A stretch of DNA of 64,000 bases from Psilocybe cubensis. Lineage: Eukaryota. The translations under genes were made by a program, and so were the position numbers. This document shows positions 1 through 64,000 of the stretch, in pieces. Position 1 is the stretch's first letter. Each line of letters starts with the position of its first letter. The notes under the pieces are model-generated. The model was given only the letters and a program-made list of their open reading frames with translations. It made no database searches and had not been told where the DNA came from. The stretch spans positions 1,798,001 through 1,862,000 of the forward strand of contig CM039010.1 in assembly GCA_017499595.2 (NCBI GenBank), in the 5' to 3' direction.

Positions 1-3000
1 CCTCGCTGCATCTGAGTGGTCCACGAATTGTCGAGATAACTGATGCTATTCCTCGAGATCAGGGTCTTCTCAGTCGTTCAGCCAGCAATGCAAGCAGCAT
101 GGTGTCATATTTGTCCTCTCACCATTCTGATGATTATATCTTTGAGGAGGAGCCTGAAATGACATCCATTGCCTCTCCCGCTGATGCCTGGAGGCAAATG
201 TCCACCACTGATGAAACTTCGTCGTCCAGTCCAGGCGAGGAAGAGACTGATTCTTTGGTTTCTTCCAGCCCGTTGAGCATTTCTGATGACGATACGGAGA
301 TACCTCCAGAACTTCCCCCGCAGCCCGAACAGCCTAACCTTCTTGAACAATCACTTCGAGCCATTCAAGACCAGCTTCGGGCTCTTGAAAATGGTCAAGT
401 GTCCACCAAAGATATCCTCGATGAATTGCGACAGCGTGAGCTGCCACCTGCGCCTGAAGATCACACAGCAGAGCTGGCAAATCGTCTCAACAGAATTGAG
501 GATCTTGTTCGTAGCCTTGCAGAGCAGGGTCACCCCAAGGGCCCCGAAATTCAGACCATTTACCTTCCTGCTCCTACAGTTCCGTCTGCTCCCACCACCA
601 CCAATAGGGATTCAACTATCTCAGACTCGTCGGATTCGATAGATCGTCTTCGCGACATTCTGAATGGATTGGCTGATCACCCCGAAGAGCATACGCATAT
701 GCCTGTACCGCAGCCTCCTCCAGGACCATCAATCGCTGAAGAGATTGAAAGGATTTTGTCCGCTCGAAATTTGACCCCCACAGCTCCTCCTGAACCCCCA
801 AGATTTGATGGCATCCATTATCAACCTGCAGAGCGTGTTCGGCCCAGGAGCATAAGTCCCGTGTCAATAGAGACATTACAGCCACGCGCGCCTTCTGTTC
901 CTGTTGGTGGTCGGTATAATGCTTGGCCACCATTACGACCACCTCCATGGATACCTCGATTCGATAGAAGCCGGGGGCCTCCATCTGAAACCGAGTCGTC
1001 GAGTCATCTTACTTCGCCTCCTCCTCGCCATCACCCGCTCTCAACTGCTCCGACAACTACACCTGCGCCAATGCCACCATCACAGCCTCAGACGAACACT
1101 CAAACAGAGACTGTTCCAACAACGACAAGGCCAATTAGCAAACTACCCCCTCCTCGACCGGTTTTCGTATGTCTTTCAGATCGAATTTCTTGCACATGCT
1201 AAATATTAATTTCTTAATTAGCCGGAGAACAATATGTATAATGATCGGTCTCCCTCTGCACCAAGTGCTTTGGGAGGTGGCCCTCCACGACCCCCGGGTA
1301 CTAGCTGGTATCGTCAAAAGCCAGACGACAAAAGAAGGGTGAGTAAAATATTTGGTTTTAATTTCAACCGTTAAACTGTTGCCTCCGGCAGACCGAAGGA
1401 AATGTCCCGAGTTCTTCTCAGTCTCAGCAACCGCAACAGCCTACAGCAGCTCCTTCAGCGCCTCAACCTGCCCCGCAGCCGATCTACATACCGGTGCCAC
1501 AAGCTCCAAGTGGACCTGTCCCCGTGAGTCCAAGATTTGTCACTTTTTCATTTATCTGACATTTTTCAGGTTCAATTACCACCAATCTTTGATTCATTGA
1601 TGGAAATTCTAAGAGTAAGTTTAGTCAGTTACATTCAACTTTTCAGGATTTTACTCACCCACAATCAAGGAAAATCGATTGGCCCAGCTTGCGACTGTTG
1701 ACCAACAGCGTGAACTGATGAGATATATGAGGGGTCTAAATGAATGGCTTGAAAAGGACGTGTATGATCGCCAGTCTGAAATTCGCGGAGTTCTTGCTCG
1801 AGTTGAACAGCTCAGTCATGATCTTCGTGGACTACAAATGCAGGGTAAGCAGACTATATGCGCAATTATGATATGACATCTTATAATACAATCAGGGCAA
1901 AGAACGCCGAGCAGTTCAAGTAGCTCATCAGATGAAGGACCTGGGCGTTATGGGTATCCTCCTGGACCTGGATCTCGTATCCCAATGCCTGAACCGGAAC
2001 ATCAGCGACCATATGGGTTTGTACCCTATACTGCCCACACCGGCCCTGTAATCCCAAATGTTGTTCCTACCACGCCTGTGCCACCTTTCAGACCTGTTAT
2101 GCCAGACATGCATCCACATGGGTCATTCCCCCAACCTCAACCTACGGTAATCATTAATCCAGGCGCTATGGGCGGAGGGGCCCCGCCTCGTATTCCTACT
2201 GATGGCTATGCTCGTACACCTGGCCCAATGCCCATGCCTCCACCTCCTCCCCAAGAAGACATTGAATTCATCCCTCCCCCATTCACCAGTCAAAGTACTG
2301 GTTCTCCTCGAACCCATGAACCTCCACTTCCAGTTCAAGTACAACCATTCCCTTCAGGCTTAGGCTCGAATGTCATTCATGTCCCTCCTAGTCCTTCGAG
2401 CTCAAGAACTGATAGCACAGAACGTTCGGGTAGATCAAGGAGACGGTGGTCCTCGCGAAGCCCGAGGAGGTCATCACGGGGGCGAAGACACGACAGTCGC
2501 GATACAAGAAGAACGCGATACGATGATAGTCCACCTAGGCGATCCAGAACTCCAACTGGTCGAGGTCGATCCCATCGGTCAAGTAGTGGTCACAGACAGT
2601 CAATACCATTAATCATCACGAATCCCTCGACGGAAGGAGTACCAGCTGTTGTACAAGACCCAAGACATGGGTTTCAAGGTGTCTCTCCATCGCAGCAGGG
2701 TGCGCCGCCCATACAGATGGAGCCATCGCAGCAGGGTATGCCGCCCATACAAATGCAACCCTCTCAGCAAGGAACCGCGTACCCTCAGGCGCCTACCTTC
2801 AATATTATATCACCGTCATCTCGCGGCCGCTCAAGGTCACGATCTAGAAGGCATTCCTCTAGAAGTCCATCTAGGAGACGGTCATCAGAAAGTCGCAGAC
2901 CCCATTCCCGCGAGAGGTATGATGATCACCGGCGCACTCCTCCACAACAACAGCAGCAGCCCACTATCATCGTTCAACAACCTGGTCCATCCCCTCAGCA

Positions 3001-6000
3001 GCTTCAACAGCCTGCTCAGCCCATTATCATACAAACTTCTCCGAGTCATGGATCACATCCAGATGACCTTCGTCCTGTGACACCTATAGGTTCTGGGATG
3101 CCTGGTATGCCAATGACTGGTATTCCAATGACTGGTAGTATGCCCGGTATGCCAATGCCTGGTGTGCCCATGACAGGGATGCCTGGTGTACCCATGACGG
3201 GAATGCCTGGTGTACCCATGACGGGAATGCCTGGTGCACCCATGATGGGAATGCCAATGGCGGGTCAACCGACTGTGATCATGCAGCAACCCAGTCGTTC
3301 GTCCTCGAGATCTAGGAGTAGAAGCAGCAGTCGTCGTCGCCATCGCCGATCCCCAGTCCCAGCGGTAGCGCCTGTCGCTCCAGCACCAGCAGCAGCACCA
3401 GTGATTATCACAGGTTCACATCGCTCTCGTTCTAGATCCAGGTCTCGTAGTCGTCGACATACACCCCCTCAGGCCCCTGTTCAAATGCCTCCAGCAGGTG
3501 TTACCATTTTACCATCTCAGGCCCCACCTTTTGGTGTTGTTCCGCAAGGTATCGTTCCTGGTATGCCTGGTGGTGGTGGGGTCGTCATGATGCCTAGCAG
3601 AAGTCGAAGCAGCAGCCGTCATCGCAGTCATGGTCGACACACTCCTCCTCAAGTCGTAGTAGCACAACCACCAGCTGCTCCAACAATGTACCCCCCTCCT
3701 CCCACAGCGCCAACTCAGCAACCAATGCCTCAAGTCATAATGCCTGGCTCTATGGGAATGCCGATGGGTCCACCAGTCATTATGCCTACAAGAGGGTCTT
3801 CTCGGTCCCGCTCCCGCTCACCAACAAGGCAACAAGCACCAATAATTATTCCAGGTCAACCTTCCCAACGATATCGCTCTCGCTCTCGTTCTCGTTCTCG
3901 CCGCAGGCACAGTCGATCTCCTTCTCCTCGTCGCCGCCATCATAGTAGATCTCCTTCTCCCCGTCGCCATCGCTCGCGTTCTCCTCCTCGCACTCAGTAT
4001 GTTCCAACTGCCATTCCAGGGATGCCTACTGCTCCTCCCGTCATGCTGCCGCCAAGCCGATATCCAACGTACGCCCGTTCTCGCTCTCATTCTCGCTCTC
4101 CTCCCCGGGTAGCAGTGGTCGGAGATCCTCGCGCGCAGACACGATCACGAGTTCCTTCGCGTTCGCCTCCTCGTCGTTATAGTCCAACGCACCGTCATTA
4201 TCGCAGTCGCTCACCAGATGACTGGCACCGCCGCCGATACTCTCCTATCAGGCGTCCTGCCTACTCGCCACCTGATCGTCGTCGATCCCCGTCTCATGGT
4301 TATCGTCGGTATTCTAGGTCTCCCTCTTACTCAGAACGCGGTGGATATCATCGCACAAGGCCTCGATATTCTTCTGAGCATGATCGACGTCGCTCATTTT
4401 CCCCAGCCAGTCGCCGTGGGGGTCACCAAGCATCAAGACACCCAAGGTCTACTAGAAGCCTATCGCCTCCATCAATACGAAGCCCTTCGCCAGTGCATCG
4501 AACTCACAGAACAGGTTCTCGGGGTCGATCTCCCATCAGTCGAACTCGTTCCCGAACTCCAATTCCCATTCAACGCAGCTTTAGCGCTGGTTCTTCCATC
4601 CGTCGCCACCCAGTGGGTCCATCGGCGTCCCGTCGTGACCGTGATACATCAAGGCGTTCGCCATCTCGTAGCATTCGCCATGCTGTCACAGGACGTCGAA
4701 GGAGCCCTCCACGAACTCGTTCTCCCAGTGAATACACCCGTCGGAGCAGTACACCACGCATATATGTCACAAGTGTTCCACCAAGGCGTGGATCGCCCGA
4801 AAGCCAAGGGACTGTAAGGGTCACTGTTCCATCTCCCTCCAGGCCTGGTATTGGATCGTCAAGGCCTGTTCATAGGACGCCCACTATTTTCAGTATCGAT
4901 GATGCGCCTCGTCGCACACCAAGTCAACGACGACCATCTGGTGGTAAGTTTATTTAATATTTTTCACATTTATTTTAATTAAATTCTACGCATGCTTAGA
5001 ATCCTATGCTGGTTTGCAACCTTCTATCTACGGAGACCCGGTTCCCCCTCGTGTTCCAAGTGAAGACCCCAGAGTTCCGCCTGCAACCTCCCACGCAGAA
5101 CCGACTAATCTTGCAGATAGACCGGTCAGCCCTATCCATGGCGTATCCGAACATGATATCCCCTCGAGTGTCCGCCCTTCAACTGGGGCGCCAGGAACTT
5201 CTCATGTCGGTACTGGCCCTGCGCAAGTGCACAGGGTCAGTGACTCTATTCGAGCTCCGTCTCATATTACACAGACACCTTCCAGTATAGCACAACCTCT
5301 GCCTCCTCCTTCCCAGCATGTTCCTATCGGAGCAGGCGAGCGTCCCGCCATTGTTCAACCTCCTCCACGCCAAGCAACTGCTACGCCATTTAATTTCCAA
5401 GTCGCGGAAGAAAGTAGAGGTCAACTTCAAGAGCTTAATGACGCTGCCAATAGGCTGCATTTGACTGCCGCTGCTGCTCAGGAAGCTGAAGACCAGAGAG
5501 AGCTTGAATTCCTCAATCAAGAGGAGCAGCGCGAAAGGATTTTCAGAGAGAATGAGGAAAGAAGGGCACAGGAGGCGAGAGAAAGGGCGGCAGATATATT
5601 ACACGATTTGGAGTCTCGAGTAGCAGCTCTTCCTGCACCACCCAAGGCAGGAGACGAGCCTTTCGTAGGCGAACCTGGAGAACCTGGAGAACTTCCTGCT
5701 AGTGATCGAGAATCAATTCGTACTATCAGTGCCATTGCAACACAGGCTGCAAGCCAACATGCTGCTGATGTCTTGGAAACAGTACGACTAGAGCGAGAAG
5801 AGGCTGCCAAAGAACGTGAAGAGGCTGCACGAGAGCGCGAACTGTTACTCTCTGAACTTCGGGCGGAAAAAGACCGAGTTATCGAAGAGAAGGATGCACG
5901 TATTCGCGCCCTTGAAGAAGAGCTTAGGCAAATGCGAACCGACTTTGAAAGCGAAAAGCAGCAGCAGAGGATAACAGAGGAAGAGGAAGCCGGAGCTCGA

Positions 6001-7251
6001 GACCGCCAATTCGCGGAACGGGATGAATTCGTGAGAGCCCAATTGGGCGATATTACTAATCTGGTACAGGAGCAACGAGACCTGTTAGAATCTAAGAAGC
6101 AGATGGCTGAAGAGCGCCAAAGAGAAAAGGAGCAACGACGGGCAGAGAAAGAAGCGAACAACATCGAACTGCGTGATATGCTCCAGACAATCATCGTAGA
6201 GATGCAGAAAGACAAGGCTCGTTATGAGGATGATAAGGCCAAATCTGATGCAGGTATGTCTAGCGATCAAGTATATCCATTCAAACTTTCATTAACCCTG
6301 AATCTACTCAGCTATGGAACAAATGATTGCAGATCTGCAAAGGCAGAATGCTGAGCAACGGGAATTATTAACGTCTTTGTCTGAGAGTTAGTGCTTTTAC
6401 CGGGTTATCACTGAACATAATTAACTTGTTACCTTAGGCTGGCGAGCAGATTGCGAGAGGCATCATGAAGAGACTATTGATGCTGTTAGGTCGACAGCCA
6501 ACGAACAAATTCCTTTCAATGTCCAAGGCGTAGGTTTTTCGTTAACTCTTATCCTAGGCATCTAACATCTGACATTGGTATAGTATCTCGATGAATTTAG
6601 CAGAGCCCTAGCTACTGAAGTTCGCATGCTACTTGGAGAAGTTGGGAAAATCCGAGAGGAGAGACGGGCCCTTCAACAGTTAGCGCTTCCCTCCTTGCCC
6701 CATCGATGTGTGCTAATTTGCGATTTTAGCGAAATCGGTGACCTCCTGTGTATGAAATCTAAGTATGGCCCAGGGGGTGAATACGAACCTGATTGGTGAT
6801 TATTTTTTTTAATATTCTTTACCTTTTCCTTATCGACTTCATGGCATAGGAAACCACCTGGTCCTCCTCCTCCACCACCTGCCGATATACCACCACCGAT
6901 GCCTGAGATTCTTGAAATGCCACCACCGGTCAAACCTGCCTGGCGCACGGTGCACCCCCGGCCCAAGAAAAAGAAGAAAGCAGAGCCTGCCCCACCCGCT
7001 CCACCACCCGTACCTTCCATGTCGGCAGACCCAAGGAGGCAGCTGGTTACTGGATCTTGGGCAACGTGGCATCGTGAGTCTACGTCTTACGTTGAGAAAC
7101 AGTGATATTCAACTTTTTCTTTACAGCTGACCGTAATGCCCTTACTCCTCCGTCCATCGAACCTACACTGATGGTACCAGGACGAGAAAGCCCTGGATTA
7201 TTCGGACCACGTACCCCATCGAATGGGTCGATGTATGACCAACGCCGGTGA
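1..7251 (+). CDS. Large multi-exon Pro/Ser/Arg-rich protein with a C-terminal coiled coil; function unknown; 5' end lies outside the window
   Basis: Long ORFs 99-1202, 1985-4957 and 5014-6354 plus small exons are linked by GT..AG introns (e.g. 1167-1221, 1339-1391). The last exon, 7127-7251, reads ...PPSIEPTLMVPGRESPGLFGPRTPSNGSMYDQRR*. There is an E/R/K-rich coiled coil at about 5420-6250 and many RS/RSP repeats. Confidence 0.8.
3097..3260 (+). repeat. Coding tandem repeat with about 24-nt units encoding PG(V/M)PMTGM
   Basis: atgcctggtgtacccatgacggga is repeated, giving MPGVPMTGMPGVPMTGMPGVPMTGMPGAPM. Confidence 0.85.
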
Positions 7252-7516
7252 TTTATCTTAGAGTACATATATCTCTTTTTATTTATTTATTCTCTTATTC
7301 ACGAAACGAAACGACATTCCTACTTGATTCCTACGATACTTCATGCAGCTAACGACAATCCACTCTTTTCTTCATCTATCTTGCGCTATGTATCAACAAT
7401 TATTCTTTCTTGTGATTGTATATACTTATGCTATTGAATGATAATTTCTTGTTCCCCTATATCTCTTGCTACTATCACATTTGTGTTGTAATGGTATCCT
7501 AGGATCAGGAAACAAC

Positions 7517-8475
7517 TCAAGGTACACCGGAACCAGACAGAACTTCGTATAGACCGCTGATCTGGCGTTTGGAGAGATGTTGACTCCAGAAGCGCATGAT
7601 AGGTTCCCATTCTTGCCTTGATGCGGGCATCCCAGCGGGTTTGGGCCCCAGCTTTGATTCGGTGACATTTTGATATCCCTTTTTGAATGCGGGGATAGCG
7701 TCAGAGGGTAGCGCTGTGTCGGCAGGTGGAGATCGGTGGACTATTAGAACGGGCGTTGGACAGAGCAAAGGCAGGGTGGGGTACGACAGAAGAGGGCCCG
7801 AGACAGAAACAATGGAACCAAATGATGGTACTGCAGGCGTTTGTGTCCCGTCTGTCGTATTTCCTGAGGTGATGCTTTTCGATTGCAGTTTCCACCAGTA
7901 TATCCCAAACTCGGCGGCCACAGACCCCCCTTGTGCAAACCCAAAGAAATGAATGCGCGAGATAGGCCAGGCGCAGTCTTTCATCAAATGGTCGATGACC
8001 TTGGACAGAAATTGAAGAGCTGGAGTTGGGTTTGGACGTGTAATTGTTTCTCCCAGGTCGTCAAAGGACGTGTACCACTGGTACGCTTCCTCGTAAAGGA
8101 ACGGGACTCTGTACGCGGAGTATATCGCTGGTGATCGTACTGTCGAAGAAGTTGGAACGTTGACGGCACTCACTGTTCCGGGGCACGCAGTGCAAGTACC
8201 GCAGTCTGAGGCAATTTTAAGGATTTCCCCATTTTTGAGAATGGGAGTTCTGTGTCACCTAAATGGTGGTTGGGTTCAGTATAGTCGACGGACTGAACAA
8301 TGCTATGCGACGCACCAAGACCGTGCAGAAGAATGAGCAAATTCTCGTCAGTCCCATCATCACTAGCCGTGTACGAGAAAGATCCTGGTATCTTGGATTT
8401 CTTTGGACTTGGTTTTACTCTCGGTAGGAAGTCTTGCTCAGAGCTAGGCGCTTCTCGGACGTGAAATTCGGACAT
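7517..8475 (-). CDS. Phospholipase/carboxylesterase-like alpha/beta hydrolase, 3 exons (8475-8316, 8258-8174, 8108-7517)
   Basis: Motifs LLILLHGLGD, LALRAP, FFGFAQGGSVA (nucleophile-elbow position) and SIVSVSGP. Introns 8259-8315 and 8109-8173 have GT/AG ends and join the ORFs. Confidence 0.85.
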
Positions 8476-8882
8476 ACGAACGTTGATGATGTAGGTTTAT
8501 AAGATAGAGTGACGGTAGAATAAATAGTGATGTAATCATCATGTTTACAACCAAAGTTAATGCCATCTATCAATAATTTATCCAACAGAAAAAAGAAATG
8601 ATATTATCCACGTAGTTTGGAATTACAGATCAAAATGTATAACGATACAGAGAGCTTTAACGTGTAGAGGAAAACAACAGCAGCATAACAAGGCACATTT
8701 CTCTCAAGAGTCTACCCGCGCACGGAGACAAGGCAGAGCTTGAAGAAGGCTTGACCGAGGACAATAGCATATAGGGATGCAACAAGAAAAGTAGTAGAGA
8801 AGCGAGATAGATATGGAGAGAAAAAGAGGAGATAAAGAAACAAGAGACGGAAGAGATGAGATAGAGACGAGTAGAAAAAAAA

Positions 8883-11800
8883 CTATGAATTTGAAGCACC
8901 GGCAGAGCCGTCAGCTGCTGCTGCTGTTGCCGAAAGTCGGTCGTTGACACGCTGACGATGCTGACGATTTTTTAGATGAACTTCGTAATTCGATAACGTC
9001 TCGCCAGGACCAGGGGTATATAACTATGGTTAAAGATGTTTGTTAGCACACACCTTCAATTAAAAGCGCGGCAAGAATGTAAACTCACTTTGCCAGGACA
9101 ATCCAAACATTTGATGCGCCATTCAGGCGTGGTAGACGCGTTGACTTTACGGAGAGTAACTTCAAACCTGTCGTGAGGGTATCTTGCTTGCATGGCTTTT
9201 ATCGCGCCAGATAGCCATGGCGGAGGCTGAAAAAATCAACAGGAGAATTAACAGCGATCATTTCCAATCATCAATAAAACGTACCCATGTCCTTGAAGGG
9301 CTGGCTTGGACGGCCCCTGTGGCAGTAGATGAAGAAGTGTGAGACTGGGAAACAGGCGGAGGTGCTGATGACTCGGCTGCGGGTTGCCTGGCTGGAGTGG
9401 CAGGTGCAGGCATAGGTGTACCACTTGACGAAGCGCCCTTGGTATGACTTGACCCGTTCATCTTCACCTTCTGCGCCAACGGCGGCTCAGAAGCACTGGA
9501 AGCCGTCGACACAGGCGACATCGCCCGATCATCGTCTTGGTTGGCACCTTGATGACCGGAAGGTGATGGCGAGCGACGAGAACTTTCAAGATCGCCGTTG
9601 GACCGAGTAGGTGTTTGGGGCTCCGATGCGTCTGCTGCAGGCGTGGCGCTGTGTGCGGCACTCTGCGCACGAAGGGCCGCAGCGGCGCCTTTCTTCTTCG
9701 AAGCCGGAGTTTTGGCGGCTTCGATCTCCTTTTGCTTGAGACCTGAATGGAAATCCGGGTCGGAATTGTATTCCACAGGTCTTGGTCGCCTGTGTCGATG
9801 CCAGAATTTGCCTGCACAAGTCTGAGAAACGCCAAATAAAGGAAATACCAACAGAACCACGTACCACATGTGCCACACTGTGATTTATCTCCCAACGGAC
9901 CTTTCCTACGTCCAACGGCAATGCTCTCGGGACATCCACAGTTGGAACAGTGCCAAACACCATTGATGTAGTTTGGATGCTGTCCGTCCACGAACTCCTT
10001 CTCCTTCGCTTCCCGCTCAAGCTCCTTTGCCCGTTTGGCAGTGATAATTTTGTTCGCTCTGCTATCCTGCAAACTGTATGGAGCAACGCTGCTTGACGAA
10101 ACGGGTGCTTCGTGCTCTGTTGGCTGTGGTGGCATGGAAGACACATCTGCTGCCGTTGATGGCGTCGGCGCAACAACGTGGGCCCGGGGTCGCAACACCG
10201 ACGAAGGGTACGTAGGAGCCTTGAACAAGCCTTTGGGCTTCTTCTCCTTCGCAACAGCTGCAGCAGACGGCGCGGGCTGGGACACCACCGACGGGGTAGT
10301 CTGCGGCATGTACGTCGTACCATTTTCGCTCGCAACCATGTTCGCGATGGTGACCGACGCAGCAGCAGCCGCGGCACGCCGTGACATGGGCGCGTTGGCA
10401 GCTGCAGCCAACGCGAGAGTCGCAGCATCAAGCTCTGGAAACCCGATAGCGGGCGTACGGTACGTTCGGATAGGCTCGCGGTCGGGGAGGGCGATGCCTC
10501 TGCGTCCTCGGGTGTTGCGTTTTCGGCGCTTGTTGAGGTCCTTGTCGCGTTCTTTTTCAGTGCGTTCGAGCTCGCCGTCGGAGAGGTAATTGAGCAATGG
10601 TGTGAATTGTTGAACTTCGGAAACGGGGCGGGCACCGGATGTAAGACTGGGCAAGAAGGATTGCTTGATGTCGTCGTCTTGCACTGCTGTGCCGTCGGAT
10701 GGGTGACCCACAAGGAACAGTGATTTTTGGTAGGTTTGAACCTGTTCTCGAATTGAATGGGCAATGGCAGTTCTGAAAGTAGCAATTCAATGATGACGGT
10801 CCTGAAAAGATAGTATAGATGGAAACGCACTTGAATTCGCCGCCGAGGCCAAGTTCCTGGGTGTAGACTTCGGCGAATTCTTCAGGAGATGCATTGGGGT
10901 TGTCTAAATCCCATTCGAACTGATCGTCGAGTTTGATGGAGGCAACGATGATATCAAGCTGTAGTTAAAAAAGAAAGGATACTTCAACTTTGATTCCTGG
11001 ATGAAACAGAAAACTTGACGTACCTTGATCAATATCCGCATATCCTCATGCATCAGCTTCTCGTCAAGATTCTGCTGCAGCTCGTCTACCGTCATCGGCT
11101 TGAACGCTGCCTCGCCCAAGATTTTTTCATCTCCTTCCTCGCCCTTATCCTCATCGTCGTCGTCTCCAAATCCAAACGTCACTTTTTTTATATCATCCGC
11201 ACCCTCAAACTCGTTGTCGGCTAGCATACTCGCGTCGGCGTCCGTATCGTCGTCTTCCACCTTCAGATGCTGCAAGTGCGGATTCTGGAGCACGGAGCTC
11301 TGAGAGGTAGTGGCCTTGCGCTTCTTCCCCCGTTTCTTCCCCGTCACCTCCTTCCTCTCACTGTCCTGTGCCTCATCGTCATCGTCGTCATGCGCAAGCG
11401 CACTGACACGTCGCCTCCACACATCCCACCACTTCGCATCATCCGCACCCAGCGACCCCCGAATCAAACCCGCCGACCCACTTTTCTCGCCGGCGGTGTG
11501 GTTGGCGTCGGCGTCGGCGTCAGACCCGTCATCGTCGCCATCGTGGTCCTCGTCGTCGTCAACGAGCGAGTGTGCACGGAAGTCGGTGAGTTGGTCTTGG
11601 ATTGACTTGACGATGATGGCGTGGTAGGACGGCGCGAGGGAATAGTCTTCGACAAGGGATTGCGCAAAAACCTCAGGCGTGATGATCGGGTCTGGTGTTG
11701 TTTTATGGTGTGAGGGGGGTGGGGAGAAAGGCAGACAGAAAGGGTACTTACCGTTGAGGTTCCAGATGAACGTGTCGCGCATTTTGTGGTGCTCGACGTC

Positions 11801-13929
11801 AAATTCTATACGGATAGGAACTAGCCTTTCTGGGCGGTTAGCGTCTTCGGGGCTGATCTTCCTAGGCCTGTAAAATTTGGAACACGCTAAGCTAAGCACT
11901 CAAAACATGGAAGAAAACGGAGACTACGTACAACTTGAAGCCCTCTCTTCTTGTGCCCCTTCTGTTACTTCTACTGCTGCTAGTCGCACCTTTCGGTCTT
12001 GGATACCTGACGTCGAACCTTGGTGGATGCCTCTCTCTGTACTTGTTGAAATTGCCAGTGCCGTTTCCGACTGCGCCGCGCTCCCACCAGTTGGGGCCCG
12101 AAAGACCGCCAGGGGCGAAAACCTCCCGCGCTTCAGTGAGCATGGTTCTCTGCATCTGGCGCACTCGCTCCTCATACTCATTGTCAGTCTCCATCCATGA
12201 CTTAATTTGAGAGATCGTGGTGGGCGATAGTGGTGGAATCGTTGTTGTTGATGTTAGTAAAGGAACGAGAGTCACAGCGGTTGTTTTGGGATTCAAATTG
12301 GTGGATGCTGGGAGTGGAGGCAGAGGGGCAAGGTTGGAGGTTGTATTGGAGGTGCTGGTGTTATTGGGTACTGCCGGGGTGTTTGCGTTGATGGCTGGAG
12401 CAACCCCTGGAAGCAAGGACGATGAGGACGCGGAGGGCTGGATGCCGCCGTTGGGTATGCCCATCCCGCCGACTTGGGGTAGCGAGTTAGATGCCATGGA
12501 AGAGGTTGAAATGGATGGCGCCATGGGTTGAGGAGCACCACCGTGTGGACTGGAGGGCATGCCTCCTATTCCCATGTTCATCCCCATGCCCATTCCCGGT
12601 CGCATACCCATTGGACCTTGCGGTGTCGGCGGCAACGAGCCCTGGCGCATCATGGCTTGCGCTTGTGGGCCCATTTGAGGGGTTGGGGTGGACTGTTGAG
12701 GGGGTAATGAACCTTGCCGAATGGGTGTTTGTGGGCCAGACGGGATATGTGGACGATCGACGTTCATCCCACCCATGTTCATCCCACCCATTCCCCCGAT
12801 GTTGCTCGCCATGCCCATGGAGGACTGAGGGCGGGGCGAATTTCGCTGACCGTTCATTGCGCCGCCCATGCTGGCGTTGCTGACGCTGCCCATGCCCATG
12901 TTTCCAGGCATGTTCATGCCGTTCATGTTCATGCTCATGTTCATCGGGTTCATGGCGCCTGTGTTCATACCACCCATGCCAAGGCTGTCGTTGGAGACGC
13001 TCCTGGGAAGCCCTGGGGGTCCCATCATGCCGCCTGTTGGACCCATACCGGAAAGCCCCAATCCGCCACCGCCGCCACCGATACGCGGGCTGCCTGGGAT
13101 GGGACCAGGGCCGATTCCCATATTGGGAGGAACCATCTCGCCGGTGAGTTTGCGCTTTGCGCCGCGGTAAGGCGACCCGATGGTGGGGGAACCTGATGGA
13201 TTGGGCGGGATTGGGGTGCTGCTGGCTGAATACGGGGGTGCTTGCTGCCCAATGTGCATGCTGGGTTGTTGCTGTTGTTGTTGCTGCTGCTGTGGGTTGG
13301 GAGTGTTAAACATTTGCTGTGGCTGCTGTTGGGCCTGTGGGGGTTTGAAACCGTTAGGATTGTCGCCTCTCTGAGACTAGTATGGACAGATAAGTTTTTT
13401 AGAGTTTGAATAATTGAAGAAAACGATATACCATTCGACTCAAAGGGCGTTGACCACCCTGCCCCATCATATCGTGCATAGAGGTGGGAATGGTCGGAGA
13501 GCGGTGCGCCATGGCTGTACTGGGCCTGGAATGCTGGAGCTGCTGCTGCTGCTGCTGGGGTATACCAGGACCATGGCCTTGAGCTGTGGGTGGTCGTGGC
13601 GGAGGCGGAGGCATCATTTGATGTGACGAAGCCGAGCTGGAGGGGCGGTCGAAGTTCTGGGACGGGTTCATGTTCATCATGAGGCGCTCACGATCCATGT
13701 TCTGCTGCTGCTGCTGCTGTTGCTGGCGAAGATGGTGAATGTACTTTTGAACGAGGATCTGGCGCTCTTGCTGGGGGAGACCGGCGAAGTACTCCTGGGT
13801 AATGCCAGCGGCGGAGAGGAGGGCGGGGATGTTGACCTGTGCCTGGGGGGGCTGTTGGGGAGCATTGTTGGGGAAGGGACCTGTGTTTGGGTTGAAGCCA
13901 GAGGGCTTTTGGAAGGAGTTGGGATTCAT
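8883..13929 (-). CDS. SNF5: SNF5/SMARCB1-family SWI/SNF chromatin-remodelling subunit with a Q/M/P-rich N-terminus, a GATA-type zinc finger and a C-terminal C2H2-like finger; multi-exon
   Basis: Snf5 repeat 1 reads LVPIRIEFDVEHHKMRDTFIWNLN-DPIITPEVFAQSLVEDY. Repeat 2 reads DMRILIKLDIIVASIKLDDQFEWDLDNPNASPEEFAEVYTQELGLGGEF. WHCSNCGC..RRKGPLGDKSQCGTCG is GATA-like. The C-terminus has WRIKCLDCPGK..YTPGPGETLSNYEVHLKNRQH, with the stop at 8883-8885. Confidence 0.85.
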
Positions 13930-14395
13930 GGCCTTGTCGCGTGTCTTGACGCGTCGTGGTGTCGCTGTTGGGCTCCAGGTGACTCAGCACAACTGACCCA
14001 GACAGATGCCACCGATAAGCTGCTATTTCCTCTTTTATGACTCCCGCGATCCAAGGGAAACTGCGAATGAAAATCGACAATCAACGAAACAATGCCGTTC
14101 AATACTCTCCTCCTCGTCCCCCAATCCCTCTCACCGTCCCTTCAGGGCAGGTCTTTCTCTCTCAAGTCACGTGCTCTCTCCGTTGACTTCAAACGTGACT
14201 ATCGTGACTCTGAGGTAACGGTAGGATCTAGAATGGAATAGAATGAAGAACATATATGTATCTAACCAATAAGTAATCTAATCAAGGGGGTACTCATCAG
14301 GAAAATAGGCAAGAAGTAAAATAGATGGTAGATATGGAAGTAATGGGCTAGATAATGTACCATTCATTAGGAAAACAGACAAGGAATAGAACAAA

Positions 14396-14760
14396 GATAA
14401 GCTAAAATCGTTCGAATGGAATCCTGCGAGATGAATGAAGTGTGTGAGTGGGAGAAAAGGAAATATTGGCAGAGAAATGAAATAAGTCCAAGTAAAGAAT
14501 GAGATATTTGTGGCGACACGAATTTTCGTATGTGTGTAGGGCTTTGGCGGCTAGTCAAAAAGTGACTGAGGAGACGGAAGTCACGTGATTGACTGAAAAA
14601 TCTGACGCAAAGTAGACGCAACAAGATGTGGCTGATTTGGAGTAAATCTGGCCACCAAAGGCCTGAGCGCTGAAGATCAAAGTTTGTGATTGGTTATAAA
14701 CTATATGTAATCCAACAAACACAAACCCCAGGAAAAGAGTGGTCCAGACTGGATAGGACA
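14396..14760 (-). mobile_element. Remnant homologous to the 3' non-coding end of the YR-retroelement at 21767-22100
   Basis: Shares collinear blocks with 21767-22050: gataagctaa..gttcgaa, tagggctttggcggc.agtcaaa, aagtcacgtgattgactga and ggccaccaaaggcctgagcg. Confidence 0.65.
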
Positions 14761-16310
14761 AAACCTTCTCCTAAGTTTCTTAAGGGAGGACGCTGCCTAG
14801 GATTTAAGTAGATTAGGATGGTGTGGATTGTGAAGGGTAACGGAAGCAAAATGGTAAGAAGAGGATAACCGGGTCGTCTGGGTACGATGGTAAATAAGCC
14901 TTCCGAAAATAGGATAGAACCATAAAATTAGATGGCGGGTGTATATGGAAAGCGTAAAGAAGATGCGTAGAATGCGTATGAGAAATCAATAAATGTGAAT
15001 CTTAGAGGGGTGGTCGGAAGTGAGTGGGGAACGTTTCAAGGGGAAATGAGGAGATGACTGGGAGTTGGAATATTGTTGAAGGGCTGAATCTTGGAGATGG
15101 TGAAAGTGTCCTTAAATTGACAATCTTTCTGATGCTTGGAATAAAGCTATACGTTGCGGGAGTATTGACTAAATCGAGAATGAAAGACTAAGTCTGTCTC
15201 GAATGAAATCACTCCAGATGAGTTGACGGAGGGAAAGGATGTCTTGGATCCACTCCTAACGGCGATGGTTGGAAGGAGTAGAAGGAGTAGGAGCGGTGAT
15301 GGATTGGATGGGGGAGAGGAAGTAGGGAGTACTGGATGTCTGGATAGAAGTTGGATGATTCAATGCTAGGAAGAAGAGGCATTGGAGGAAAAGAAGGACT
15401 GGTCTCGGATGAAATCCTCTCTCAATGGAAAGCAAGATGACTTCGGATGAATGGAAGTAAACTTGGTCTCAATGGAGGGTGGAACTGATGACTGGATTGG
15501 ACTTGGGTTTGGGCTTGGCTTGAACTTGAGCTTGGAATTGAAATGAATTGATGTGGATTGACTTGAAATTGACTTGACTTGGATGAAAATTGACTTGCTT
15601 TGAAGAAAGTGGGGACTGGGTGTAACTTTCCTGTCATTTTGTGTAATTCTACTACAGCTTTTATACTAAAAAGCTACGTGAACAAAATACCAATCTGAGC
15701 TACTGAAAACCGAGTCATATACTGTACAAAGTGTCAAGAATGAGGCTACGCAAGTGTAACAATAAGCAAGAACAATAAGACATGTCAATATCAACACGAC
15801 GACAGATAAGAAATGAATAGGATGAGTAAGAAAGAAGTGCATGACAAAGGTGAATGGTAATACAGATTAGATAAAAGAAGCAAGGATGAGTCAGAAAGCA
15901 TAGAAGATTGGCAAGACAAAGACAATAAAAGCGCAATAGACAATAGAAAAGATATAAATAAACACAAAAGGATGAGTAAGACAAACCAAAAATAAGATAA
16001 GATGAGTAATCTGCAGTCTGACGCTGAGTAAGACCATTGAGTTGATAAAAATAGAGTTGACAGTCCGGCTGTGCAAGGCAGTGTAGAAAGCTGTGCAGTT
16101 TGATGGTTGACTGATCCGTCGCATAGCCTTGATGATCCGACAGAATGACATGATCCGGAATAACGTGGCTCCCATGTGACGAGTATTGATAAGATAAGAT
16201 GAGTGGATGACTTATGGAAAGAATGACTGCTTGGGTTGAGGGCATCGTGTGTAGATCCAAAATGAAAATCTCATCTCCAATCAGGATTGGGGTATGATAA
16301 CGGCAAGACA
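14761..16310 (-). mobile_element. Probable 5' part of an LTR retroelement (LTR about 16310-15732, then a degenerate ORF from the ATG at 15637) that interrupts the Copia RT
   Basis: The minus strand begins TGTCTTG at 16310, exactly where the Copia RT frame is cut, and has a possible ..TGACA end at 15732. The sequence is pyrimidine-rich and LTR-like. No diagnostic protein motif was seen. Confidence 0.4.
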
Positions 16311-17544
16311 AAAAAGCCTTCTATCTTTCTCAAACTGCTCTTATTGACAAAATCATTGCATCCTTTGGACAGGCCGATTCTCATCCCGTCTCTGTCCCCA
16401 TGGACCCAGGACTGAAACTTAGACAACCAGATCGATCCAAAATGTCCTGGAAAGATAAAGATCGCCTCGCAAAATTCCCATATCGATCCCTAGTCGGATG
16501 CCTTATCTACCTAACCGTTAGAACCCGCCCAGATATCTTATATGCCGTACAGCAATTGTCACAGTTCCTTGACGCATTCTCATATGCTCACTGGAATGCT
16601 GCAATACGCGTAGTCCGTTCCCTCAAGGGAACACAAAATTTGAAACTTAAGCTCAGAGGCAACAAAATCGACCTTATTGGATTCACCGACTCAGATTGGG
16701 CCAATTGCCTTGACACTCGTTGAAGCGTTGGCGGATATGGATTCTCACTGGAATCTGGTCTTGTATCTTGGTCAGCACGCAAACAAGCAACAGTAGCAAC
16801 ATCCTCCACAGAGGCTGAGTATGGCGCTGCCTTTAAAGCATCTAAGGAAGCAATTTGGATGTGTACCCTGCTGACAGAGATAAAATTCTCTCCATCTAAA
16901 GCTACCCCACTACTGTGCGATAACAACTCCGCGATTATACTTTCCGATGATCCCTCACACCATAACCGATCCAAATACTTCAACATTAAACACCATTTTC
17001 TTCGAGAACGCGTACAGAGCGGAGAAATACGCACAGCATATATCAACACAAAAGACAACGCAGCAAATATTTTCACCAAGGCACTCCATCCACAGCAATT
17101 CCTTCGGCTTCACAACATGATAGGTCTCTCTTAAAATTACCCCTTTCTTTCTCTTCTTTCTTATTCTTCTTCAATTATTTTACACCACGATTCCGTTCAA
17201 GATGGAGTACACATCTTATGGTGAGGAGGAGTGTTGATTTCCACCTAACGTGACTCCCCTCAATGTTTGACGTCATGTAACAAACACACCCTTTTCCACT
17301 GTAGATACAAAGCACCTTTATTACATTACATCATATATACAGGGTACGGAAGCTACCCAACACCTCAGTCCAATTATTCGTGACTGAGGTAAGCCCTTTT
17401 TCTATTGACTTAGTTAACTATTTTACTTACTGTACCTAGTCGTGGCATTGCCACTTTACCTTAGGTACAGATCATCTAATAAAGTCCAATTATTTGTGAC
17501 TGAGTCGTGGCATTGCTACTTTATCTTAGGTCTGGATTTCTACA
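16311..17544 (+). mobile_element. Ty1/Copia 3' fragment (family A): RT end, RNase H, PPT and 3' LTR
   Basis: Motifs YRSLVGCLIYL..TRPDI, GFTDSDWA, SWSARKQATVATSSTEAEY, LCDNNSAI and RSKYFNIKHHFLRE. An internal TGA lies at 16721. The PPT gaggaggag is followed by TGTTGA at 17232. Confidence 0.92.
17232..17544 (+). repeat. Copia family A LTR (TGTTGA..TCTACA) with an internal hairpin, introns and a spliced duplicate
   Basis: Follows the PPT and has TG..CA ends. The internal duplication is described in the findings. Confidence 0.85.
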
Positions 17545-17752
17545 TATTATAAAGGAAGGTTAAAGAATAAAGGTGACATCATATAGAAAAAGGATGAGTA
17601 AGACTAGAAATCATATAGAATTTACTAGAAAGAAGTGGAGCAAGAAGGCTATGATAAAAGAAATAAACTATCTAATCAGATAATTGATAAGATAATGAAA
17701 GGATACAATAAATCTGTGAAGATAAAGAAGGAAAACTGGGGAAACCCTGACA
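17545..17752. repeat. Partial copy of the LTR at 32185-32626, truncated on the left by the Copia A insertion
   Basis: About 200 bp closely similar to 32419-32626 and ending in CCCTGACA. Confidence 0.85.
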
Positions 17753-19249
17753 GTTATAAAGAGTCATATAAACTTCTGGATAAACAATAAAAAAACATTC
17801 AGGGGGAAGATTTAACAACACTGTCATATTTGTGTAGGTTTCCAAGATATTGAGGGCATCAAAATATGGATTGCCAAACTTTGTTCTCATCTTATTTCTA
17901 AGAGACTCATCTACACAAAATACATGTCAGATTTCAGTAGAAAATCTTGCTGTTATATGTACTAGAGATGTGAGCATTAGCAAAGACAAAATTTAATTGA
18001 TTGGCAGTGAAAGCAAAATTGCCAGCATTTCCAATGCATAGAATGTTCAATAGTTTATTGTTGAGAAATATTATATCTGATACTTTGGAAGGGCTTATTT
18101 TCAGCAAAGGTATAGCCAATTGAGAAAATATTTAATACAAGAAAACTAAGCAATGATACAAGCACAAATTTAGAAGCACTTATACATAGTAGGTTTGACT
18201 GTACATCCAAAGTATCCAAATTAACTTTAGATATCTTGTAATTGATGTCAAATAAATAGATCATTGTCTATCTTTGGTGGGTGGCGCCCAATTGAATGCA
18301 TCATCATATCTTTGAGTTGAATTTTCACATAGACAATATTTGAATTTTGCATCAGCAAAAAAGACCAAGTCTCCAAATGCCTTATCAAAGGCATTTGGAG
18401 ACAATCAAATGCCTTAAGACCCAAATGGCCTTTTAAATTGACTAATTAGAAACTTGGAATTTTGAAATGCTATAAATTATTTCATAAACCCAAAGTATGA
18501 GCTAGATTTAAATTTAATCAAATTATTTGGGTAAAATTTAGGAGATCCAAAAACATTTGAATAACATTTATGTTGCATTTGAGAGCCTCAAAAACATTTA
18601 AAATTCACCCAATATTGACACAATGATATATTTTATATATTTCTACTCCTGGCAGCCACTTTAGATATTTACACAATAAGATGTAGAAATTCAATGAAAA
18701 ATATTATTGAAATAATTTAAAACAATAGAGGCTACATAGAAATGACTAAGAAAAAACAGATTTAAATTTATTAGTTACAATTTGGGAACTAGAAAAATGT
18801 TACGGAATCATATGATTGAATTGATGCGCAAAAAAGATTTACACTAGTTGATGAGTCACGGTTAAGTAAAATTAAATGTATGTACATATACATACCATGT
18901 CACAAAAAGGCAAGATGTCTTGTAAGGAAATGACATTGTGATCTGTCCTTAGTGCCATTGCAAGGCATCTTATGATTGGTAGTCCTGACATGTTGATCTC
19001 AATGGCAAAACTGTGATTAATGTTGGCACTTGCAATATTATGCAAACCAATTGTGAGATTGTGATGGCCTTGTAAGGCCATTACAATCTCATGATGTCAC
19101 TTATAGATTACAAGCTATCAACTGAATCAACCATTCCTGTGTTTTCTTCCCTTCCCACTATCTTACGCATACGTTAGCACATCAATAGCACCAACTAGAA
19201 CAAAAAAAAGCACTTGGAAAGCATTAGAGATCACTTGTTGCTTGTACTA

Positions 19250-21760
19250 TAGCAAGGAAATTAGTTGACATGGGGTTACAGAGCATCAACGTTCTACAGC
19301 ATGCATTGCTGCTTGTTGTGGATGTAGAAGAGATTCTGATAGTAGAGACAAAGAAACTGCAGAAAATAGAGCATATAAGCAACTATTAAGGTCATATAGT
19401 GGATCTGGTTAGTCATATAGTCTTTATTTTTGAAGTAAAGGCTCACATCTCAATGATCTGTTATGATTTATCTAAAGAGAATGTCTTCTGTTTTAAGTCA
19501 ACCACAGTCAAATTCTTACAGGAATTATCAATGGATAACAGTTAGTTTCTTTTAATATATTTATGCACTTTTGTTCCACTTATGATTCAAATTTTATTAG
19601 TTGACTTGCCCAGATACAGTAGCAACATTAGTAGAGAACACAATATTGAGAAGGCAGCAGCTGATACATTTGCAAGCATGGTAAATGGTAATACTAATTC
19701 AAATTATATTATAGCATATCTGTCATTCTTGACAAAATATTTGTATTAGATAACTATAATGACAATCAAGATATTGGTGCATAAAACAATGATATTAAGA
19801 TTGAGTATCATTCAAAATCACATTGTCTGCAAGAGACCTTTCATTTTGAAAATTACAGTCCATCATTGGCTGCTAGACCAGACAATCTACCGGATCTAGC
19901 ACCTTGAAAGCCATTCCATATCCAATTAGACTTTGAGTTTGCAGAGTTTATGCTAAATGCTCATCTTAATGAACCTCAATTAGAATGGTTGATATTGCTA
20001 ATTTACCAGTCAATTAATAATCTTCAAACATTTACACTGAAAAACAAAACAGATTTGAAGGCATGTTGGGATCATGCAAGATCTCTGAAGGCATTGGGAG
20101 TATGTAACTTATTTTAAATTGATCATTATGCAGATAGCTAACAACTCAAATGGAGAAACAATTTTCTACCAAAACCATAAAGATTCCATAAAAAAAAAGA
20201 GAACATTGAGTTTGATGTAATATTCTGACCAATATGGAAGTAGTGCTTAGATTTGCTAAATAACCTTGCACTTGTGAATTTATTTAAATGGGATGCTAAA
20301 CATTACTTTAAGTATGACTTGAATGCTACAAAATGGAAGAGATTTATTGATGAACTATGGACCAGTAATGCATGATGGGAGGCTCAAGTGTGTTGTAATT
20401 ATACTATAAATTTGTTCTAGCATTTATATACTACTAATCTAGTCTTCCTGAAGGGGCGGGACTATTGTGCATTATTCTATATGCCAATAAAACTCAATTA
20501 TTATCTTTTGGCATCCAAAAAGGCTATTCAGTGATGGCATAATGCAGAAATTTGCAGATTGATCTACACAATGGTGAAGGTGTGGGTGGTGGTCAAATAG
20601 TAGGGTTTTTGCCTATTGTAAGAGTAAATTTGTGTGTTTATATATTATTTTCTAATTATGCCTTGTAATATTTAGGTTGATGAAGATGTGAAAGAAATAG
20701 AAAAGATGAGATTTATTAATTTCAAGTGTGTTGTTTGGTACCAATCATTTTACAAAATTATAGCAAGCCTTGAAGATCATGCAAAGACTGGTTTTTTCTT
20801 TGCAAAGAATGGAATTTATCAGTAGATATATCCATTTATATTGATTCCTTCAGCTGATTATGAGGAACAATAAGCTAAAATTTGCAATATTTTGTTAAAA
20901 GTCTATCTAATTGTGAAATAATAACAGATTTGCTATGTCTTTAATCCATGGAACTAATAGCCTTTATCCATGCCCAAAATGTCTTTTACCAAATGAAGAG
21001 TTGGCCAATTTGACAAAGCATTATTCTTTGCACTCAACTGAAGAAATGGAAGAGATATACAGTAATACACTGGATATGAATGCCACGGATTGTAAAGGCC
21101 TTCTGAAAAGTTATAGATTATGCAAAGTTGAGGTTAGCATATACACTACCCTTCTAATGTTTTCTAATATTTAATCAAAGTTTGCAGAATGTGTTCTGGA
21201 GTATACATGGATTATATTTTATAATAACCATGGCAGATTTTTCTCTGATCATTTGTAGGAGGAATTTAAGGAGATAATTAATAATCTTGGAAAGAAAACA
21301 GCAGGATTATTTAATACTAAGTAAAAGCAAACTTTGCAGCTGTTTACAGTAGTATTAAAGCTACTAGTACATCTAGAATTAATCAAATACCTCAATGGCG
21401 GGGTTTCAATTATTTTAACGGACTTTTGAAGGCAGCTGGAAAATTTACAGATAGAACAAAATATGAAAATATATCAAAGGTTTGTCTTCTACTTCTGTTT
21501 TTTATTATACCACCAAATAATATACAACCTTGTCTATTTTTTCAACAGATTACAATCTTTGCTGCTCATAGCATTTTAATTTTGGATGTATTACAACAGA
21601 GATATGATCTTCTTGAGCTAATGCAAAGCTACCTTGAGCTCAATATATATGCTTCTTTGACCGTTTATACGGATAATACATTAGATGCAGGAGAATTAGA
21701 GTTACAAATATTTTCAAAGCTACTTTTGGTATGTATTTAAAGTATTTGTTGGGTACAGAA
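19250..21760 (+). pseudogene. Plavaka-type transposase, degenerate 5' part with introns
   Basis: Decayed motifs RFIDELWT.NA*WEAQ, ILYA(N)KTQL.SFG.QKGY, SADYEEQ, SLYPCPKCLLP and FTD.TKYENISK. Many TGG-to-TAG/TGA stops. Confidence 0.8.
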
Positions 21761-22327
21761 TCTTATGATAAGCTAATAGCGTTCGAACGGATTTCTGAAA
21801 GATAGAATGATAAATGAGTATGTGTGAAATATGAGAGCGAGGAAGATTGGAAGTTTTGATCTGAGGTTGTAAGAGTTAGAAATACGTGGTGACACGATTT
21901 CCGTGGGTGCGTAGGGCTTTGGCGGCGAGTCAAAGAGTGACAAAAAACAGGAAAGTCACGTGATTGACTGAGGGAAGAGACGCGATGCAAACACGACAAG
22001 ATTGGACTAGTTTGGATAGGAATTGGGCCACCAAAGGCCTGAGCGTTTGGGTCTAAAACACGCGGGAAGCCAAAACAAGAGTCCCAAAGTGGCTGTACCA
22101 CTAGGAGCGAGAGCTCACAACCGACACAAAGGGATCTGAAACGGAATCACAACGTGAGACCCAGATAGAGCTTGAGAGACGAGCATTCCAACAATAAACG
22201 TGTAGCAAAAGTATATTGTGTATGTAAGAGTCCTTGACAGTTAACTTTACAAGTGCATTGTGAGTGAGTAATGGGTACAAGGCAAATAATGAGCATGAAA
22301 GTGCATGAGAAAAGAATGAGCAAATAA

Positions 22328-23616
22328 TCAGAGATCTAATGAAGCAGCATTGGCGAGAGTAGACTTAGAGATATTGCAACGGATACAAAACTGGTCCATA
22401 GCAGAGGAAATATTATTGAGGTCAGAGGCGGAATAAGCTGAGGCTGTAGCAAGGGGAATAATTTCTGCAAAACGGCGCCAATATAAAAAAAAAGCTAATG
22501 AAGTCCAACCGCCAGTAGCGGCAACAATCTGATAGAGTAGTTAGCGAAAAGATATAGCGGATAAAAAAGGAAGAAACCTCGGGCGGAACACCAGCAAGCA
22601 AAAGAGCCACAGCTCCACCAATGCGAAAAGAGTGTCCAGAAATATAGGCTAGATCAGTTTTGTCCCAGATAGCCCTGATAAAGTCAAGAAAGACATGTTG
22701 GAATATGCTGGTCCAGCGTCCATCTGCTGAAAGATAGCCAAAGATGGAGACAGAGTTTGGAGGCGGATTATTATTAACTTGGATATGGTTAAGAAGGGCG
22801 GCAACGGGACAGAGGGCATCACAACGAGCAGTAAGAATGACATCGGCACCATCCTCTAATGTAGTCTTTGTCCAGGGTATGTGAAAACTGGCCGATCTCA
22901 GTGTGCCATCTGAAGTTCGATGAAAATGGATGCAATCCGGAGCGGCTGTAGCATTGGAGGAGAGAGAAAAAGAAGCTTGAGACTTCACTGTAGTCTCCCC
23001 AAGGTGACGACAGCCAAAGAATGTAGTAAGAGCACATGCCCAAACTGCAGCGTCAAAGGACTTAGTAATGTCTAGATGACGGTGTAGTTCAAAAAGGTGC
23101 TCAATTGAAACTGGGGCCCTGGAAGAACGCTTGAGGTGGGCTCCCGCCCTACTTGCCGATTTTTGAGCTACGTAGGTTGAGCCACTCGTGATCGCTATTC
23201 CATCGAGCGCCTTTGTTAATATGCCAAGCACGTACACTGGACAACCAAGATTTCATAGTGTTACCAGAAACTTGCCCCAAGCGCCATTAGACAAAGGCGG
23301 TGAGAGTGACAACAGAGGCAGGCATGCGAGAGACTTTATCTATTCCCATCTCATTGCAGAATTCATTGAAACGCTTGATTCCGGCACCGTAAGTTTTTTT
23401 GGTATTCTCGGAAAGTGCATTGGCGAGCAGGTGATAAGCGAGATCGATGACTTTGTTTGGATGGGAGATAGACAAGGCCGCTTTGAGATTAGTGTCGAAT
23501 GGGGTGGACCATGCAGACAGACAATCTGCTGCTGGGACATTAGGACAATAATGGCATGCAGATTTAGGGGGGCAGACAAAATGGAATGACGCTTGGGAAG
23601 CAGAGAATGGGGGCAA
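22328..23616 (-). pseudogene. Tyrosine recombinase of the YR-retroelement (frameshift near 23290; predicted intron 22529-22577)
   Basis: Motifs NTKKTYGAGIKRF, FFGCRHLGE, HIPWTKT, LCPVAAL and GHSFRIGGA. After splicing the sequence reads GVPPEIVAATGGWTSLAFFLYWR, which includes the catalytic W/Y region. Confidence 0.88.
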
Positions 23617-23958
23617 GGAAGAGGGAGCAGGGGTCGTGAATGATTCTGTATTCTAGGAAGAGAAATGTTTGAAGAATGACTGCAAGAATAAGAAGAAGAA
23701 AAAGAAATTGCATAAGGAACAGTAGACGACTTGAGAGACTTATCTATAAAAGGAGCTAAACGTGAATCTTTAGACGGCTGAAATGATTTGGAAGAAAGGA
23801 AATTTTTTGAATGCAAAGCGGAAAAATTGGAAGAAGAAGATTCAGAAGATGAGGAGGTTTTTTGAGGGGGGATGTGTGATGGCAACGTGTGGCGCAGAAG
23901 GGAAGGCAGGTCAACCCGCTCCCCACACATGAAGCATCTGCCTTCGACCCAAGGCTGA

Positions 23959-26000
23959 TCATGCAAACAAATCATTTGGTTCAAAAACATCGTAAAGTTT
24001 GCATGACAATACAAACTTTGTGGTGATTTTGGAACCCAGAGGACTGCTCACACCGCGCGATAGAGGGTCAGCTGGGTTTTGCTCCAAGGGTACGTAGATG
24101 AGTTCGGGTGTAACAAAGATGGATAAGAGGACTGTGCAGGAGCGACGTATGGAGTAGTTAAGGTGGTAGTTTGCACTGCGTCCTTTGCCAAGCGCGCCAA
24201 TCGTGCCTTGGTTATGAGAGTAAAAGGTAAGGCGGGAATTAGTAATGCCCATGGCTTCGATAAAATAAACCGCGAGCTCGATGGCGACTGTTTCAAGCCA
24301 GCAAATGTCCCTTTTCTTCTTTTTCCAAGTACTGGCAAGCTGAAAAGCAGCCCATCTGCCATCGATTACTATACCAATACCCCAGGAAGTGCTTGCATCT
24401 ACATAGATTCCCATATCTATAGGAGAACCTTGATGCATGAGCTTGCGTGTCACGTCTGGGACGGCGAGTGTGGAGAGCCACCACTTTAGATCTGTTATTA
24501 TAGAATGGGGTGGATAGCGGCAAGCAAAAGGATCATTGTTGAACAAAGAGGCAAAATTGGATAGCAACGGAAGATGAGAACGTCCCAGAGGGTGAACAAA
24601 AGAAATGTAGCATAAGGATCCATGCAATTTTTCGATGTCTTTGAGGCTGCATTGGGAATTGGTAAAATTAATCAAAAAGGTGTCGACTCGAGAAAGAAAT
24701 TTAAGGCGCTTGGCCTCGGGAAGAGAGACAGTCCAATTTGCTAGATTCCAGAGTAAGCCAATGAAGATTGTGGATGAAGAAAAGACTCGAGTGCCCTTAG
24801 TGGGGTGCCAGGGTACATGCAAGCTACTGATATGACCCATCATGGTGTCCCAATCATAGTCGTATCGGTATTTCCCATCAAAGAAAGGACTATTTGAGGA
24901 AGGGATGCGAAAGATACTAATGTCATCTTCGTACTTGGGAATAGGAAGGATGCCAGAGGCAATCCAAATGTCGACAAGCGCATTTGCGATCATGCCAGCA
25001 TTGCTGCTAGCAGACGCAGCGCCAAAAGGGTGAACATGATTGATGAAGAATTCATCCTCTGTCAGGCCTTGAACTACCAACCACGGTTTGTGGTCAGGGA
25101 GAACAGGGCAAGTACGATGAAAACCTTTGATGTTGGCAGTAACGGCCTGAGCACCATCGGGAAGTGAAGCAACCTGAGGTAGGGAATGAGAATGATTGAA
25201 ATAAATGAGAATGGGAGTGAAGAATGAGGCAAAAGCCTTTGAAGAAGGGGACGCGCACCCAAGCGGAGGAGTGTCATAGGATAGACGGGGGACGGCCGCC
25301 CCTGGGCGAATGAAGAGGGTGGACAAAAGTCCGGAACCAAAGTTCAAGGAGAATGACCCATTGTGATGTACACAACCACCAGCCAGAGTGGGCTCAAAAA
25401 AAGCTGGAAAGAAAGGAAGGCCGTATTGAAGACTCACCATGGAAGCCACACGATTGGCATAGTCAAAGCGAGTGGGAAAGTCTGACTTCCGAATGAACTG
25501 ATTGACCGATGGGGCGGACTTGGATGCTTTGGAGAGGTGGCGGCAAACTCGGATCTTGTTAGGTTCGCCTGGAGCTTGCGGCTGGACAACAACTAGAAGA
25601 GGTGATGCATGGATTTCACCTCTGCATATCTTCTTGCATTCTTCAAGAGTCCTGACATGCAGCCAGCCTTGACTTCATCTTGAATATATTCATTAACGGC
25701 ATCAGGATGGTCATAGCAGGAGGGATGGTTATTGAAAATTGTGGATTGAATGAGAGAGGGCATGGGCCCAAGAGGAAAGCCATGGCAAAGATTGTGAACA
25801 AGAAGCGGATAGGCAGAAGAAAGATCAAACTTTTGAAGTAATGTCTCAAAAGCGGAAGCCACATAGGGAGTAATAACACGAAAAAAAATATTAGGAAAGA
25901 CATGAAGCAAAGGGGAAAAAGATGGACGGTGAGCAATAAAAGCAGTAAAGTCAGGATAGAGAAGGCGAATGGGTCTGTCAAAAGTAAAAGGCTTAGGAGG
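23959..26000 (-). pseudogene. RT-RNase H of the YR-retroelement (frameshifted, with a predicted intron at 25174-25437)
   Basis: Motifs YIQDEVKAG, FHRTCPVLPDHKPWLVVQG, HPFGAASASSNAG, KYEDD (RT catalytic), YVDASTSWGIG, LETVAIEL and NPADPLSRG. Confidence 0.85.
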
Positions 26001-26109
26001 GTCTGGGACGGCAGACAAAAGAGAAGGCGTGGTGGGATTTGGAACCGCAGAAGGAACAGAGATGGCTGCGTGTTGAACCGTGGGAGTATGGGTAGGTGTT
26101 GCCAGCACC

Positions 26110-27435
26110 TCAGATATTGAAGGACAGACAAAGTTCTCTGTTGTCGTGGGAGAAAAGTCGGCCGTCCTGGAACTTGGCCCAGGCGTTCTTACCGTCTGCA
26201 AAATTTGCTGGAACTCGGTCTTTGGGATGGAAAGCAAGGGTGTGTCCGACCTTTGCACAGAGGAGGCAGATAGGAGGAGAGGAGGCACTCCTACTGCCCG
26301 ACGGAAAGGGATTGTTGCCTGGAATGAAACTAGAAGAACCAGTACGACAACTGTTAGGATTAGACTTTGAGAATCGTGAGACCGAATCTTCCAAAAGAGC
26401 CAGTTTGCTAGTAAGCGCCGCAATTTCAGCCTTGGCCGCTTGAGCCTGTTTATAATTAGAAACGGCATGAAGGAAAGCGCTCTCGTAGTCATTGACTGTG
26501 TAGCAATAGTTTTGCAAATGAATATTGCGGTGGAGTTGGATTTCGGCAGTTTGCCATGCAGGGAAAAGAGCAACCAAATCGGGTCGGGTACTCCAGAAAG
26601 AAAAATGAGTGACCCAAAGTTCGCCCCATTCCTTATCGGCGGCTTGCTGAAATTGAAATTTTATGTATTGTTCAGAGGCTTGAGAATAATTACCAAAATC
26701 AAGAGATTGATCCTTAGTCCCGAGTTTCTCTGAGAGCTTCTTGATATCTATGATATGGGTGGCCTTCGAATCGGCATTGAATGAGTTAGTTTTTTTAGTG
26801 GGAATATTAGCAAGGTTGTCAATGATGTAACAGAGGTTAGCATGAGTGAAATAGTTGAGAGGAAGAGGAACCAAGTTTTTGGTTGTGAACATAATTTCGG
26901 GAAGGTTAAAAGAAGCAGGAGCCATTGGATTGCACACAGTGAGCGAAGCGCCCTGCACACACCTTCGTTTAGCAATTCTTTCTTCGTTTTGCAGGACAGG
27001 ATCCCTGGAAGCCTCGTCCGCGGAACGCTTAAGGTCTTTGCTTTGTTTGTCAACCGAATCCAGCCATTGAATGATGTAGTCAGGCATGATATTAACGAGC
27101 CTCTGAGCAATAGATGGGATCATCAGTTTGGCCTCGTCTTCCAGGGACAGCAAAATGAGAGAAGAGGCGGGGGATCTGGGCACAGGATTGTTGTTCGGAT
27201 CTATGCGATGACACGCCGTTTTATCTAGACAGGCAGCATTTTCTTGTTCAATTTTTTTATTACGGGTAAGTTTCCCTTCAAAAGAGAGGCTGTAGAGAGC
27301 CTCCACAACTTGAGGAGAGGTGTGAAGACGACAAGCTGGAGGTTGAGGCGGTTGAGGAGGATTAGGAGGATTAGGATTGGGAGGATTAGGATTAGGAGCA
27401 TTAGGGGAAGATTCACGAGATCCCTCGTCAGCCAT
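26110..27435 (-). CDS. Gag-like ORF1 of the YR-retroelement
   Basis: 441-aa ORF with a Pro/Asn-rich N-terminus, a CLLCAKVGH knuckle and a C-terminal ELCLSFNI, lying upstream of and overlapping the RT ORF. Confidence 0.7.
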   Translation of the reverse strand: MADEGSRESSPNAPNPNPPNPNPPNPPQPPQPPACRLHTSPQVVEALYSLSFEGKLTRNKKIEQENAACLDKTACHRIDPNNNPVPRSPASSLILLSLEDEAKLMIPSIAQRLVNIMPDYIIQWLDSVDKQSKDLKRSADEASRDPVLQNEERIAKRRCVQGASLTVCNPMAPASFNLPEIMFTTKNLVPLPLNYFTHANLCYIIDNLANIPTKKTNSFNADSKATHIIDIKKLSEKLGTKDQSLDFGNYSQASEQYIKFQFQQAADKEWGELWVTHFSFWSTRPDLVALFPAWQTAEIQLHRNIHLQNYCYTVNDYESAFLHAVSNYKQAQAAKAEIAALTSKLALLEDSVSRFSKSNPNSCRTGSSSFIPGNNPFPSGSRSASSPPICLLCAKVGHTLAFHPKDRVPANFADGKNAWAKFQDGRLFSHDNRELCLSFNI

Positions 27436-27732
27436 TTGAGAGATAAAAAGCGAAAAAATTCAAGCAAGATTTTGGATGTCAAGAAACGGAGAAAACACGA
27501 AATCTTCTGTAAACAAGAGGGAGACAAGAGATGGAAGAAATTTGAGTAGACCTCAAGTTGGTATATTATGGGTCATAAATTAGAGAAGAATCTGAAGGTT
27601 AAGGAGCTTTCATGTCAAGAGAAGACAATCATTAACTGTCAAGAATTTGATAGAAGGTGAGTAAAGATCTTTGGGGAAATCCTTTTCTCTCTCTTATTTT
27701 ATCCGTAGATGAGTTCAACTGCGTCCTCATTG

Positions 27733-28825
27733 TTGAATATGCACAACTAGGCTTATGCAGAAAAGTATCTGTCTAAATCATGGAACTTTCCTAAGGCTTA
27801 TACATTTTGTCATATATTTGATGATATCTGCAACAAAGGTATTACTCAAAATTATAACACAAAGCCAAATGAAAAGGCACATACAACCTTAAAATTATTT
27901 TACCAGCTGCATACAAACTTTAAAAATGTCATTTATTAGGTGCAATTTTGAGTATCATATTATTTAATAATATTTCTGAATAGATTTCAAAGTTATTAAA
28001 GCTAAATGAATCAGACATTGCTTTTCTGGTTATCCATACTGTAATTGATACACTAGACGAGTTTAATATCATCAAAAAACCAGACAAAAAAGAATACACT
28101 ATTATAGGTATAGCACATGTATCATTGGGATCAGCCTTTCAAACAATCAGTTTCATAGATCTTGAAAGGCAATATAGTTCCAATAATGCATTCACCAACT
28201 TTTGAAAAAAGCTTGCAAAAACACTGACCAATCATCTTGGACTATTGACCCGGCTTGATTAATACAATCTGGTACAGTACTTTGTCACTTTGATTAATAT
28301 GTTATGGAGAAACCACTCAATATTTACATTTCTAGATTACATCTTATAAATATCTAAAGGTCAACTACAAGTCAACAATTACATGGAAACAAGAAACTGA
28401 TATTCTGCAAATAAATCCTAACTTTCATGGCCACAAAAGATATGACTTTGTGCTAATACAGGTAGATTGCCAAGTTAGGAACCTATATATTTGCACAGCT
28501 TTTGCAAGTAGTTGGAGTGTGCATTAAAGATTGGAACTTCTTTCTAGCCCTTGTGCTTCCCATGAATGAAACTATACCATCAGCAACCATGGGAATCTAC
28601 TGTATTCAGGATAGAAAACTCCGATTAACCTGTATATATGCCTGTCAAAGATAAAAATCAGCTTTTATTAATGTGGAATCAATTGTCTAAGAAGGACTTT
28701 TTGTCAGACATTTGAAGAAGGCAAACAAATAGATGAGTATCTTGTTCTTGATATAATTAACAAGAATATGTAGTGGAGGATGAAGGCAGTGCATCTTGTA
28801 AAAAAAGTATCTCTACAAATCTCTA
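27733..28825 (+). pseudogene. Plavaka-type transposase, degenerate 3' part
   Basis: Motifs KSWNFPKAYTFCHIFDDICNKGITQNYNTKPNEKAH and YLKVNYKSTITWKQETDILQINPNFHGHKRYDFVLI. Confidence 0.8.
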
Positions 28826-29479
28826 ATTATAATGTTATTGTTCTTATTGTCTATAGTAAGAATAATTGATTAAAAAAGACAGACTAGACACCAGACATCT
28901 ATTTTTTACTCTAAGTCTTGTATAAAAATATATATACACATGCTACCATACAAAGAAAAAAATACACTTTTAGACCATCTATTAATTATCACAATAAGTC
29001 TATTATACTTTTGTATATTGAGTTTCCTCAAGGGTTACACCAGATAACAATAAAACCTATGTAATATTTTTTAAATTGTGCAAAAGATATAAAATCTAAT
29101 TATCTTACCACTAGAATTTACTCAATTCTATCTCTTTTATTCTAATATATTTAGTCCAAGTTTTTGAACCAAAAATAGTGCTAGATTCTTGTATAATCAC
29201 AGATAAGATTAGTTATACCAGCTAAATGAAATGCATTAATATTTATGAAATTGCACTAGAATAAAATGAATTAATGTTAATAAAAGTACGCTAAAATAAA
29301 ATGAAATAATATATATAAGCAAGTAGTAGAATTATGAAATGAATCAGTATTCTGGTAGGCAGACTTAATGAAATGGCCATATAACTCAAATGAATCATTT
29401 CAAAGATTATAGGTAAAATAACAAATTGCCTTGTAACCAGTTACCTTGACCATTTGATTTGGTTAGAAGCTACAAGTCA

Positions 29480-31302
29480 TATCAATGGATTTTGTGTATC
29501 AAGAAGAATGCAGCCGGGAAAATCAAAAAATATAAGGCACATCTAGTCATTAAAGGCTTCACTCAAATTGACAGCATAGACTATTATGAGACGTATGCAT
29601 CTATTGCTTGTTTTGCATCTTTTTAACTCTTTTTTGCTTTTGTTGTGCAGAATGACTGGATTGCAGACATTATCAACTTTGATTCAGCATATCTTAATAG
29701 TAAATTAGGGCCAAACCAGAAGGATTTTCTCAAACAGCCATCCAAGTTTGCTACTTGCAGCAGTTGTGACTGGGTTTGGCGGTTAAACAAAACATTATAC
29801 AGTTTGAAACAGGTTGCTAAAAACTAGTACAATACACTTTGTAAAGCTCTTGCTGATTTGGAGTTTGTAAAGATGGATACAGACTATGGAGTCTTTGTAA
29901 AGAAGATGAGCTCTAATATCATTATTCTTGCAGTACACATTGACAACTGCCTACTTGTTGGGAGCTCTAGAAAGCAAATTAACAAATTTAAAAAGCAAAT
30001 GAATCATATCTACAAGCTTACCAACTTAGGTGCCATGAATTAGCTCTTGGGGATCAAGATTACTCAAGATTTTGTCAACCATATTATTTCCCTATTCCAG
30101 GATGCGTACATTAATTTTCTTCTTGCACAATTCAATTTTAACAATCTGAAGTTGTCATCTATCCCTATGAATTACACAGCTACGCTCTCAAAATTGTAGT
30201 TCTCCACAAAAATTACAGACATCATTAAGATGCAGTAAATTCCATACTGTGAAGCGGTTGGATCCTTGATATATGCAGCAATGGAAACTTGTCCTGATAT
30301 TGCATTTGTAGTATCTACAGTGGCATAATTTTCCAAAAATCCAGATTGGGCTTATTGAGAGGCCATAAAGCAAATCTTTTGTTATTTATTAGGCACTTGC
30401 TTGTTACAATTAATGTATGGTAGCAAGAAACAAGGGGTGGAAGGGTTTATTGATACTAAGAGAGCATTTCAAGAGCACAAGTGTGCAATTTCCAAGTATA
30501 TTTTTATGATTGATGGAGGAACTGTTAGCTGGTCATTGAAGAAAGAAGAGTTACACTGTCAACTACCAAGGCAAAATATGTTACCCAAACTTACACTGAA
30601 AAGGAATCCATTTGGCTTTGTGAACTTATTACTCAGCTTTTTAGGCCACTTGACGGCTGAACTATTTTATTTTTTAATAGCAAATTGACTATTGCACTTG
30701 TGCAAGACAGATATTATCATGCATGCATAAAACACATTGATATTTGCTATCATTTTATCTACTATATCATCAAAAAGGGCATGATCAAGTTGATCTACTA
30801 ATCCACAAATAACATGACAGCTGACATTCTTACCAAGGTACTTTCTAGCATGAAGGCTAAACATTTTGCTACCACCTTCAGACTCAGCATAGTTTAAAAA
30901 GAGTATTGAATATTATTTCTAACTGTGCCTTTGTAATGCACGTCTTTTGTTTGATTAGATTTTATTTCCTGGTTTTTTTATTTCTCCGTGATGACCTCAA
31001 TATTGTCTAAACCATATGTAGATGGATGCATATATGGACAATATGTATATTGAGTAGGTTTGCATGGCTTGGGCATTTTCCCAGCCATTTTTTGTATCAC
31101 ATATACTATTCCATTTTGTATTAACGCCCCTTAGTCTATTCTACATTGACTGAGCTGGGTTGACTATTATTTTTACCAGTTCCCTTCACATATTGACTTT
31201 GTGTAGCCTTACATTTTGTTCAATAGGTACTATACATGAATAGAAGTCTATTCTACATTGACTGAGCCTTAAATTTTGTTCAATAGGGCTATATTATTCT
31301 AT
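29480..31302 (+). mobile_element. Ty1/Copia 3' fragment (family B), heavily decayed: RT, RNase H and LTR about 30904-31302
   Basis: Motifs KYKAHLVIKGFTQ..IDYYETYA, DFDSAYLNS-like NFDSAYLNS, LNKTLYSLKQ, LAVHIDN, DGGTVSWSLKK and KHIDICYHF. A decayed PPT is followed by TATTGA at 30904. Confidence 0.88.
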
Positions 31303-31349
31303 TTTTATATATTTTGATTATGATCATTTATATATAATAAATGCAAAAA

Positions 31350-32184
31350 TACTGTGCATTTTGATAAAAAATGAAATTCTCTCTGCAGCATCTCATCTAA
31401 TAGATAGATTATTTTGCAGCTTGAGAAAAATATTTTGAAGACACTTATAGATATCTATAGATGTCAAGAATTTAATTTATAACAAAATATTTGTAGAGAT
31501 ATGGACTAATTAATGACCTAGCATATTTTTTCTCATACCCCCTTTAATCAGTATATTTTTTTGCTACAGAGGGTTTATAAGGGTAAGTTTTGAGTTCTAA
31601 ATACTCTTAGCATTGGATCTACATGTTTTTTAATGGTCTGAAGGCCCATTCTATGCTATAATAAAATACACAAAATCTAGAAAGGATGAGTAATAGTACC
31701 ATCCAATCTTGGAATTTAATCAAGAATAAGAGCTTTAAAATTAGTAAAATAAATGCCTAACTAATCCTAGCTGGGTCTAAATTTATCTGATTAGGAAGGC
31801 ATTCATACAAGGGGTAGAAAGAGGGGTAGTATGCACATTCTAGTTCAATGGCCCATATGAGATAATCAGAAAATTAAGTCCTGTTACTTATCAATTACGA
31901 CTATCTATATCCTATGGTAATCATCCAATATTAAATATTGCTGATTTGGTTTGCTATAAGGAGTTGCCACTAGAATTTGGGGAAAAAGAGAAAATAAAAC
32001 CCATAAAAGAGTCTTTTGACAAATTACCCAAAGTCCAAATGGAAAAAACAGTCAATGAAAGACTTTTCAAAGCACAAGATAAGAATAGAAAGGTACGGAA
32101 GTTTTGGGCAAGGTAGAAAGGTTTTCCAAAGGAAGAAGATGAATGGCTAACAAAGAAAGAACTAGGAAACACACCAAAAATCCT
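31350..32184 (+). mobile_element. Ty3/Gypsy (chromovirus-like) integrase C-terminus and chromodomain remnant
   Basis: FNGPYEIIRKLSPVTYQLRL..HPILNI (GPY/F module) and FWAR*KGFPKEEDEWLTKKELGNTPKIL (chromodomain-like). Confidence 0.75.
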
Positions 32185-32626
32185 TGTCAGGGCAACATTA
32201 TAATCAGTATAACAAGGGCACCAACAAAGATCAAGCAAGAGAGAGAGCAGAGGAAGAGTAAGAGAGCAGAATGAGAATAAGAGGATAAGAGAGACTCAAT
32301 GATTCTAAAAAATTACACTAATGATAGTGGATATTCTAAGAGATTGAAGCTGAGACTACAGCTACCTACAAGTCCAGTATTTATACTCTAGAGCTATTCT
32401 AGAATATTCCCTATATTACATTATAAAGGAAGGTTAAAGAATAAAAGTGATATCATATGGAAAAAGGATGAGTAAGACTAGGAATCATATAGAATTTACT
32501 AGAAGAAAGTGGAGCAAGAAGACTATAATGAAAGAAATAAACTATCTAATCAGATAATTGATAAGATAATGAAAGAATAAGATAAATCTGTGAAGATAAA
32601 GAGGAAAAACTAGAAAAACCCTGACA
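32185..32626. repeat. LTR of 442 bp with 8-bp inverted termini TGTCAGGG..CCCTGACA
   Basis: Terminal inverted octamer and a partial copy at 17545-17752. No matching TSD (atcct versus tagac). Confidence 0.75.
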
Positions 32627-32989
32627 TAGACTAAATCTGAAGTAGAACACAAGTGTTGTAAGATGAATTACCTGTGTATCAAGATATAATCTTGAATATA
32701 ACGTGAGTTGGCTTTGCAAAAGTGACTGTAATTAGTGTAAATTGTACCACTTAAGTGCACACTTGCAAAAATTTAATATAACATCAGTAATAATTTCAAA
32801 CAAAATTGGCTTTTGCATGTAAAGATGAAGGTAATTGATACCAGTTGAGTAATTATTCACAACCCTTGCACATACCTGCACCCTTATTGATATTTCAGTA
32901 GCCTAACGCTGCTACAAGAATCTATATTTACAACATGAATACCAATTTAACCAAAAAAAAGTGCCATTCCAGTAATTCCTTAAGTGCAT

Positions 32990-33155
32990 ACCACTCCACT
33001 GAAGCTTCACTAGAGTGCCATATACCAAATATTGCATGGGTCACTGGAGTGCTACATACCAAATATATTGAATAGGTCACTGGAGTGTCATGGGTCACTG
33101 GATAGATATAGACCACTCTGGTGACCTTTGGTACACATCACTCCAGTGAACAACT
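32990..33155. repeat. Cluster of CACTGGAGTG/CACTCCAGTG quasi-palindromic motifs (subterminal-like)
   Basis: ggtcactggagtg is repeated, and the block resembles 35255-35365 in direct orientation. Confidence 0.7.
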
Positions 33156-33639
33156 TGTAAGATGGGCCATTGCTGTTGCATAGCATATACAAGGCCTTAT
33201 TAGATAAAAACCTCTTTATTACAAGTTATAAGTAGTATATTTCTAATTTGTTAAAATCTTGACATCTTTGTTTTAAAGTAGAGTAAAATTGCTATAGGCA
33301 GTATTCTAAATGCTAGTAAAGTACAAACATTAAACAATATGCAAAAATGAATTCAAATGTTATTTAAAAAAGTAATAAAACCAGAATGCAAATGTCTCGC
33401 CAAATTGAATTTCCAAGAGATTCAAACTCTTGGCTTCAGAGCAAGAGCAAACAAACAAGCAATATACCAACTGCATTATAACACCTGTTGAAAAATGTGA
33501 TATCTCTTAATTATTTGTGCATGTTAATTATTGTCAAAAGAAAAAAACAAGAATAGACCGCCTATTAGAAGGTGGCAGCGAGGCTACAAGGAGAATGCAA
33601 GGGAAAGGAACAGGAGCAAGGACAAGTGACAGAGACAAG

Positions 33640-34780
33640 GGTAACACAAACTAGCAACTTTGCGTTGCTGGTTTTGTCAAGGAGGTGGGTGCAGCAGGGG
33701 ACCAGCAGAGCAAAAGGATGCAAGGATGAAGGCGACGCAGAACCAGCAGAGTGAGCTGCAGGTTTGTCGAGAAGGCGGGGCCGGTAAAAACACAGACTAG
33801 CAGTTTGCACTGCTGGTTGTCAATGGAGGCAGGGGCAGAGTGGACAGACCAGCAGCCCAAAGCCGCTAATTGTCAGTAGAGATTGGGATGGGGATGGTGG
33901 CAACACAAACCAGCATAGCGAGCTGCTGGTTTGAGCTGCTGGTTTGTTAAAGAAGAAGGGGACAGAGGGCAATGGAGAGAGAAACCAGCAGCTTTGGCTG
34001 CTAGTTTGTCATGGGAGACAGAGGTAGGGAGTAAGAGTGGCAGCGGCGGGACACAAACCAACAGTGCGCATGCTTGGTTTGTTGACGGATGGCGGGAAAG
34101 CAGAAACAGCAGCCTAACTGCTGGTTGTTGAGGAAGATGGAGGCAGGGGCAAGAGAGATGATGATGCCATCATCAATGGAGGCTGCGGCGGCAGGGAGCA
34201 ATGGCGGCAGCGATACGAATGTCGAGGGAGATGGTGGTGGGGGGCAAAATGAGCAGCAATGCGACTGCTGTTCATTGAGGAAGGTGGTAGGGGCGGAGAA
34301 ATGAACTAATAGCTATATAGCTGTTGATTCTGTCAAACTAAACAGCAGAGGCGGTGATGCAAACCTGCAGCTCTAAGCTGCTAGTCGTCGATAGAGGCAA
34401 TGGCAGCGGCAATGCAGAACTAGCATTGCACTGCTGGTCGTTGATTAAAGCAAAGACAGCAGGCATGCAGAGTCAGCAGCCAGCAGGGAATTGCTAAGTT
34501 AGCAATAAGGCAGAGGTGGGGGTTGTAACAATATAAAATAGCAGTATAGAGCTGCTGGTTATTGAGGAAGGCGGTGGTGCTGGGAATGTTGGTCAGAGGA
34601 GGCAGAGGGAGAGGTGCTAGGACACAAATCAGCAGCCTTTGCGCTGCTGGTTGTTGACAGAGGTAGGGTAATGGCAACCCAAACCAGCAGCCGTCAAATG
34701 AAGAAGCAGGGTTGTCAAGATCGAGGGAGACGCAGGGAAGGAGAATACAACCAGCAAGCTTAGTGCTTCTAGTTGTTGAG
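33640..34780. repeat. Array of palindromic units, consensus (AC)AAACCAGCAGC-Nx-GCTGCTGGTT(TG), with G-rich spacers
   Basis: Examples: caaaccagca-tagcgagc-tgctggtttg at 33906-33933 and aaaccagcagctttggctgctagttt at about 33982. Confidence 0.8.
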
Positions 34781-35254
34781 GGTGGGTGCGTAGGGGAGGC
34801 GGTTCCACGACGAGTTGCTCGTTGTACTTATCAACTAGATTAGTTGGATTTCATTGAGTTTAAAAATTTCAAAAAAAAATATCTGCAACACACCATTAGG
34901 GCCTTCCCTGCATGGGTTCACCCTTGCACTATTGAATATTCCCTTCCCTGTTGTCCGTCATTTAGGTTACCAGATTCTTGTTGCCATTGTAACTTGCTGG
35001 GTTGTGAGTTGAGATGAAAAGGGCAGGACACATCAGCAAAATAATCACGTGAGTGTTGAGTACCATTGCAGTACCAGTTGCCCATGCCGGTATACCCATG
35101 CAGCAGAACCCGCACTACCTTCTATATTGTTCATGCCGATTGCAAACTTTTTCCGGCATCAAAATGGTGTACATTTTGACTGCAGGACTTGCGGTATATA
35201 ATAGACAAGGCCCTTTTTACAAAGGCCTCATAACCGCTTTACTGGAGTAATGTG

Positions 35255-35460
35255 TACCCAATATTGAATGAGTCACTGGAGTGGTCCGTATCTCAAGTGC
35301 ATTGGAGTGTAATTTGCTACACACCACTCCAGTGATTTTTGGTACGCATCACTCCAGTGCACAACCACTTCACTCATAAATACCACTCTAGTGACAGTCA
35401 ATTGCCCTTGAAGGTTCACTGGGGTGGTACCTGGTTTCCACACTCATAGGTCACTAGGAT
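35255..35460. repeat. Second CACTGGAGTG/CACTCCAGTG cluster
   Basis: gagtcactggagtg, ccactccagtga, catcactccagtg and ttcactggggtg. Confidence 0.7.
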
Positions 35461-35519
35461 TATGTGTACCAGAATACTGCCAGGATACTGCAGTGCTGTG
35501 GGTTATTAGGCATAACTAT

Positions 35520-37250
35520 GACCCAATCGCCCTAATATTAATCCAACAATATTAATCCTGCAAATTTTACAAGAACCCATACCTTGCCTTCTTTTTCTGA
35601 ACCACTTGCATGTCAATTCCAGTTGGCAAACCCCCAAGCATTAATATGCTTGCAGGGCTTGTTGGCTCACCTCTGAATGTTAATACTCTCATTAAGTTTA
35701 TACAAATCACAGCAAGACATTGGAATTATGTACAATTACTGGGCAAGCTGCCAGACAAGCTATTTGATCTTCTATTAAAATCACTATAATTATTGCTTGA
35801 ATTGGTGGAAGCAATATGGAACATACTCAAGCCTACAGTGTGCCAAATGGCGGCTGCTAGACCTTAGAACTCTATTGATGATGTGTTCAGAAAATATTCC
35901 AAGCATGAAATTGGTAAGTTGTACTTCTTTCATACATATACTCTTCCAAACCATATTTGAGGCACCTATTCTATATTACCACCAGTTTCTTGCTGCATTA
36001 CACTATCCTGTAAAGGAAAGCCAATAAAGAAGACTAGTACCATTGAATCCTGGCTGTATACTTGTGATGGTGTTTTGCCTGTTACATCCATATCACTGTA
36101 TTGCAACCCTGAGTTCATTCTGACCTCATTTGCAACAGACACTCACCTTTTTTCAGGATACCTCACACACTATTATCTAGACTACTTTATTGTCAACGCT
36201 AACACTCCTGAAGCTAGAAGACAATATTACTTTTCCCATATTTTAACCCAGCTGCACATTTAGGAAAGTTTCTTTGTTAATGTACGGTTAATTGAATATT
36301 TTCAAATATATTATTCATACCAGCAAGTCTATTCCCTATACTGTCAATGCATTGTTTAATAACATCATTCCAACAGTAATGCTGGCAACACCATTGCAAA
36401 CATATATAATGAAACCTTACCAGAAGAACACAACCTTCCTTGACAAGGCCATTTACAACATGAACTGCCTTTAGACCTCATTCAGGAGTCCTGTATCTTG
36501 TTGACCCTTCTTCATGAGTGGGAGAAGCGTGACCTAATCTTTGATATTCATCATAATGGTGATTAGCATACGCGGTATGACAAGGCTATGGTGATTCGAA
36601 ACCAATGGATGATAGGTACTGGCTAGAAGATGTGGCCACACATCTGCGCAGAATGTGGCTATATATATCACAAAGACGGCCAAGATTGTATATTCTTATC
36701 CAAGTTTCTTTTTGTATCAACTAGCCAATCTATTTGTATTAGATCTAATCACTAGCTATATCACTGATGGCGTCACCTTGGATCATTCTTATTGCAGTGT
36801 CATTGATTGCCATGAGCTGCTGGCTTGGATCAAGGACAGATACTGCCCCAGTTATTAGCATTTGGATGCTCAATGTTTTGTAAATGGCTGCTTGATGCCA
36901 AAGGAGCCTGGTTACATCACATATTCTATTACATCCCATCAAGAATGGGAGCTTAAAGACAACAACAATACTAAGAAAAGACAAGAGGCAACCAAACATT
37001 AATGGTGTGCAGGTGTTCTTCCTTCAGACTCTGTGGATCCTGACACGTCAACTCCCAAAATAATTAGCCAGAAAATACATTGATGGACTCATAATGAACA
37101 GCTGATGGTACGCTCTTGCTAGTCAATCATTGGCTACGCTACAATGTTTGGATCTCTGCTGTCTGGTATGTAACAAAGATGTGTCAACAGGATGTGTTAT
37201 TACCAAGGCTCCAGGTACAATTTTTTCCTAAACAATATGATTACTATATA
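35520..37250 (+). pseudogene. KDZ (Kyakuja-Dileera-Zisupton) transposase remnant with CxC5- and CxC6-like clusters; truncated
   Basis: GVLPVTSISLYC and YYLDYFIV..RRQYYF are CxC5-like. ITDGVTLDHSYCSVIDCHELL..KDRYCPSY..QCFVNGC is CxC6-like. THNEQLMVRSC..IIGYATMFGS follows. Confidence 0.75.
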
Positions 37251-37399
37251 CAATTGTCATATGCATAAGAGACTTTTAAAGCAAAATAAATTGCCTCAGC
37301 TCCTACCTGAAGAATACCTCAAATAGCCTCATAATAATCTTTATAGCAAATAGTCATACATATGTACAGTGTTAAGCTATAAAAAGCGGACCTATTTAC

Positions 37400-39990
37400 A
37401 TAGCAGTTGTTTTACACTTTTTGTGTACAGGACCTATATTATCTATATTATTATATTTAGCCAACATTTCAATCATTTACCGTGAAATGTACCGGGTTTC
37501 TGCTTCATTTTTTTTATGACTGCCAGATATATCTTATCCCTTTTGCTTTTCTCTAAGCTCTACAGCTTATCATGAGCATCTCCCCTATTCTTCTCTTGTG
37601 ACTTGGCAACCAAATGCGTATCCAATTCAAGAAAGAGTGTTAGATTCTCACATGCCTCTTGTTTGCCTTGTAGCATGCCTCATATATAACTGTTCATTGG
37701 GCCTGAGCCTATGCCCATAAGTTGAACACAGACATCATTAACAGTGCACTTTGGCACTTCCTTGTGCTCAAGGACCACTGCTGCTGTTTTGTAGGATAGA
37801 ATTTCAAGGCAATAGTGTCCAAGCAACTTTCTGAAGAAGATTTCCATTTTCTCAATGGTATCCCTGTGGCCTAGTTGAAGTGATCCTGAAACCAAGCCAT
37901 AATCTCTAAGGCTTAACTACGGGCATGCATGCAAGCCTTGCGCTAGTTATACAACATTGCATATATGTTGTCTTTCTGCCAAAATGTCTTCTACATAGGT
38001 GTTATATGTATTTGCTCTGTAGCAGCTTCAAAAGTGGGAAAATATGTGTTATGGTCCAATACATTCATCAAGAAAGCATAGACACATAGCACAAAAACAT
38101 TCATGATCCCAAACCAGTCGTTGAAATCCGGAAAATGATCCATGCAAAAGTCTAAATAATATCAGATATTTGCCTTTCAGCATACTAGAAACAACTCTAT
38201 CACTTACTAGTACAAATAAAAGCATTCTCCATATACATTTTATGGTACATGGAGATCATCTGTTGCAAATGTAATCGGGTGTGTGCATGATTTGCATTTG
38301 TCAATGTTTTTCCTGCTACAAAGGTATGAATTATTGCAGACAGGCTGTCAATTATGTTTCCAATAGAGTAAAAATGCCCGCCATGGCAAACCGTGTCAAA
38401 CAGTGTATACACCATGTGCAAGATATTTGGTCTCATTATGCTAAAGCATATACATGTCAGTTTTTGTGGTTTTGTATTTCAGCTTAATAAAACTCTTACA
38501 GCTCTGTTGCTGATACAAGTACAATGGCCTCTACGTCCAGTACAAAGCTATATGTGTCATCAAATTGATAGCAATTGGATAAGAAAAAGGATGTATTATG
38601 CATAGAGCAATTTTTTGAATCCTTAGGACACACCAGCAACCACAGCTTGGCTTCACATTTGGTTTTGATGTACGTTCCCAACCCATTACTGTCCATATGC
38701 CATTCATGGAAAGTACTCTTTGTTGTAGCTAAAGCCCAGTGACTGTATTCCGCCGCAAAAGCCCTCAACAACTTCCAGTCACCCATTGTATTGAACAGCG
38801 CTATGTAATCAATACTGACTTCCAGGTACCTCATCTCCTTCATCTCTATGGGTATGTCTAAAACATTCAATATCTTGTTAATACCCTTGAACAATGCCTG
38901 GTGAAGCTGGTCCAATATTTCAGTGCATAAGCAGAGATTTAGATTTCTGTTCTTGGGAACTATAGACAGATTTGCAATGTGTACTCAGCCCCAAGACAAT
39001 CTGCCATATTCTTACAAAAACTCACTATGTACTGCTCAGGGAATCGTTAGGCATTCCAAACCTTATAGTGCAGCATGAAACCTTTTGGGGCCTCCATTCC
39101 TTAAAGGGCATGTTACATCTGTTTCTTTTATTACAATGTGTTGGTTTTGAAGAATTGTCAACAATTTATTGACCCCCAAACTATTGTAAACTTCTTGATC
39201 CAATATACAAATCATGGAGTTTTTTGGGTCTGTCAAAAACTTTGGCTTTCCTTTGATCATGTTGGCGTCCTGGTCTAGTGTTGCCAGGGTTTTTTCATTC
39301 TAATTACAACATGTCAGTGTCATATTAAAATTTTGTTATAGAAAATATGTACATGGGCAATGATGTTAATACTATAGCCTTTGCTAGTTGCCAAAAAGGC
39401 CACAGGCCTCTTTGTTGACCAATAAATTTTAACTTGCTGCTTCAGATTCAGCATGATTTCTCTTAGCATAAAATAAAAGTGTCTTTCCATAGCCATGTAA
39501 ATGATATCATTGTCATCAAATTCAGAATCCTTCACTATTGGTGTACTGGATTTGCTTTGTGTGTGACCTTTGCGCTTTGGAACAGACCATAGGTCCAGTT
39601 AGAAAGGCATCTTTATCTTGTTTTGGGCTCCACATAGAGGCATTTGATGTCTATTTGCAGTGGAGGCAGTAATGTTCTTTCCAATATTTTTTCTGATGCA
39701 AGTTCATCTTCAGGCCTACCCTGAAGTGCGAACTGCTACTTTGGTATTCCAGCAACCGGTGTCAACATGAATTTTAAGTTCACCTGGGTTTCACTAGATA
39801 GTCAAATATTGGATTATTCCAGTTGTTTGATGGATTCAAGGTTTTAATCAATTTGGTGTGTTTTCCACAAGTTTTCCCAAGTGCAAATAGAGATAGGTAT
39901 GTGTAGGGATATTAGAAATGTATTTTAAAGAAGTTAATCTGAAAAGAATATTTGTTAGTAATTTATATGTTTGAGTTACGCACCTAAAGC
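37400..39990 (-). pseudogene. JmjC-like / 2OG-Fe(II) dioxygenase gene, degenerate and multi-exon
   Basis: Motifs KILNVLDIP, HWALATTKSTFHEWHMDSNGLGTYI..KLWLL (HxD) and DVEAIVL..MRPNILHMVYT..CHGGHFY (distal His). Confidence 0.7.
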
Positions 39991-40869
39991 TTGGTATTTA
40001 GAGTGGCAATGTAATGGGCGGTTAGACTGTTGGATGGAACTGACAGATAGAACTGATGGATAGAGCTGACAGACGGAACTGACGGATAGAGCTGACAGAC
40101 GGAACTGACAGACGGATTTGGATAGACAGATGGGTGATTAGACTGACCTGACTAAAGGTTTAAAACAAGCTAATTGCTTTAGAAAGAGATACTAACTTTA
40201 AAGTGATTCAATACTCTTTATAACAGACAAGCAGAGTTTAGGTAGTATAAGTATATTGCAAAAAATAACTAGCAACTACAGGGTTTGAGCAAGTTTAGGG
40301 ATACTATTGAAAAAGGGAACTTAGCTACTGCCCAAAAATTTCTAAGCCTTTATATACCTTTTCCTATGCTTACATAATCACAATATCAATTTCTATATAG
40401 GGATAGGCTGACTAAACTCTAAACCTCATTACCAATCCATTTCTATTGTTCTGGCTACTTTTGGCAGAGCGAGTAAGTGCTGGATAGTAATTTATAAGCA
40501 TTTCTATTGTGTTCACTAAGCGCCAAGTAAGAGATTACTAATATGTGTCATTGTTATTAGTCAATAAAATGTTCAAGGATGTTGCCTTGACAACACATCA
40601 AATAGGCTGTGCTGATTATCTATTTTTAGATTTGAGGCTATATACTATCTGATTGCTGCTCCCATAGCTATGTTGGGTACTGATTATACTTGTAAACCAT
40701 TAATCTTATCTGATTTGAGTGCAATTATCATGTGACTATACATAATTTTATCTTTTGCAGAAAACATATCTCTCCTAACGATGTTGACTTAAGGTGTTCT
40801 ATGAGTTTTGCCTGGTTTGTTATCGTTGGTTGGTGCAAAGAATATTATGTTTTTATTCAAAACATTTTG

Positions 40870-41870
40870 CATGCCTTACACCGGAACCATATTGTTTATA
40901 ACCCCATCTGGCGTGTCCATTATCACATCATGATTCTTGTCCACAGTGTCATCCTCAATATTTGCAACTGAAACTGTATTGTTTATAGCCCCATCTGGTA
41001 TGTCCATTATCACATCACAATTGTTGTCCACGGTGTTGTCCTCTTTATTCTGATTGTCTGGTACATCATCATTAAATCCACTCTTCTCACCCTTCTCCTG
41101 GTCTTGACCCCTTTCAGTTCCATTTGTATCCTTCTGGTCGGTCTCCAGTTCACTCAGTTCACTCTCCTTACCCTTTTCCTGGTCTTGACTCCTTCCAGTT
41201 TCATCTGCACCCTCCTGGTTGGTCTCCATTATATCAATCAGCTTTCCTATTTTGTTTGGTTATGCAGCTTTAGTCTTGGTGCTACCCTAAGACACTAACT
41301 GCTGCTCAGGGTGAGGAGATATTCCTGCAAGTTGAACTGTGTCATTTATCTATTGTATCTACTGTCATATCAATATCTTCCCCCATGTTCTTCTTGTCTT
41401 TCTTCAGCCTAGGTGTGACTTTGTCTGTATTGTTCTTCTCTCCAATGGTCTTGTACATCTCATTCTCTTCACCTGCAACATCTTCTTAGACTTCATCTTG
41501 CATGTTGTCACTCCTTGCACCAGCCAGGTCCACGTCCATATCCTCACTACCACTCATGTTTTTAGTTGTCATAGTTTCTTCCTGTCTAGGTGGCATAGTT
41601 ATCAGCAGTCTTGGTTGAGAAGACTGTACTAGCAACTTGAATGGAAATGTTAGGTCTTTATTTATTGGCGAGTCTCCATTCCGCACCAATGACACACCTC
41701 ATTTCACAGCCAGGATATTCAATGCAGCAGGAAAAGGTCAATATCTAGGATGCATTCATACATATCCACCTGATTCCACAAAGACCCTTGGTTCTACTAT
41801 CCCAACCAGGATTGTTTTTCAAAATGGGCTTAGTACCTGTTTGCAGGTTTACATTGATGAGTCTTGCAGA
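40870..41870 (-). pseudogene. Acidic low-complexity ORF fragments, possibly the N-terminal part of the JmjC-like gene
   Basis: Repeated D/E/Q-rich units (ETNQEGADETGRSQDQEKG; DVIMDxPDGxINNxV, twice). Same strand as and upstream of the JmjC exons. Confidence 0.35.
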
Positions 41871-42189
41871 TCTAAAGTATTTTTTTCTATTTTTCTTTCA
41901 ATTCATAAACTTACAATCTTCATTTAGACAAGAAAAATTAAACAATATCATTTTCTACTTTATATATATAAATTGAAATGTTGATTCAAATTTTGTAATA
42001 TAATGTGTATCATTTTTTGGCATCCTGAACATCCTTGATAGTGTGATCCTTGAGTACCTAAGTCAATATATCTGTTTCTTGGCATCACCTTCCTGTGACA
42101 TGTCTTGATATATATAGAAAACATACATATGTTCATTGATATTAAACTGCAGTAATACGTGGTTTGATAGGAAAGGCGCACCATAGTAA

Positions 42190-42515
42190 TGCGCAGTTTG
42201 ATAGGGAGGGCGCAGTAGAGTGATGCACAGATTGATAGTGAAGGCCTACTGGAGTGATGCACAGATTGATAGGGATGGCCTACTGGAGTGATGTATAGTT
42301 TGATAGGGAAGGCGTACTGGAGTAATGCGCCAGGAATGGCCTATTCCAGTGTAGCGGAGTGCAGCACTACAGTTGGCCGCACTTTATACCACTCCAGTGT
42401 GATGTAACGTTCCATTGGACTCATGTATGACATAATAGGGGAGGCACTCCAGTGTGCTAAACATTGTACCACTCCAGTATGACGTGATATCTGTGATAGT
42501 AATGCATTACTGTGA
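42190..42515. repeat. Third CACTCCAGTG/ACTGGAGTG cluster with about 32-bp tandem units; putative element terminus
   Basis: tgatagggaaggc.tactggagtgatgcacaga is repeated about 4 times, and cactccagtg occurs at about 42390 and 42445. Confidence 0.7.
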
Positions 42516-45500
42516 CACATGTGCTTGGCGGAATTCCAGCAGAATCCACAATTTTTTTGGATATTGTCAGTAATATTGATATTTACTGAAGAGATATATA
42601 TAAGTCTAGTATCATATAATCCAACTGCTATATTTATTTTTATAATAGTTATAGATATAAATTTTCTACTTTTTTTACTATCTATTCATTTACTTCTGGG
42701 CTAGCAAAAGACAACCTCAACTCTATTATTGCTGTCATCCACAAAATATTGCTAGTCTAGCTCTACTATCCATAGGTTAATCACCAAGGCTAATATTTTT
42801 TACTTTTTCAGGCCATATTTGTTCATGAAATTACTAGCCATATTGGTTGAAAAGCTTTGGTGCTAGACTATATTTGGAATATGTATTAGCAAGTTTCCAG
42901 TGGATGGCTTAAAAATATCTTCCAAGTATTGACAATACAAATTGTCATCTTTTTGGACCTAGACTCTTAACTCTAGATTGAGCTTTGAGAAATCAGTATT
43001 GTTTACTAGTTTGGAAATCTTCTTACTAGTAACTTAAAGCAGCAGAAGAATATGCCTACTCAATTGCTGCTTCCAGCCCTTTATTATATGTTAGAAATAA
43101 TTAGTTTTATTACAGATTAATGTTGGCTTCTATTCAAGTGCTTTGTAACCAATTTAATTTCCACTTTTGTAATGCATAGCTCAATAATCCAAAGTTTTAC
43201 AACATACTTCAGAGCAATCCAGACCGCTTTTTTTTGTTTTGTGAATATGCACAAACCCAAAAAAATATGACAAGCAGCAATGGGACATTTTTTCTAGACA
43301 TTGTCTAAATACAAATTGGTATTTTTAATGCCCTTATTTGCTATGGAATTACATTTGCAACATTCTTTTCTTGTATTGGGCAATCTGTTTTCACATTTTT
43401 AGCTCACATCTTTAGCAGACTTTTATCACACAGTTATGCAATTCTAACAAAACAATATTAAAGATTATTATAATAAAACTGCATATAGTTATACAATCAC
43501 TAGTCAAAGTCCAAAGCTTGTTGATATCTACTAGGCTAAGCTTCAAACCATTAAATGGCTAGGCCTGTATACAAGCAGTGTACATGATTTTAAAGATATT
43601 TTCCACTTTTTCAAGCCTCTATCTGGGTCTGGTCCTTTTAAAGCACTTTTAATATGTATCTTATAATAGTCAACTATATCTATGCAAGGCTTGTCAATTA
43701 TCCCACATTTGAAGTAATGGGATGTATAATTCAATAGCTTAACAAAGGGCCTATTTCTGCTTTTAAAGTGTTAGGCCTTATTCCTAAAAGAAAAAATGGC
43801 TATAAGTAAGGAAAATGGCAAGCAAAACCAAACAACTATATATCTGGCTTTGAGGCTGCCTACAAGCTCATTTAGAATAATATTTCAGCCAAACTTTACT
43901 AAAAAGCAGCATTGGACTATTTTGTTACTAAATATACACTGTAAGTTTGTATGATGCCAAAAACTTCAAATTATCAAGGATTAATTTGTGTACTGCATTT
44001 ATAATCCTGTGAGTTGTATTGCTTTTTGCTTCATATATATTCTGATATAGTTGTTTAGTTGAATATTAATGATAAATTATATAATATAATAATTCATTTG
44101 TGATGTATTATGATTATCAAATTATATATTAGAAATGTTTGATTATTGTTTATGATTTTTGAAATAATTTATGGCTATAAAATCTTCATACAATTTTAAC
44201 AAGGCTTATAAACAAGCTGAAGATACAAATAAAAATCCAGCACCCTACTATAGAGTTAATATCTTCTTCAAACAGAGTTGATGGCTTATTTTTTGCCACT
44301 TCTACTGCCACATCTATTATAACTACCACTACCACTGCTACTATTACCATTACTGTCATCACAAATATTTTGATTTCTATAATAAGCAGACCTGGCTTAA
44401 ATGCAGTTTCTATTGCATACTTCAACTTTTTTGAAAAGCTATGAGCACATTTTGAGGTACACAATCTGGATATTGCTTAGTTAAGCATACTAATAGGCCC
44501 ATATGTAAAAATAGCAAATTTGGGGCAATGGGCATTTTTAGCTTATTGTCACTACCACCACCATTAGCCTTGATATCTATATTAGAACAAGTACATACAT
44601 CTGCACAAAAACTCTGTTTTTATTGTCCTCTACCTCAAATCAATGTTGACATTAACATTTACCTCTACTTTGTCCATACTATTGTCATCTTTGGTGCTTT
44701 TACTGACCACAACAAGCATATGGCTGCTTCTATCAAGCATAATTTGATAAGGTGGCAATATGCAGAGTATCTATCTGGATTATTTTGAGAAAATGCACTA
44801 AGGGTTAGATATTGATATGAGCATAATGGTGTAGACTGCTTTACTAATATCATAACACATTTTTAGTAAAGGTTTGCCTATTAATATGACATTTAAAACT
44901 CTTTTCTACTCAGATTTGCTGACATATTTTTATATAGATTGTACATTAATGTTTTGTCTTGACCCAACCTTGACTATAAAAACAATGCTAATTAATAGTT
45001 GATAATTGTGGAAAAAAATTATGTTTACTCAAGCCTACTTTGTCATACTGCTTTTGATATTTGCCATTTTTATATTTTACCAATGACTATTCTACTACCA
45101 ATGCTTAAAAGTATTAAGAATAGATACCCTTTTTAATAATTTGCAGTTGGGCTTTTATGCTGCTTATTCAAATACAATATTTCCTTAAGATAGTTCAAAT
45201 GTAATCAATAGTATAGATTTGGATCAACCCACTCTCATCCCACTTCAATGCTTAACAACTGTGGGTCTATTATTTACCTTTTGTATTGTTATTTTTGTTT
45301 TTTTATTGGTTAATATTATTTCAATTATGGTGGATTTTAGTGAGGTTGGCCTTTTTTTGAGGAGTGAAAGAGGGAGATTTGCAAAATAAAAAAAAGTCCC
45401 TAGAGAGGTTGGAATTGCCCTGTAGGAGTGGTTGGCTGAGAATATTGTGAGCACAGGATTAGCACTAGTCTCAAAATGCATGGTTCTGGATTATTAGTTT

Positions 45501-45787
45501 TATAATGGTTGATAGTTGTTCTTTTTAACTAGAGTGCTGAGCCAGGAATAAAACACTTTAATGGCTCATATGGCTATATCAGTAGACTGTAATATGTTTG
45601 ATTAGGTTTGATAGCCTTTTCTGGTACTTTTATTGGCCTATGGGCTTGATGTCTATGTGTGTAAAGCCTTAGTAGGGTGACAATACTCTGTGTTGCAACT
45701 AGTAATGGTCAGATGTTTTATAGGGTATTTATTACTCTTGTTTATTTAGCTTATAAGTATAGCATGAGCACTATTTCTAGCTTGCTA

Positions 45788-47391
45788 CAGTGGGCAAAAA
45801 AACCGTTCGAGTGTTGGTCACATATAAAAAGATTAATTTATAACTTTGAAATTAAAAATGTTAAAAATATGAAATTATTCACAGATATACTATATGGTGT
45901 TAGCTAAAGGATGACATACTGATCATGTGATTTGTCCAAGAATTGACCAAACAGCAGCATACACAATTTGCTAAGTCATTCAAACAGTTTTTTTGCTAGT
46001 AATTTAAATGCTATAAACTATGTATTATCACATGACTTTGTTGATATACCAAACAACTATCAATAAAATCATGTGACTACATGTTGAATAGGTATATAAT
46101 AGCTACAACCAACCTCTTTATCCCCCAATCAAGCATGAAACCCCTCTCTAAAGCAACCATTGCTACTATTGTCTCTCTTCTTACTTCTGGTCACTCCTAT
46201 GCCTCTATCAAGGCCCAGACTGGAGCTAGTGCTGGTTCTATCACCAAGATTTGCCAAGACTACTGTCCTGGAGCAGTGGTTTCCCATGGAGGATGCCCAA
46301 AGAAGCTGACTGGTGCCAATATCACCTATACCAAGCGTGGAATTTGAACTAGACAAATCAAGAATGCTGTGCAAGCTGCCAAGTCTCTGGCTACTATTAA
46401 TGGCCAGAATATCAGTCCTCAAACAGTTAGGAATGCACTCAAATCAACTGGCATGGTCTCAGTGGCAAAACAAAAGAAGCCTTTGTTATCAAAAAAGCAT
46501 AGGAGGGCTAGATTGGAGTTTGCAGAAAGGCACTTGGAGTGGACTGTGGATGACTGGGCAAGGGTCTGGTGGTCAGATGAGACCAAAATTAACAGATTGG
46601 GTTCAGATGGCAGAGATCAGGTGTGGATAGACAAGGAAAACAGACAGAATCCCAGGAGGATCAAGCAAACTGTGAAGTTTGGAGGAGGAAACTTAATGAT
46701 ATGGGGTTGTATGAGATGGGAAGGAATTGGATTTGCCACTAGAATTGATGGGAAGATAGATGCTCAGTTATACACTGAGATCCTAGGTGATGAGCTCCTA
46801 AAATCCTTGGAGTGGTATGGTCAACAGGTAGAAGATATCCACTTTCAGCAAGACAATGACCCCAAGCACACCTCAAAATTGGCCAAGAAATGGTTTGAAG
46901 AGCAGAATTTTAGGGTCCTCATATGGCCTGCACAATCTCCAGATCTCAACCCCATTGAACATCTATGGGAATACCTCAAAAGAAGACTTAATGAATATGA
47001 AGTCCCACCAAAGGGTATCCATGAACTTTGGGAGAGGGTTGAGAAGGAATGGAATGGAATACCCAAGGAAGTGGTGCAGAATTTGATTGCTAGCATGCCT
47101 AGAAGGTGTGCAGCAGTGATTAAGGCCAAGGGTGGACATACAAAGTACTAGTAGATATGATTTATTGATACTCAAGTGTTTAGCAAAAAAACTGTTTGAA
47201 TGACTTAGCAAACTGTATATACTCCTGTTTGGTCAATTCTTGGAAAAATCACATGATCAGTGTGCCATCCTTTAGCTAATACCCTCTAGTATACCTGTGA
47301 ATAATCTCATATTTTTAACATTTTTAATTTCAAAGTTATAAATTAATCTTTTCATACATGACCAACACTTGAACGGTTTTTTTGCCCACTG
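45788..47391 (+). mobile_element. Tc1-family DNA transposon (DD34E) with 211-bp TIRs and TA flanks
   Basis: Ends read TA|CAGTGGGCAAAAAAACC..GGTTTTTTTGCCCACTG|TA. TIRs span 45788-45998 and 47181-47391. Confidence 0.95.
46135..47151 (+). pseudogene. Tc1 transposase with one in-frame TGA (46345-46347, probably from CGA)
   Basis: Motifs WWSDETK, FQQDNDPKH and WPAQSPDLNPIEHLW, with 34 residues between the second D and the E. The ORFs on either side of the stop are in frame. Confidence 0.92.
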
Positions 47392-47915
47392 TATCACCAA
47401 ATGGGACGGGGGTACTATACTTCCAGCTACCAGATGTAGCCCGAAGAGCAGCCGCCTCAGTACTCAAGTCAAAAGAGTGAGCGCCTGCATGAGGTAAAGG
47501 GATGTCAAGGGCATTGAGGATCTTTCTTCTTTTGCCTTTCATCCTCGCTGCTTCCATGACCTGAGAGAGGGACCCACACTTAATCTTCTCAATGGGGTTA
47601 GACGACATGGTCGACATATCTGTTACGGCCATTAGCATGAGACGCAGAAAGAAAAATCAAAACATCGAAGAGGAAACACACCTTGGATTGACCTGGTGCT
47701 CATCATATCACCCATATAGCGACGTACCTGGCTGTAGAACTCGTCGGAGCAAGTTGAAATAGACTCCTCTTGAGAAGGAGACATAAGGACAACGTTCCTT
47801 TTAGAGAAAGACTCCATCAGATACATGGATTTTGTGGTGCTGCGGTCGAATACCGCAAAACATGATTCTTCGGGACATGCTATGTGCAATGGAACTCCAT
47901 CGACGTGTACATTTA
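47392..47915 (-). pseudogene. Fragment of a second, CpG-rich JmjC-like gene, cut by the Tc1 end
   Basis: KRRKILNALDIPLP matches KILNVLDIP in the 38-kb copy. An intron with intact GT..CTAAT..AG signals lies at about 47622-47682. Confidence 0.6.
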
Positions 47916-48019
47916 AGGTTTTTTTAAAAAATTTATAGGCCATTATAACTTGTTATGAAGATAACCAATTTAACTTGTTATGAAGATAACCAATTAAATA
48001 ATAAGGGTTGGGTAGTATT

Positions 48020-48260
48020 ATCAACATGAATTTTAAGTTTACCTAGGTTTTATTAAATAGTTAAATATTGGGTTATTTTAGTTGTTTGATGGATTTAAGA
48101 ATTTAATCAATTTGAGGTGTTTTTCACAAGTTTCCTCAAATACAAGAAGAGGTAGGTATATGTGTAGAAAATAGGGATATATATTAAAGATATTAACCTA
48201 AAAAAATATTTGTTAGTAATTTACATGGTTTAATTATACATCTAAAATTTTGTTTTTATA
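48020..48260. repeat. More AT-decayed direct copy of 39762-39990
   Basis: Collinear blocks tcaacatgaattttaagtt..agttgtttgatggatt..atatttgttagtaattta. Confidence 0.8.
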
Positions 48261-49179
48261 ATAATTTGACAAGCAAATGGACAAATAAAACTAATAGACA
48301 AATAGATGAATAAAATTTAATAAACTAAATAGATAGATAGAAAATAAATAGATGAATGGAATAAATAGATAGATAAAACTAATAAATAGATAGATAAACT
48401 TGTTTTATATACATAGGCTATTGCTATATATAGCAAATATAAATCCTGTTAGAATTATATCAAGCAGACTAAAGTTGAGGACAAGTTTGTAGATGGAAAC
48501 CAGAGGCTAAAGTTAGAAAACAAAGTCATTGTTGAATTTGGTAGTCAAAGGACTTAGCTTTAGCTTATATACTGTGCTTTTCTTATATTTTGTGCTCTAA
48601 TTTGGAGACAGAGATCTAAGAGGAGAACAGTACTAGGCAAGAAACTAAGTCAAAAATGAAACTTGTCCAGTGTAGATCATTGCTTATAGCATGGCATTTA
48701 CAAAGCTTTTTATTTTATTTTGCTAGAACTTAATTATACTGCACACTACTTTATACCAAAAGTAGTAAAATCATTTTCCATTTATAATTTACCATAAAAA
48801 TAGACTACTACAACAGACCATTTAAATTAGTTGTAGCAGAGACAATAGGACTTTCAATGGCAGTCAAAAGAAAATTGATCAACAATAACTGCTCCCAGAA
48901 ATCAAATTAATGAGTTAGAGATTAAAATCAGTAAAACACATTGCTTATTAACTTAGCTAAAGCACCATATCAACCATTATTTAATAAGAATCTATAGCAT
49001 TTAATGATATATTATGAAAAAGAAAAAAAATACCATTGTCCTTATTAGGACAAGGTAGCAAGGCAGAAGGAAGAGGCAGAAAAGAAGGAGGCAGTGAAGG
49101 CAAAGGATAAGAGTGATGGCAAGAGAAAGAAACCATTGAGTTCCTCATTATCAAATGAGAGTGGAGGCAGCGGCAAAGA

Positions 49180-50235
49180 GAAACAACTAGAGCATAATGC
49201 TACTGGTTGTTAGGGAATGGCAATGGTAGCGGCGACAACCAGTAAAGTGCATGTGCCACAAGAGTGGTGCTAGAAACGAATCATCAGAATTTTCTGATGG
49301 TTTGTCAAAAGGAGGTGAGCAGGCGGTGAGGAGAATAAACCAGCAGCATTTGCTGGTTTGCACAGTGTGTCGGCAACAACACTAATTGTTGTGAGATAAG
49401 TGGCAAGGTTGGAAGTAGTAGAGACAAACCAGTAGCATGGTGCTGTTGGTTGTCAAAGGGAGCCTACGGAAGGGGAGAAGACTAGCAATTTTAGGCTGCT
49501 GGTTGTTGGGAATGGCAGTGGCATGGCTGGTCATCGAGATGTAAATGGCAAGGGCGGTGGAATTAGAGATAAACCAGCAAAAAGGTGCTGCTGGTTGTCA
49601 AAAGGGGGTGCAAAAGGAAGAAGAATGAACTAGCAGCATAAACTGCTGGTTTGTTCAAGGGAGTGGGCGGCAAGGGCGGTGACGACAACCAGTCAACCAC
49701 TGGTTGTCGCATTGTAAGTGGCAAGGGTGGGAGTAGCGGTAGCAAAGACAAACCAGCAGCAGTACGCTGCTGGTTGTCAAAAGAGGTAGTGTGGGATACC
49801 AGCAGTGTAAGCTGTTGATGTTTGATGGATGGGTGGCAAGGGTAGTAGCAACCTGCTGATTGTTGTATGGAGAGCGGTAAGGGTGGGGCTATGGTGACAA
49901 ACCAGCAGCATGCAGTACTACTACTAGTTGTTGAAAGAGTGCATGTAAGAGGGGAGGAATTTAGTGGCAGAGAGTGGGAAGGTGGCAAGGGTGGTGGCAA
50001 GAGTGGTGGAGAGAGCAATAGCGAGGGTGGCAACAACGACTAGTAAGTTGCTGTTGTTGCATGGCAAGCAGCAGAGGCAGGGGCAGCAGAGACAAACCAG
50101 CAGCAGCATGCTGCTGCTGGTTATTGAAGAGGGCAGCATAGGAGGGGGGAAGAATGGACCAGCAATGTAAGCTGCTGACCATTCAGGAGTAAGTAGCAAG
50201 AGCAGTGACAACAACTAGTAATCTGCTGGTTGTTG
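49180..50235. repeat. Second array of AACCAGCAGC..GCTGCTGGTT palindromic units
   Basis: A perfect 28-bp palindrome lies at 50095-50122, and aaccagcagc-agtac-gctgctggtt at 49751-49775. Confidence 0.8.
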
Positions 50236-52516
50236 TATACTGTATATAAACAAATCCTTCTCTTTAGTCAGACTTTGTAATTGGTCAAGTATTAGTCAAA
50301 GTTAGATTAAAGTTGACTTGAGGTAGACTTAAGTTCTTTAAAGCCTAAATCCAATCAAATTCAGATTTAGAATTTGGAATAAAGTTGAAAGCAAAATAGC
50401 AAACAAACTAATTAAATTGAGTATAAGGTAGCTAAGTAATCTAAGTTGATAATCAACTTGGGAATTCTAGTCTGAAACAAGAGGGGTTTATATACTACTA
50501 TTGGAATAAAAATAAACCACCAAAAATAAGTCATAAAAAATAAAAATAAAGAGTAAGAATAATGAATAAAAGAAATAAGGTTTAAGAGAAGGTAAGACAG
50601 ATGTCTGAAATAAGTTTACATACAAAGTTAGACTAAAGTTGGAATCCAGAAGCTGGGAGATAGAAGTCAGATGTGGAATTCAACTGACAATGTTGTATAA
50701 TAAAGTCAAGAGAGTATAGTATATCACAAGTCCTATTTATTTAATTTTGCTACTAAAAGTTATGTATTATCTTAGATTATTGGTTTTATTTTTAAATAAT
50801 TTTGCTTAAATTATTTCTATTCTTTTATCCATATAATATTTAATATAATATACTATTTATATTTGCTTATATTAATGCTTAAATTTATATAAACATATAA
50901 AAAACATGCTTATGTATAATACTTAATGAATAAATTGGTTAAAACCAAGTGGATAATCAATACAAGCAATTTAGAAATGTGCTTTCCATTTTGGCAAAAT
51001 CTTCTATATTTAGTAATCAAATTCAATTTCTACTTGTGGTATACTAGTCTCAATCTAGCCTCTTGGAATGATTGTGGCTATGCCAACCTATTTGGAACTA
51101 AAGTCCTCAAGAGAAATCATAACCAAAAGATCTAATACAATTTAACCATAATCCAAGGAATTAGAATTTGAAACTCTGCTAATGGCTCAAATTAGTAATA
51201 CAGAAGTATTTCTACCTTGCCTTCTCAATAACATTTTTCATTTATATTATTTTTTTGTAGTTTGTCTATAGAATAAGAAATATATAATTACTATTCTATA
51301 GTCTAATAAGAAAATAAAATATAACAAGCTATATAGAATATTATTTTAAGGAATAAAACTAGCAATAAAATAGACTAAATATCTGATAAATAATATGGTG
51401 CAGTGGAATTACTTTGATAAAAATAGATTTTTGCTCATCTTTAAAAATAAAAACCTACTTTAAATTTTATTTATCATATTTACTACCAAATAATTACTAA
51501 AACTAAAATTAAGCAGAATAGCAAGTTTAAGACTGAGCAGATTTGCAATATTCTTACTAAAAGGTCTATCAAAGTCTTGGATATGCGCCCTTTTCAATGA
51601 CAACTCAAAGCTGCAGGTATAATTTTATTTGGCAAGGATGTCATTTTTAATGTTGGTACTAGATATGAGAAATCTTTATATTTCTTGCTTTTTTTATTGG
51701 TAAGTAAAAAAGCCATTGCTCTTATAGTGACACTACTTTTTGCTCTGATAAAAGATTAGGTATATTTTCAAGTCAACAAGATATAGTATATATTTATATG
51801 TGAGTTATATTTACAGATTAATAATTTTAAATTGCCAGTAGTAGCTGTATGCAGTAAACAATGTCAAGGATTGGATATGAACAGATATATGAGGTAGATA
51901 CTATAATTAGTACTTTGAAAAATAAAAATGAAAAATTAGGGTAAATTAAACTATATGCTTTGTCTTTCTGCTCAAGTTGGGCTTTAAACAAAGCTTTTTG
52001 CTATTTTTAAAGTATTCAATCCAAATTTAAAATCATAATTACAATTTCTTTACTTATTATTGTGCAATTAAATATATAATATTTTGCTCAAAAAGCGCAC
52101 CTTAAATAGTACTCTTTAGGAGTTGTTGGTATGCACTCTTTTGACTTGTTAAAACTGCTCTTTATATCTCCCTCACTTTGCTATCTTATCAGATTAGATT
52201 ACTTTCTTCTTATCTTCATTTGCTCTCCAGACCATTCTAGACACATGATATTTATCAGTCCATAGACTGGTCTGGACCGGACCAGAGTAGACCTAGATAG
52301 ACCAGAGTACTTGAGTCTGCACAGTATATAGTTACTCTAGTTTACATCCTGAAGTCCCCAGTTACTCACTTCGGACTTCAGGTTAGTTTGTTAGCACTTT
52401 GCTCAATTCACCCAGTCACTCACTCAGACGCTTTGTGCTTGCTTATCCCTGCGCCCTACGTTGTATAATTAGGTCGCCGAGTAGCTCACACTGCTCCGAG
52501 CTCGCCTGCTTCAACA

Positions 52517-52528
52517 GGTTATGGGCCC
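52517..52528 (+). promoter_or_regulatory. Primer-binding site of the internal (half) tRNA-iMet type, as in Drosophila copia
   Basis: GGTTATGGGCCC lies directly after the CA end of the LTR. Confidence 0.8.
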
Positions 52529-55500
52529 CGCGCTCTAAGCACTCCAATTCCGTGTTTTGCGAACCAAGTTGCTTTCTGCATAGTTTTTATAAAACGGTCA
52601 TTTTAGTCATTTTTGTTTTTTATCCTTTACCAGGCCCGGCCATACATTGCCGCTGCTAGTAGGGTTGAACGAGCATGCCTTACGCGACTTGTTATCCTCG
52701 GTTGAGCGGGCCCCCGTCGCCTAATCCCCGAGTTATTTCTAGTTAAAAGTAACCCTTTTAAATTAGGCTAGTTTAACTTCATCTTTTCAACTTGCGTTCG
52801 CATCGCACCCCAAGCTCCGGGTACCGCCTAGCTCGTTTCCACACATTATTACACATCCGTACACATCACTACCAACACTCGTATCCATCCGCTTATGTGT
52901 TCCTTCGCAATTTGCAATAATGACTTCTGATCCCCAAATCACTCTATTAAACTCAACCAACTACAACACCTGGGCAGGCCAGATGACCGCCTATCTCTAG
53001 TCTAAAGGGATATGACGCATTGTCAGCGGTGCTAGAGCACAGCCAACGCTCTCAGACAAGCCCACTGCTCAGGAGGAAGCTTTGCTTGAAACCTACTTTG
53101 AGCAGAGAGACAAAGCATGTGGTTTGATCTATCTCAGTTTGGAGAATGATCAGAGGGTTCATGTGGAAGCCATCAAGGATGATCCTATCAAGATGTAGGA
53201 TTCCCTCGCTGCTGTACATCAGCAAAAGCGCCCTGGCAACCGCTTTAATGCATATAATGATCTGTTCTCCATCCGAAAGGAGGAAGGTGAAAACCTTCAA
53301 ACCCTAATCAATAGAGTTGAGCAAGCCATCTTGCTAATTCAGCAGCTTTGCCTTAAAGGGTTTGATCTGGCTAAGCTTGATAAAGAGCTTGCTTCGCTTG
53401 CTTTGGTCAGGGCACTCCCAGAAGAGTACAGTTCATTTGCATCCTCACTTCTCCTTTTGGACAAGTTGGACAAGGCTACAATTCATCAAGCCTTTGTCAC
53501 AGAGGACATACAGCGACGTCGCCACGCTTCGGAGTTGCCTGCACTCGCCACTGCATTCCAGACCGCTCCAGCCCTTTCTGCATCCAAGCCCAAGTGCGCA
53601 TTTTGTGATATGACCAACCATGCAATGGACAAGTGTCACAAGTTCATTGCTGCGCAAAAGGAAGCAAGGGAGTGTGTCAAAGCGGCTCGCAAAGGCAACA
53701 GAGCAAACAAGGCCTCAGAGGCATTTAGTGAGGAAAAAGAGTCCAAGGAAATGAAATTTGCTGGAAATGCAAGTGCTCTTAATACCAATGTTCCCTCTTC
53801 CATTTCACCCCAAACTAATGACAATTGGATTGCAGACACAGGGGCAACTTCTCAAACCCCATCGCAATTGGGTTAAAAATTACACCCCCCTTCACATTCT
53901 AAGCCGATTAGTAGATGAAGAGTAAAGCTGCTGTGCTTCTTAAGTGCAAAAGCGATGCATTCAGTGCGTTCCAAACGTACAAAGCATGGGCTGAGAACAA
54001 ATTAGGCTTTAAGATCAAAGTGCTGCAGGATAACAAAGCTGGTGAATACATGTCAAATACTTTCATCAAATTCACTGACCAGTGTGGCATTGAGCGTCGT
54101 CATACAATGCAAAATCGCCCACAATAGAACGGAGTTGCAGAGTGTGCAAATCGCACCATAGCAAAACATGTTACTTCCATGCTCAATGAGGCTTGTGTTC
54201 CACCTTCATTTTGGGGTCGCTGTGGTGCAGCATACATGCATGTATGGAATCGTGTTCCTACAGCCTCTTTACCAGACAAGACTCCGTATGAGAGCTGGAA
54301 CAAGCGCAAACCTGATGTTAGTTATTTCAGGTTTTGGGTTGCCTTGCATATATTTATGCAGGGAGATAAGTGCAAATCGTTGCAGCCTCATATGGAAAAG
54401 TGTATCCTGGGGTGTCCACTGGCCCTATGCCAAAGTTTGACCTTCTTCCTACTTCTTCTGCAAGTGCACCACCTCCTAATTCAGGGGGGGACTCTAATGG
54501 CTTCAATTTTGATGATGATGAGGATGACTCTACTCTAATTCCTGTCATTGAGCCAGAGATGCCTATTGCACCTCCTGAATAGCTAGCTGAACTACCATAG
54601 CCTCAGGCCATTTCTGAACCTCCTCCTAAGCCTGCATGTTGCCAGCATGCTCCAGTTGATCCTGCAACGTTGAGACGCACTATTTGCGTTCCTAAGCAGC
54701 CTGGTGAATGGTGGAAGGTCTCACATGATCCTGAACCACCTGAAGCCAATGATCCTGGATTTGAAGAGGTGGAGTTTGCTGGGCTTGTTTCAAGCACAGA
54801 TCTGCGCACATTCAAACAGGCAATGAAAGCACCTGATGTGCACACGTGGGAAGAGGCTGCTATCACAGAATTCAATCTATTGCAGCACAACCAAACTTGG
54901 GAGTGAGTTGAGCTCCCTCCGGGTCAAAAGGCAATTGGCTGTGGTTGGGTCTTTAAAATCAAGCAAAATGCAGATGGCAGTATAGAGCGCTACAAGGCTC
55001 GTATTGTTGCCAAGGGCTACAGTCAGCGCCCTGGCATTGATTACCATGAGGTCTTTGCTCCTACTTTCCGCCCTGCTACTTTCCGCTTGATTGTGGCTCT
55101 GGCCGCCATTGGAGACTTGAAGTTGCGCTCTGTTGATATTACAGCTGCTTTCACTAAAGGTGACCTAGACGAGGAGATTTACATGTTATAACCTGAAGGA
55201 TTTTACCAAGGTGGTCCTAACATGGTTTTAAAGCTCAAAAAGTCGCTCTATGGTCTTAAGCAGTCTGCACGTCAATGGAACCTCAAGTTGCATGAGGCAT
55301 TGTCAGATATGGGGTTCAAGCTTATAGAATCAGATCGCTCTGTCTATATCTATTCAGATGGAGATGTGAAGATTATTGTTCCCATTTACATTGATGACAT
55401 TACCTTTGCCTCCAAATCGAACGCCACCATAGATAGAGCTGTTAAGCAGCAAGCTGCGCATTTTGAACTCCGTGATCTGGGTCCTACACAGTATTTACTT

Positions 55501-56108
55501 GGTGTTGCCATTGAGCGAGATATGGCTGCTAAAACCTTTTCCTTGCATCAGCGTCAGTATATCCTCGATATGCTTGATACATATGGCATGACTGATTCTA
55601 ATCCGGTCAAAACACCTATGGTTGTGGGCACTGTTCTATCCAAGGCAGATGGACCTTAGAATGGAGATGAGGTGGAATTTATGCGAAATGTTCCCTACTT
55701 CAATGCAGTTGGCTCCTTGCAGTATCTAGCCACCATGACCCGTCCTGACATTGCTTTTACTGTGTCCTATCTGGCACACTTCAACTCCAATCCTGGGCCT
55801 AAGCATTGGGCTGCGATTAAACATTTATTCCGCTACCTCAGAGGCACTCTGGATTACAAGTTGACTTATTCTGGCGCTGTGGGCCATGATAACTTTGTCA
55901 TTTACACTGATGCTGCACATGGTGATTGTGTAGATACTAGACGCTCTACGAGTGGTTATTTGACCATTCTAGCTGGAGGTGCTATTGGCTGGGCAAGCAA
56001 ACTCCAAACTGTTGTAACTCTGTCTACTATTGAGGCAGAATATATTGCTGCGGTGGAGGCAGCCAAGGAGATTGTGTGGATGCGCAATATTCTTGAGGAG
56101 TTTGGCTA

Positions 56109-57979
56109 CATGGCCGAACCTAAGACTGCGTCAAATCGGGGTGCAACAAACAGCTGCTGGTCGAGGTTAAAGTCTTGCGGTTGACCGGAGTTTATCGGCA
56201 TATTTACTAAATTTGAAAACCTCCATGATACTCAGAATAATATATGAAATTTCCAAAGTCTTGCTGAAACTATGTTCAATCTGAGTTTTTGACCTTGGTC
56301 TAACCCAACTAATTGCTGCTGCCGGCACAATGGCCTCCAGACACGATATCCCAGACCCTGCAGGTATGAGTGACATCATTCAAATTGCTTATTCAATTAC
56401 CTATATCCCAACCTCCACTTTAGTCTTCCGGTGCGTTGACGCCGCTGGCCACACTCTCCACTATATCTGTCGAATATGCAGCAATGGCAAACTATTTCTT
56501 GCCAACAACTGCTCATGACACATATTTTTGATTTAACAGCTACATTGAGGAGTCTTTTTTATAGGACAACAAAAAGTTCAACAGGTATTCTACAACCACC
56601 GGCGTCCTTGGATTATCATCGAGAGATTCTTCTGCACATCCTTTGCCGTCAACTGCTCCCACCGCAACATCAAGCCGCTCAACCCTGGTTAGCACACCAT
56701 CAAATCCTTTCATTCAAGCACCCAGCACAGATTCTGCCAGCAGCAACTGGATTTCAGTGATGCTTAGCTCTCAGGCAATGAATGAGTAGAGTTAAAAATG
56801 TAGTAAATATTGTATCGAAAGCTCAATTCTATGCAATTTTTATGTCTGCCCATTCGACTCCCAGTATTGAGCCCCTGAGCCACTGTTGATATCTATTTGG
56901 TACAAGGTACCATGGCTCGGGCATTTTCGCGTGGTTACTCTTATCACCCGATGACCATGTTCTCTGCCCCCCCTTCCCCTTTGCAGGCTGATTGGCACAT
57001 TGTCAGTGTCATTAGACTGAATTTTTATCCGTTGTGCTGCTGAAGCACAAACATCTGCACGTTGGAAAGATCCAACCTCTCAATCTGTGAGAGTGTGCTG
57101 AACAGTGCAATGTTCTTTCATATTTTTTTTCTTTGCCCCGCTCTATTCTATGTTTTGGTCACCATAAACACCTGTATGTTGGAAAGATCCAACCTCCCGA
57201 CTTGTGGGAGTGTGCTGAGCAGTATAGTTTTTTTATCATTCATTGCAGGCCGGAATGTGGCTGCTTTCGTCCCTCCCATGCTTGCTTAGCTCTGTTTGGG
57301 ACTATTTCTTGCAAAGTGAGTAGCTTATTTTAGTTTGTGGGTTTGCATTTTGCTTAACCGCATCTTCATTGCAGTCTTGCTCAGGTGCGGCTTAGAAGTT
57401 AGGATGGTTAGAAGGCTCAGGACTGAAAGGTACGACAATTAACTCTTTATCCATCAACCTTATCTCATATGGTTTCCTATGCAGTGTTTTGCTCTCATCC
57501 AGTTCAATCATGCTTTCCAGGAGGATATGCTAGATGGGCTGGTCTGGGTGGCAGGAGGATGGTGTAGATGCTGGGTGCTGCATAGCGTATAAGATAGGTG
57601 TTTACAGGAGGTTTCAGAAACTTTTATACTACTCTGTACCCTGTAGAATACAATAAATTGTTTCTTACTTGCATATAGTCCCATACCTAAGCATATAACC
57701 ACAAAATGACGGTTTTCTATAGCATAAACGATGCCCACAGCCTCAAAAAAACCCATTCTATAAAAAGAAATACTTGACCTCAGGAATTTCAGACGGCTTC
57801 AGACCAAAGTCTAATATGCATGAGCACATGCGGTTGACCTATGAGGTCATGGGTCAATACCAAGGCATCAAGATTTGGAATTTCCGACGTCTAACATTCT
57901 GCAGTGATTCCGGTGTTTGACTAGGATTTGACTACAGTCCCCGTGACTAGGGTCTGACCTTGCCAACCGTCTGGCTGTG
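56109..57979. mobile_element. Non-autonomous DNA-transposon-like insertion with CAC(G)GCC-type ends and a 2-bp TA duplication, within the Copia RNase H
   Basis: Reads tttggcTA|catggcc...ggctgtg|TAtacaatc, whereas the uninterrupted copy reads tttggctacacagtc. It contains a short spliced ORF with YICRIC and a 2-unit repeat at 57050-57225. Confidence 0.75.
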
Positions 57980-58492
57980 TATACAATCACTGAGCCCTCT
58001 GTACTACATATGGACAACCAGTCATCTATCAGTGGTTCCAAAAATCCAGAGCACTATAGACGGATGAAGCACCTTGACTTGCGCCATTATTGGCTTAGGG
58101 ATGCTATTGGTGTTGGAAAGATTTCTCCTTCTTATATTCCTACTGATCAGCAAGCTGCTGATATTCTTACCAAACCCCTCTTACCTCCCAAAGTGCACTT
58201 TTATAGAGATAAAATGGGTCTCAAACTTTAATTTTTCTTTCTCTGTTTTGCTTTATTTTCTTTGTTCTGGAGACTTGTCAGAACAGGGGGGAGTATTAAA
58301 ACTGCTTTCTGTGTCTCCCTCACATTTCTATATCTTATATAGTTTACATCCTAGTTTGTTAGCACTCTGCTCAATTCCCCCAGTTACTTACTTTGGACTT
58401 TAGATGCTTTGTGCTCGTTTACACCCGTGCTCTACGTTCTATAACTAGGTTGCCAAGTAACTCACACTGCCCCAAGCTTGCCTGCTTTAACA

Positions 58493-59420
58493 ACAAGTTT
58501 ACCCTTGCACTCCACAACCTCCTCAGGATTTCTGATAATGTGTCTACTGTGTTCCAACTGCAGACTGACAGCCAAACCAAATGCATTAACCAAAAAGTTG
58601 AGCAGTTCTTGCGCATGTTCTGTCATCAACACCAATCCAACTGGACTAAATGGCTGGCATGTGCCAAGTTTTCCATTAACAATAAGCTTCTACCAGTTAC
58701 TCCCCATTCTTTCTCAACTTTGGTTGTAACCTCCACTGCCTACTGCAGCCAATTTATCAATTTTCTTTGCATGTTAAACAACCCAACAAATTTGCTATTT
58801 GCTGCTCAAGCTATGGCATAGTCTTTTAACAAGTTACATGCCAAACCACCTTTACTAGATGTTAACAACCTGATATTCCTTGATATCTGTGATATCAAGA
58901 CCACAAAACCTTGCAAAAAACTGGATGACAAACACTATGGCTCTTTTAAAATTACTCAACATATTGAAATCCATTTGTACAAACTTGTTCTACCTCCGGA
59001 GTGGCTTATTCATGATGTTTTAGGTCCACATTTCAAAACTACACCCATACAAACATCTCACCTTTTCAAACTAGCCTTGTGTGGGAGACACCTCCTCAAT
59101 TGCATACAATATACCTCAATATGCTGTTGCATTAGTTATCAACCATAGAGACTTGCAATACACAATGCAATTTTTTGTAATTTTAAAAGGTTCAAACACT
59201 CCTATATGGGACACTAAAGAGGTGATCCTAACAACCTTATCCTCACCTACCTTGCCAATCTGCCATTACATTTCACAAATTTGTCTTAGAAAGGAGATGA
59301 TGTTAGGATCACCCAACATGACATTATTTTAGACAGACAGTTTCTCATTTGTACTTCTAATTCCCTTTATGAGTAATTATGTAGCTACCACTTTAGGACC
59401 GCTCTACATACATAATGCAG
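58493..59420 (+). mobile_element. Ty3/Gypsy integrase remnant with a probable PPT and LTR start at 59301
   Basis: STVFQLQTDSQTKCINQKVEQFLRMF..NWTKWL..FSINN (decayed HPQTDGQTE motif) and KKLDDKHYGSFKI..YKLVLP..IHDVF. Confidence 0.8.
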
Positions 59421-59725
59421 CTCCTTTTTTCATGTATCCTAGTTTCAATCTTGTCCTTATACCATTTGTTGTCCATTTTTTGTTATGTTGTTGATGTTTT
59501 TTCTGGATATGGAAATCATGGTCCATCCAGAAAGGTTAATATTGTTCATCTCTTAAAAAAGTGGAAGGACAGCTATTCTGTTGCCCTTTAGTTGTGGTGT
59601 ACAAGTGGCATGCCAGAAGACTGAAAAACTCTTTGCAAGGCCTGTAAAGCTGCAAAATGCAAGTTTTTTGACATTCATATCTCAGAGATCTTTGAAGTCA
59701 ATAAATACATCTAGAACCTGATATT

Positions 59726-60103
59726 TGTTAAAACTGCTCTCCATGTCTCCCTCACTTTGTTATCTTATCAGATTAGATTACTTTCTTCTTATCTTCATTT
59801 GCTCTCCAGACCATTCTAGACACATGATATTTATCAGTCCATAGACTGGTCTGGACCGGACCAGAGTAGACCTAGGTAGACCAGAATACTTGAGTCTACA
59901 TAGTATATAGTCACTCTAGTTTACATCCTGAAGTCCCCAGTTACTCACTTTGGACTTCAGGTTAGTTTGTTAGCACTTTGCTCAATTCACTCAGTTACTC
60001 ACTTGGGACTTCAGACGCTTCGTGCTCGCTTATCCCTGCGCCCTACGTTCTATAACTAGGTCGCCGAGTAGCTCACACTGCCCCGAGCTCGCCTGCTTCA
60101 ACA
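59726..60103 (+). mobile_element. Solo LTR of Copia family C (378 bp) with 5-bp TSD ATATT
   Basis: Reads ATATT|TGTTAAAAC..TTCAACA|ATATT and matches 52147-52516. Confidence 0.95.
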
Positions 60104-60492
60104 ATATTATAGGTCCAATGGTGCAAATTATTACTGTGCAAGGCTGATATTCAATATAATAGACAACCCTGGCATGAGCTATTTTAATTATAGGATGCCT
60201 TGCATAATATTTACAACTTTGCCTTTGACAGAGTATTTGATATTTATATCCTTGATATTATGTTTCTTTCTCCATGCTTGAGCTTAAGGAGACTCTTTTC
60301 TCTTACTCTAACATGTTGGCCTCTGGGCCGGACTATATCAAGTAATCTCATTTCAAAGCACTGGTCTAGTATCAATCTCCAGCCAAGGACATATTTTTTC
60401 CACCTGGCCAATGCCTACCTTGAAGTTGAACATGAGCCAAAGCATTTGACATGCACTTTATTTAACATTAATAGAAAATAATGGCATAGTCA

Positions 60493-63400
60493 TGTTGAAG
60501 CAGGCGAGCTTGGGGCAGTGTGAGCTACTCGGAGACCTAATTATAGAACGTAGGGCACAGGAATAAGCGAGCACGAAGCGTCTGAAGTCCGAAGAGAGTA
60601 ACTGGGTGAATTGAGCAAAGTGCTAACAAACTAACCTGAAGTCCAAAGTGAGTAACTGGGGACTTCAGGATGTAAACTAAAGTGCCTATATACTGTATAA
60701 ACTCAAGTACTCTGGTCTACCTAGGTCTACTCTGGTCCGGTCCAGACTAGTCTATGGACTGATAAATATCATGTGTCAAGAATGGTCTGGAGAGCAAATG
60801 AAGATAAGAAGAAAGTAATGCAATCTGATAAGATAGCAAAGTGAGGGAAACATAGAGAGCAGTTTTAACACTCCCCCCTGTTCTGACAAGTCTCCAGAAC
60901 AAAGAAAAATAACGCAAAACAGAGAAAGAAAGATTAAAGTTTGAGACCCATTTTATCTCTACAAAAGTCCACTTTGGGAGGTGAGAGGGGTTTGGTGAGA
61001 ATATCAGCAGCTTGCTGATCAGTAGGAATATAAGAAGGAGAAATCTTTCCAACACCAACAGCATCCCTAAGCCAATAATAGCACAAATCAAGGTGCTTCA
61101 TCCGTCCATGGTGCTCTGGATTCTTGGAAACACTGATAGATGACTGGTTGTCCATATGCAGCACAGAGGGCTTAGTGACTGTGTAGCCAAACTCCTCAAG
61201 GATATTGCGCATCCACACAATCTCCTTGGCTGCCTCCACCGCAGCAATATACTCTGCCTCAGTAGTAGACAGAGTTACAACAGTTTGGAGTTTGCTTGCC
61301 CAGCCAATAGCACCTCCAGCTGGAACGGTCAAATAACCACTCGTAGAGCGTCCAGTATCTACACAATCACCATGTGCAGCATCAGTGTAGGTGACAAAGT
61401 TATTATGGCCCACAGCGCCAGAATAAGTCAACTTGTAATCCAGAGTGCCTCTGAGGTAGCGGAATAAATGTTTAATCGCAGCCCAATGCTTAGGCCCAGG
61501 ATTGGAGTTGAAGTGTGCCAGATAGGACACAGTAAAAGCAATGTCAGGACGGGTCATGGTGGCTAGATACTGCAAGGAGCCAACTGCATTGAGGTAGGGA
61601 ACATTTCGCATAAATTCCACCTCATCTCCATTCTGAGGTCCATCTGCCTTGGACAGAACAGTGCCCACAACCATAGGTGTTTTGACCGGATTAGAATCAG
61701 TCATGCCATATGTATCAAGCATATCGAGGATATACTGACGCTGATGCAAGGAAAAGGTTTTAGCAGCCATATCTCGCTCAATGGCAACACCAAGTAAATA
61801 CTGTGTAGGACCCAGATCACGGAGTTCAAAATGCGCAGCTTGCTGCTTAACAGCTCTATCTATGGTGGCGTTCGATTTGGAGGCAAAGGTAATGTCATCA
61901 ATGTAAATGGGAACAATAATCTTCACATCTCCATCTGAATAGATATAGACAGAGCGATCTGATTCTATAAGCTTGAACCCCATATCTGACAATGCCTCAT
62001 GCAACTTGAGGTTCCATTGACGTGCAGACTGCTTAAGACCATAGAGCGACTTTTTGAGCTTTAAAACCATGTTAGGACCACCTTGGTAAAATCCTTCAGG
62101 TTATAACATGTAAATCTCCTCGTCTAGGTCACCTTTAGTGAAAGCAGCTGTAATATCAACAGAGCGCAACTTCAAGTCTCCAATGGCGGCCAGAGCCACA
62201 ATCAAGCGGAAAGTAGCAGGGCGGAAAGTAGGAGCAAAGACCTCATGGTAATCAATGCCAGGGCGCTGACTGTAGCCCTTGGCAACAATACGAGCCTTGT
62301 AGCGCTCTATACTGCCATCTGCATTTTGCTTGATTTTAAAGACCCAACCACAGCCAATTGCCTTTTGACCCGGAGGGAGCTCAACTCACTCCCAAGTTTG
62401 GTTGTGCTGCAATAGATTGAATTCTGTGATAGCAGCCTCTTCCCACGTGTGCACATCAGGTGCTTTCATTGCCTGTTTGAATGTGCGCAGATCTGTGCTT
62501 GAAACAAGCCCAGCAAACTCCACCTCTTCAAATCCAGGATCATTGGCTTCAGGTGGTTCAGGATCATGTGAGACCTTCCACCATTCACCAGGCTGCTTAG
62601 GAACGCAAATAGTGCGTCTCAACGTTGCAGGATCAACTGGAGCATGCTGGCAACATGCAGGCTTAGGAGGAGGTTCAGAAATGGCCTGAGGCTATGGTAG
62701 TTCAGCTAGCTATTCAGGAGGTGCAATAGGCATCTCTGGCTCAATGACAGGAATTAGAGTAGAGTCATCCTCATCATCATCAAAATTGAAGCCATTAGAG
62801 TCCCCCCCTGAATTAGGAGGTGGTGCACTTGCAGAAGAAGTAGGAAGAAGGTCAAACTTTGGCATAGGGCCAGTGGACACCCCAGGATACACTTTTCCAT
62901 ATGAGGCTGCAACGATTTGCACTTATCTCCCTGCATAAATATATGCAAGGCAACCCAAAACCTGAAATAACTAACATCAGGTTTGCGCTTGTTCCAGCTC
63001 TCATACGGAGTCTTGTCTGGTAAAGAGGCTGTAGGAACACGATTCCATACATGCATGTATGCTGCACCACAGCGACCCCAAAATGAAGGTGGAACACAAG
63101 CCTCATTGAGCATGGAAGTAACATGTTTTGCTATGGTGCGATTTGCACACTCTGCAACTCCGTTCTATTGTGGGCGATTTTGCATTGTATGACGACGCTC
63201 AATGCCACACTGGTCAGTGAATTTGATGAAAGTATTTGACATGTATTCACCAGCTTTGTTATCCTGCAGCACTTTGATCTTAAAGCCTAATTTGTTCTCA
63301 GCCCATGCTTTGTACGTTTGGAACGCACTGAATGCATCGCTTTTGCACTTAAGAAGCACAGCAGCTTTACTCTTCATCTACTAATCGGCTTAGAATGTGA

Positions 63401-64000
63401 AGGGGGGTGTAATTTTTAACCCAATTGCGATGGGGTTTGAGAAGTTGCCCCTGTGTCTGCAATCCAATTGTCATTAGTTTGGGGTGAAATGGAAGAGGGA
63501 ACATTGGTATTAAGAGCATTTGCATTTCCAGCAAATTTCATTTCCTTGGACTCTTTTTCCTCACTAAATGCCTCTGAGGCCTTGTTTGCTCTGTTGCCTT
63601 TGCGAGCCGCTTTGACACACTCCCTTGCTTCCTTTTGCGCAGCAATGAACTTGTGACACTTGTCCATTGCATGGTTGGTCATATCACAAAATGCGCACTT
63701 GGGCTTGGATGCAGAAAGGGCTGGAGCGGTCTGGAATGCAGTGGCGAGTGCAGGCAACTCCGAAGCGTGGCGACGTCGCTGTATGTCCTCTGTGACAAAG
63801 GCTTGATGAATTGTAGCCTTGTCCAACTTGTCCAAAAGAAGAAGTGAGGATGCAAATGAACTGTATTCTTCTGGGAGTGCCCTGACCAGAGCAAGCAAAG
63901 CAAGCTCTTCATCAAGCTTAGCCAGATCAAACCCTTTAAGGCAAAGCTGCTGAATTAGCAAGATGGCTTGCTCAACTCTATTGATTAGGGTTTGAAGGTT
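60493..64000 (-). mobile_element. Second Copia family C copy in inverted orientation: 3' LTR 60493-60870; 5' end outside the window
   Basis: Reverse complement of about 53290-56110 plus an uninterrupted RNase H (ORF 60934-62070). PPT at 60871-60879. Confidence 0.95.

Follow-up and report, generated by a model that had tools for sequence, protein, structure and literature searches.

Retroelements copy themselves from RNA, so an intron spliced out of the template is lost, and LTR elements are hence usually described as replicating from unspliced RNA. Copia-type elements and retroviruses exploit host splicing, and some of their donors lie in or near the LTR: sub-genomic splicing occurs in the Copia-lineage elements Drosophila copia and barley BARE, and deltaretroviruses have splice donors in R. 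The introns of these elements lie inside the element, where they serve the gag/pol balance, or extend into the genome body, and no RNA other than the unspliced form is known to act as replication template. We know of no LTR-internal intron pair accompanied by a processed copy. A Copia LTR within a 64,000-nt stretch of Psilocybe cubensis DNA (contig CM039010.1; hereafter the window, in whose coordinates positions are given) raises the question of whether an LTR can be spliced and still hand its introns on. An earlier note on this sequence had read the LTR as holding two introns together with an intron-less copy of its own exons, and had proposed that a hairpin decides between splicing and polyadenylation. 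We consider it rather probable that this 3′ LTR, left by a Copia element now dead, comes from a family built on a split R plus a contiguous R, with a splice-and-restore cycle of the kind proposed.

A truncated Copia element retains its 3′ LTR

Read from the sequence, window positions 17232-17544 form the 313-bp 3′ LTR of a Ty1/Copia remnant truncated at its 5′ side. Its main parts are:

16301-17134, + strand: Copia pol remnant, C-terminal RT/RNase H part, recognized by translation, with an in-frame TGA at 16721-16723
17220-17231, + strand: polypurine tract GGTGAGGAGGAG, abutting the LTR
17232-17544, + strand: 3′ LTR, TGTTGA...TTTCTACA, 313 bp, with an imperfect terminal inverted repeat

The upstream break of the element falls at about 16299/16300, and loose ends of a repeat of about 50 copies lie at 16299. 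The last 277 codons are all of the polyprotein that the window keeps, and they have no Pfam match of their own. At the amino acid level the pol remnant is 63-75% identical to nine metagenomic Copia loci, and its RT/RNase H tail ORFs are 75% identical to the C-terminus of one of the relatives, the intact gag-PR-INT-RT element L002. The domains of L002 run Retrotran_gag_2, Pol_BBD, gag_pre-integrs, rve, SH3_retrovirus and RVT_2, which is the Copia order, and include a protease barrel; by the polyprotein order of this relative, the window element belongs to Ty1/Copia (Pseudoviridae). The Copia context assumed in the earlier note is thus borne out by the pol tail, the polypurine tract and the TGT..ACA ends. 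These termini (TGTTGA...TCTACA), with a polypurine tract ahead of them, are in the same state at eight relative loci, and the tract itself is kept as exact 17-18-nt matches in L002, L007, L008 and L009.

The combination of two LTRs, a primer-binding site and a target-site duplication that defines a full Ty1/Copia element is not found here, and a second LTR is absent within the window. Because the window holds one LTR and the element is truncated at about 16300, we regard it as a relic. None of the fetched loci holds an LTR pair, and the 5′ LTR of L002 is represented by its last 61 nt only. A primer-binding-site-like GGTTATGGGCC follows the U5 tail in L002 and L006; there is no tRNA gene within the window.

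The LTR carries one sequence twice, split and contiguous

We re-read every part of the LTR in the sequence and found each coordinate of the earlier description exact. The order is TATATA, 33 nt, exon A, a 51-nt GT..AG segment, exon B, GTACAG with a spacer, A′B′ and a 15-nt tail:

17334-17339, + strand: TATATA box, with A beginning 33 nt downstream
17362-17370 and 17382-17390, + strand: arms ACCTCAGTC and GACTGAGGT of predicted hairpin 1, the 5′ arm lying across the predicted +1 and donor 1 lying in the 3′ arm
17367-17388, + strand: exon A, 22 nt, with the predicted transcription start at A17367 within TCAGTCC (Inr-like)
17389-17439, + strand: candidate intron 1, 51 nt, with GTAAGC donor, TACTTAC branch-like site and CCTAG acceptor, precisely missing from A′B′
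17430-17470, + strand: predicted hairpin 2, pairing CTGTACC(TA) of the intron 1 end with (TA)GGTACAG (end of B plus donor 2), with B as the loop
17440-17464, + strand: exon B, 25 nt, delimited from the sequence and the relatives
17465-17482, + strand: spacer S, with GTACAG at 17465-17470, CTAAT at 17476-17480 and AATAAA at 17478-17483, which reaches into A′
17465-17529, + strand: candidate intron 2, comprising S, A′ and B′, 65 nt, GTACAG...TTAG, with a non-consensus donor
17483-17529, + strand: A′B′, intron-less copy of A and B (A′ 17483-17504, B′ 17505-17529), proposed to act as the functional R where the RNA ends 3′
17530-17544, + strand: U5 tail, 15 nt, ending in TTTCTACA

As had been claimed, A′B′ consists of A followed immediately by B, the 51 nt being absent. 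In the window copy A matches A′ at 21/22 positions and B matches B′ at 23/25, so that A′B′ and A+B agree at 44/47; the homology begins at 17483 if the shared AG is counted and covers 17485-17529 if it is not.

The layout is shared by a family of Copia elements

The relatives comprised 17 metagenomic loci from four metagenome data sets. Nine LTRs were parsed, those of the window and of eight loci (L001, L003, L004, L006, L007, L008, L009 and L016), L008 and L009 being the same element. All eight loci have a homologous LTR of 290-394 bp downstream of pol, and the same order of parts recurs in 9/9 parsed LTRs, next to pol tails 63-75% identical to that of the window. TATATA columns are invariant, and TATATA lies 33-35 nt from A in every one of the nine.

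We scanned both strands of the window for 40-100-nt GT..AG segments whose 10+10-nt flanks are rejoined within 400 nt with at most 2 mismatches. Six matches were returned, the LTR target among them; the others lie at 29276, 34284, 34653, 49994 and 18235 (minus strand), and the pair at 34.2-34.8 kb sits in a degenerate tandem GCTGCTGGT-type repeat. In the relatives we searched the 1.5 kb downstream of pol with 8+8-nt flanks and at most 1 mismatch. This returned the homologous segment alone, with 0 mismatches, in 8/8 close loci with at least 400 nt of downstream sequence. Four distant Copia loci offered 1200 nt or more, and a split repeat was found in 0/4 of them. Judged by these scans, the split-repeat layout of the LTR exceeds chance. 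Its presence in other family copies, one of the checks proposed with the original reading, held for all eight close relatives with enough downstream DNA, which amount to seven independent elements, and the layout is conserved in four diverged lineages; by this comparison the arrangement is a family trait of these Copia elements. It also accompanies ORF-intact elements (L003 and L004 with at least 1600 aa, L002 with 1547 aa). In a viral contig collection, a protein scan found no relative, and a search for the hairpin-plus-donor pattern gave two unrelated GC-rich phage-like hairpins only.

Since the window holds a truncated element that lacks its other LTR, the layout might be the functionless, one-off fossil of an aberrant strand transfer. 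That idea is contradicted by the recurrence of the layout in four diverged lineages, ORF-intact elements included, each with its own B equal to its own B′, and we give it almost no credence.

A′B′ evolves in concert with the split exons

Concerted evolution of AB with A′B′ across LTRs had been named as a further check, and it is what we observe. Exon B is 25, 24, 19 or 10 nt long depending on the lineage, with 36-61% similarity across lineages. Within elements, AB and A′B′ agree at 44/47, 46/46, 45/46, 44/46, 31/32, 45/46, 44/46 and 31/32 positions, which is 94-100% across 8 elements including that of the window (31/32 to 46/46 in the relatives). B′ therefore follows B within each LTR through all four lineages, despite full turnover of sequence and length between them. 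Such a pattern is hard to explain unless reverse transcription repeatedly rewrites A′B′ from spliced RNA, and it supports that reading. One LTR, that of L008/L009, has three copies instead of two, which is the product expected if intron 1 alone were removed before strand transfer onto A′B′.

The segment missing from A′B′ has the character of a spliceosomal intron: GT..AG ends, an extended donor, a branch site, an acceptor and a suitable size. In the relatives it measures 50-53 nt, with GTGAGC or GTGAGT as donor, the motif ACTAAC or ACTTAC, and TAG as acceptor; across the alignment the donor and the branch/acceptor region are conserved, unlike the sequence between them, which varies. Host introns in the same window that are proven by RNA contigs are 55-65 nt long, and their donors include GTACGT and GTATAT. 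We treat intron 1 as a candidate spliceosomal intron, the sign of its removal being the indirect one of an intron-less, co-evolving A′B′. Where A′ begins is also informative. In every element it starts at AGTCC, the Inr-like predicted +1, 33-35 nt past TATATA, and the base preceding A is C throughout, whereas the base preceding A′ varies.

These observations bear on whether splicing need be invoked at all. A tandem duplication at the DNA level, with 51 nt gained or lost in one copy and likeness maintained by gene conversion or selection, would account for the adjacency of the repeats and for the 2-nt AG microhomology flanking the 51-nt difference, and slippage or unequal exchange could yield the three-copy variant. 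It leaves unexplained why GT..AG ends, an extended donor and branch/acceptor conservation occur in every lineage, and why the edge of A′ falls at the predicted +1. Conversion over 10-27-nt tracts would moreover be inefficient and should sometimes erase or copy the 51 nt, a state found in 0/9 LTRs. We hold this explanation to be very improbable.

A second candidate intron would remove the 3′-end signal

Splicing from GTACAG to the end of B′ would take out S, A′ and B′ together. GTACAG is invariant, and the segment keeps an intron-like length of 50-65 nt in 9/9 LTRs though the lengths of A and B vary. As a donor GTACAG is unusual in having A, not the usual G, at +5. The branch consensus is CTRAY, and the sole invariant motif of this type in the segment is CTAAT, which in the window lies some 50 nt before the acceptor; close to the end of B′, where a branch motif would normally be expected, no good one was seen. 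The AATAAA to which a poly(A) role had been assigned is present at 17478-17483 in the window copy but is not conserved, the relatives having AATATA, AATACA or AATCGA and sharing CTAAT instead. The order is conserved: donor 1 (17389 in the window) and GTACAG (17465) precede CTAAT/AATAAA (17476-17483), the putative poly(A) signal.

From this layout a replication cycle can be proposed. Transcription from the 5′ LTR would begin where A begins, about 33 nt past TATA, giving a leader A-intron 1-B-[S-A′-B′]-U5. Intron 1 would be excised first, which would remove one arm of hairpin 2 and free the GTACAG donor; excision of the second intron would then discard the A/T-rich 3′-end signal in S and leave a 5′ end reading A-B-U5. 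Read-through RNA in the 3′ LTR would hold the upstream arm of hairpin 1, so that donor 1 and exon A would be sequestered and the RNA would stay unspliced and terminate within or just past A′B′. Minus-strand strong-stop DNA made from the spliced 5′ end could anneal to A′B′ and copy S, B, intron 1, A and U3. Every new LTR would thereby regain both introns, and its A′B′ would be overwritten by spliced AB. The start site, both excisions, the poly(A) site, the roles of the hairpins and the frequency of the spliced route belong to the proposal; the anatomy and its conservation, the joint change of AB and A′B′, the place where A′ begins and the intron-like conservation are observed.

The hairpin part of this scheme drew mixed results. 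Hairpin 1 has 8 base pairs that are invariant in 7/7 aligned LTRs, and hairpin 2 has 6 invariant pairs and 1 wobble-variable pair in the same 7/7. Stem covariation, which the earlier note had put forward as a check, was not found: 0/19 pairs across both hairpins are altered on both sides, because the stem arms are invariant. The arms could owe their conservation to Inr or splice motifs instead of pairing. Removing intron 1 in silico made donor 2 more accessible in 8/8 elements. That the hairpin hides donor 1 in read-through RNA agrees with predicted folds of nascent-RNA snapshots (donor 1 more paired in 7/8 elements) but not with whole-LTR folding, where pairing of donor 1 is stronger in the 3′ than in the 5′ context in 3/8 elements only.

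Two RNA runs contained five spliced SNF5 introns nearby and had zero depth over 15204-17800, including the LTR, which has no bearing on the expression of active copies. In one strain, reads of other copies crossing the intron 1 region showed, among the indels listed, 1-nt indels only (18/118, 38/113 and 38/122), which fits the proposed cycle.

Several of these results can be turned toward a rival scheme with a long R. Here too intron 1 is real and A′B′ originated from a spliced transcript, but the RNA that is packaged stays unspliced as a rule, its single R extending from A as far as the poly(A) site. Spliced RNA would renew A′B′ only now and then, for instance when it is packaged alongside and recombines; GTACAG would not open an intron, and there would be no splice/poly(A) switch. 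Such an element would replicate the layout faithfully with splicing unneeded, and the weakness of the GTACAG donor, the lack of a well-placed branch site, the global folds with no 5′/3′ difference at donor 1 and the zero RNA depth on the LTR in both runs all fit it. Without frequent rewriting, however, AB and A′B′ should diverge, and they are 94-100% identical in 8 elements while B has turned over. The scheme also offers no reason for GTACAG to be invariant or for S+A′+B′ to keep its 50-65 nt although its parts vary, and singly spliced RNA would gain one copy per transfer, which is seen in one element only, L008/L009. We judge the long R unlikely, if worth keeping in view.

Renewal of A′B′ as a spliced copy of AB through reverse transcription, the core of the original claim, is supported by the comparison of LTRs, and the original interpretation as a whole is supported in part; the hairpin switch attached to it gained no covariation, and the two kinds of fold prediction disagree on it. 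In its full form the splice-and-restore reading describes a fungal Copia lineage in which R is a split gene, encoded as a pair of exons where transcription starts and again, uninterrupted, 116 nt further on, in which obligatory double splicing of the leader would recreate R and remove the 3′-end signal, and in which strand transfer would write both introns back. Toward this full form we lean by a small measure.

Relation to known systems

Our literature search, in which subscription journals were poorly covered, found no description of an LTR with introns and a pre-spliced exon copy, and a prior description is possible. The closest regulatory parallel is in foamy virus, where a 5′ splice site lies within the LTR upstream of the 3′-end signal (Schrom et al., 2013, PMC3694450). 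In the 5′ LTR, U1 snRNP on this donor suppresses polyadenylation independently of splicing, and in the 3′ LTR polyadenylation is allowed because additional nucleotides, -13 to -1, lie upstream and alter the fold around the donor (PMC3694450). Hairpin 1 of the Copia LTR, with its 5′ arm upstream of the predicted +1, would follow the same logic. As far as the foamy virus account consulted goes, that LTR has no complete intron and no pre-spliced duplicate, whereas the Copia LTR has two whole candidate introns and a contiguous exon copy as its proposed R; its structure switch is a prediction only.

Intron retention has a precedent in another class of retroelement. Arkhipova et al. are said to have reported in 2003 Penelope-like elements retaining an intron. 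In such elements a 75-bp intron, 46 bp past the transcription start, is kept through retrotransposition; most transcripts are spliced, and a reporter loses its expression when the intron is deleted (Schostak et al., 2008, PMC2377424). Penelope-like elements carry a GIY-YIG endonuclease and do not replicate by the LTR/strand-transfer route, and, unlike the Copia LTR, they have no pre-spliced exon copy in the portion of that account available to us, which leaves the retention of the intron unexplained (PMC2377424). Maize LTR retrotransposons have introns inside their LTRs and spliced LTR-contained transcripts (bioRxiv 10.64898/2026.05.08.723830). Those are plant elements with long introns (mean 1303 bp) and non-coding LTR-contained transcripts, and the sections of the preprint consulted make no mention of an exon duplicate or of a link to strand transfer or intron inheritance.

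If the proposed cycle is right, this would be the first described LTR retroelement that is spliced in its replication template yet inherits its introns. An LTR holding both introns and the template that restores them would resolve the conflict between splicing and inheritance, would settle the choice between 5′ and 3′ poly(A) sites in a new way, and would document its splicing in its own sequence. Under this design, the parental source of each part of the progeny LTR can be predicted, and a signature is left that can be searched for in genomes: a GT..AG segment whose flanks recur joined downstream.

Intron-dependent expression is described in Basidiomycota, namely Armillaria (PMC4935854), Ganoderma (PMC8379801, PMC7017817) and Cryptococcus (PMC3744415, PMC5851062); as far as the consulted parts of these papers go, they concern host genes and transgenes and no retroelements. 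In such hosts, where intron-less transcripts reportedly accumulate poorly, this dependence gives selection a reason to favour retroelements with an intron near the promoter, and introns in the LTR would bring the benefits of splicing. The arrangement also points to a compact leader with introns of its own that could be built into expression constructs for mushroom-forming fungi.

A Copia LTR carrying a probable processed copy of its own exons

Direct reading of 17334-17544 recovered every part that an earlier note had described, including exons A and B on either side of an intron-like segment and, downstream, a joined copy (A'B') without that segment.

Features of the Copia relic and its LTR (plus strand; direct reading except where stated)
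16301-16723 and 16724-17134, +, Copia pol C-terminal RT/RNase H ORFs with one TGA between them (translation)
17220-17231, +, polypurine tract directly adjoining the LTR
17232-17544, +, LTR of 313 bp, TGTTGA...TCTACA (direct reading and comparison)
17334-17339, +, TATATA
17362-17370 and 17382-17390, +, arms of the 9-bp stem of hairpin 1
to 17388, +, exon A, last bases GAG; A/A' homology from 17367
17389-17439, +, GT..AG segment of 51 nt, GTAAGC..TACTTAC..CCTAG (candidate intron 1)
17440-17464, +, exon B
17465-17470, +, GTACAG
17478-17483, +, AATAAA, inside the spacer (S)
17483-17529, +, A'B', A fused to B minus the 51 nt; homology includes a shared AG
to 17544, +, 15-nt tail

The pol tail returned no match of its own in a Pfam search; nine metagenomic loci match it at 63-75% identity. 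In one of these loci, L002, a single uninterrupted ORF of 1547 aa encodes copia-type gag, protease barrel, integrase and RVT_2, arranged as in Copia (Pfam). No second copy of the LTR occurs within the 64-kb window, and 5' of ~16300 lies an unrelated repeat of ~50 copies, with an SNF5 gene on the opposite strand farther out. The pol tail, polypurine tract, single LTR and unrelated upstream repeat identify the split-repeat LTR as the 3' LTR of a Copia relic truncated at its 5' end. This copy is dead, and the interest resides in its family. Within it, A matches A' at 21/22 positions and B matches B' at 23/25; each of the three mismatches has C in AB against T in A'B' (17379/17495, 17452/17517, 17459/17524), one of them at a CpG, a pattern that fits deamination-type decay of an old copy after insertion.

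The layout is conserved and its two exon copies evolve in concert

Searching metagenome contigs with the pol tail yielded 17 loci, 10 of which, at 59-75% identity across the matched region, form a close lineage. In eight of these, pol is followed by at least 400 nt (L001, L003, L004, L006, L007, L008, L009 and L016, of which L008 and L009 are one element); L002 (175 nt after pol, also containing the final 61 nt of a 5' LTR) and L005 (16 nt) were left out of the layout count. The note expected the pattern in other family copies, and all eight share one order: TATATA, 33-35 nt, A (22 or 27 nt, AGTCC...GACTGAG), a GT..AG segment of 50-53 nt, B, GTACAG with a 15-19-nt spacer containing CTAAT, A', B', and a 15-nt tail terminating in TTTCTACA. 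A blind scan for junctions (at most one mismatch in 8+8-nt flanks, 1.5 kb after pol) returned exactly the intron-1 homologue as the sole match, with 0 mismatches, in 8/8 close loci, and no match in the four distant Copia loci with at least 1200 nt (L010, L011, L012 and L014; 22-41% identity). At the sequence level, this confirms that the split-repeat layout is a design conserved within a Copia lineage.

A PBS-like word, GGTTATGGGCC, is common to L006:3045-3065 and L002:62-80, following the post-pol LTR in the former and the 5' LTR in the latter, which suggests that L006 is two elements in tandem with one common LTR, or a recombinant.

Four groups emerge among the LTRs (the window; L001/L003; L004/L007/L008; L006/L016). 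From group to group, B varies in length (25, 24, 19 or 10 nt), and its alignments are only 36-61% alike. Inside single LTRs, by contrast, B' matches B at 23/25, 24/24, 23/24, 18/19, 10/10, 19/19, 19/19 and 10/10 positions, and AB matches A'B' at 44/47 to 46/46 (8 elements; L009 omitted as a duplicate of L008). In every LTR, A'B' lacks exactly the GT..AG segment. The comparison, which the note had proposed, thus revealed near-identity within LTRs despite turnover of B between lineages; had AB and A'B', 65-116 nt apart, evolved independently after the lineages separated, they would be expected to differ as strongly as B does from lineage to lineage, and they do not. The simplest cause would be that reverse transcriptase has repeatedly copied A'B' from spliced A-B RNA. 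DNA-level conversion or selection for identity could also keep AB and A'B' the same, but is a poor alternative: conversion would have to act over 10-27-nt tracts, and both leave unexplained the precise absence of the intron from A'B' and the mirrored length changes of B. The concerted evolution strongly supports the core of the original proposal, in which A'B' represents the element's own exons already spliced and is renewed by reverse transcription, which would let the introns be inherited; the start site, both splices, poly(A) site and hairpin roles are parts that we infer.

Candidate introns and predicted transcription start

In a 7-LTR alignment (L008/L009, which carry an extra unit, excluded), the intron-1 homologues have an invariant donor region, GT[AG]AGC, and an invariant ACT[AT]ACTGTAC 5' of the acceptor, with a variable interior. 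ACTAAC lies 12 nt 5' of TAG in five LTRs. Outside the alignment, the L008/L009 donor is GTGAGT. Both the 50-53-nt length and a start with GTAC are plausible given the host's RNA-contig-verified introns in the window, which are 55-65 nt long with donors GTGCGT, GTACGT (twice), GTAAGT and GTATAT.

Introns of the SNF5 gene, 55-65 nt (RNA runs and RNA contigs)
10773-10830, -, intron
10959-11023, -, intron
11692-11751, -, intron
~11867-11931, -, intron
13377-13431, -, intron

The gene itself, of the SNF5/SMARCB1 family (PF04855), occupies 9464-13994 on the minus strand and is expressed in both RNA runs.

Candidate intron 2, S+A'+B', is less canonical than intron 1: GTACAG has A at +5, and inspection revealed no convincing branch site close to the acceptor. 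Across nine LTRs, GTACAG nevertheless never varies, the last bases of B' are always YAG, and S+A'+B' totals 50-65 nt despite varying A and B lengths.

In the same nine LTRs, A/A' homology begins with AGTCC, 33-35 nt past TATATA and within TCAGTCC, which we take to resemble an initiator element. The base 5' of A is always C, and that 5' of A' is A, T, C or G. An A' that starts from the first transcribed base is the outcome expected of strong-stop cDNA of a transcript, and the start site would then be the first base of A.

Predicted hairpins around the donors

Folding of 17340-17544 predicted the hairpin of the note and a second one, in which the intron-1 end CTGTACCTA pairs with the end of B and GTACAG (z-score -3.3; 0/200 shuffles as good). 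Stem 1 has 8 invariant pairs, and stem 2 has 6 plus one C-G/U-G pair; 91.7% of cells are paired, versus 28-37% with partners slid, and RNAalifold recovers both stems. Both stems are thus conserved, but the covariation sought across family LTRs was absent: 0 pairs of stems 1 and 2 changed on both sides, which leaves both structures as predictions.

Donor 2 is predicted to stay largely paired while intron 1 is present; removing intron 1 in silico raises the unpaired probability of donor 2 in 8/8 elements, which suggests ordered splicing, with intron 1 leaving before donor 2 is used. The proposal that the hairpin hides donor 1 in read-through RNA fared unevenly. In nascent-RNA snapshots donor 1 was more paired when the RNA started 60 nt upstream than at +1 in 7/8 elements (the exception being L007), whereas whole-LTR folding gave no consistent difference between 5' and 3' contexts (more paired in the 3' context in 3/8). 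In read-through RNA, hairpin 1 would also bury the upstream copy's exon A, directing strand transfer to A'B' and preventing collapse to U3-A-B-U5. Collapsed LTRs numbered 0/9.

A three-copy LTR, and further copies in the genome

The LTR at L008:3623-4016 and L009:2788-3181, in an element with broken ORFs, reads A-intron1-B-S-A'B'-S-A''B'', with three exon copies rather than two. If intron 1 alone were removed from the 5' leader, strong-stop cDNA would land on the 3'-end A'B' and yield exactly such an LTR; slippage between repeats could also have produced the third copy. Were S+A'+B' to stay in, the array would be prone to expansion, which argues for the second splice as the normal route.

The exact LTR locus is present in eight DNA runs (three studies) and in no RNA run. 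We mapped two RNA runs, one raw WGS run and one contig set onto 10701-17800. LTR depth was zero in both RNA runs, in which five CT..AC joints in SNF5 served as positive control. WGS depth was ~23-37 for single-copy sequence, 44-68 for the pol tail and U3, and 113-122 for the intron-1 region. Among the differences listed there, 1-nt indels inside the 51-nt segment occur in about a third of reads (18/118, 38/113, 38/122), which means that a few further copies in the WGS genome keep the segment.

Comparison with known systems

LTR introns with a pre-spliced exon copy were not described in the literature searched (main texts, few subscription journals). In foamy viruses, the major splice donor lies in R and precedes the poly(A) signal, 5' polyadenylation is suppressed through U1 snRNP, and a fold in the 3' LTR depends on 13 extra upstream nucleotides (PMC3694450). 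The predicted Copia hairpin 1 would work alike; foamy viruses, however, are not known to have an LTR-internal intron or a processed copy. Penelope retains a 75-bp intron 46 bp after its TSS that is required for expression, but belongs to another retroelement class, and the account consulted describes no restoring template (PMC2377424). Spliced LTR-contained transcripts are reported for maize LTR elements (2026 preprint; bioRxiv 10.64898/2026.05.08.723830), and intron-dependent expression for Armillaria (PMC4935854), Ganoderma (PMC8379801, PMC7017817) and Cryptococcus (PMC3744415, PMC5851062).

Other repeats in the window

A split-repeat scan of both strands (GT..AG segment of 40-100 nt, 10+10-nt flanks rejoined at most 400 nt away) gave 6 matches, including the target LTR. 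The other pair looked at lies inside a degenerate tandem repeat at 34240-34760, whose units, resembling GCTGCTGGT[CT][AG]TTGA, produce two false matches. Three more Copia pol remnants, at 55531-56145 (+), 60943-61761 (-) and 30092-30466 (+), are only 31-38% identical to that at 16301-17134 and were absent among the scan matches.

The high-copy repeat adjoining the breakpoint of the pol remnant (14671-16299, loose at both ends; depth ~1500, ~50 copies) shows strong skew of both GC and AT and lacks any long ORF matched by Pfam. From 17546 onward begins a different repeat of ~100 copies: a 207-bp unit at 17546-17752, directly flanking the Copia LTR, and at 32420-32626 (92% alike), with depth ~3000 versus ~30 for single-copy sequence in one WGS run and sharp borders at 17549 and 17752. 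Sequence 5' of the second unit (~32100-32200) resembles, by eye, the chromodomain end of a Gypsy integrase; the repeat is probably part of a chromovirus LTR. A direct repeat pair of 279 bp (52146-52424 and 59725-60003, 96% alike, 7579 bp apart) may be the LTRs of one of the other Copia remnants.

Follow-up and report, generated by a model that had tools for sequence, protein, structure and literature searches.

A dead Copia LTR in Psilocybe cubensis preserves a leader module with a putative intron and its intron-less copy

Positions 31095-31302 of the DNA analysed here, a 64,000-nt stretch of the Psilocybe cubensis genome (the window), hold two versions of one short unit, the second of which equals the first minus exactly 52 nt, with one mismatch. 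What is this segment, and how could a retroelement come to carry the same piece of leader both with and without something that looks like an intron? We conclude that 31095-31302 belongs to the 3' LTR of a dead Copia element, of which it forms the R-U5 end, and that a conserved LTR leader module survives there in a decayed copy. Very probably, judging from its relatives, the module combines a leader intron with a reverse-transcribed copy of the spliced leader. For the full reading, in which the processed copy would moreover be rewritten recurrently, we estimate a probability of roughly 0.6, a figure that blends the fossil module with a strand-transfer mechanism for keeping the intron; that mechanism taken by itself is a tentative proposal with odds somewhat below even.

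The window has a G+C content of 42%, contains no N and is rich in transposons, with Copia and Tc1 content. In tblastn searches, 29489-30855 was matched by pieces of Copia pol taken from the window and from L001, one of nine metagenome loci introduced below, with 26-33% identity (E 3e-44 to 4e-47) across several stops, and the stop codon of this pol fragment occupies 30895-30897 (Table 1). The lone open piece of the fragment (109 aa) gave matches to 0 Pfam families. The combination of a telomerase-like RT with a GIY-YIG endonuclease that marks Penelope-like elements does not apply here, as the neighbouring pol is of the Copia type according to tblastn and to RVT_2 matches in the window's sister families. 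The LTR that follows (the 31k LTR) aligns with the LTR of L004 over 31101-31266 (blastn, 70% over 171 nt, E 6e-8), and its termini, TA.. and ..TA, are each one transition away from the TG..CA of its relatives. Neither a matching 5' LTR nor a target-site duplication was found in the window, the element being cut off near 29489. Rfam searches of the whole window at the gathering threshold returned 0 matches, and tRNA genes, sought for complementarity to the primer site, were present neither in the window nor in five scanned loci.

The 31k sequence has a G+C content of 33%, and the window shows A or T where other copies have G or C at 144 places versus 38 in the reverse direction (run X1), a strong excess. 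The element does not qualify as a product of classical RIP of the Neurospora type, with TpA/ApT at 0.82-0.87 and (CpA+TpG)/(ApC+GpT) at 1.34-1.62. Other genomic copies were sought by comparing the contigs of three runs and the raw reads of one run with 30500-31700 at a likeness of at least 80%. The 31k locus itself was recovered at a depth of 47.5 with 0 differences, and one other LTR contig of this very small family was found (377 nt; depth 79.1, about twice the single-copy depth, in run X1 and similarly in X3), the doubled depth of which fits two LTRs of one other element. This contig ends at the counterpart of 31285, reaches about 48 nt to the left of 30958 and differs from 30958-31285 by 51 substitutions and five gaps of 1 nt only; thus, the second copy retains both the 52 nt and the duplicate. 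At 31286 a different repeat begins, with a depth of up to 2379. No joint within the 31k LTR occurred among the joints listed for four runs.

An earlier note on this DNA had described 31095-31302 as a TATA-like motif, a stem-loop, an intron with a decayed donor, a second exon, a spacer and a precisely spliced duplicate, and on reading the sequence every piece was found at the place assigned to it (Table 1). Two boundaries were shifted by the limits of the repeat. The spacer starts with GTAC as described but measures 18 nt instead of 20 nt, and the duplicate, placed at 31247-31286, is indeed a joined A'B' ending at 31286 but starts at 31245. When 30900-31450 was compared with the whole window by blastn, an exact 23-nt repeat was detected (31133-31155 = 31245-31267, E 5e-6) and no further copy of the LTR. 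Because AG/C is common to both junctions (a microhomology of 3 nt), four registers of the missing 52 nt fit equally well (start at 31153-31156; ends AG..GT, GC..TA, CT..AG and TG..GC), and canonical bounds of the types GT..AG, GC..AG or AT..AC were found in none of the four on either strand. Compared with its relatives, the 31k copy has C in place of the donor G, has lost five stem pairs and is devoid of a second hairpin. It is a fossil of the leader module.

Table 1. Coordinates of the module and its surroundings in the 31k LTR, the sister LTR (17k) and a third Copia family of the window
Feature	Position	Strand	Basis or remark
31k: Copia pol fragment, RT to RNase H, degenerate, 5'-truncated, many stops	29489-30897	+	tblastn
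31k: purine-rich tract, PPT-like, directly 5' of the LTR	30896-30903	+	read from the sequence; relatives also have a purine tract adjoining the LTR start
31k: 3' LTR, 382 nt, decayed C-to-T/G-to-A	30904-31285	+	second genomic copy; blastn to the L004 LTR
31k: TATA-like motif	31100-31106	+	33 nt before 31133; aligns with the invariant ATATA columns of relatives
31k: what is left of hairpin H1, 7 bp of which one is G-U, 11-nt loop	31129-31154	+	fold; arms 31129-31136 and 31148-31154, loop 31137-31147
31k: exon A, 22 nt, from the predicted cap site	31133-31154	+	exact repeat of 31245-31266; 21-nt core identical in nine metagenome loci
31k: decayed putative intron, 52 nt, CTGGGT start, AG end	31155-31206	+	homologous segments of relatives 48-51 nt, GT..AG
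31k: exon B, first copy, 20 nt	31207-31226	+	1/20 mismatch to 31267-31286
31k: spacer S, 18 nt, GTAC start, A-rich end	31227-31244	+	length class 17-18 nt and first four letters the same in 17k, L002, L004 and L006
31k: exon A', intron-less copy, without the 5' arm of H1	31245-31266	+	blastn repeat, fold
31k: exon B', joined directly to A'	31267-31286	+	LTR end is 31285
17k: sister Copia LTR, module with intact signals	17232-17544	+	parsing and folds
17k: TATA	17334-17339	+	
17k: exon A, 22 nt	17367-17388	+	
17k: putative intron, 51 nt, GT..AG, GTAAGC start	17389-17439	+	
17k: exon B, 25 nt	17440-17464	+	
17k: spacer S, 18 nt, GTAC start	17465-17482	+	
17k: A'	17483-17504	+	
17k: B'	17505-17529	+	
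17k: terminal 15 nt	17530-17544	+	
Third family: 3' LTR	59726-60103	+	5' LTR at 52147-52516
Third family: hairpin, 10 bp, unrelated sequence	59927-59961	+	ends on the first intron letter
Third family: exon, 22 nt	59939-59960	+	
Third family: GT..AG segment, 54 nt	59961-60014	+	the exon recurs in its final 22 nt (59993-60014)

When the 21-nt core of unit A was used as an exact query, nine metagenome loci (L001-L009) were identified, all of which are undecayed Copia LTRs. Since L003 and L004 have one flank in common and L007 and L009 both flanks, these loci stand for seven independent insertions; altogether the sample is small and comprises eight independent LTRs with the module, plus one simpler family. 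Three forms of the LTR coexist within a single subfamily (92-98% LTR identity), namely an unspliced single unit (L007 = L009), an intron-less single unit (L001, L008) and a tandem of unspliced and spliced units (L003 = L004), the last of which is also the form of L002, L005, L006, 17k and 31k. The segment corresponding to the 52 nt starts with GT in eight of the nine sequences that bear it (31k, 17k, L002-L007, L009), the exception being the CT of 31k, and ends with AG in eight of nine, the exception being GG in L002. Its first six letters are GTGAGC in all seven intron-bearing metagenome loci (L002-L007, L009) and GTAAGC in 17k, and its length is 48-52 nt in the seven sequences parsed. In the downstream copy of the relatives it is missing exactly to the nucleotide, and an exact intron-less copy exists both as A'B' of the seven double-form sequences and as the intron-less LTRs L001 and L008. 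We infer from these sequences that the segment is a spliceosomal leader intron which would be spliced in RNA. By eye, a branch-like pentamer can be seen 10-20 nt upstream of the acceptor in relatives.

These relatives also bear on what the earlier note had expected, and in substance they support its interpretation. A GT donor was to reappear once the decay is undone, and it is present in 8/8 of the nearest intron-bearing relatives available, which serve here as a substitute for a consensus of the 31k family itself; a donor position without GT, or a missing segment out of register with GT..AG bounds, had been named as refuting the idea, and neither is the case in the relatives. The anticipated perfect stem is seen in four of the seven metagenome loci (12/12 bp in L005, L006, L007 and L009) but not in L003 and L004 (11/12) or L002 (10 plus a G-U pair). 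Features are indeed retained while sequences change: the 11-nt loop, the 17-18-nt spacer with its GTAC start and the stem core persist, and the loop sequence of 17k and the sequence of exon B are different. To call the families unrelated was too strong, since all of them are Copia elements (26-37% identical in amino acids across RT/RNase H) and share the module by homology, not by convergence.

Among the relatives, the sister LTR at 17k is very likely the family with which the earlier note had compared the 31k LTR. Its pol (16286-17131) is 62% identical to that of L001, and its loop has the same 11 nt, with a loop sequence and an exon B that are unlike those of the 31k LTR. A third Copia family of the window, in whose element Retrotran_gag_2 and RVT_2 were matched by Pfam, carries a simpler version of the arrangement, the GT..AG segment ending in a repeat of the exon (Table 1).

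In the decayed 31k LTR, H1 is a modest hairpin, the fold of 31120-31165 reaching -13.1 kcal/mol (z -3.15; 2/200 shuffles as good), and in the duplicate, which is devoid of the 5' arm, H1 was not formed (z -1.03). Hairpins at this place scored z -3.9 to -4.5, with 0/200 shuffles as good, in four LTRs drawn from three families, among them one whose stem sequence is entirely different. In the relatives H1 comprises 9-12 bp, and the donor is covered by its 3' arm, which takes in the first five intron letters in the L family. H1 spans the predicted cap site, its 5' arm being situated on the upstream side. When 18 nt of U3 were added, the L006 LTR folded with z -5.2 and the start-site hairpin was extended, whereas from the predicted start alone z was -1.1. 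In the L family and 17k, a second hairpin is predicted in which the last 7-8 letters of the intron pair with the junction of exon B and spacer. The GTAC of the spacer forms the 3' arm of this second conserved hairpin, which may explain its constancy without any role as a donor. Only 1/21 predicted pairs shows a double change in the alignable set; the pairs are almost invariant, and hence covariation lends no support within this set. A covariance model of the hairpin region, run on the window and the nine loci, picked up no instances beyond those already known and missed the third family.

The position at which the duplicate begins is informative with regard to its origin. In 7/7 double-form sequences it starts at the same A, 33 nt past the first T of the TATA box, and 33 nt is the classical TATA-to-start spacing. 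This A also lies in a context resembling that of a start site and is the predicted cap site. The intron-less copy extends from the equivalent of the cap site to the end of the LTR, or nearly so. It has the content that minus-strand strong-stop DNA made from a spliced RNA would have, so an origin by reverse transcription is the natural reading.

The two exon copies within an LTR have remained alike. A differs from A' at 0-2 of its 22 positions, and the differences between B and B' amount to 0/25, 0/25, 0/24, 0/24, 1/20 and 2/25, the second copy in L002 being disrupted. Between LTRs, exon B of L004, L005 and L006 shows about 4 differences per pair (as read from the alignment by eye) at an LTR identity of 77-78%, and it is unalignable between 31k, 17k and the L family. 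The spacers can be recognised as homologous, with a divergence equal to that of the rest of the LTR. The tandem form is thus old while its exon copies are still alike, which calls for recurrent rewriting or conversion. Two findings count against the main reading: A and A' differ at 1-2 positions in L003 and L004, and exon A is identical in 31k and L001 although the pol of 31k is only 26-33% identical to that of L001. Moreover, none of the LTRs examined combined a spliced first unit with spacer and second unit behind it, a form to be expected if a singly spliced RNA were copied.

We propose the following cycle for a module composed, in this order, of a TATA box, a 22-nt exon 1 beginning 33 nt further on, a hairpin, an intron of about 50 nt, an exon 2 of 20-25 nt, an 18-nt spacer and an intron-less exon 1+2. 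The leader copy at the 5' end of the RNA would lack the 5' arm of the hairpin and would be spliced. As this arm precedes the predicted start, only the 3' RNA copy could hide donor and exon A, and there the whole hairpin would keep the donor and exon 1 inaccessible. Spliced strong-stop cDNA would then have an uninterrupted match in the 3' R on the processed copy alone and would land there, and reverse transcription would proceed via spacer, exon 2, intron and exon 1 into U3. In each cycle the intron would be retained and the processed copy rewritten from the upstream exons, which would explain the concerted evolution of the exon copies. Such rewriting would require that the leader also sheds the spacer and the old copy, either through a second splicing step or through template switching. 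The candidate second intron, of about 60-65 nt and bounded by GT..AG, has a poor donor; the spacer GTAC is without G at intron position 5 in every copy, which makes a second splice doubtful. The intron-less LTR form could arise by mis-landing on exon A and the single unspliced form by switching between the B copies. That a group of Copia elements harbours a self-perpetuating leader intron in this sense, with a start-site hairpin confined to the 3' RNA copy so that splicing is limited to the leader, a pre-spliced R-U5 as landing site, an intron that is passed on although the element profits from splicing, and a processed copy that is rewritten each cycle, is a speculative idea which we regard as somewhat less probable than not. 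The module itself presumably serves a function.

The most serious alternative is that the tandem form is a neutral relic. A single ancient mis-transfer of spliced strong-stop cDNA would then have left a functionless duplicate, and the likeness of its copies would be maintained by gene conversion or by switching of templates from one repeat to the other. Recombination of direct repeats is known from retroelement RNA, and the single-unit forms (L001, L008, L007 = L009) look viable, L001 having an open pol piece of 609 aa, which means that the double form is not obligatory. However, plain switching between repeats yields deletions and not homogenisation, five of eight independent LTRs have kept the double form, in lineages between which U3 and exon B can no longer be aligned, and the lengths of spacer (17-18 nt), loop (11 nt) and exon A (22 nt) are constant. 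We therefore consider a neutral relic unlikely, though well worth keeping in mind. Far less can be said for a tandem duplication from which the 52 nt were lost without any splicing, by slippage or by template switching at microhomology. The 31k copy taken alone looks like such a case, where the CT..AG bounds, the AG/C at both junctions and the four equivalent registers favour it, but the GT..AG bounds of the relatives speak against it. These come with extended donor hexamers and a branch-like motif before the acceptor, the same exact junction is used in L004, L005 and L006 despite differing first letters of exon B, and in every lineage the predicted cap site is where the duplicate begins, all of which makes slippage highly improbable.

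A different assignment of the parts would make the processed copy the real R-U5 and the unspliced unit a regulatory piece embedded in U3, either as a decoy exon-intron that aids 3'-end formation or expression or as a short spliced non-coding RNA. In 17k, L002, L004 and L006 the spacer ends with an A-rich hexamer that we take to resemble a polyadenylation signal. Spliced transcripts contained within LTRs have been reported for maize in a preprint considered here in part (bioRxiv 10.64898/2026.05.08.723830). On the other hand, the TATA box precedes the first unit by 33 nt and not the second, the identity of the exon copies within an LTR would go unexplained, and in the third Copia family an A-rich hexamer is absent between the two exon copies. 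This assignment strikes us as quite improbable.

Parts of this scheme have precedents. The R hairpins of retroviruses (TAR, poly(A)), structured elements close to the start site, behave in the 5' copy otherwise than in the 3' copy and contribute to the first strand transfer, and HTLV-1 has a splice donor in R. We know of no retrovirus with R hairpins in which the intron is contained in the LTR or a processed duplicate is present, and the Copia module further differs in that the 5' arm of its hairpin is located upstream of the predicted start. In engineered split-intron or double-copy retroviral vectors, parts of an intron are placed in the 3' LTR and the intron is rebuilt in the provirus by reverse transcription; these are man-made, whereas the module is natural and conserved over several Copia lineages. 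With ordinary LTR repeats generated by template switching of RT it shares the direct repeats, and its single-unit forms could be derived by repeat-mediated deletion, but the piece missing here is bounded by splice sites and the predicted cap site marks the beginning of the copy.

The closest analogy, and no more than an analogy, is the Penelope element of Drosophila virilis, which has a 75-bp intron 46 bp downstream of the start, in the repeat/promoter region (PMC2377424). According to the portion of that paper used here, the intron is spliced in most transcripts and yet survives retrotransposition, and its deletion abolishes reporter expression (PMC2377424). The module resembles Penelope in its short putative leader intron close to the predicted start, which would likewise be kept through retrotransposition. 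Retrotransposition is expected to erase introns, and in the same portion retention is viewed as a peculiarity of Penelope-like elements which is said to separate them from LTR and non-LTR elements (PMC2377424). Penelope differs from the Copia elements in its telomerase-like RT, its GIY-YIG endonuclease and the absence of tRNA-primed strand transfers and of a true LTR, and a built-in spliced copy or a start-site hairpin is not described in the part consulted (PMC2377424). The maize transcripts have introns inside LTRs, as the module probably does, and the preprint, in the part considered, presents its result as the first evidence of such introns (bioRxiv 10.64898/2026.05.08.723830). They are, however, non-coding LTR transcripts with long introns (mean 1303 bp according to that part) and were seen in RNA, while the putative Copia intron has 48-52 nt, is known from DNA only and is accompanied by a copy of the spliced product in the same LTR. 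In the main texts of the open literature we found no description of an LTR with an intron plus its own spliced copy; the text of a survey of fungal Copia elements (PMC5445492) contains 0 occurrences of 'intron' or 'spliced'.

In at least three Copia lineages, what appears to be preserved in the DNA is a short intron within the LTR together with the exact product of its splicing and the probable cap site, and the concerted evolution of the copies points to an ongoing process of reverse transcription. The module possibly represents a way to hand an intron on through reverse transcription. If the proposed mechanism were true, it would be a new way of reconciling the splicing of an LTR element with inheritance of the intron, and a natural control of splicing by a hairpin arm that lies before or after the start site. 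For annotation, direct repeats within LTRs should be regarded with caution, as they can be processed leader copies.

Two further observations concern the non-exonic parts of the 31k module. A fuzzy search of the window and the nine loci for the source of the spacer yielded no other copy; by eye only, the spacer resembles the terminal 15 nt of the LTR and also the end of the intron together with the start of exon B. The 52-nt segment resembles the first 65 nt of the LTR with a score of 39, which was matched by 1/1000 shuffles and by 1/648 real pieces of the window in this post hoc comparison.

Exon A of the decayed 3′ Copia LTR near 31 kb (31k LTR) matches, letter for letter, that of the L family, i.e. 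metagenome loci (L001–L009) with Copia LTRs which share a 21-nt core of this exon. By contrast, the pol genes of the 31k element and L001 are only 26–33% identical. The 17k pol fragment shows 62% identity to that of L001, although the loop of the 17k LTR differs. The discordance between LTR and pol in the 31k element could result from decay or from exchange of the LTR module. The 17k LTR displays the same module as the 31k LTR (exon A, intron, exon B, spacer and an intron-less copy A′B′), with its GT..AG intron intact, and probably corresponds to "family A" of the earlier note.

Within the 31k LTR, the 52-nt segment (its decayed intron) plus exon B (31159–31225) is similar to the LTR's initial 65 nt (30905–30966), with a score of 39 that one of 1000 shuffles also reached. 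The LTR of L005 (2225–2545) is a double form, intact apart from a MITE-like insertion of ~180 nt with terminal inverted repeats in its spacer.

The LTRs of a complete Copia element (52147–60103) are mutually 96% alike, and their exon-repeat layout is simpler than the 31k/17k module. Directly 3′ of its first LTR lies a primer-site-like stretch whose letters are also found 3′ of the L008 LTR. In a nested LTR fragment, both the hairpin and the first exon are missing.

A high-copy repeat begins immediately 3′ of the 31k LTR and reaches a depth of up to 2379, as compared with 47.5 for single-copy sequence. In one sequencing run of the same genome, compared with 30500–31700 at a likeness of at least 80%, differences are dominated by places where the window copy has A/T and other copies G/C (144 versus 38). 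The classical RIP indices give no signal of RIP despite this A/T excess. A 207-nt repeat is present in two copies (92% alike), one starting two bases past the 17k LTR end and the other ~1.1 kb past that of the 31k LTR.

Features in the window
Feature	Position	Strand
17k Copia pol fragment	16286–17131	
17k Copia LTR	17232–17544	
207-nt repeat	17546–17752; 32420–32626	
31k Copia pol	29489–30855	
31k LTR	30904–31285	
High-copy repeat	31286–31700 and beyond	
LTRs of complete Copia element	52147–52516; 59726–60103	
Primer-site-like stretch	from 52517	
Nested LTR fragment	58300–58493	
Near-identical Copia pol	60937–62382	minus
ORF with Tc1/mariner transposase domains (DDE_3, HTH_Tnp_Tc3_2)	46348–47148	
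Long ORFs (longest, 1026 aa)	1877–6354; 22422–27459	plus; minus
Tandem repeats of 34 nt and of ~81–87 nt	42146–42328; 40880–41228	

Pfam searches with the long ORFs returned no family at E 0.001–0.01. The 34-nt tandem repeats represent four overlapping copies of an 81-nt reference at 34-nt spacing.

Follow-up and report, generated by a model that had tools for sequence, protein, structure and literature searches.

The sequence comparison presented here makes it very probable that the LTRs of an Agaricomycete-type Ty1/Copia clade contain a conserved cis-acting functional module. In this module a short segment (A) is followed by a stretch (x) and by a second copy of the segment (A'), and x and A' together have the appearance of a small intron whose tail repeats the sequence in front of it. 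We describe the module in a 64,000-nucleotide stretch of Psilocybe cubensis DNA (contig CM039010.1, positions 1,798,001 to 1,862,000; hereafter the window) and in 28 further families. Its anatomy, its conservation, the covariation of its hairpin and the concerted evolution of A and A' are seen directly in the DNA.

The module in a solo LTR

The elements in question are Ty1/Copia (Pseudoviridae) LTR retrotransposons. A Copia-type reverse transcriptase (RVT_2, Pfam, E 1.8e-28) lies at 60934-62070 on the minus strand, full-length relatives contain rve (PF00665) together with RVT_2, and we found TG..CA termini, a 5-bp target duplication, a polypurine tract and a PBS. The nearest named pol relatives come from Agaricomycetes, for example Psilocybe, Taiwanofungus and Sparassis. 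The clearest copy of the module sits in an LTR of Copia family 3 with the following parts.

59726-60103, plus strand: solo LTR of Copia family 3, 378 bp, TG..CA ends
59904-59909, plus strand: TATATA box, starting 34 nt ahead of A
59927-59936, plus strand: 5' arm of the hairpin, putatively in U3 and upstream of the transcription start
59938-59960, plus strand: A, putative first exon, 23 nt
59952-59961, plus strand: 3' arm of the hairpin, made up of the last 9 nt of A and the first base of the candidate intron
59961-60014, plus strand: intron-like unit of 54 nt, x plus A'
59961-59991, plus strand: x, first part of the 54-nt unit, beginning GTTAGT
59992-60014, plus strand: A', with CTCAC and a closing CAG
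60015-60103, plus strand: U5-like remainder of the LTR past A', 89 nt, followed by the PBS in full elements

We assign this copy as a solo LTR because it combines TG..CA termini with a 5-bp target duplication (ATATT at 59721-25 and 60104-08). A and A' differ solely at position 14 of their 23 nt (22 of 23 identical) and begin 54 nt from one another. Where two copies agree throughout, a spliced product would read the same as A'-U5, as the earlier reading pointed out. GT at 59961-62 directly follows A, and AG at 60013-14 closes A'. RNA containing both arms folds into a hairpin of -18.1 kcal/mol (z -4.86) that none of 200 shuffled sequences equals in stability; RNA that begins just past the 5' arm is unstructured (z +1.41). 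The sequence-only reading from which this study started had placed the TATATA, the 10-bp stem, the 23-nt repeat, the donor GT and the terminal AG at exactly these coordinates. In the solo LTR x also resembles the start of the LTR, a likeness that is absent from other families and that we judged to be chance.

Family 3 is represented by further copies in the window.

60493-60870, minus strand: 3' LTR of the minus-strand element, with TATA at 60687-92, arm at 60660-69, A at 60636-58 and the unit at 60582-60635
52147-52516, plus strand: 5' LTR of the plus-strand element, with arm at 52348-57, A at 52359-81, x at 52382-52412 and A' at 52413-27
52517-27, plus strand: PBS of the plus-strand element, GGTTATGGGCC
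about 58294-58493, plus strand: heavily deleted LTR copy

The first of these has a polypurine tract adjoining 60870 on its right and carries TATA, arm, A and unit intact, as the earlier reading had it. That reading also described the copy at 52348-52427 as partly eroded, and A' (52413-27) indeed lacks 8 nt through an internal deletion. The copy at 58294-58493 has lost the TATA, A, the beginning of x and the greater part of U3. Of its 5' arm just the three leading bases survive, and A' and the remainder of x are still present. There is no obvious microhomology at its deletion junction.

The internal parts of the two elements (53292-56110 of the plus-strand element and 61182-64000 of the minus-strand element) are 99% identical over 2.8 kb. 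Full-length family 3 LTR copies are about 94% alike, the deleted 3' LTR of the plus-strand element is only 86% like the others, and the flanks of this element (TGACT and ACAAG) form no target duplication. The contrast between 99% internal and 94% or 86% LTR identity, together with the unmatched flanks, points to a recombinant or gene-converted element.

The window as a whole passes from a gene-bearing part (1-14000, 47-58% GC), with an SNF5-domain gene at 10904-11899 on the minus strand, to an adjoining transposon-rich part (14000-52000, 29-47% GC). The latter includes a Tc1/mariner-type transposase ORF at 46369-47151 (DDE_3, HTH_Tnp_Tc3_2), enclosed by 216-nt inverted repeats at 45783-45998 and 47181-47396 that are 92% complementary, and a tandem array with a 34-nt period at 42146-42328, within an AT-rich stretch that has no recognizable genes. 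A Pfam search with 25 ORFs of the AT-rich part gave one weak sub-threshold match and nothing retroelement-like. Several old LTR copies in the window contain many C-to-T changes.

Related loci and splice-like signals

A pol fragment was aligned with 16 relatives, and the alignment was used to scan metagenome contigs, where it identified 79 related Copia loci with 52-75% amino-acid identity. A scan of viral contigs with the same alignment returned no relatives. When the solo LTR was compared with the 79 loci by blastn, 22 loci matched, all of them at LTR positions 173-295 (59898-60020). Because the matches are confined to these positions, the module from TATA to A' is, by this measure, the sole part of the LTR held by selection. 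No A/A' repeat was detected in 14 loci of this clade whose sequence extends 400 nt or more beyond pol.

The comparisons below cover 29 families including that of the window: 21 with a common 9-nt core and 8 with a wholly different A. Two clusters were left out on account of tandem repeats in the flank of locus L058; L047, a degenerate three-copy LTR, was retained even though it fails to show G[T/C] after A. The 28 outside families derive from metagenome contigs, which may be chimeric, and they share ancestry. That the motif should be common in related LTRs was a test set beforehand, and its recurrence in 28 further families from the 79 loci bears the expectation out. The PBS GGTTATGGGCC follows the LTR in 20 of the 29 families and is nearly invariant in the clade; we take it to match the anticodon arm of the initiator tRNA. 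The stretch from A' to the PBS goes down to 15 nt in three families.

The first base after A is G in 28 of 29 families and the second is T in 22 and C in 6. Beyond this dinucleotide, A at +3 (19/29), G at +5 (17/29) and T at +6 (21/29) follow the donor consensus. GC donors require a strong context, and all six read GCAAGT or GCATGT. Half of the GT donors are weak, since 11 of 22 have no G at +5. A ends with CAG in 22 families and TAG in 6, and A' with CAG in 21 and TAG in 6, so that YAG closes A' in 27 of 29. CTNAY occurs within A' in 26 families, and in 21 its A lies 13 nt from the 3' end. Together x and A' measure 49-63 nt, and A itself 21-33 nt; most introns of fungi are about 50-70 nt in length. 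Identity between families is just 31% at positions 9-20 of x, a random-like level. The unit thus appears to bear splice signals at its ends and to drift freely in its middle. In 19 of 29 families an AATA-type motif lies within the final 16 nt of x, directly ahead of A'; at about 25-30 nt before the end of A' it would fit a poly(A) signal if the RNA ended near A'.

Two features of a U2-type spliceosomal intron, the GT or GC donor and the branch motif with YAG, are present, and x plus A' is probably a real intron. We counted against this assignment that exon A would be very short and that the branch A is merely 13 nt from the 3' end. An ab initio look at ORF junctions in the host genes of the window was noisy and yielded one plausible intron candidate of 51 nt, to which we gave no weight.

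The left edge of A and the hairpin

In 12 of the 29 families a strict TATAWA box begins 30-36 nt ahead of A; the remaining strict matches, in 3 families, all lie 58-59 nt ahead of it. The best-paired 5' arm stops short of the duplicated segment, by 1-35 nt, in 28 of 29 families, which upholds the earlier proposal that the duplication begins just past this arm. In the exception, L006, the stem is no better than those of shuffled sequences and a 10-nt arm match reaches 1 nt into A; in window family 1, described below, the arm extends 4 nt into A. The left edge of A thus behaves like a transcription start, although we infer the start itself from position. If A begins at the transcription start, the 5' arm would be transcribed only in the 3' copy of the LTR.

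The hairpin contains at least 9 contiguous pairs in 15 of 29 families, and for 14 of those at most 4 of 200 shuffles equal the observed length. In the other 14 families the stem has at most 8 contiguous pairs and is short or interrupted, and several of these stems are no better than shuffles. The 3' arm always covers the exon-intron junction. Its sequence falls into 12 classes, and the arms vary between families yet remain complementary. When upstream regions were re-paired with foreign arms, none of 20000 permutations reached the observed total. The total was again unreached with one representative per arm class, a comparison that favors the observed value in that the best member of each class was picked. 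These results argue that the hairpin covaries among families.

Concerted evolution of A and A'

A and A' of the same family differ at 0.28 positions per 20 nt, and the A segments of different families at 7.97. In each of the 29 families the A closest to A' is its own, with 11 ties. Because the original detection had required similar repeats, we repeated the comparison free of this bias on 34 LTRs with two 9-nt cores, leaving the 13 nt upstream of the cores unconstrained. These 13 nt differ at two positions or fewer in 33 of 34 LTRs, and at none in 27; distinct families differ at 5.5 of 13. Since the repeats match within families despite divergence between families, A' appears to have been copied from A, or A from A', repeatedly in each lineage. 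Reverse transcription of an unspliced template would copy A from A and A' from A'. Spliced RNA is the simplest source for a sequence in which A precedes U5.

A two-step version in families 1 and 2

Copia remnants outside family 3 were located by tblastn. Pol remnants of families 1 and 2 occupy 16313-17128 and 29486-30867, and each family is represented by one old copy. Their LTRs contain a longer arrangement, in which a second segment (B) and its copy (B') accompany A and A'.

17233-17544, plus strand: LTR of Copia family 1, two-step version, with TATATA at 17334-39
17367-88, plus strand: A of family 1
17389-17439, plus strand: piece of 51 nt, GTAAGC..TAG, family 1
17440-64, plus strand: B of family 1
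17465-82, plus strand: x of family 1
17483-17504, plus strand: A' of family 1
17505-29, plus strand: B' of family 1
17530-44, plus strand: last 15 nt of the family 1 LTR
31133-31286, plus strand: LTR module of the degraded Copia family 2
31133-54, plus strand: A of family 2
31155-31206, plus strand: piece of 52 nt, CT..AG, family 2
31207-26, plus strand: B of family 2
31227-44, plus strand: x of family 2
31245-66, plus strand: A' of family 2
31267-86, plus strand: B' of family 2

In both families A' and B' are contiguous, whereas A and B are split by the 51-52-nt piece. This piece is delimited by GT..AG in family 1 and by CT..AG in family 2, where the first donor accordingly reads CT. Its flanks contain no repeat able to delete it in either family. 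The second copy A'B' looks like the first copy minus an intron; together with the copying of A into A', this speaks indirectly for removal of such units from RNA. A and B differ strongly between families 1 and 2, and each matches its own A' or B'. The hairpin over the first junction has z -5.33 in family 1 and z -3.32 in family 2, and a TATA-like box lies about 33 nt before A in both. Searching the family 1 and 2 LTRs against the 79 related loci gave no matches. The earlier reading had counted three of three Copia families in the window as showing the pattern. Families 1 and 2 do show it in the two-step version, but the three are not independent origins, because the layout is inherited within the clade. 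The shared layout suggests that the diverged families descend from a two-copy state.

Family 1 also has an AATAAA at 17476-82, just before A'. A 207-nt repeat at 17546-17752, which begins two bases beyond the family 1 LTR, recurs 15 kb away at 32420-32626 with 92% identity; it is probably the terminus of a different element, with the Copia copy inserted into it or beside it.

Variants and loss of the unit

A census of LTR variants gave 50 two-copy LTRs, one degenerate three-copy LTR and 7 in which A adjoins U5 and the intron is precisely absent (L003, L013, the 3' LTR of L027, L043, L045, L059 and L061). The existence of elements with intron-less LTRs means that the module is not indispensable. 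Two unrelated LTRs, L029 (near 1839) and the window copy at 58294-58493, have lost arm and A and retain the 3' part of x with A'. Six single matches in this census were set aside as chance occurrences within coding or unrelated DNA.

L027 is one Copia element with the target duplication TTCCC and LTRs at 3434-3624 and 7188-7336. The two LTRs are alike by eye, but a 51-nt unit in the 5' LTR is precisely absent from the 3' LTR. Either the unit can be lost without a spliced template, between the direct repeats in the course of reverse transcription or later, or the metagenome contig is a chimera. We counted against the model developed below that a precise loss of x and A' is also expected from direct-repeat deletion.

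A possible mechanism and its alternatives

How could such a module work, and how could an intron persist in it? For the splicing event, the transcription start, the poly(A) site and the route of strand transfer we infer the following scheme. The module would be ordered as TATA, U3 arm, transcription start, exon A, an intron of 49-63 nt with a GT or GC donor, a short U5 and the PBS. Exon A of 21-33 nt would contribute its 3' end, together with the donor, to the second arm of the hairpin, and the last 21-33 nt of the intron (A') would copy exon A and bear the branch motif and YAG. At the 5' end of the RNA the first arm would be untranscribed and the donor free, so that the intron is removed and A is joined to U5. 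In the 3' copy of the LTR the transcribed arm would pair with the donor, and the intron would be retained. Minus-strand strong-stop DNA made from the spliced 5' end, the complement of A-U5, could then anneal to A' in the unspliced 3' copy. Synthesis onward through x, A and U3 would rebuild the LTR with A' rewritten from A. Annealing to A instead, or splicing of both copies, would give progeny LTRs without the intron. The intron may also hold or adjoin a poly(A) signal that is silenced at the 5' end by intron removal or by U1 binding.

We lean towards the full model, from TATA, U3 arm and start through exon A and an intron ending in a copy of it to strand transfer from a spliced template. The combination of an intron spliced at the 5' end and retained at the 3' end, with A' as landing pad, R reduced to the 21-33-nt exon and a U3 hairpin that selects the copy to be spliced, is plausible, with our judgment inclining slightly against it. 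That the hairpin is a switch between the two LTR copies we propose only tentatively. The link to polyadenylation is less likely still and forms the most speculative part of the scheme.

Two alternatives dispense with splicing. In one, the donor-like site, lying upstream of a poly(A) signal, would bind U1 snRNP without being spliced and thereby silence polyadenylation at the 5' end; the hairpin would mask the 3' copy, and A' would serve as a second landing site for strand transfer instead of an acceptor. Binding of U1 near a poly(A) signal does block polyadenylation in HIV-1 and papillomavirus, and the conservation of a hairpin-covered donor, the AATA that 19 of 29 families carry within the final 16 nt of x and the weakness of half of the GT donors would all suit such a role. 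We nevertheless consider it rather unlikely, as it leaves unexplained the conserved CTNAY and YAG within A', the narrow range of 49-63 nt, the rewriting of A' from A in every family and the precise absence of 51-52 nt from A'B' in families 1 and 2. The other regards A and A' as direct repeats in R which, with a hairpin, aid minus-strand transfer, dimerization or packaging; misaligned template switching would keep the repeats alike, and GT and AG would be by-products of the stem sequence. Template switching is known to remove direct repeats from retroelement RNA, which agrees with the 7 one-copy LTRs beside 50 two-copy LTRs and with the asymmetric loss in L027; in several families, moreover, the T or C at +2 pairs with the base before the arm. 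Misaligned switching should, however, produce one or three copies and never a renewed pair, and only one degenerate three-copy LTR was found. The YAG/GY junction persists where the stem sequence changes wholly (12 arm classes), and positions +3 to +6 match the donor consensus even though they lie outside the stem. A pure direct-repeat function is therefore quite unlikely.

Introns can also be born by tandem duplication of an AG|GT segment: both splice sites then come from the direct repeat, and splicing returns the sequence to its state before the duplication. A single gain of this kind, by tandem duplication or by an insertion that doubles its target, would make A equal to A' simply because the event is recent, and splicing of the unit described here would likewise restore the ancestral sequence. 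Direct repeats near splice sites have been reported (PMC11782384). Such births are one-off events in genes after which the repeats drift apart; here the repeat is renewed per family, and A' equals its own A in families whose A differs at about 8 of 20 positions and whose x is unrelated. This match across diverged families would demand many independent identical events or continual copying, and a target duplication of 21-33 nt would be unusual, which makes a single gain very unlikely. Neutral local duplication with GT, AG and an inverted repeat by chance would be conceivable from the window by itself, where the three to four copies resemble one another too closely to reveal selection. It is scarcely credible in view of 29 families that share the layout, 28 of them with G[T/C] after A, the covariation of the hairpin and the position of the module in the only conserved part of the LTR. 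We rejected a chance origin on these grounds, that is, recurrence in 28 further families, covariation and sole conservation within the LTR.

Relation to known systems

Retroviruses have splice donors in or near R, and the donor suppresses the 5' poly(A) site, as in HIV-1; in HTLV-1 and foamy viruses donors lie within R. They resemble the proposed mechanism in that a donor near the cap helps to distinguish the 5' from the 3' R and that U3 in the 3' transcript alters processing. They differ in using a distant acceptor to make subgenomic spliced RNAs, and have neither a complete intron in the LTR nor an exon copy. Ty1/Copia elements are known to use the host spliceosome, with Drosophila copia, BARE1 and Arabidopsis EVD as examples. 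In contrast to the proposed mechanism, their intron lies outside the LTR, splicing removes pol to give a gag-only mRNA, and the spliced RNA is not the replication template.

Penelope from Drosophila virilis has a 75-bp intron located 46 bp downstream of the transcription start in its terminal regulatory region (PMC2377424). According to the accessible part of that report, the intron is missing from most transcripts but kept in transposed copies, and its deletion abolishes reporter expression. Penelope shares with our model a small intron near the start that is retained through transposition. It belongs to a different class of retroelements, with a telomerase-like RT and a GIY-YIG nuclease and no true LTR cycle, and the accessible text mentions neither an exon copy at the intron end nor a hairpin at the donor (PMC2377424). 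Introns within LTRs have been described in maize, where long reads show spliced transcripts contained in the LTR; the authors of this 2026 preprint, in the part of the work available, claim the first evidence for such introns (10.64898/2026.05.08.723830). These plant introns average about 1.3 kb and occur in lncRNA-like transcripts confined to the LTR, and strand transfer, exon duplication and a hairpin go unmentioned in that part (10.64898/2026.05.08.723830). None of the three cases, Penelope, retroviral donors and maize LTR introns, has a copy of exon 1 at the intron tail. A full-text literature search, which largely leaves out subscription journals, returned no description of such a layout.

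Implications

An LTR retroelement has to begin its transcript in one repeat and finish it in another of the same sequence, and introns do not normally survive reverse transcription. Should the model be correct, this clade would have found a new way of handling its 5' and 3' repeats differently despite their identity, and of carrying an intron through the replication cycle. An LTR element could then use a spliced leader, with any gain in expression or poly(A) control that follows, without losing the intron, and splicing would be tied directly to the first strand transfer. The order of TATA, arm, exon and G[T/C]...exon copy provides a signature that can be searched for in any fungal genome.
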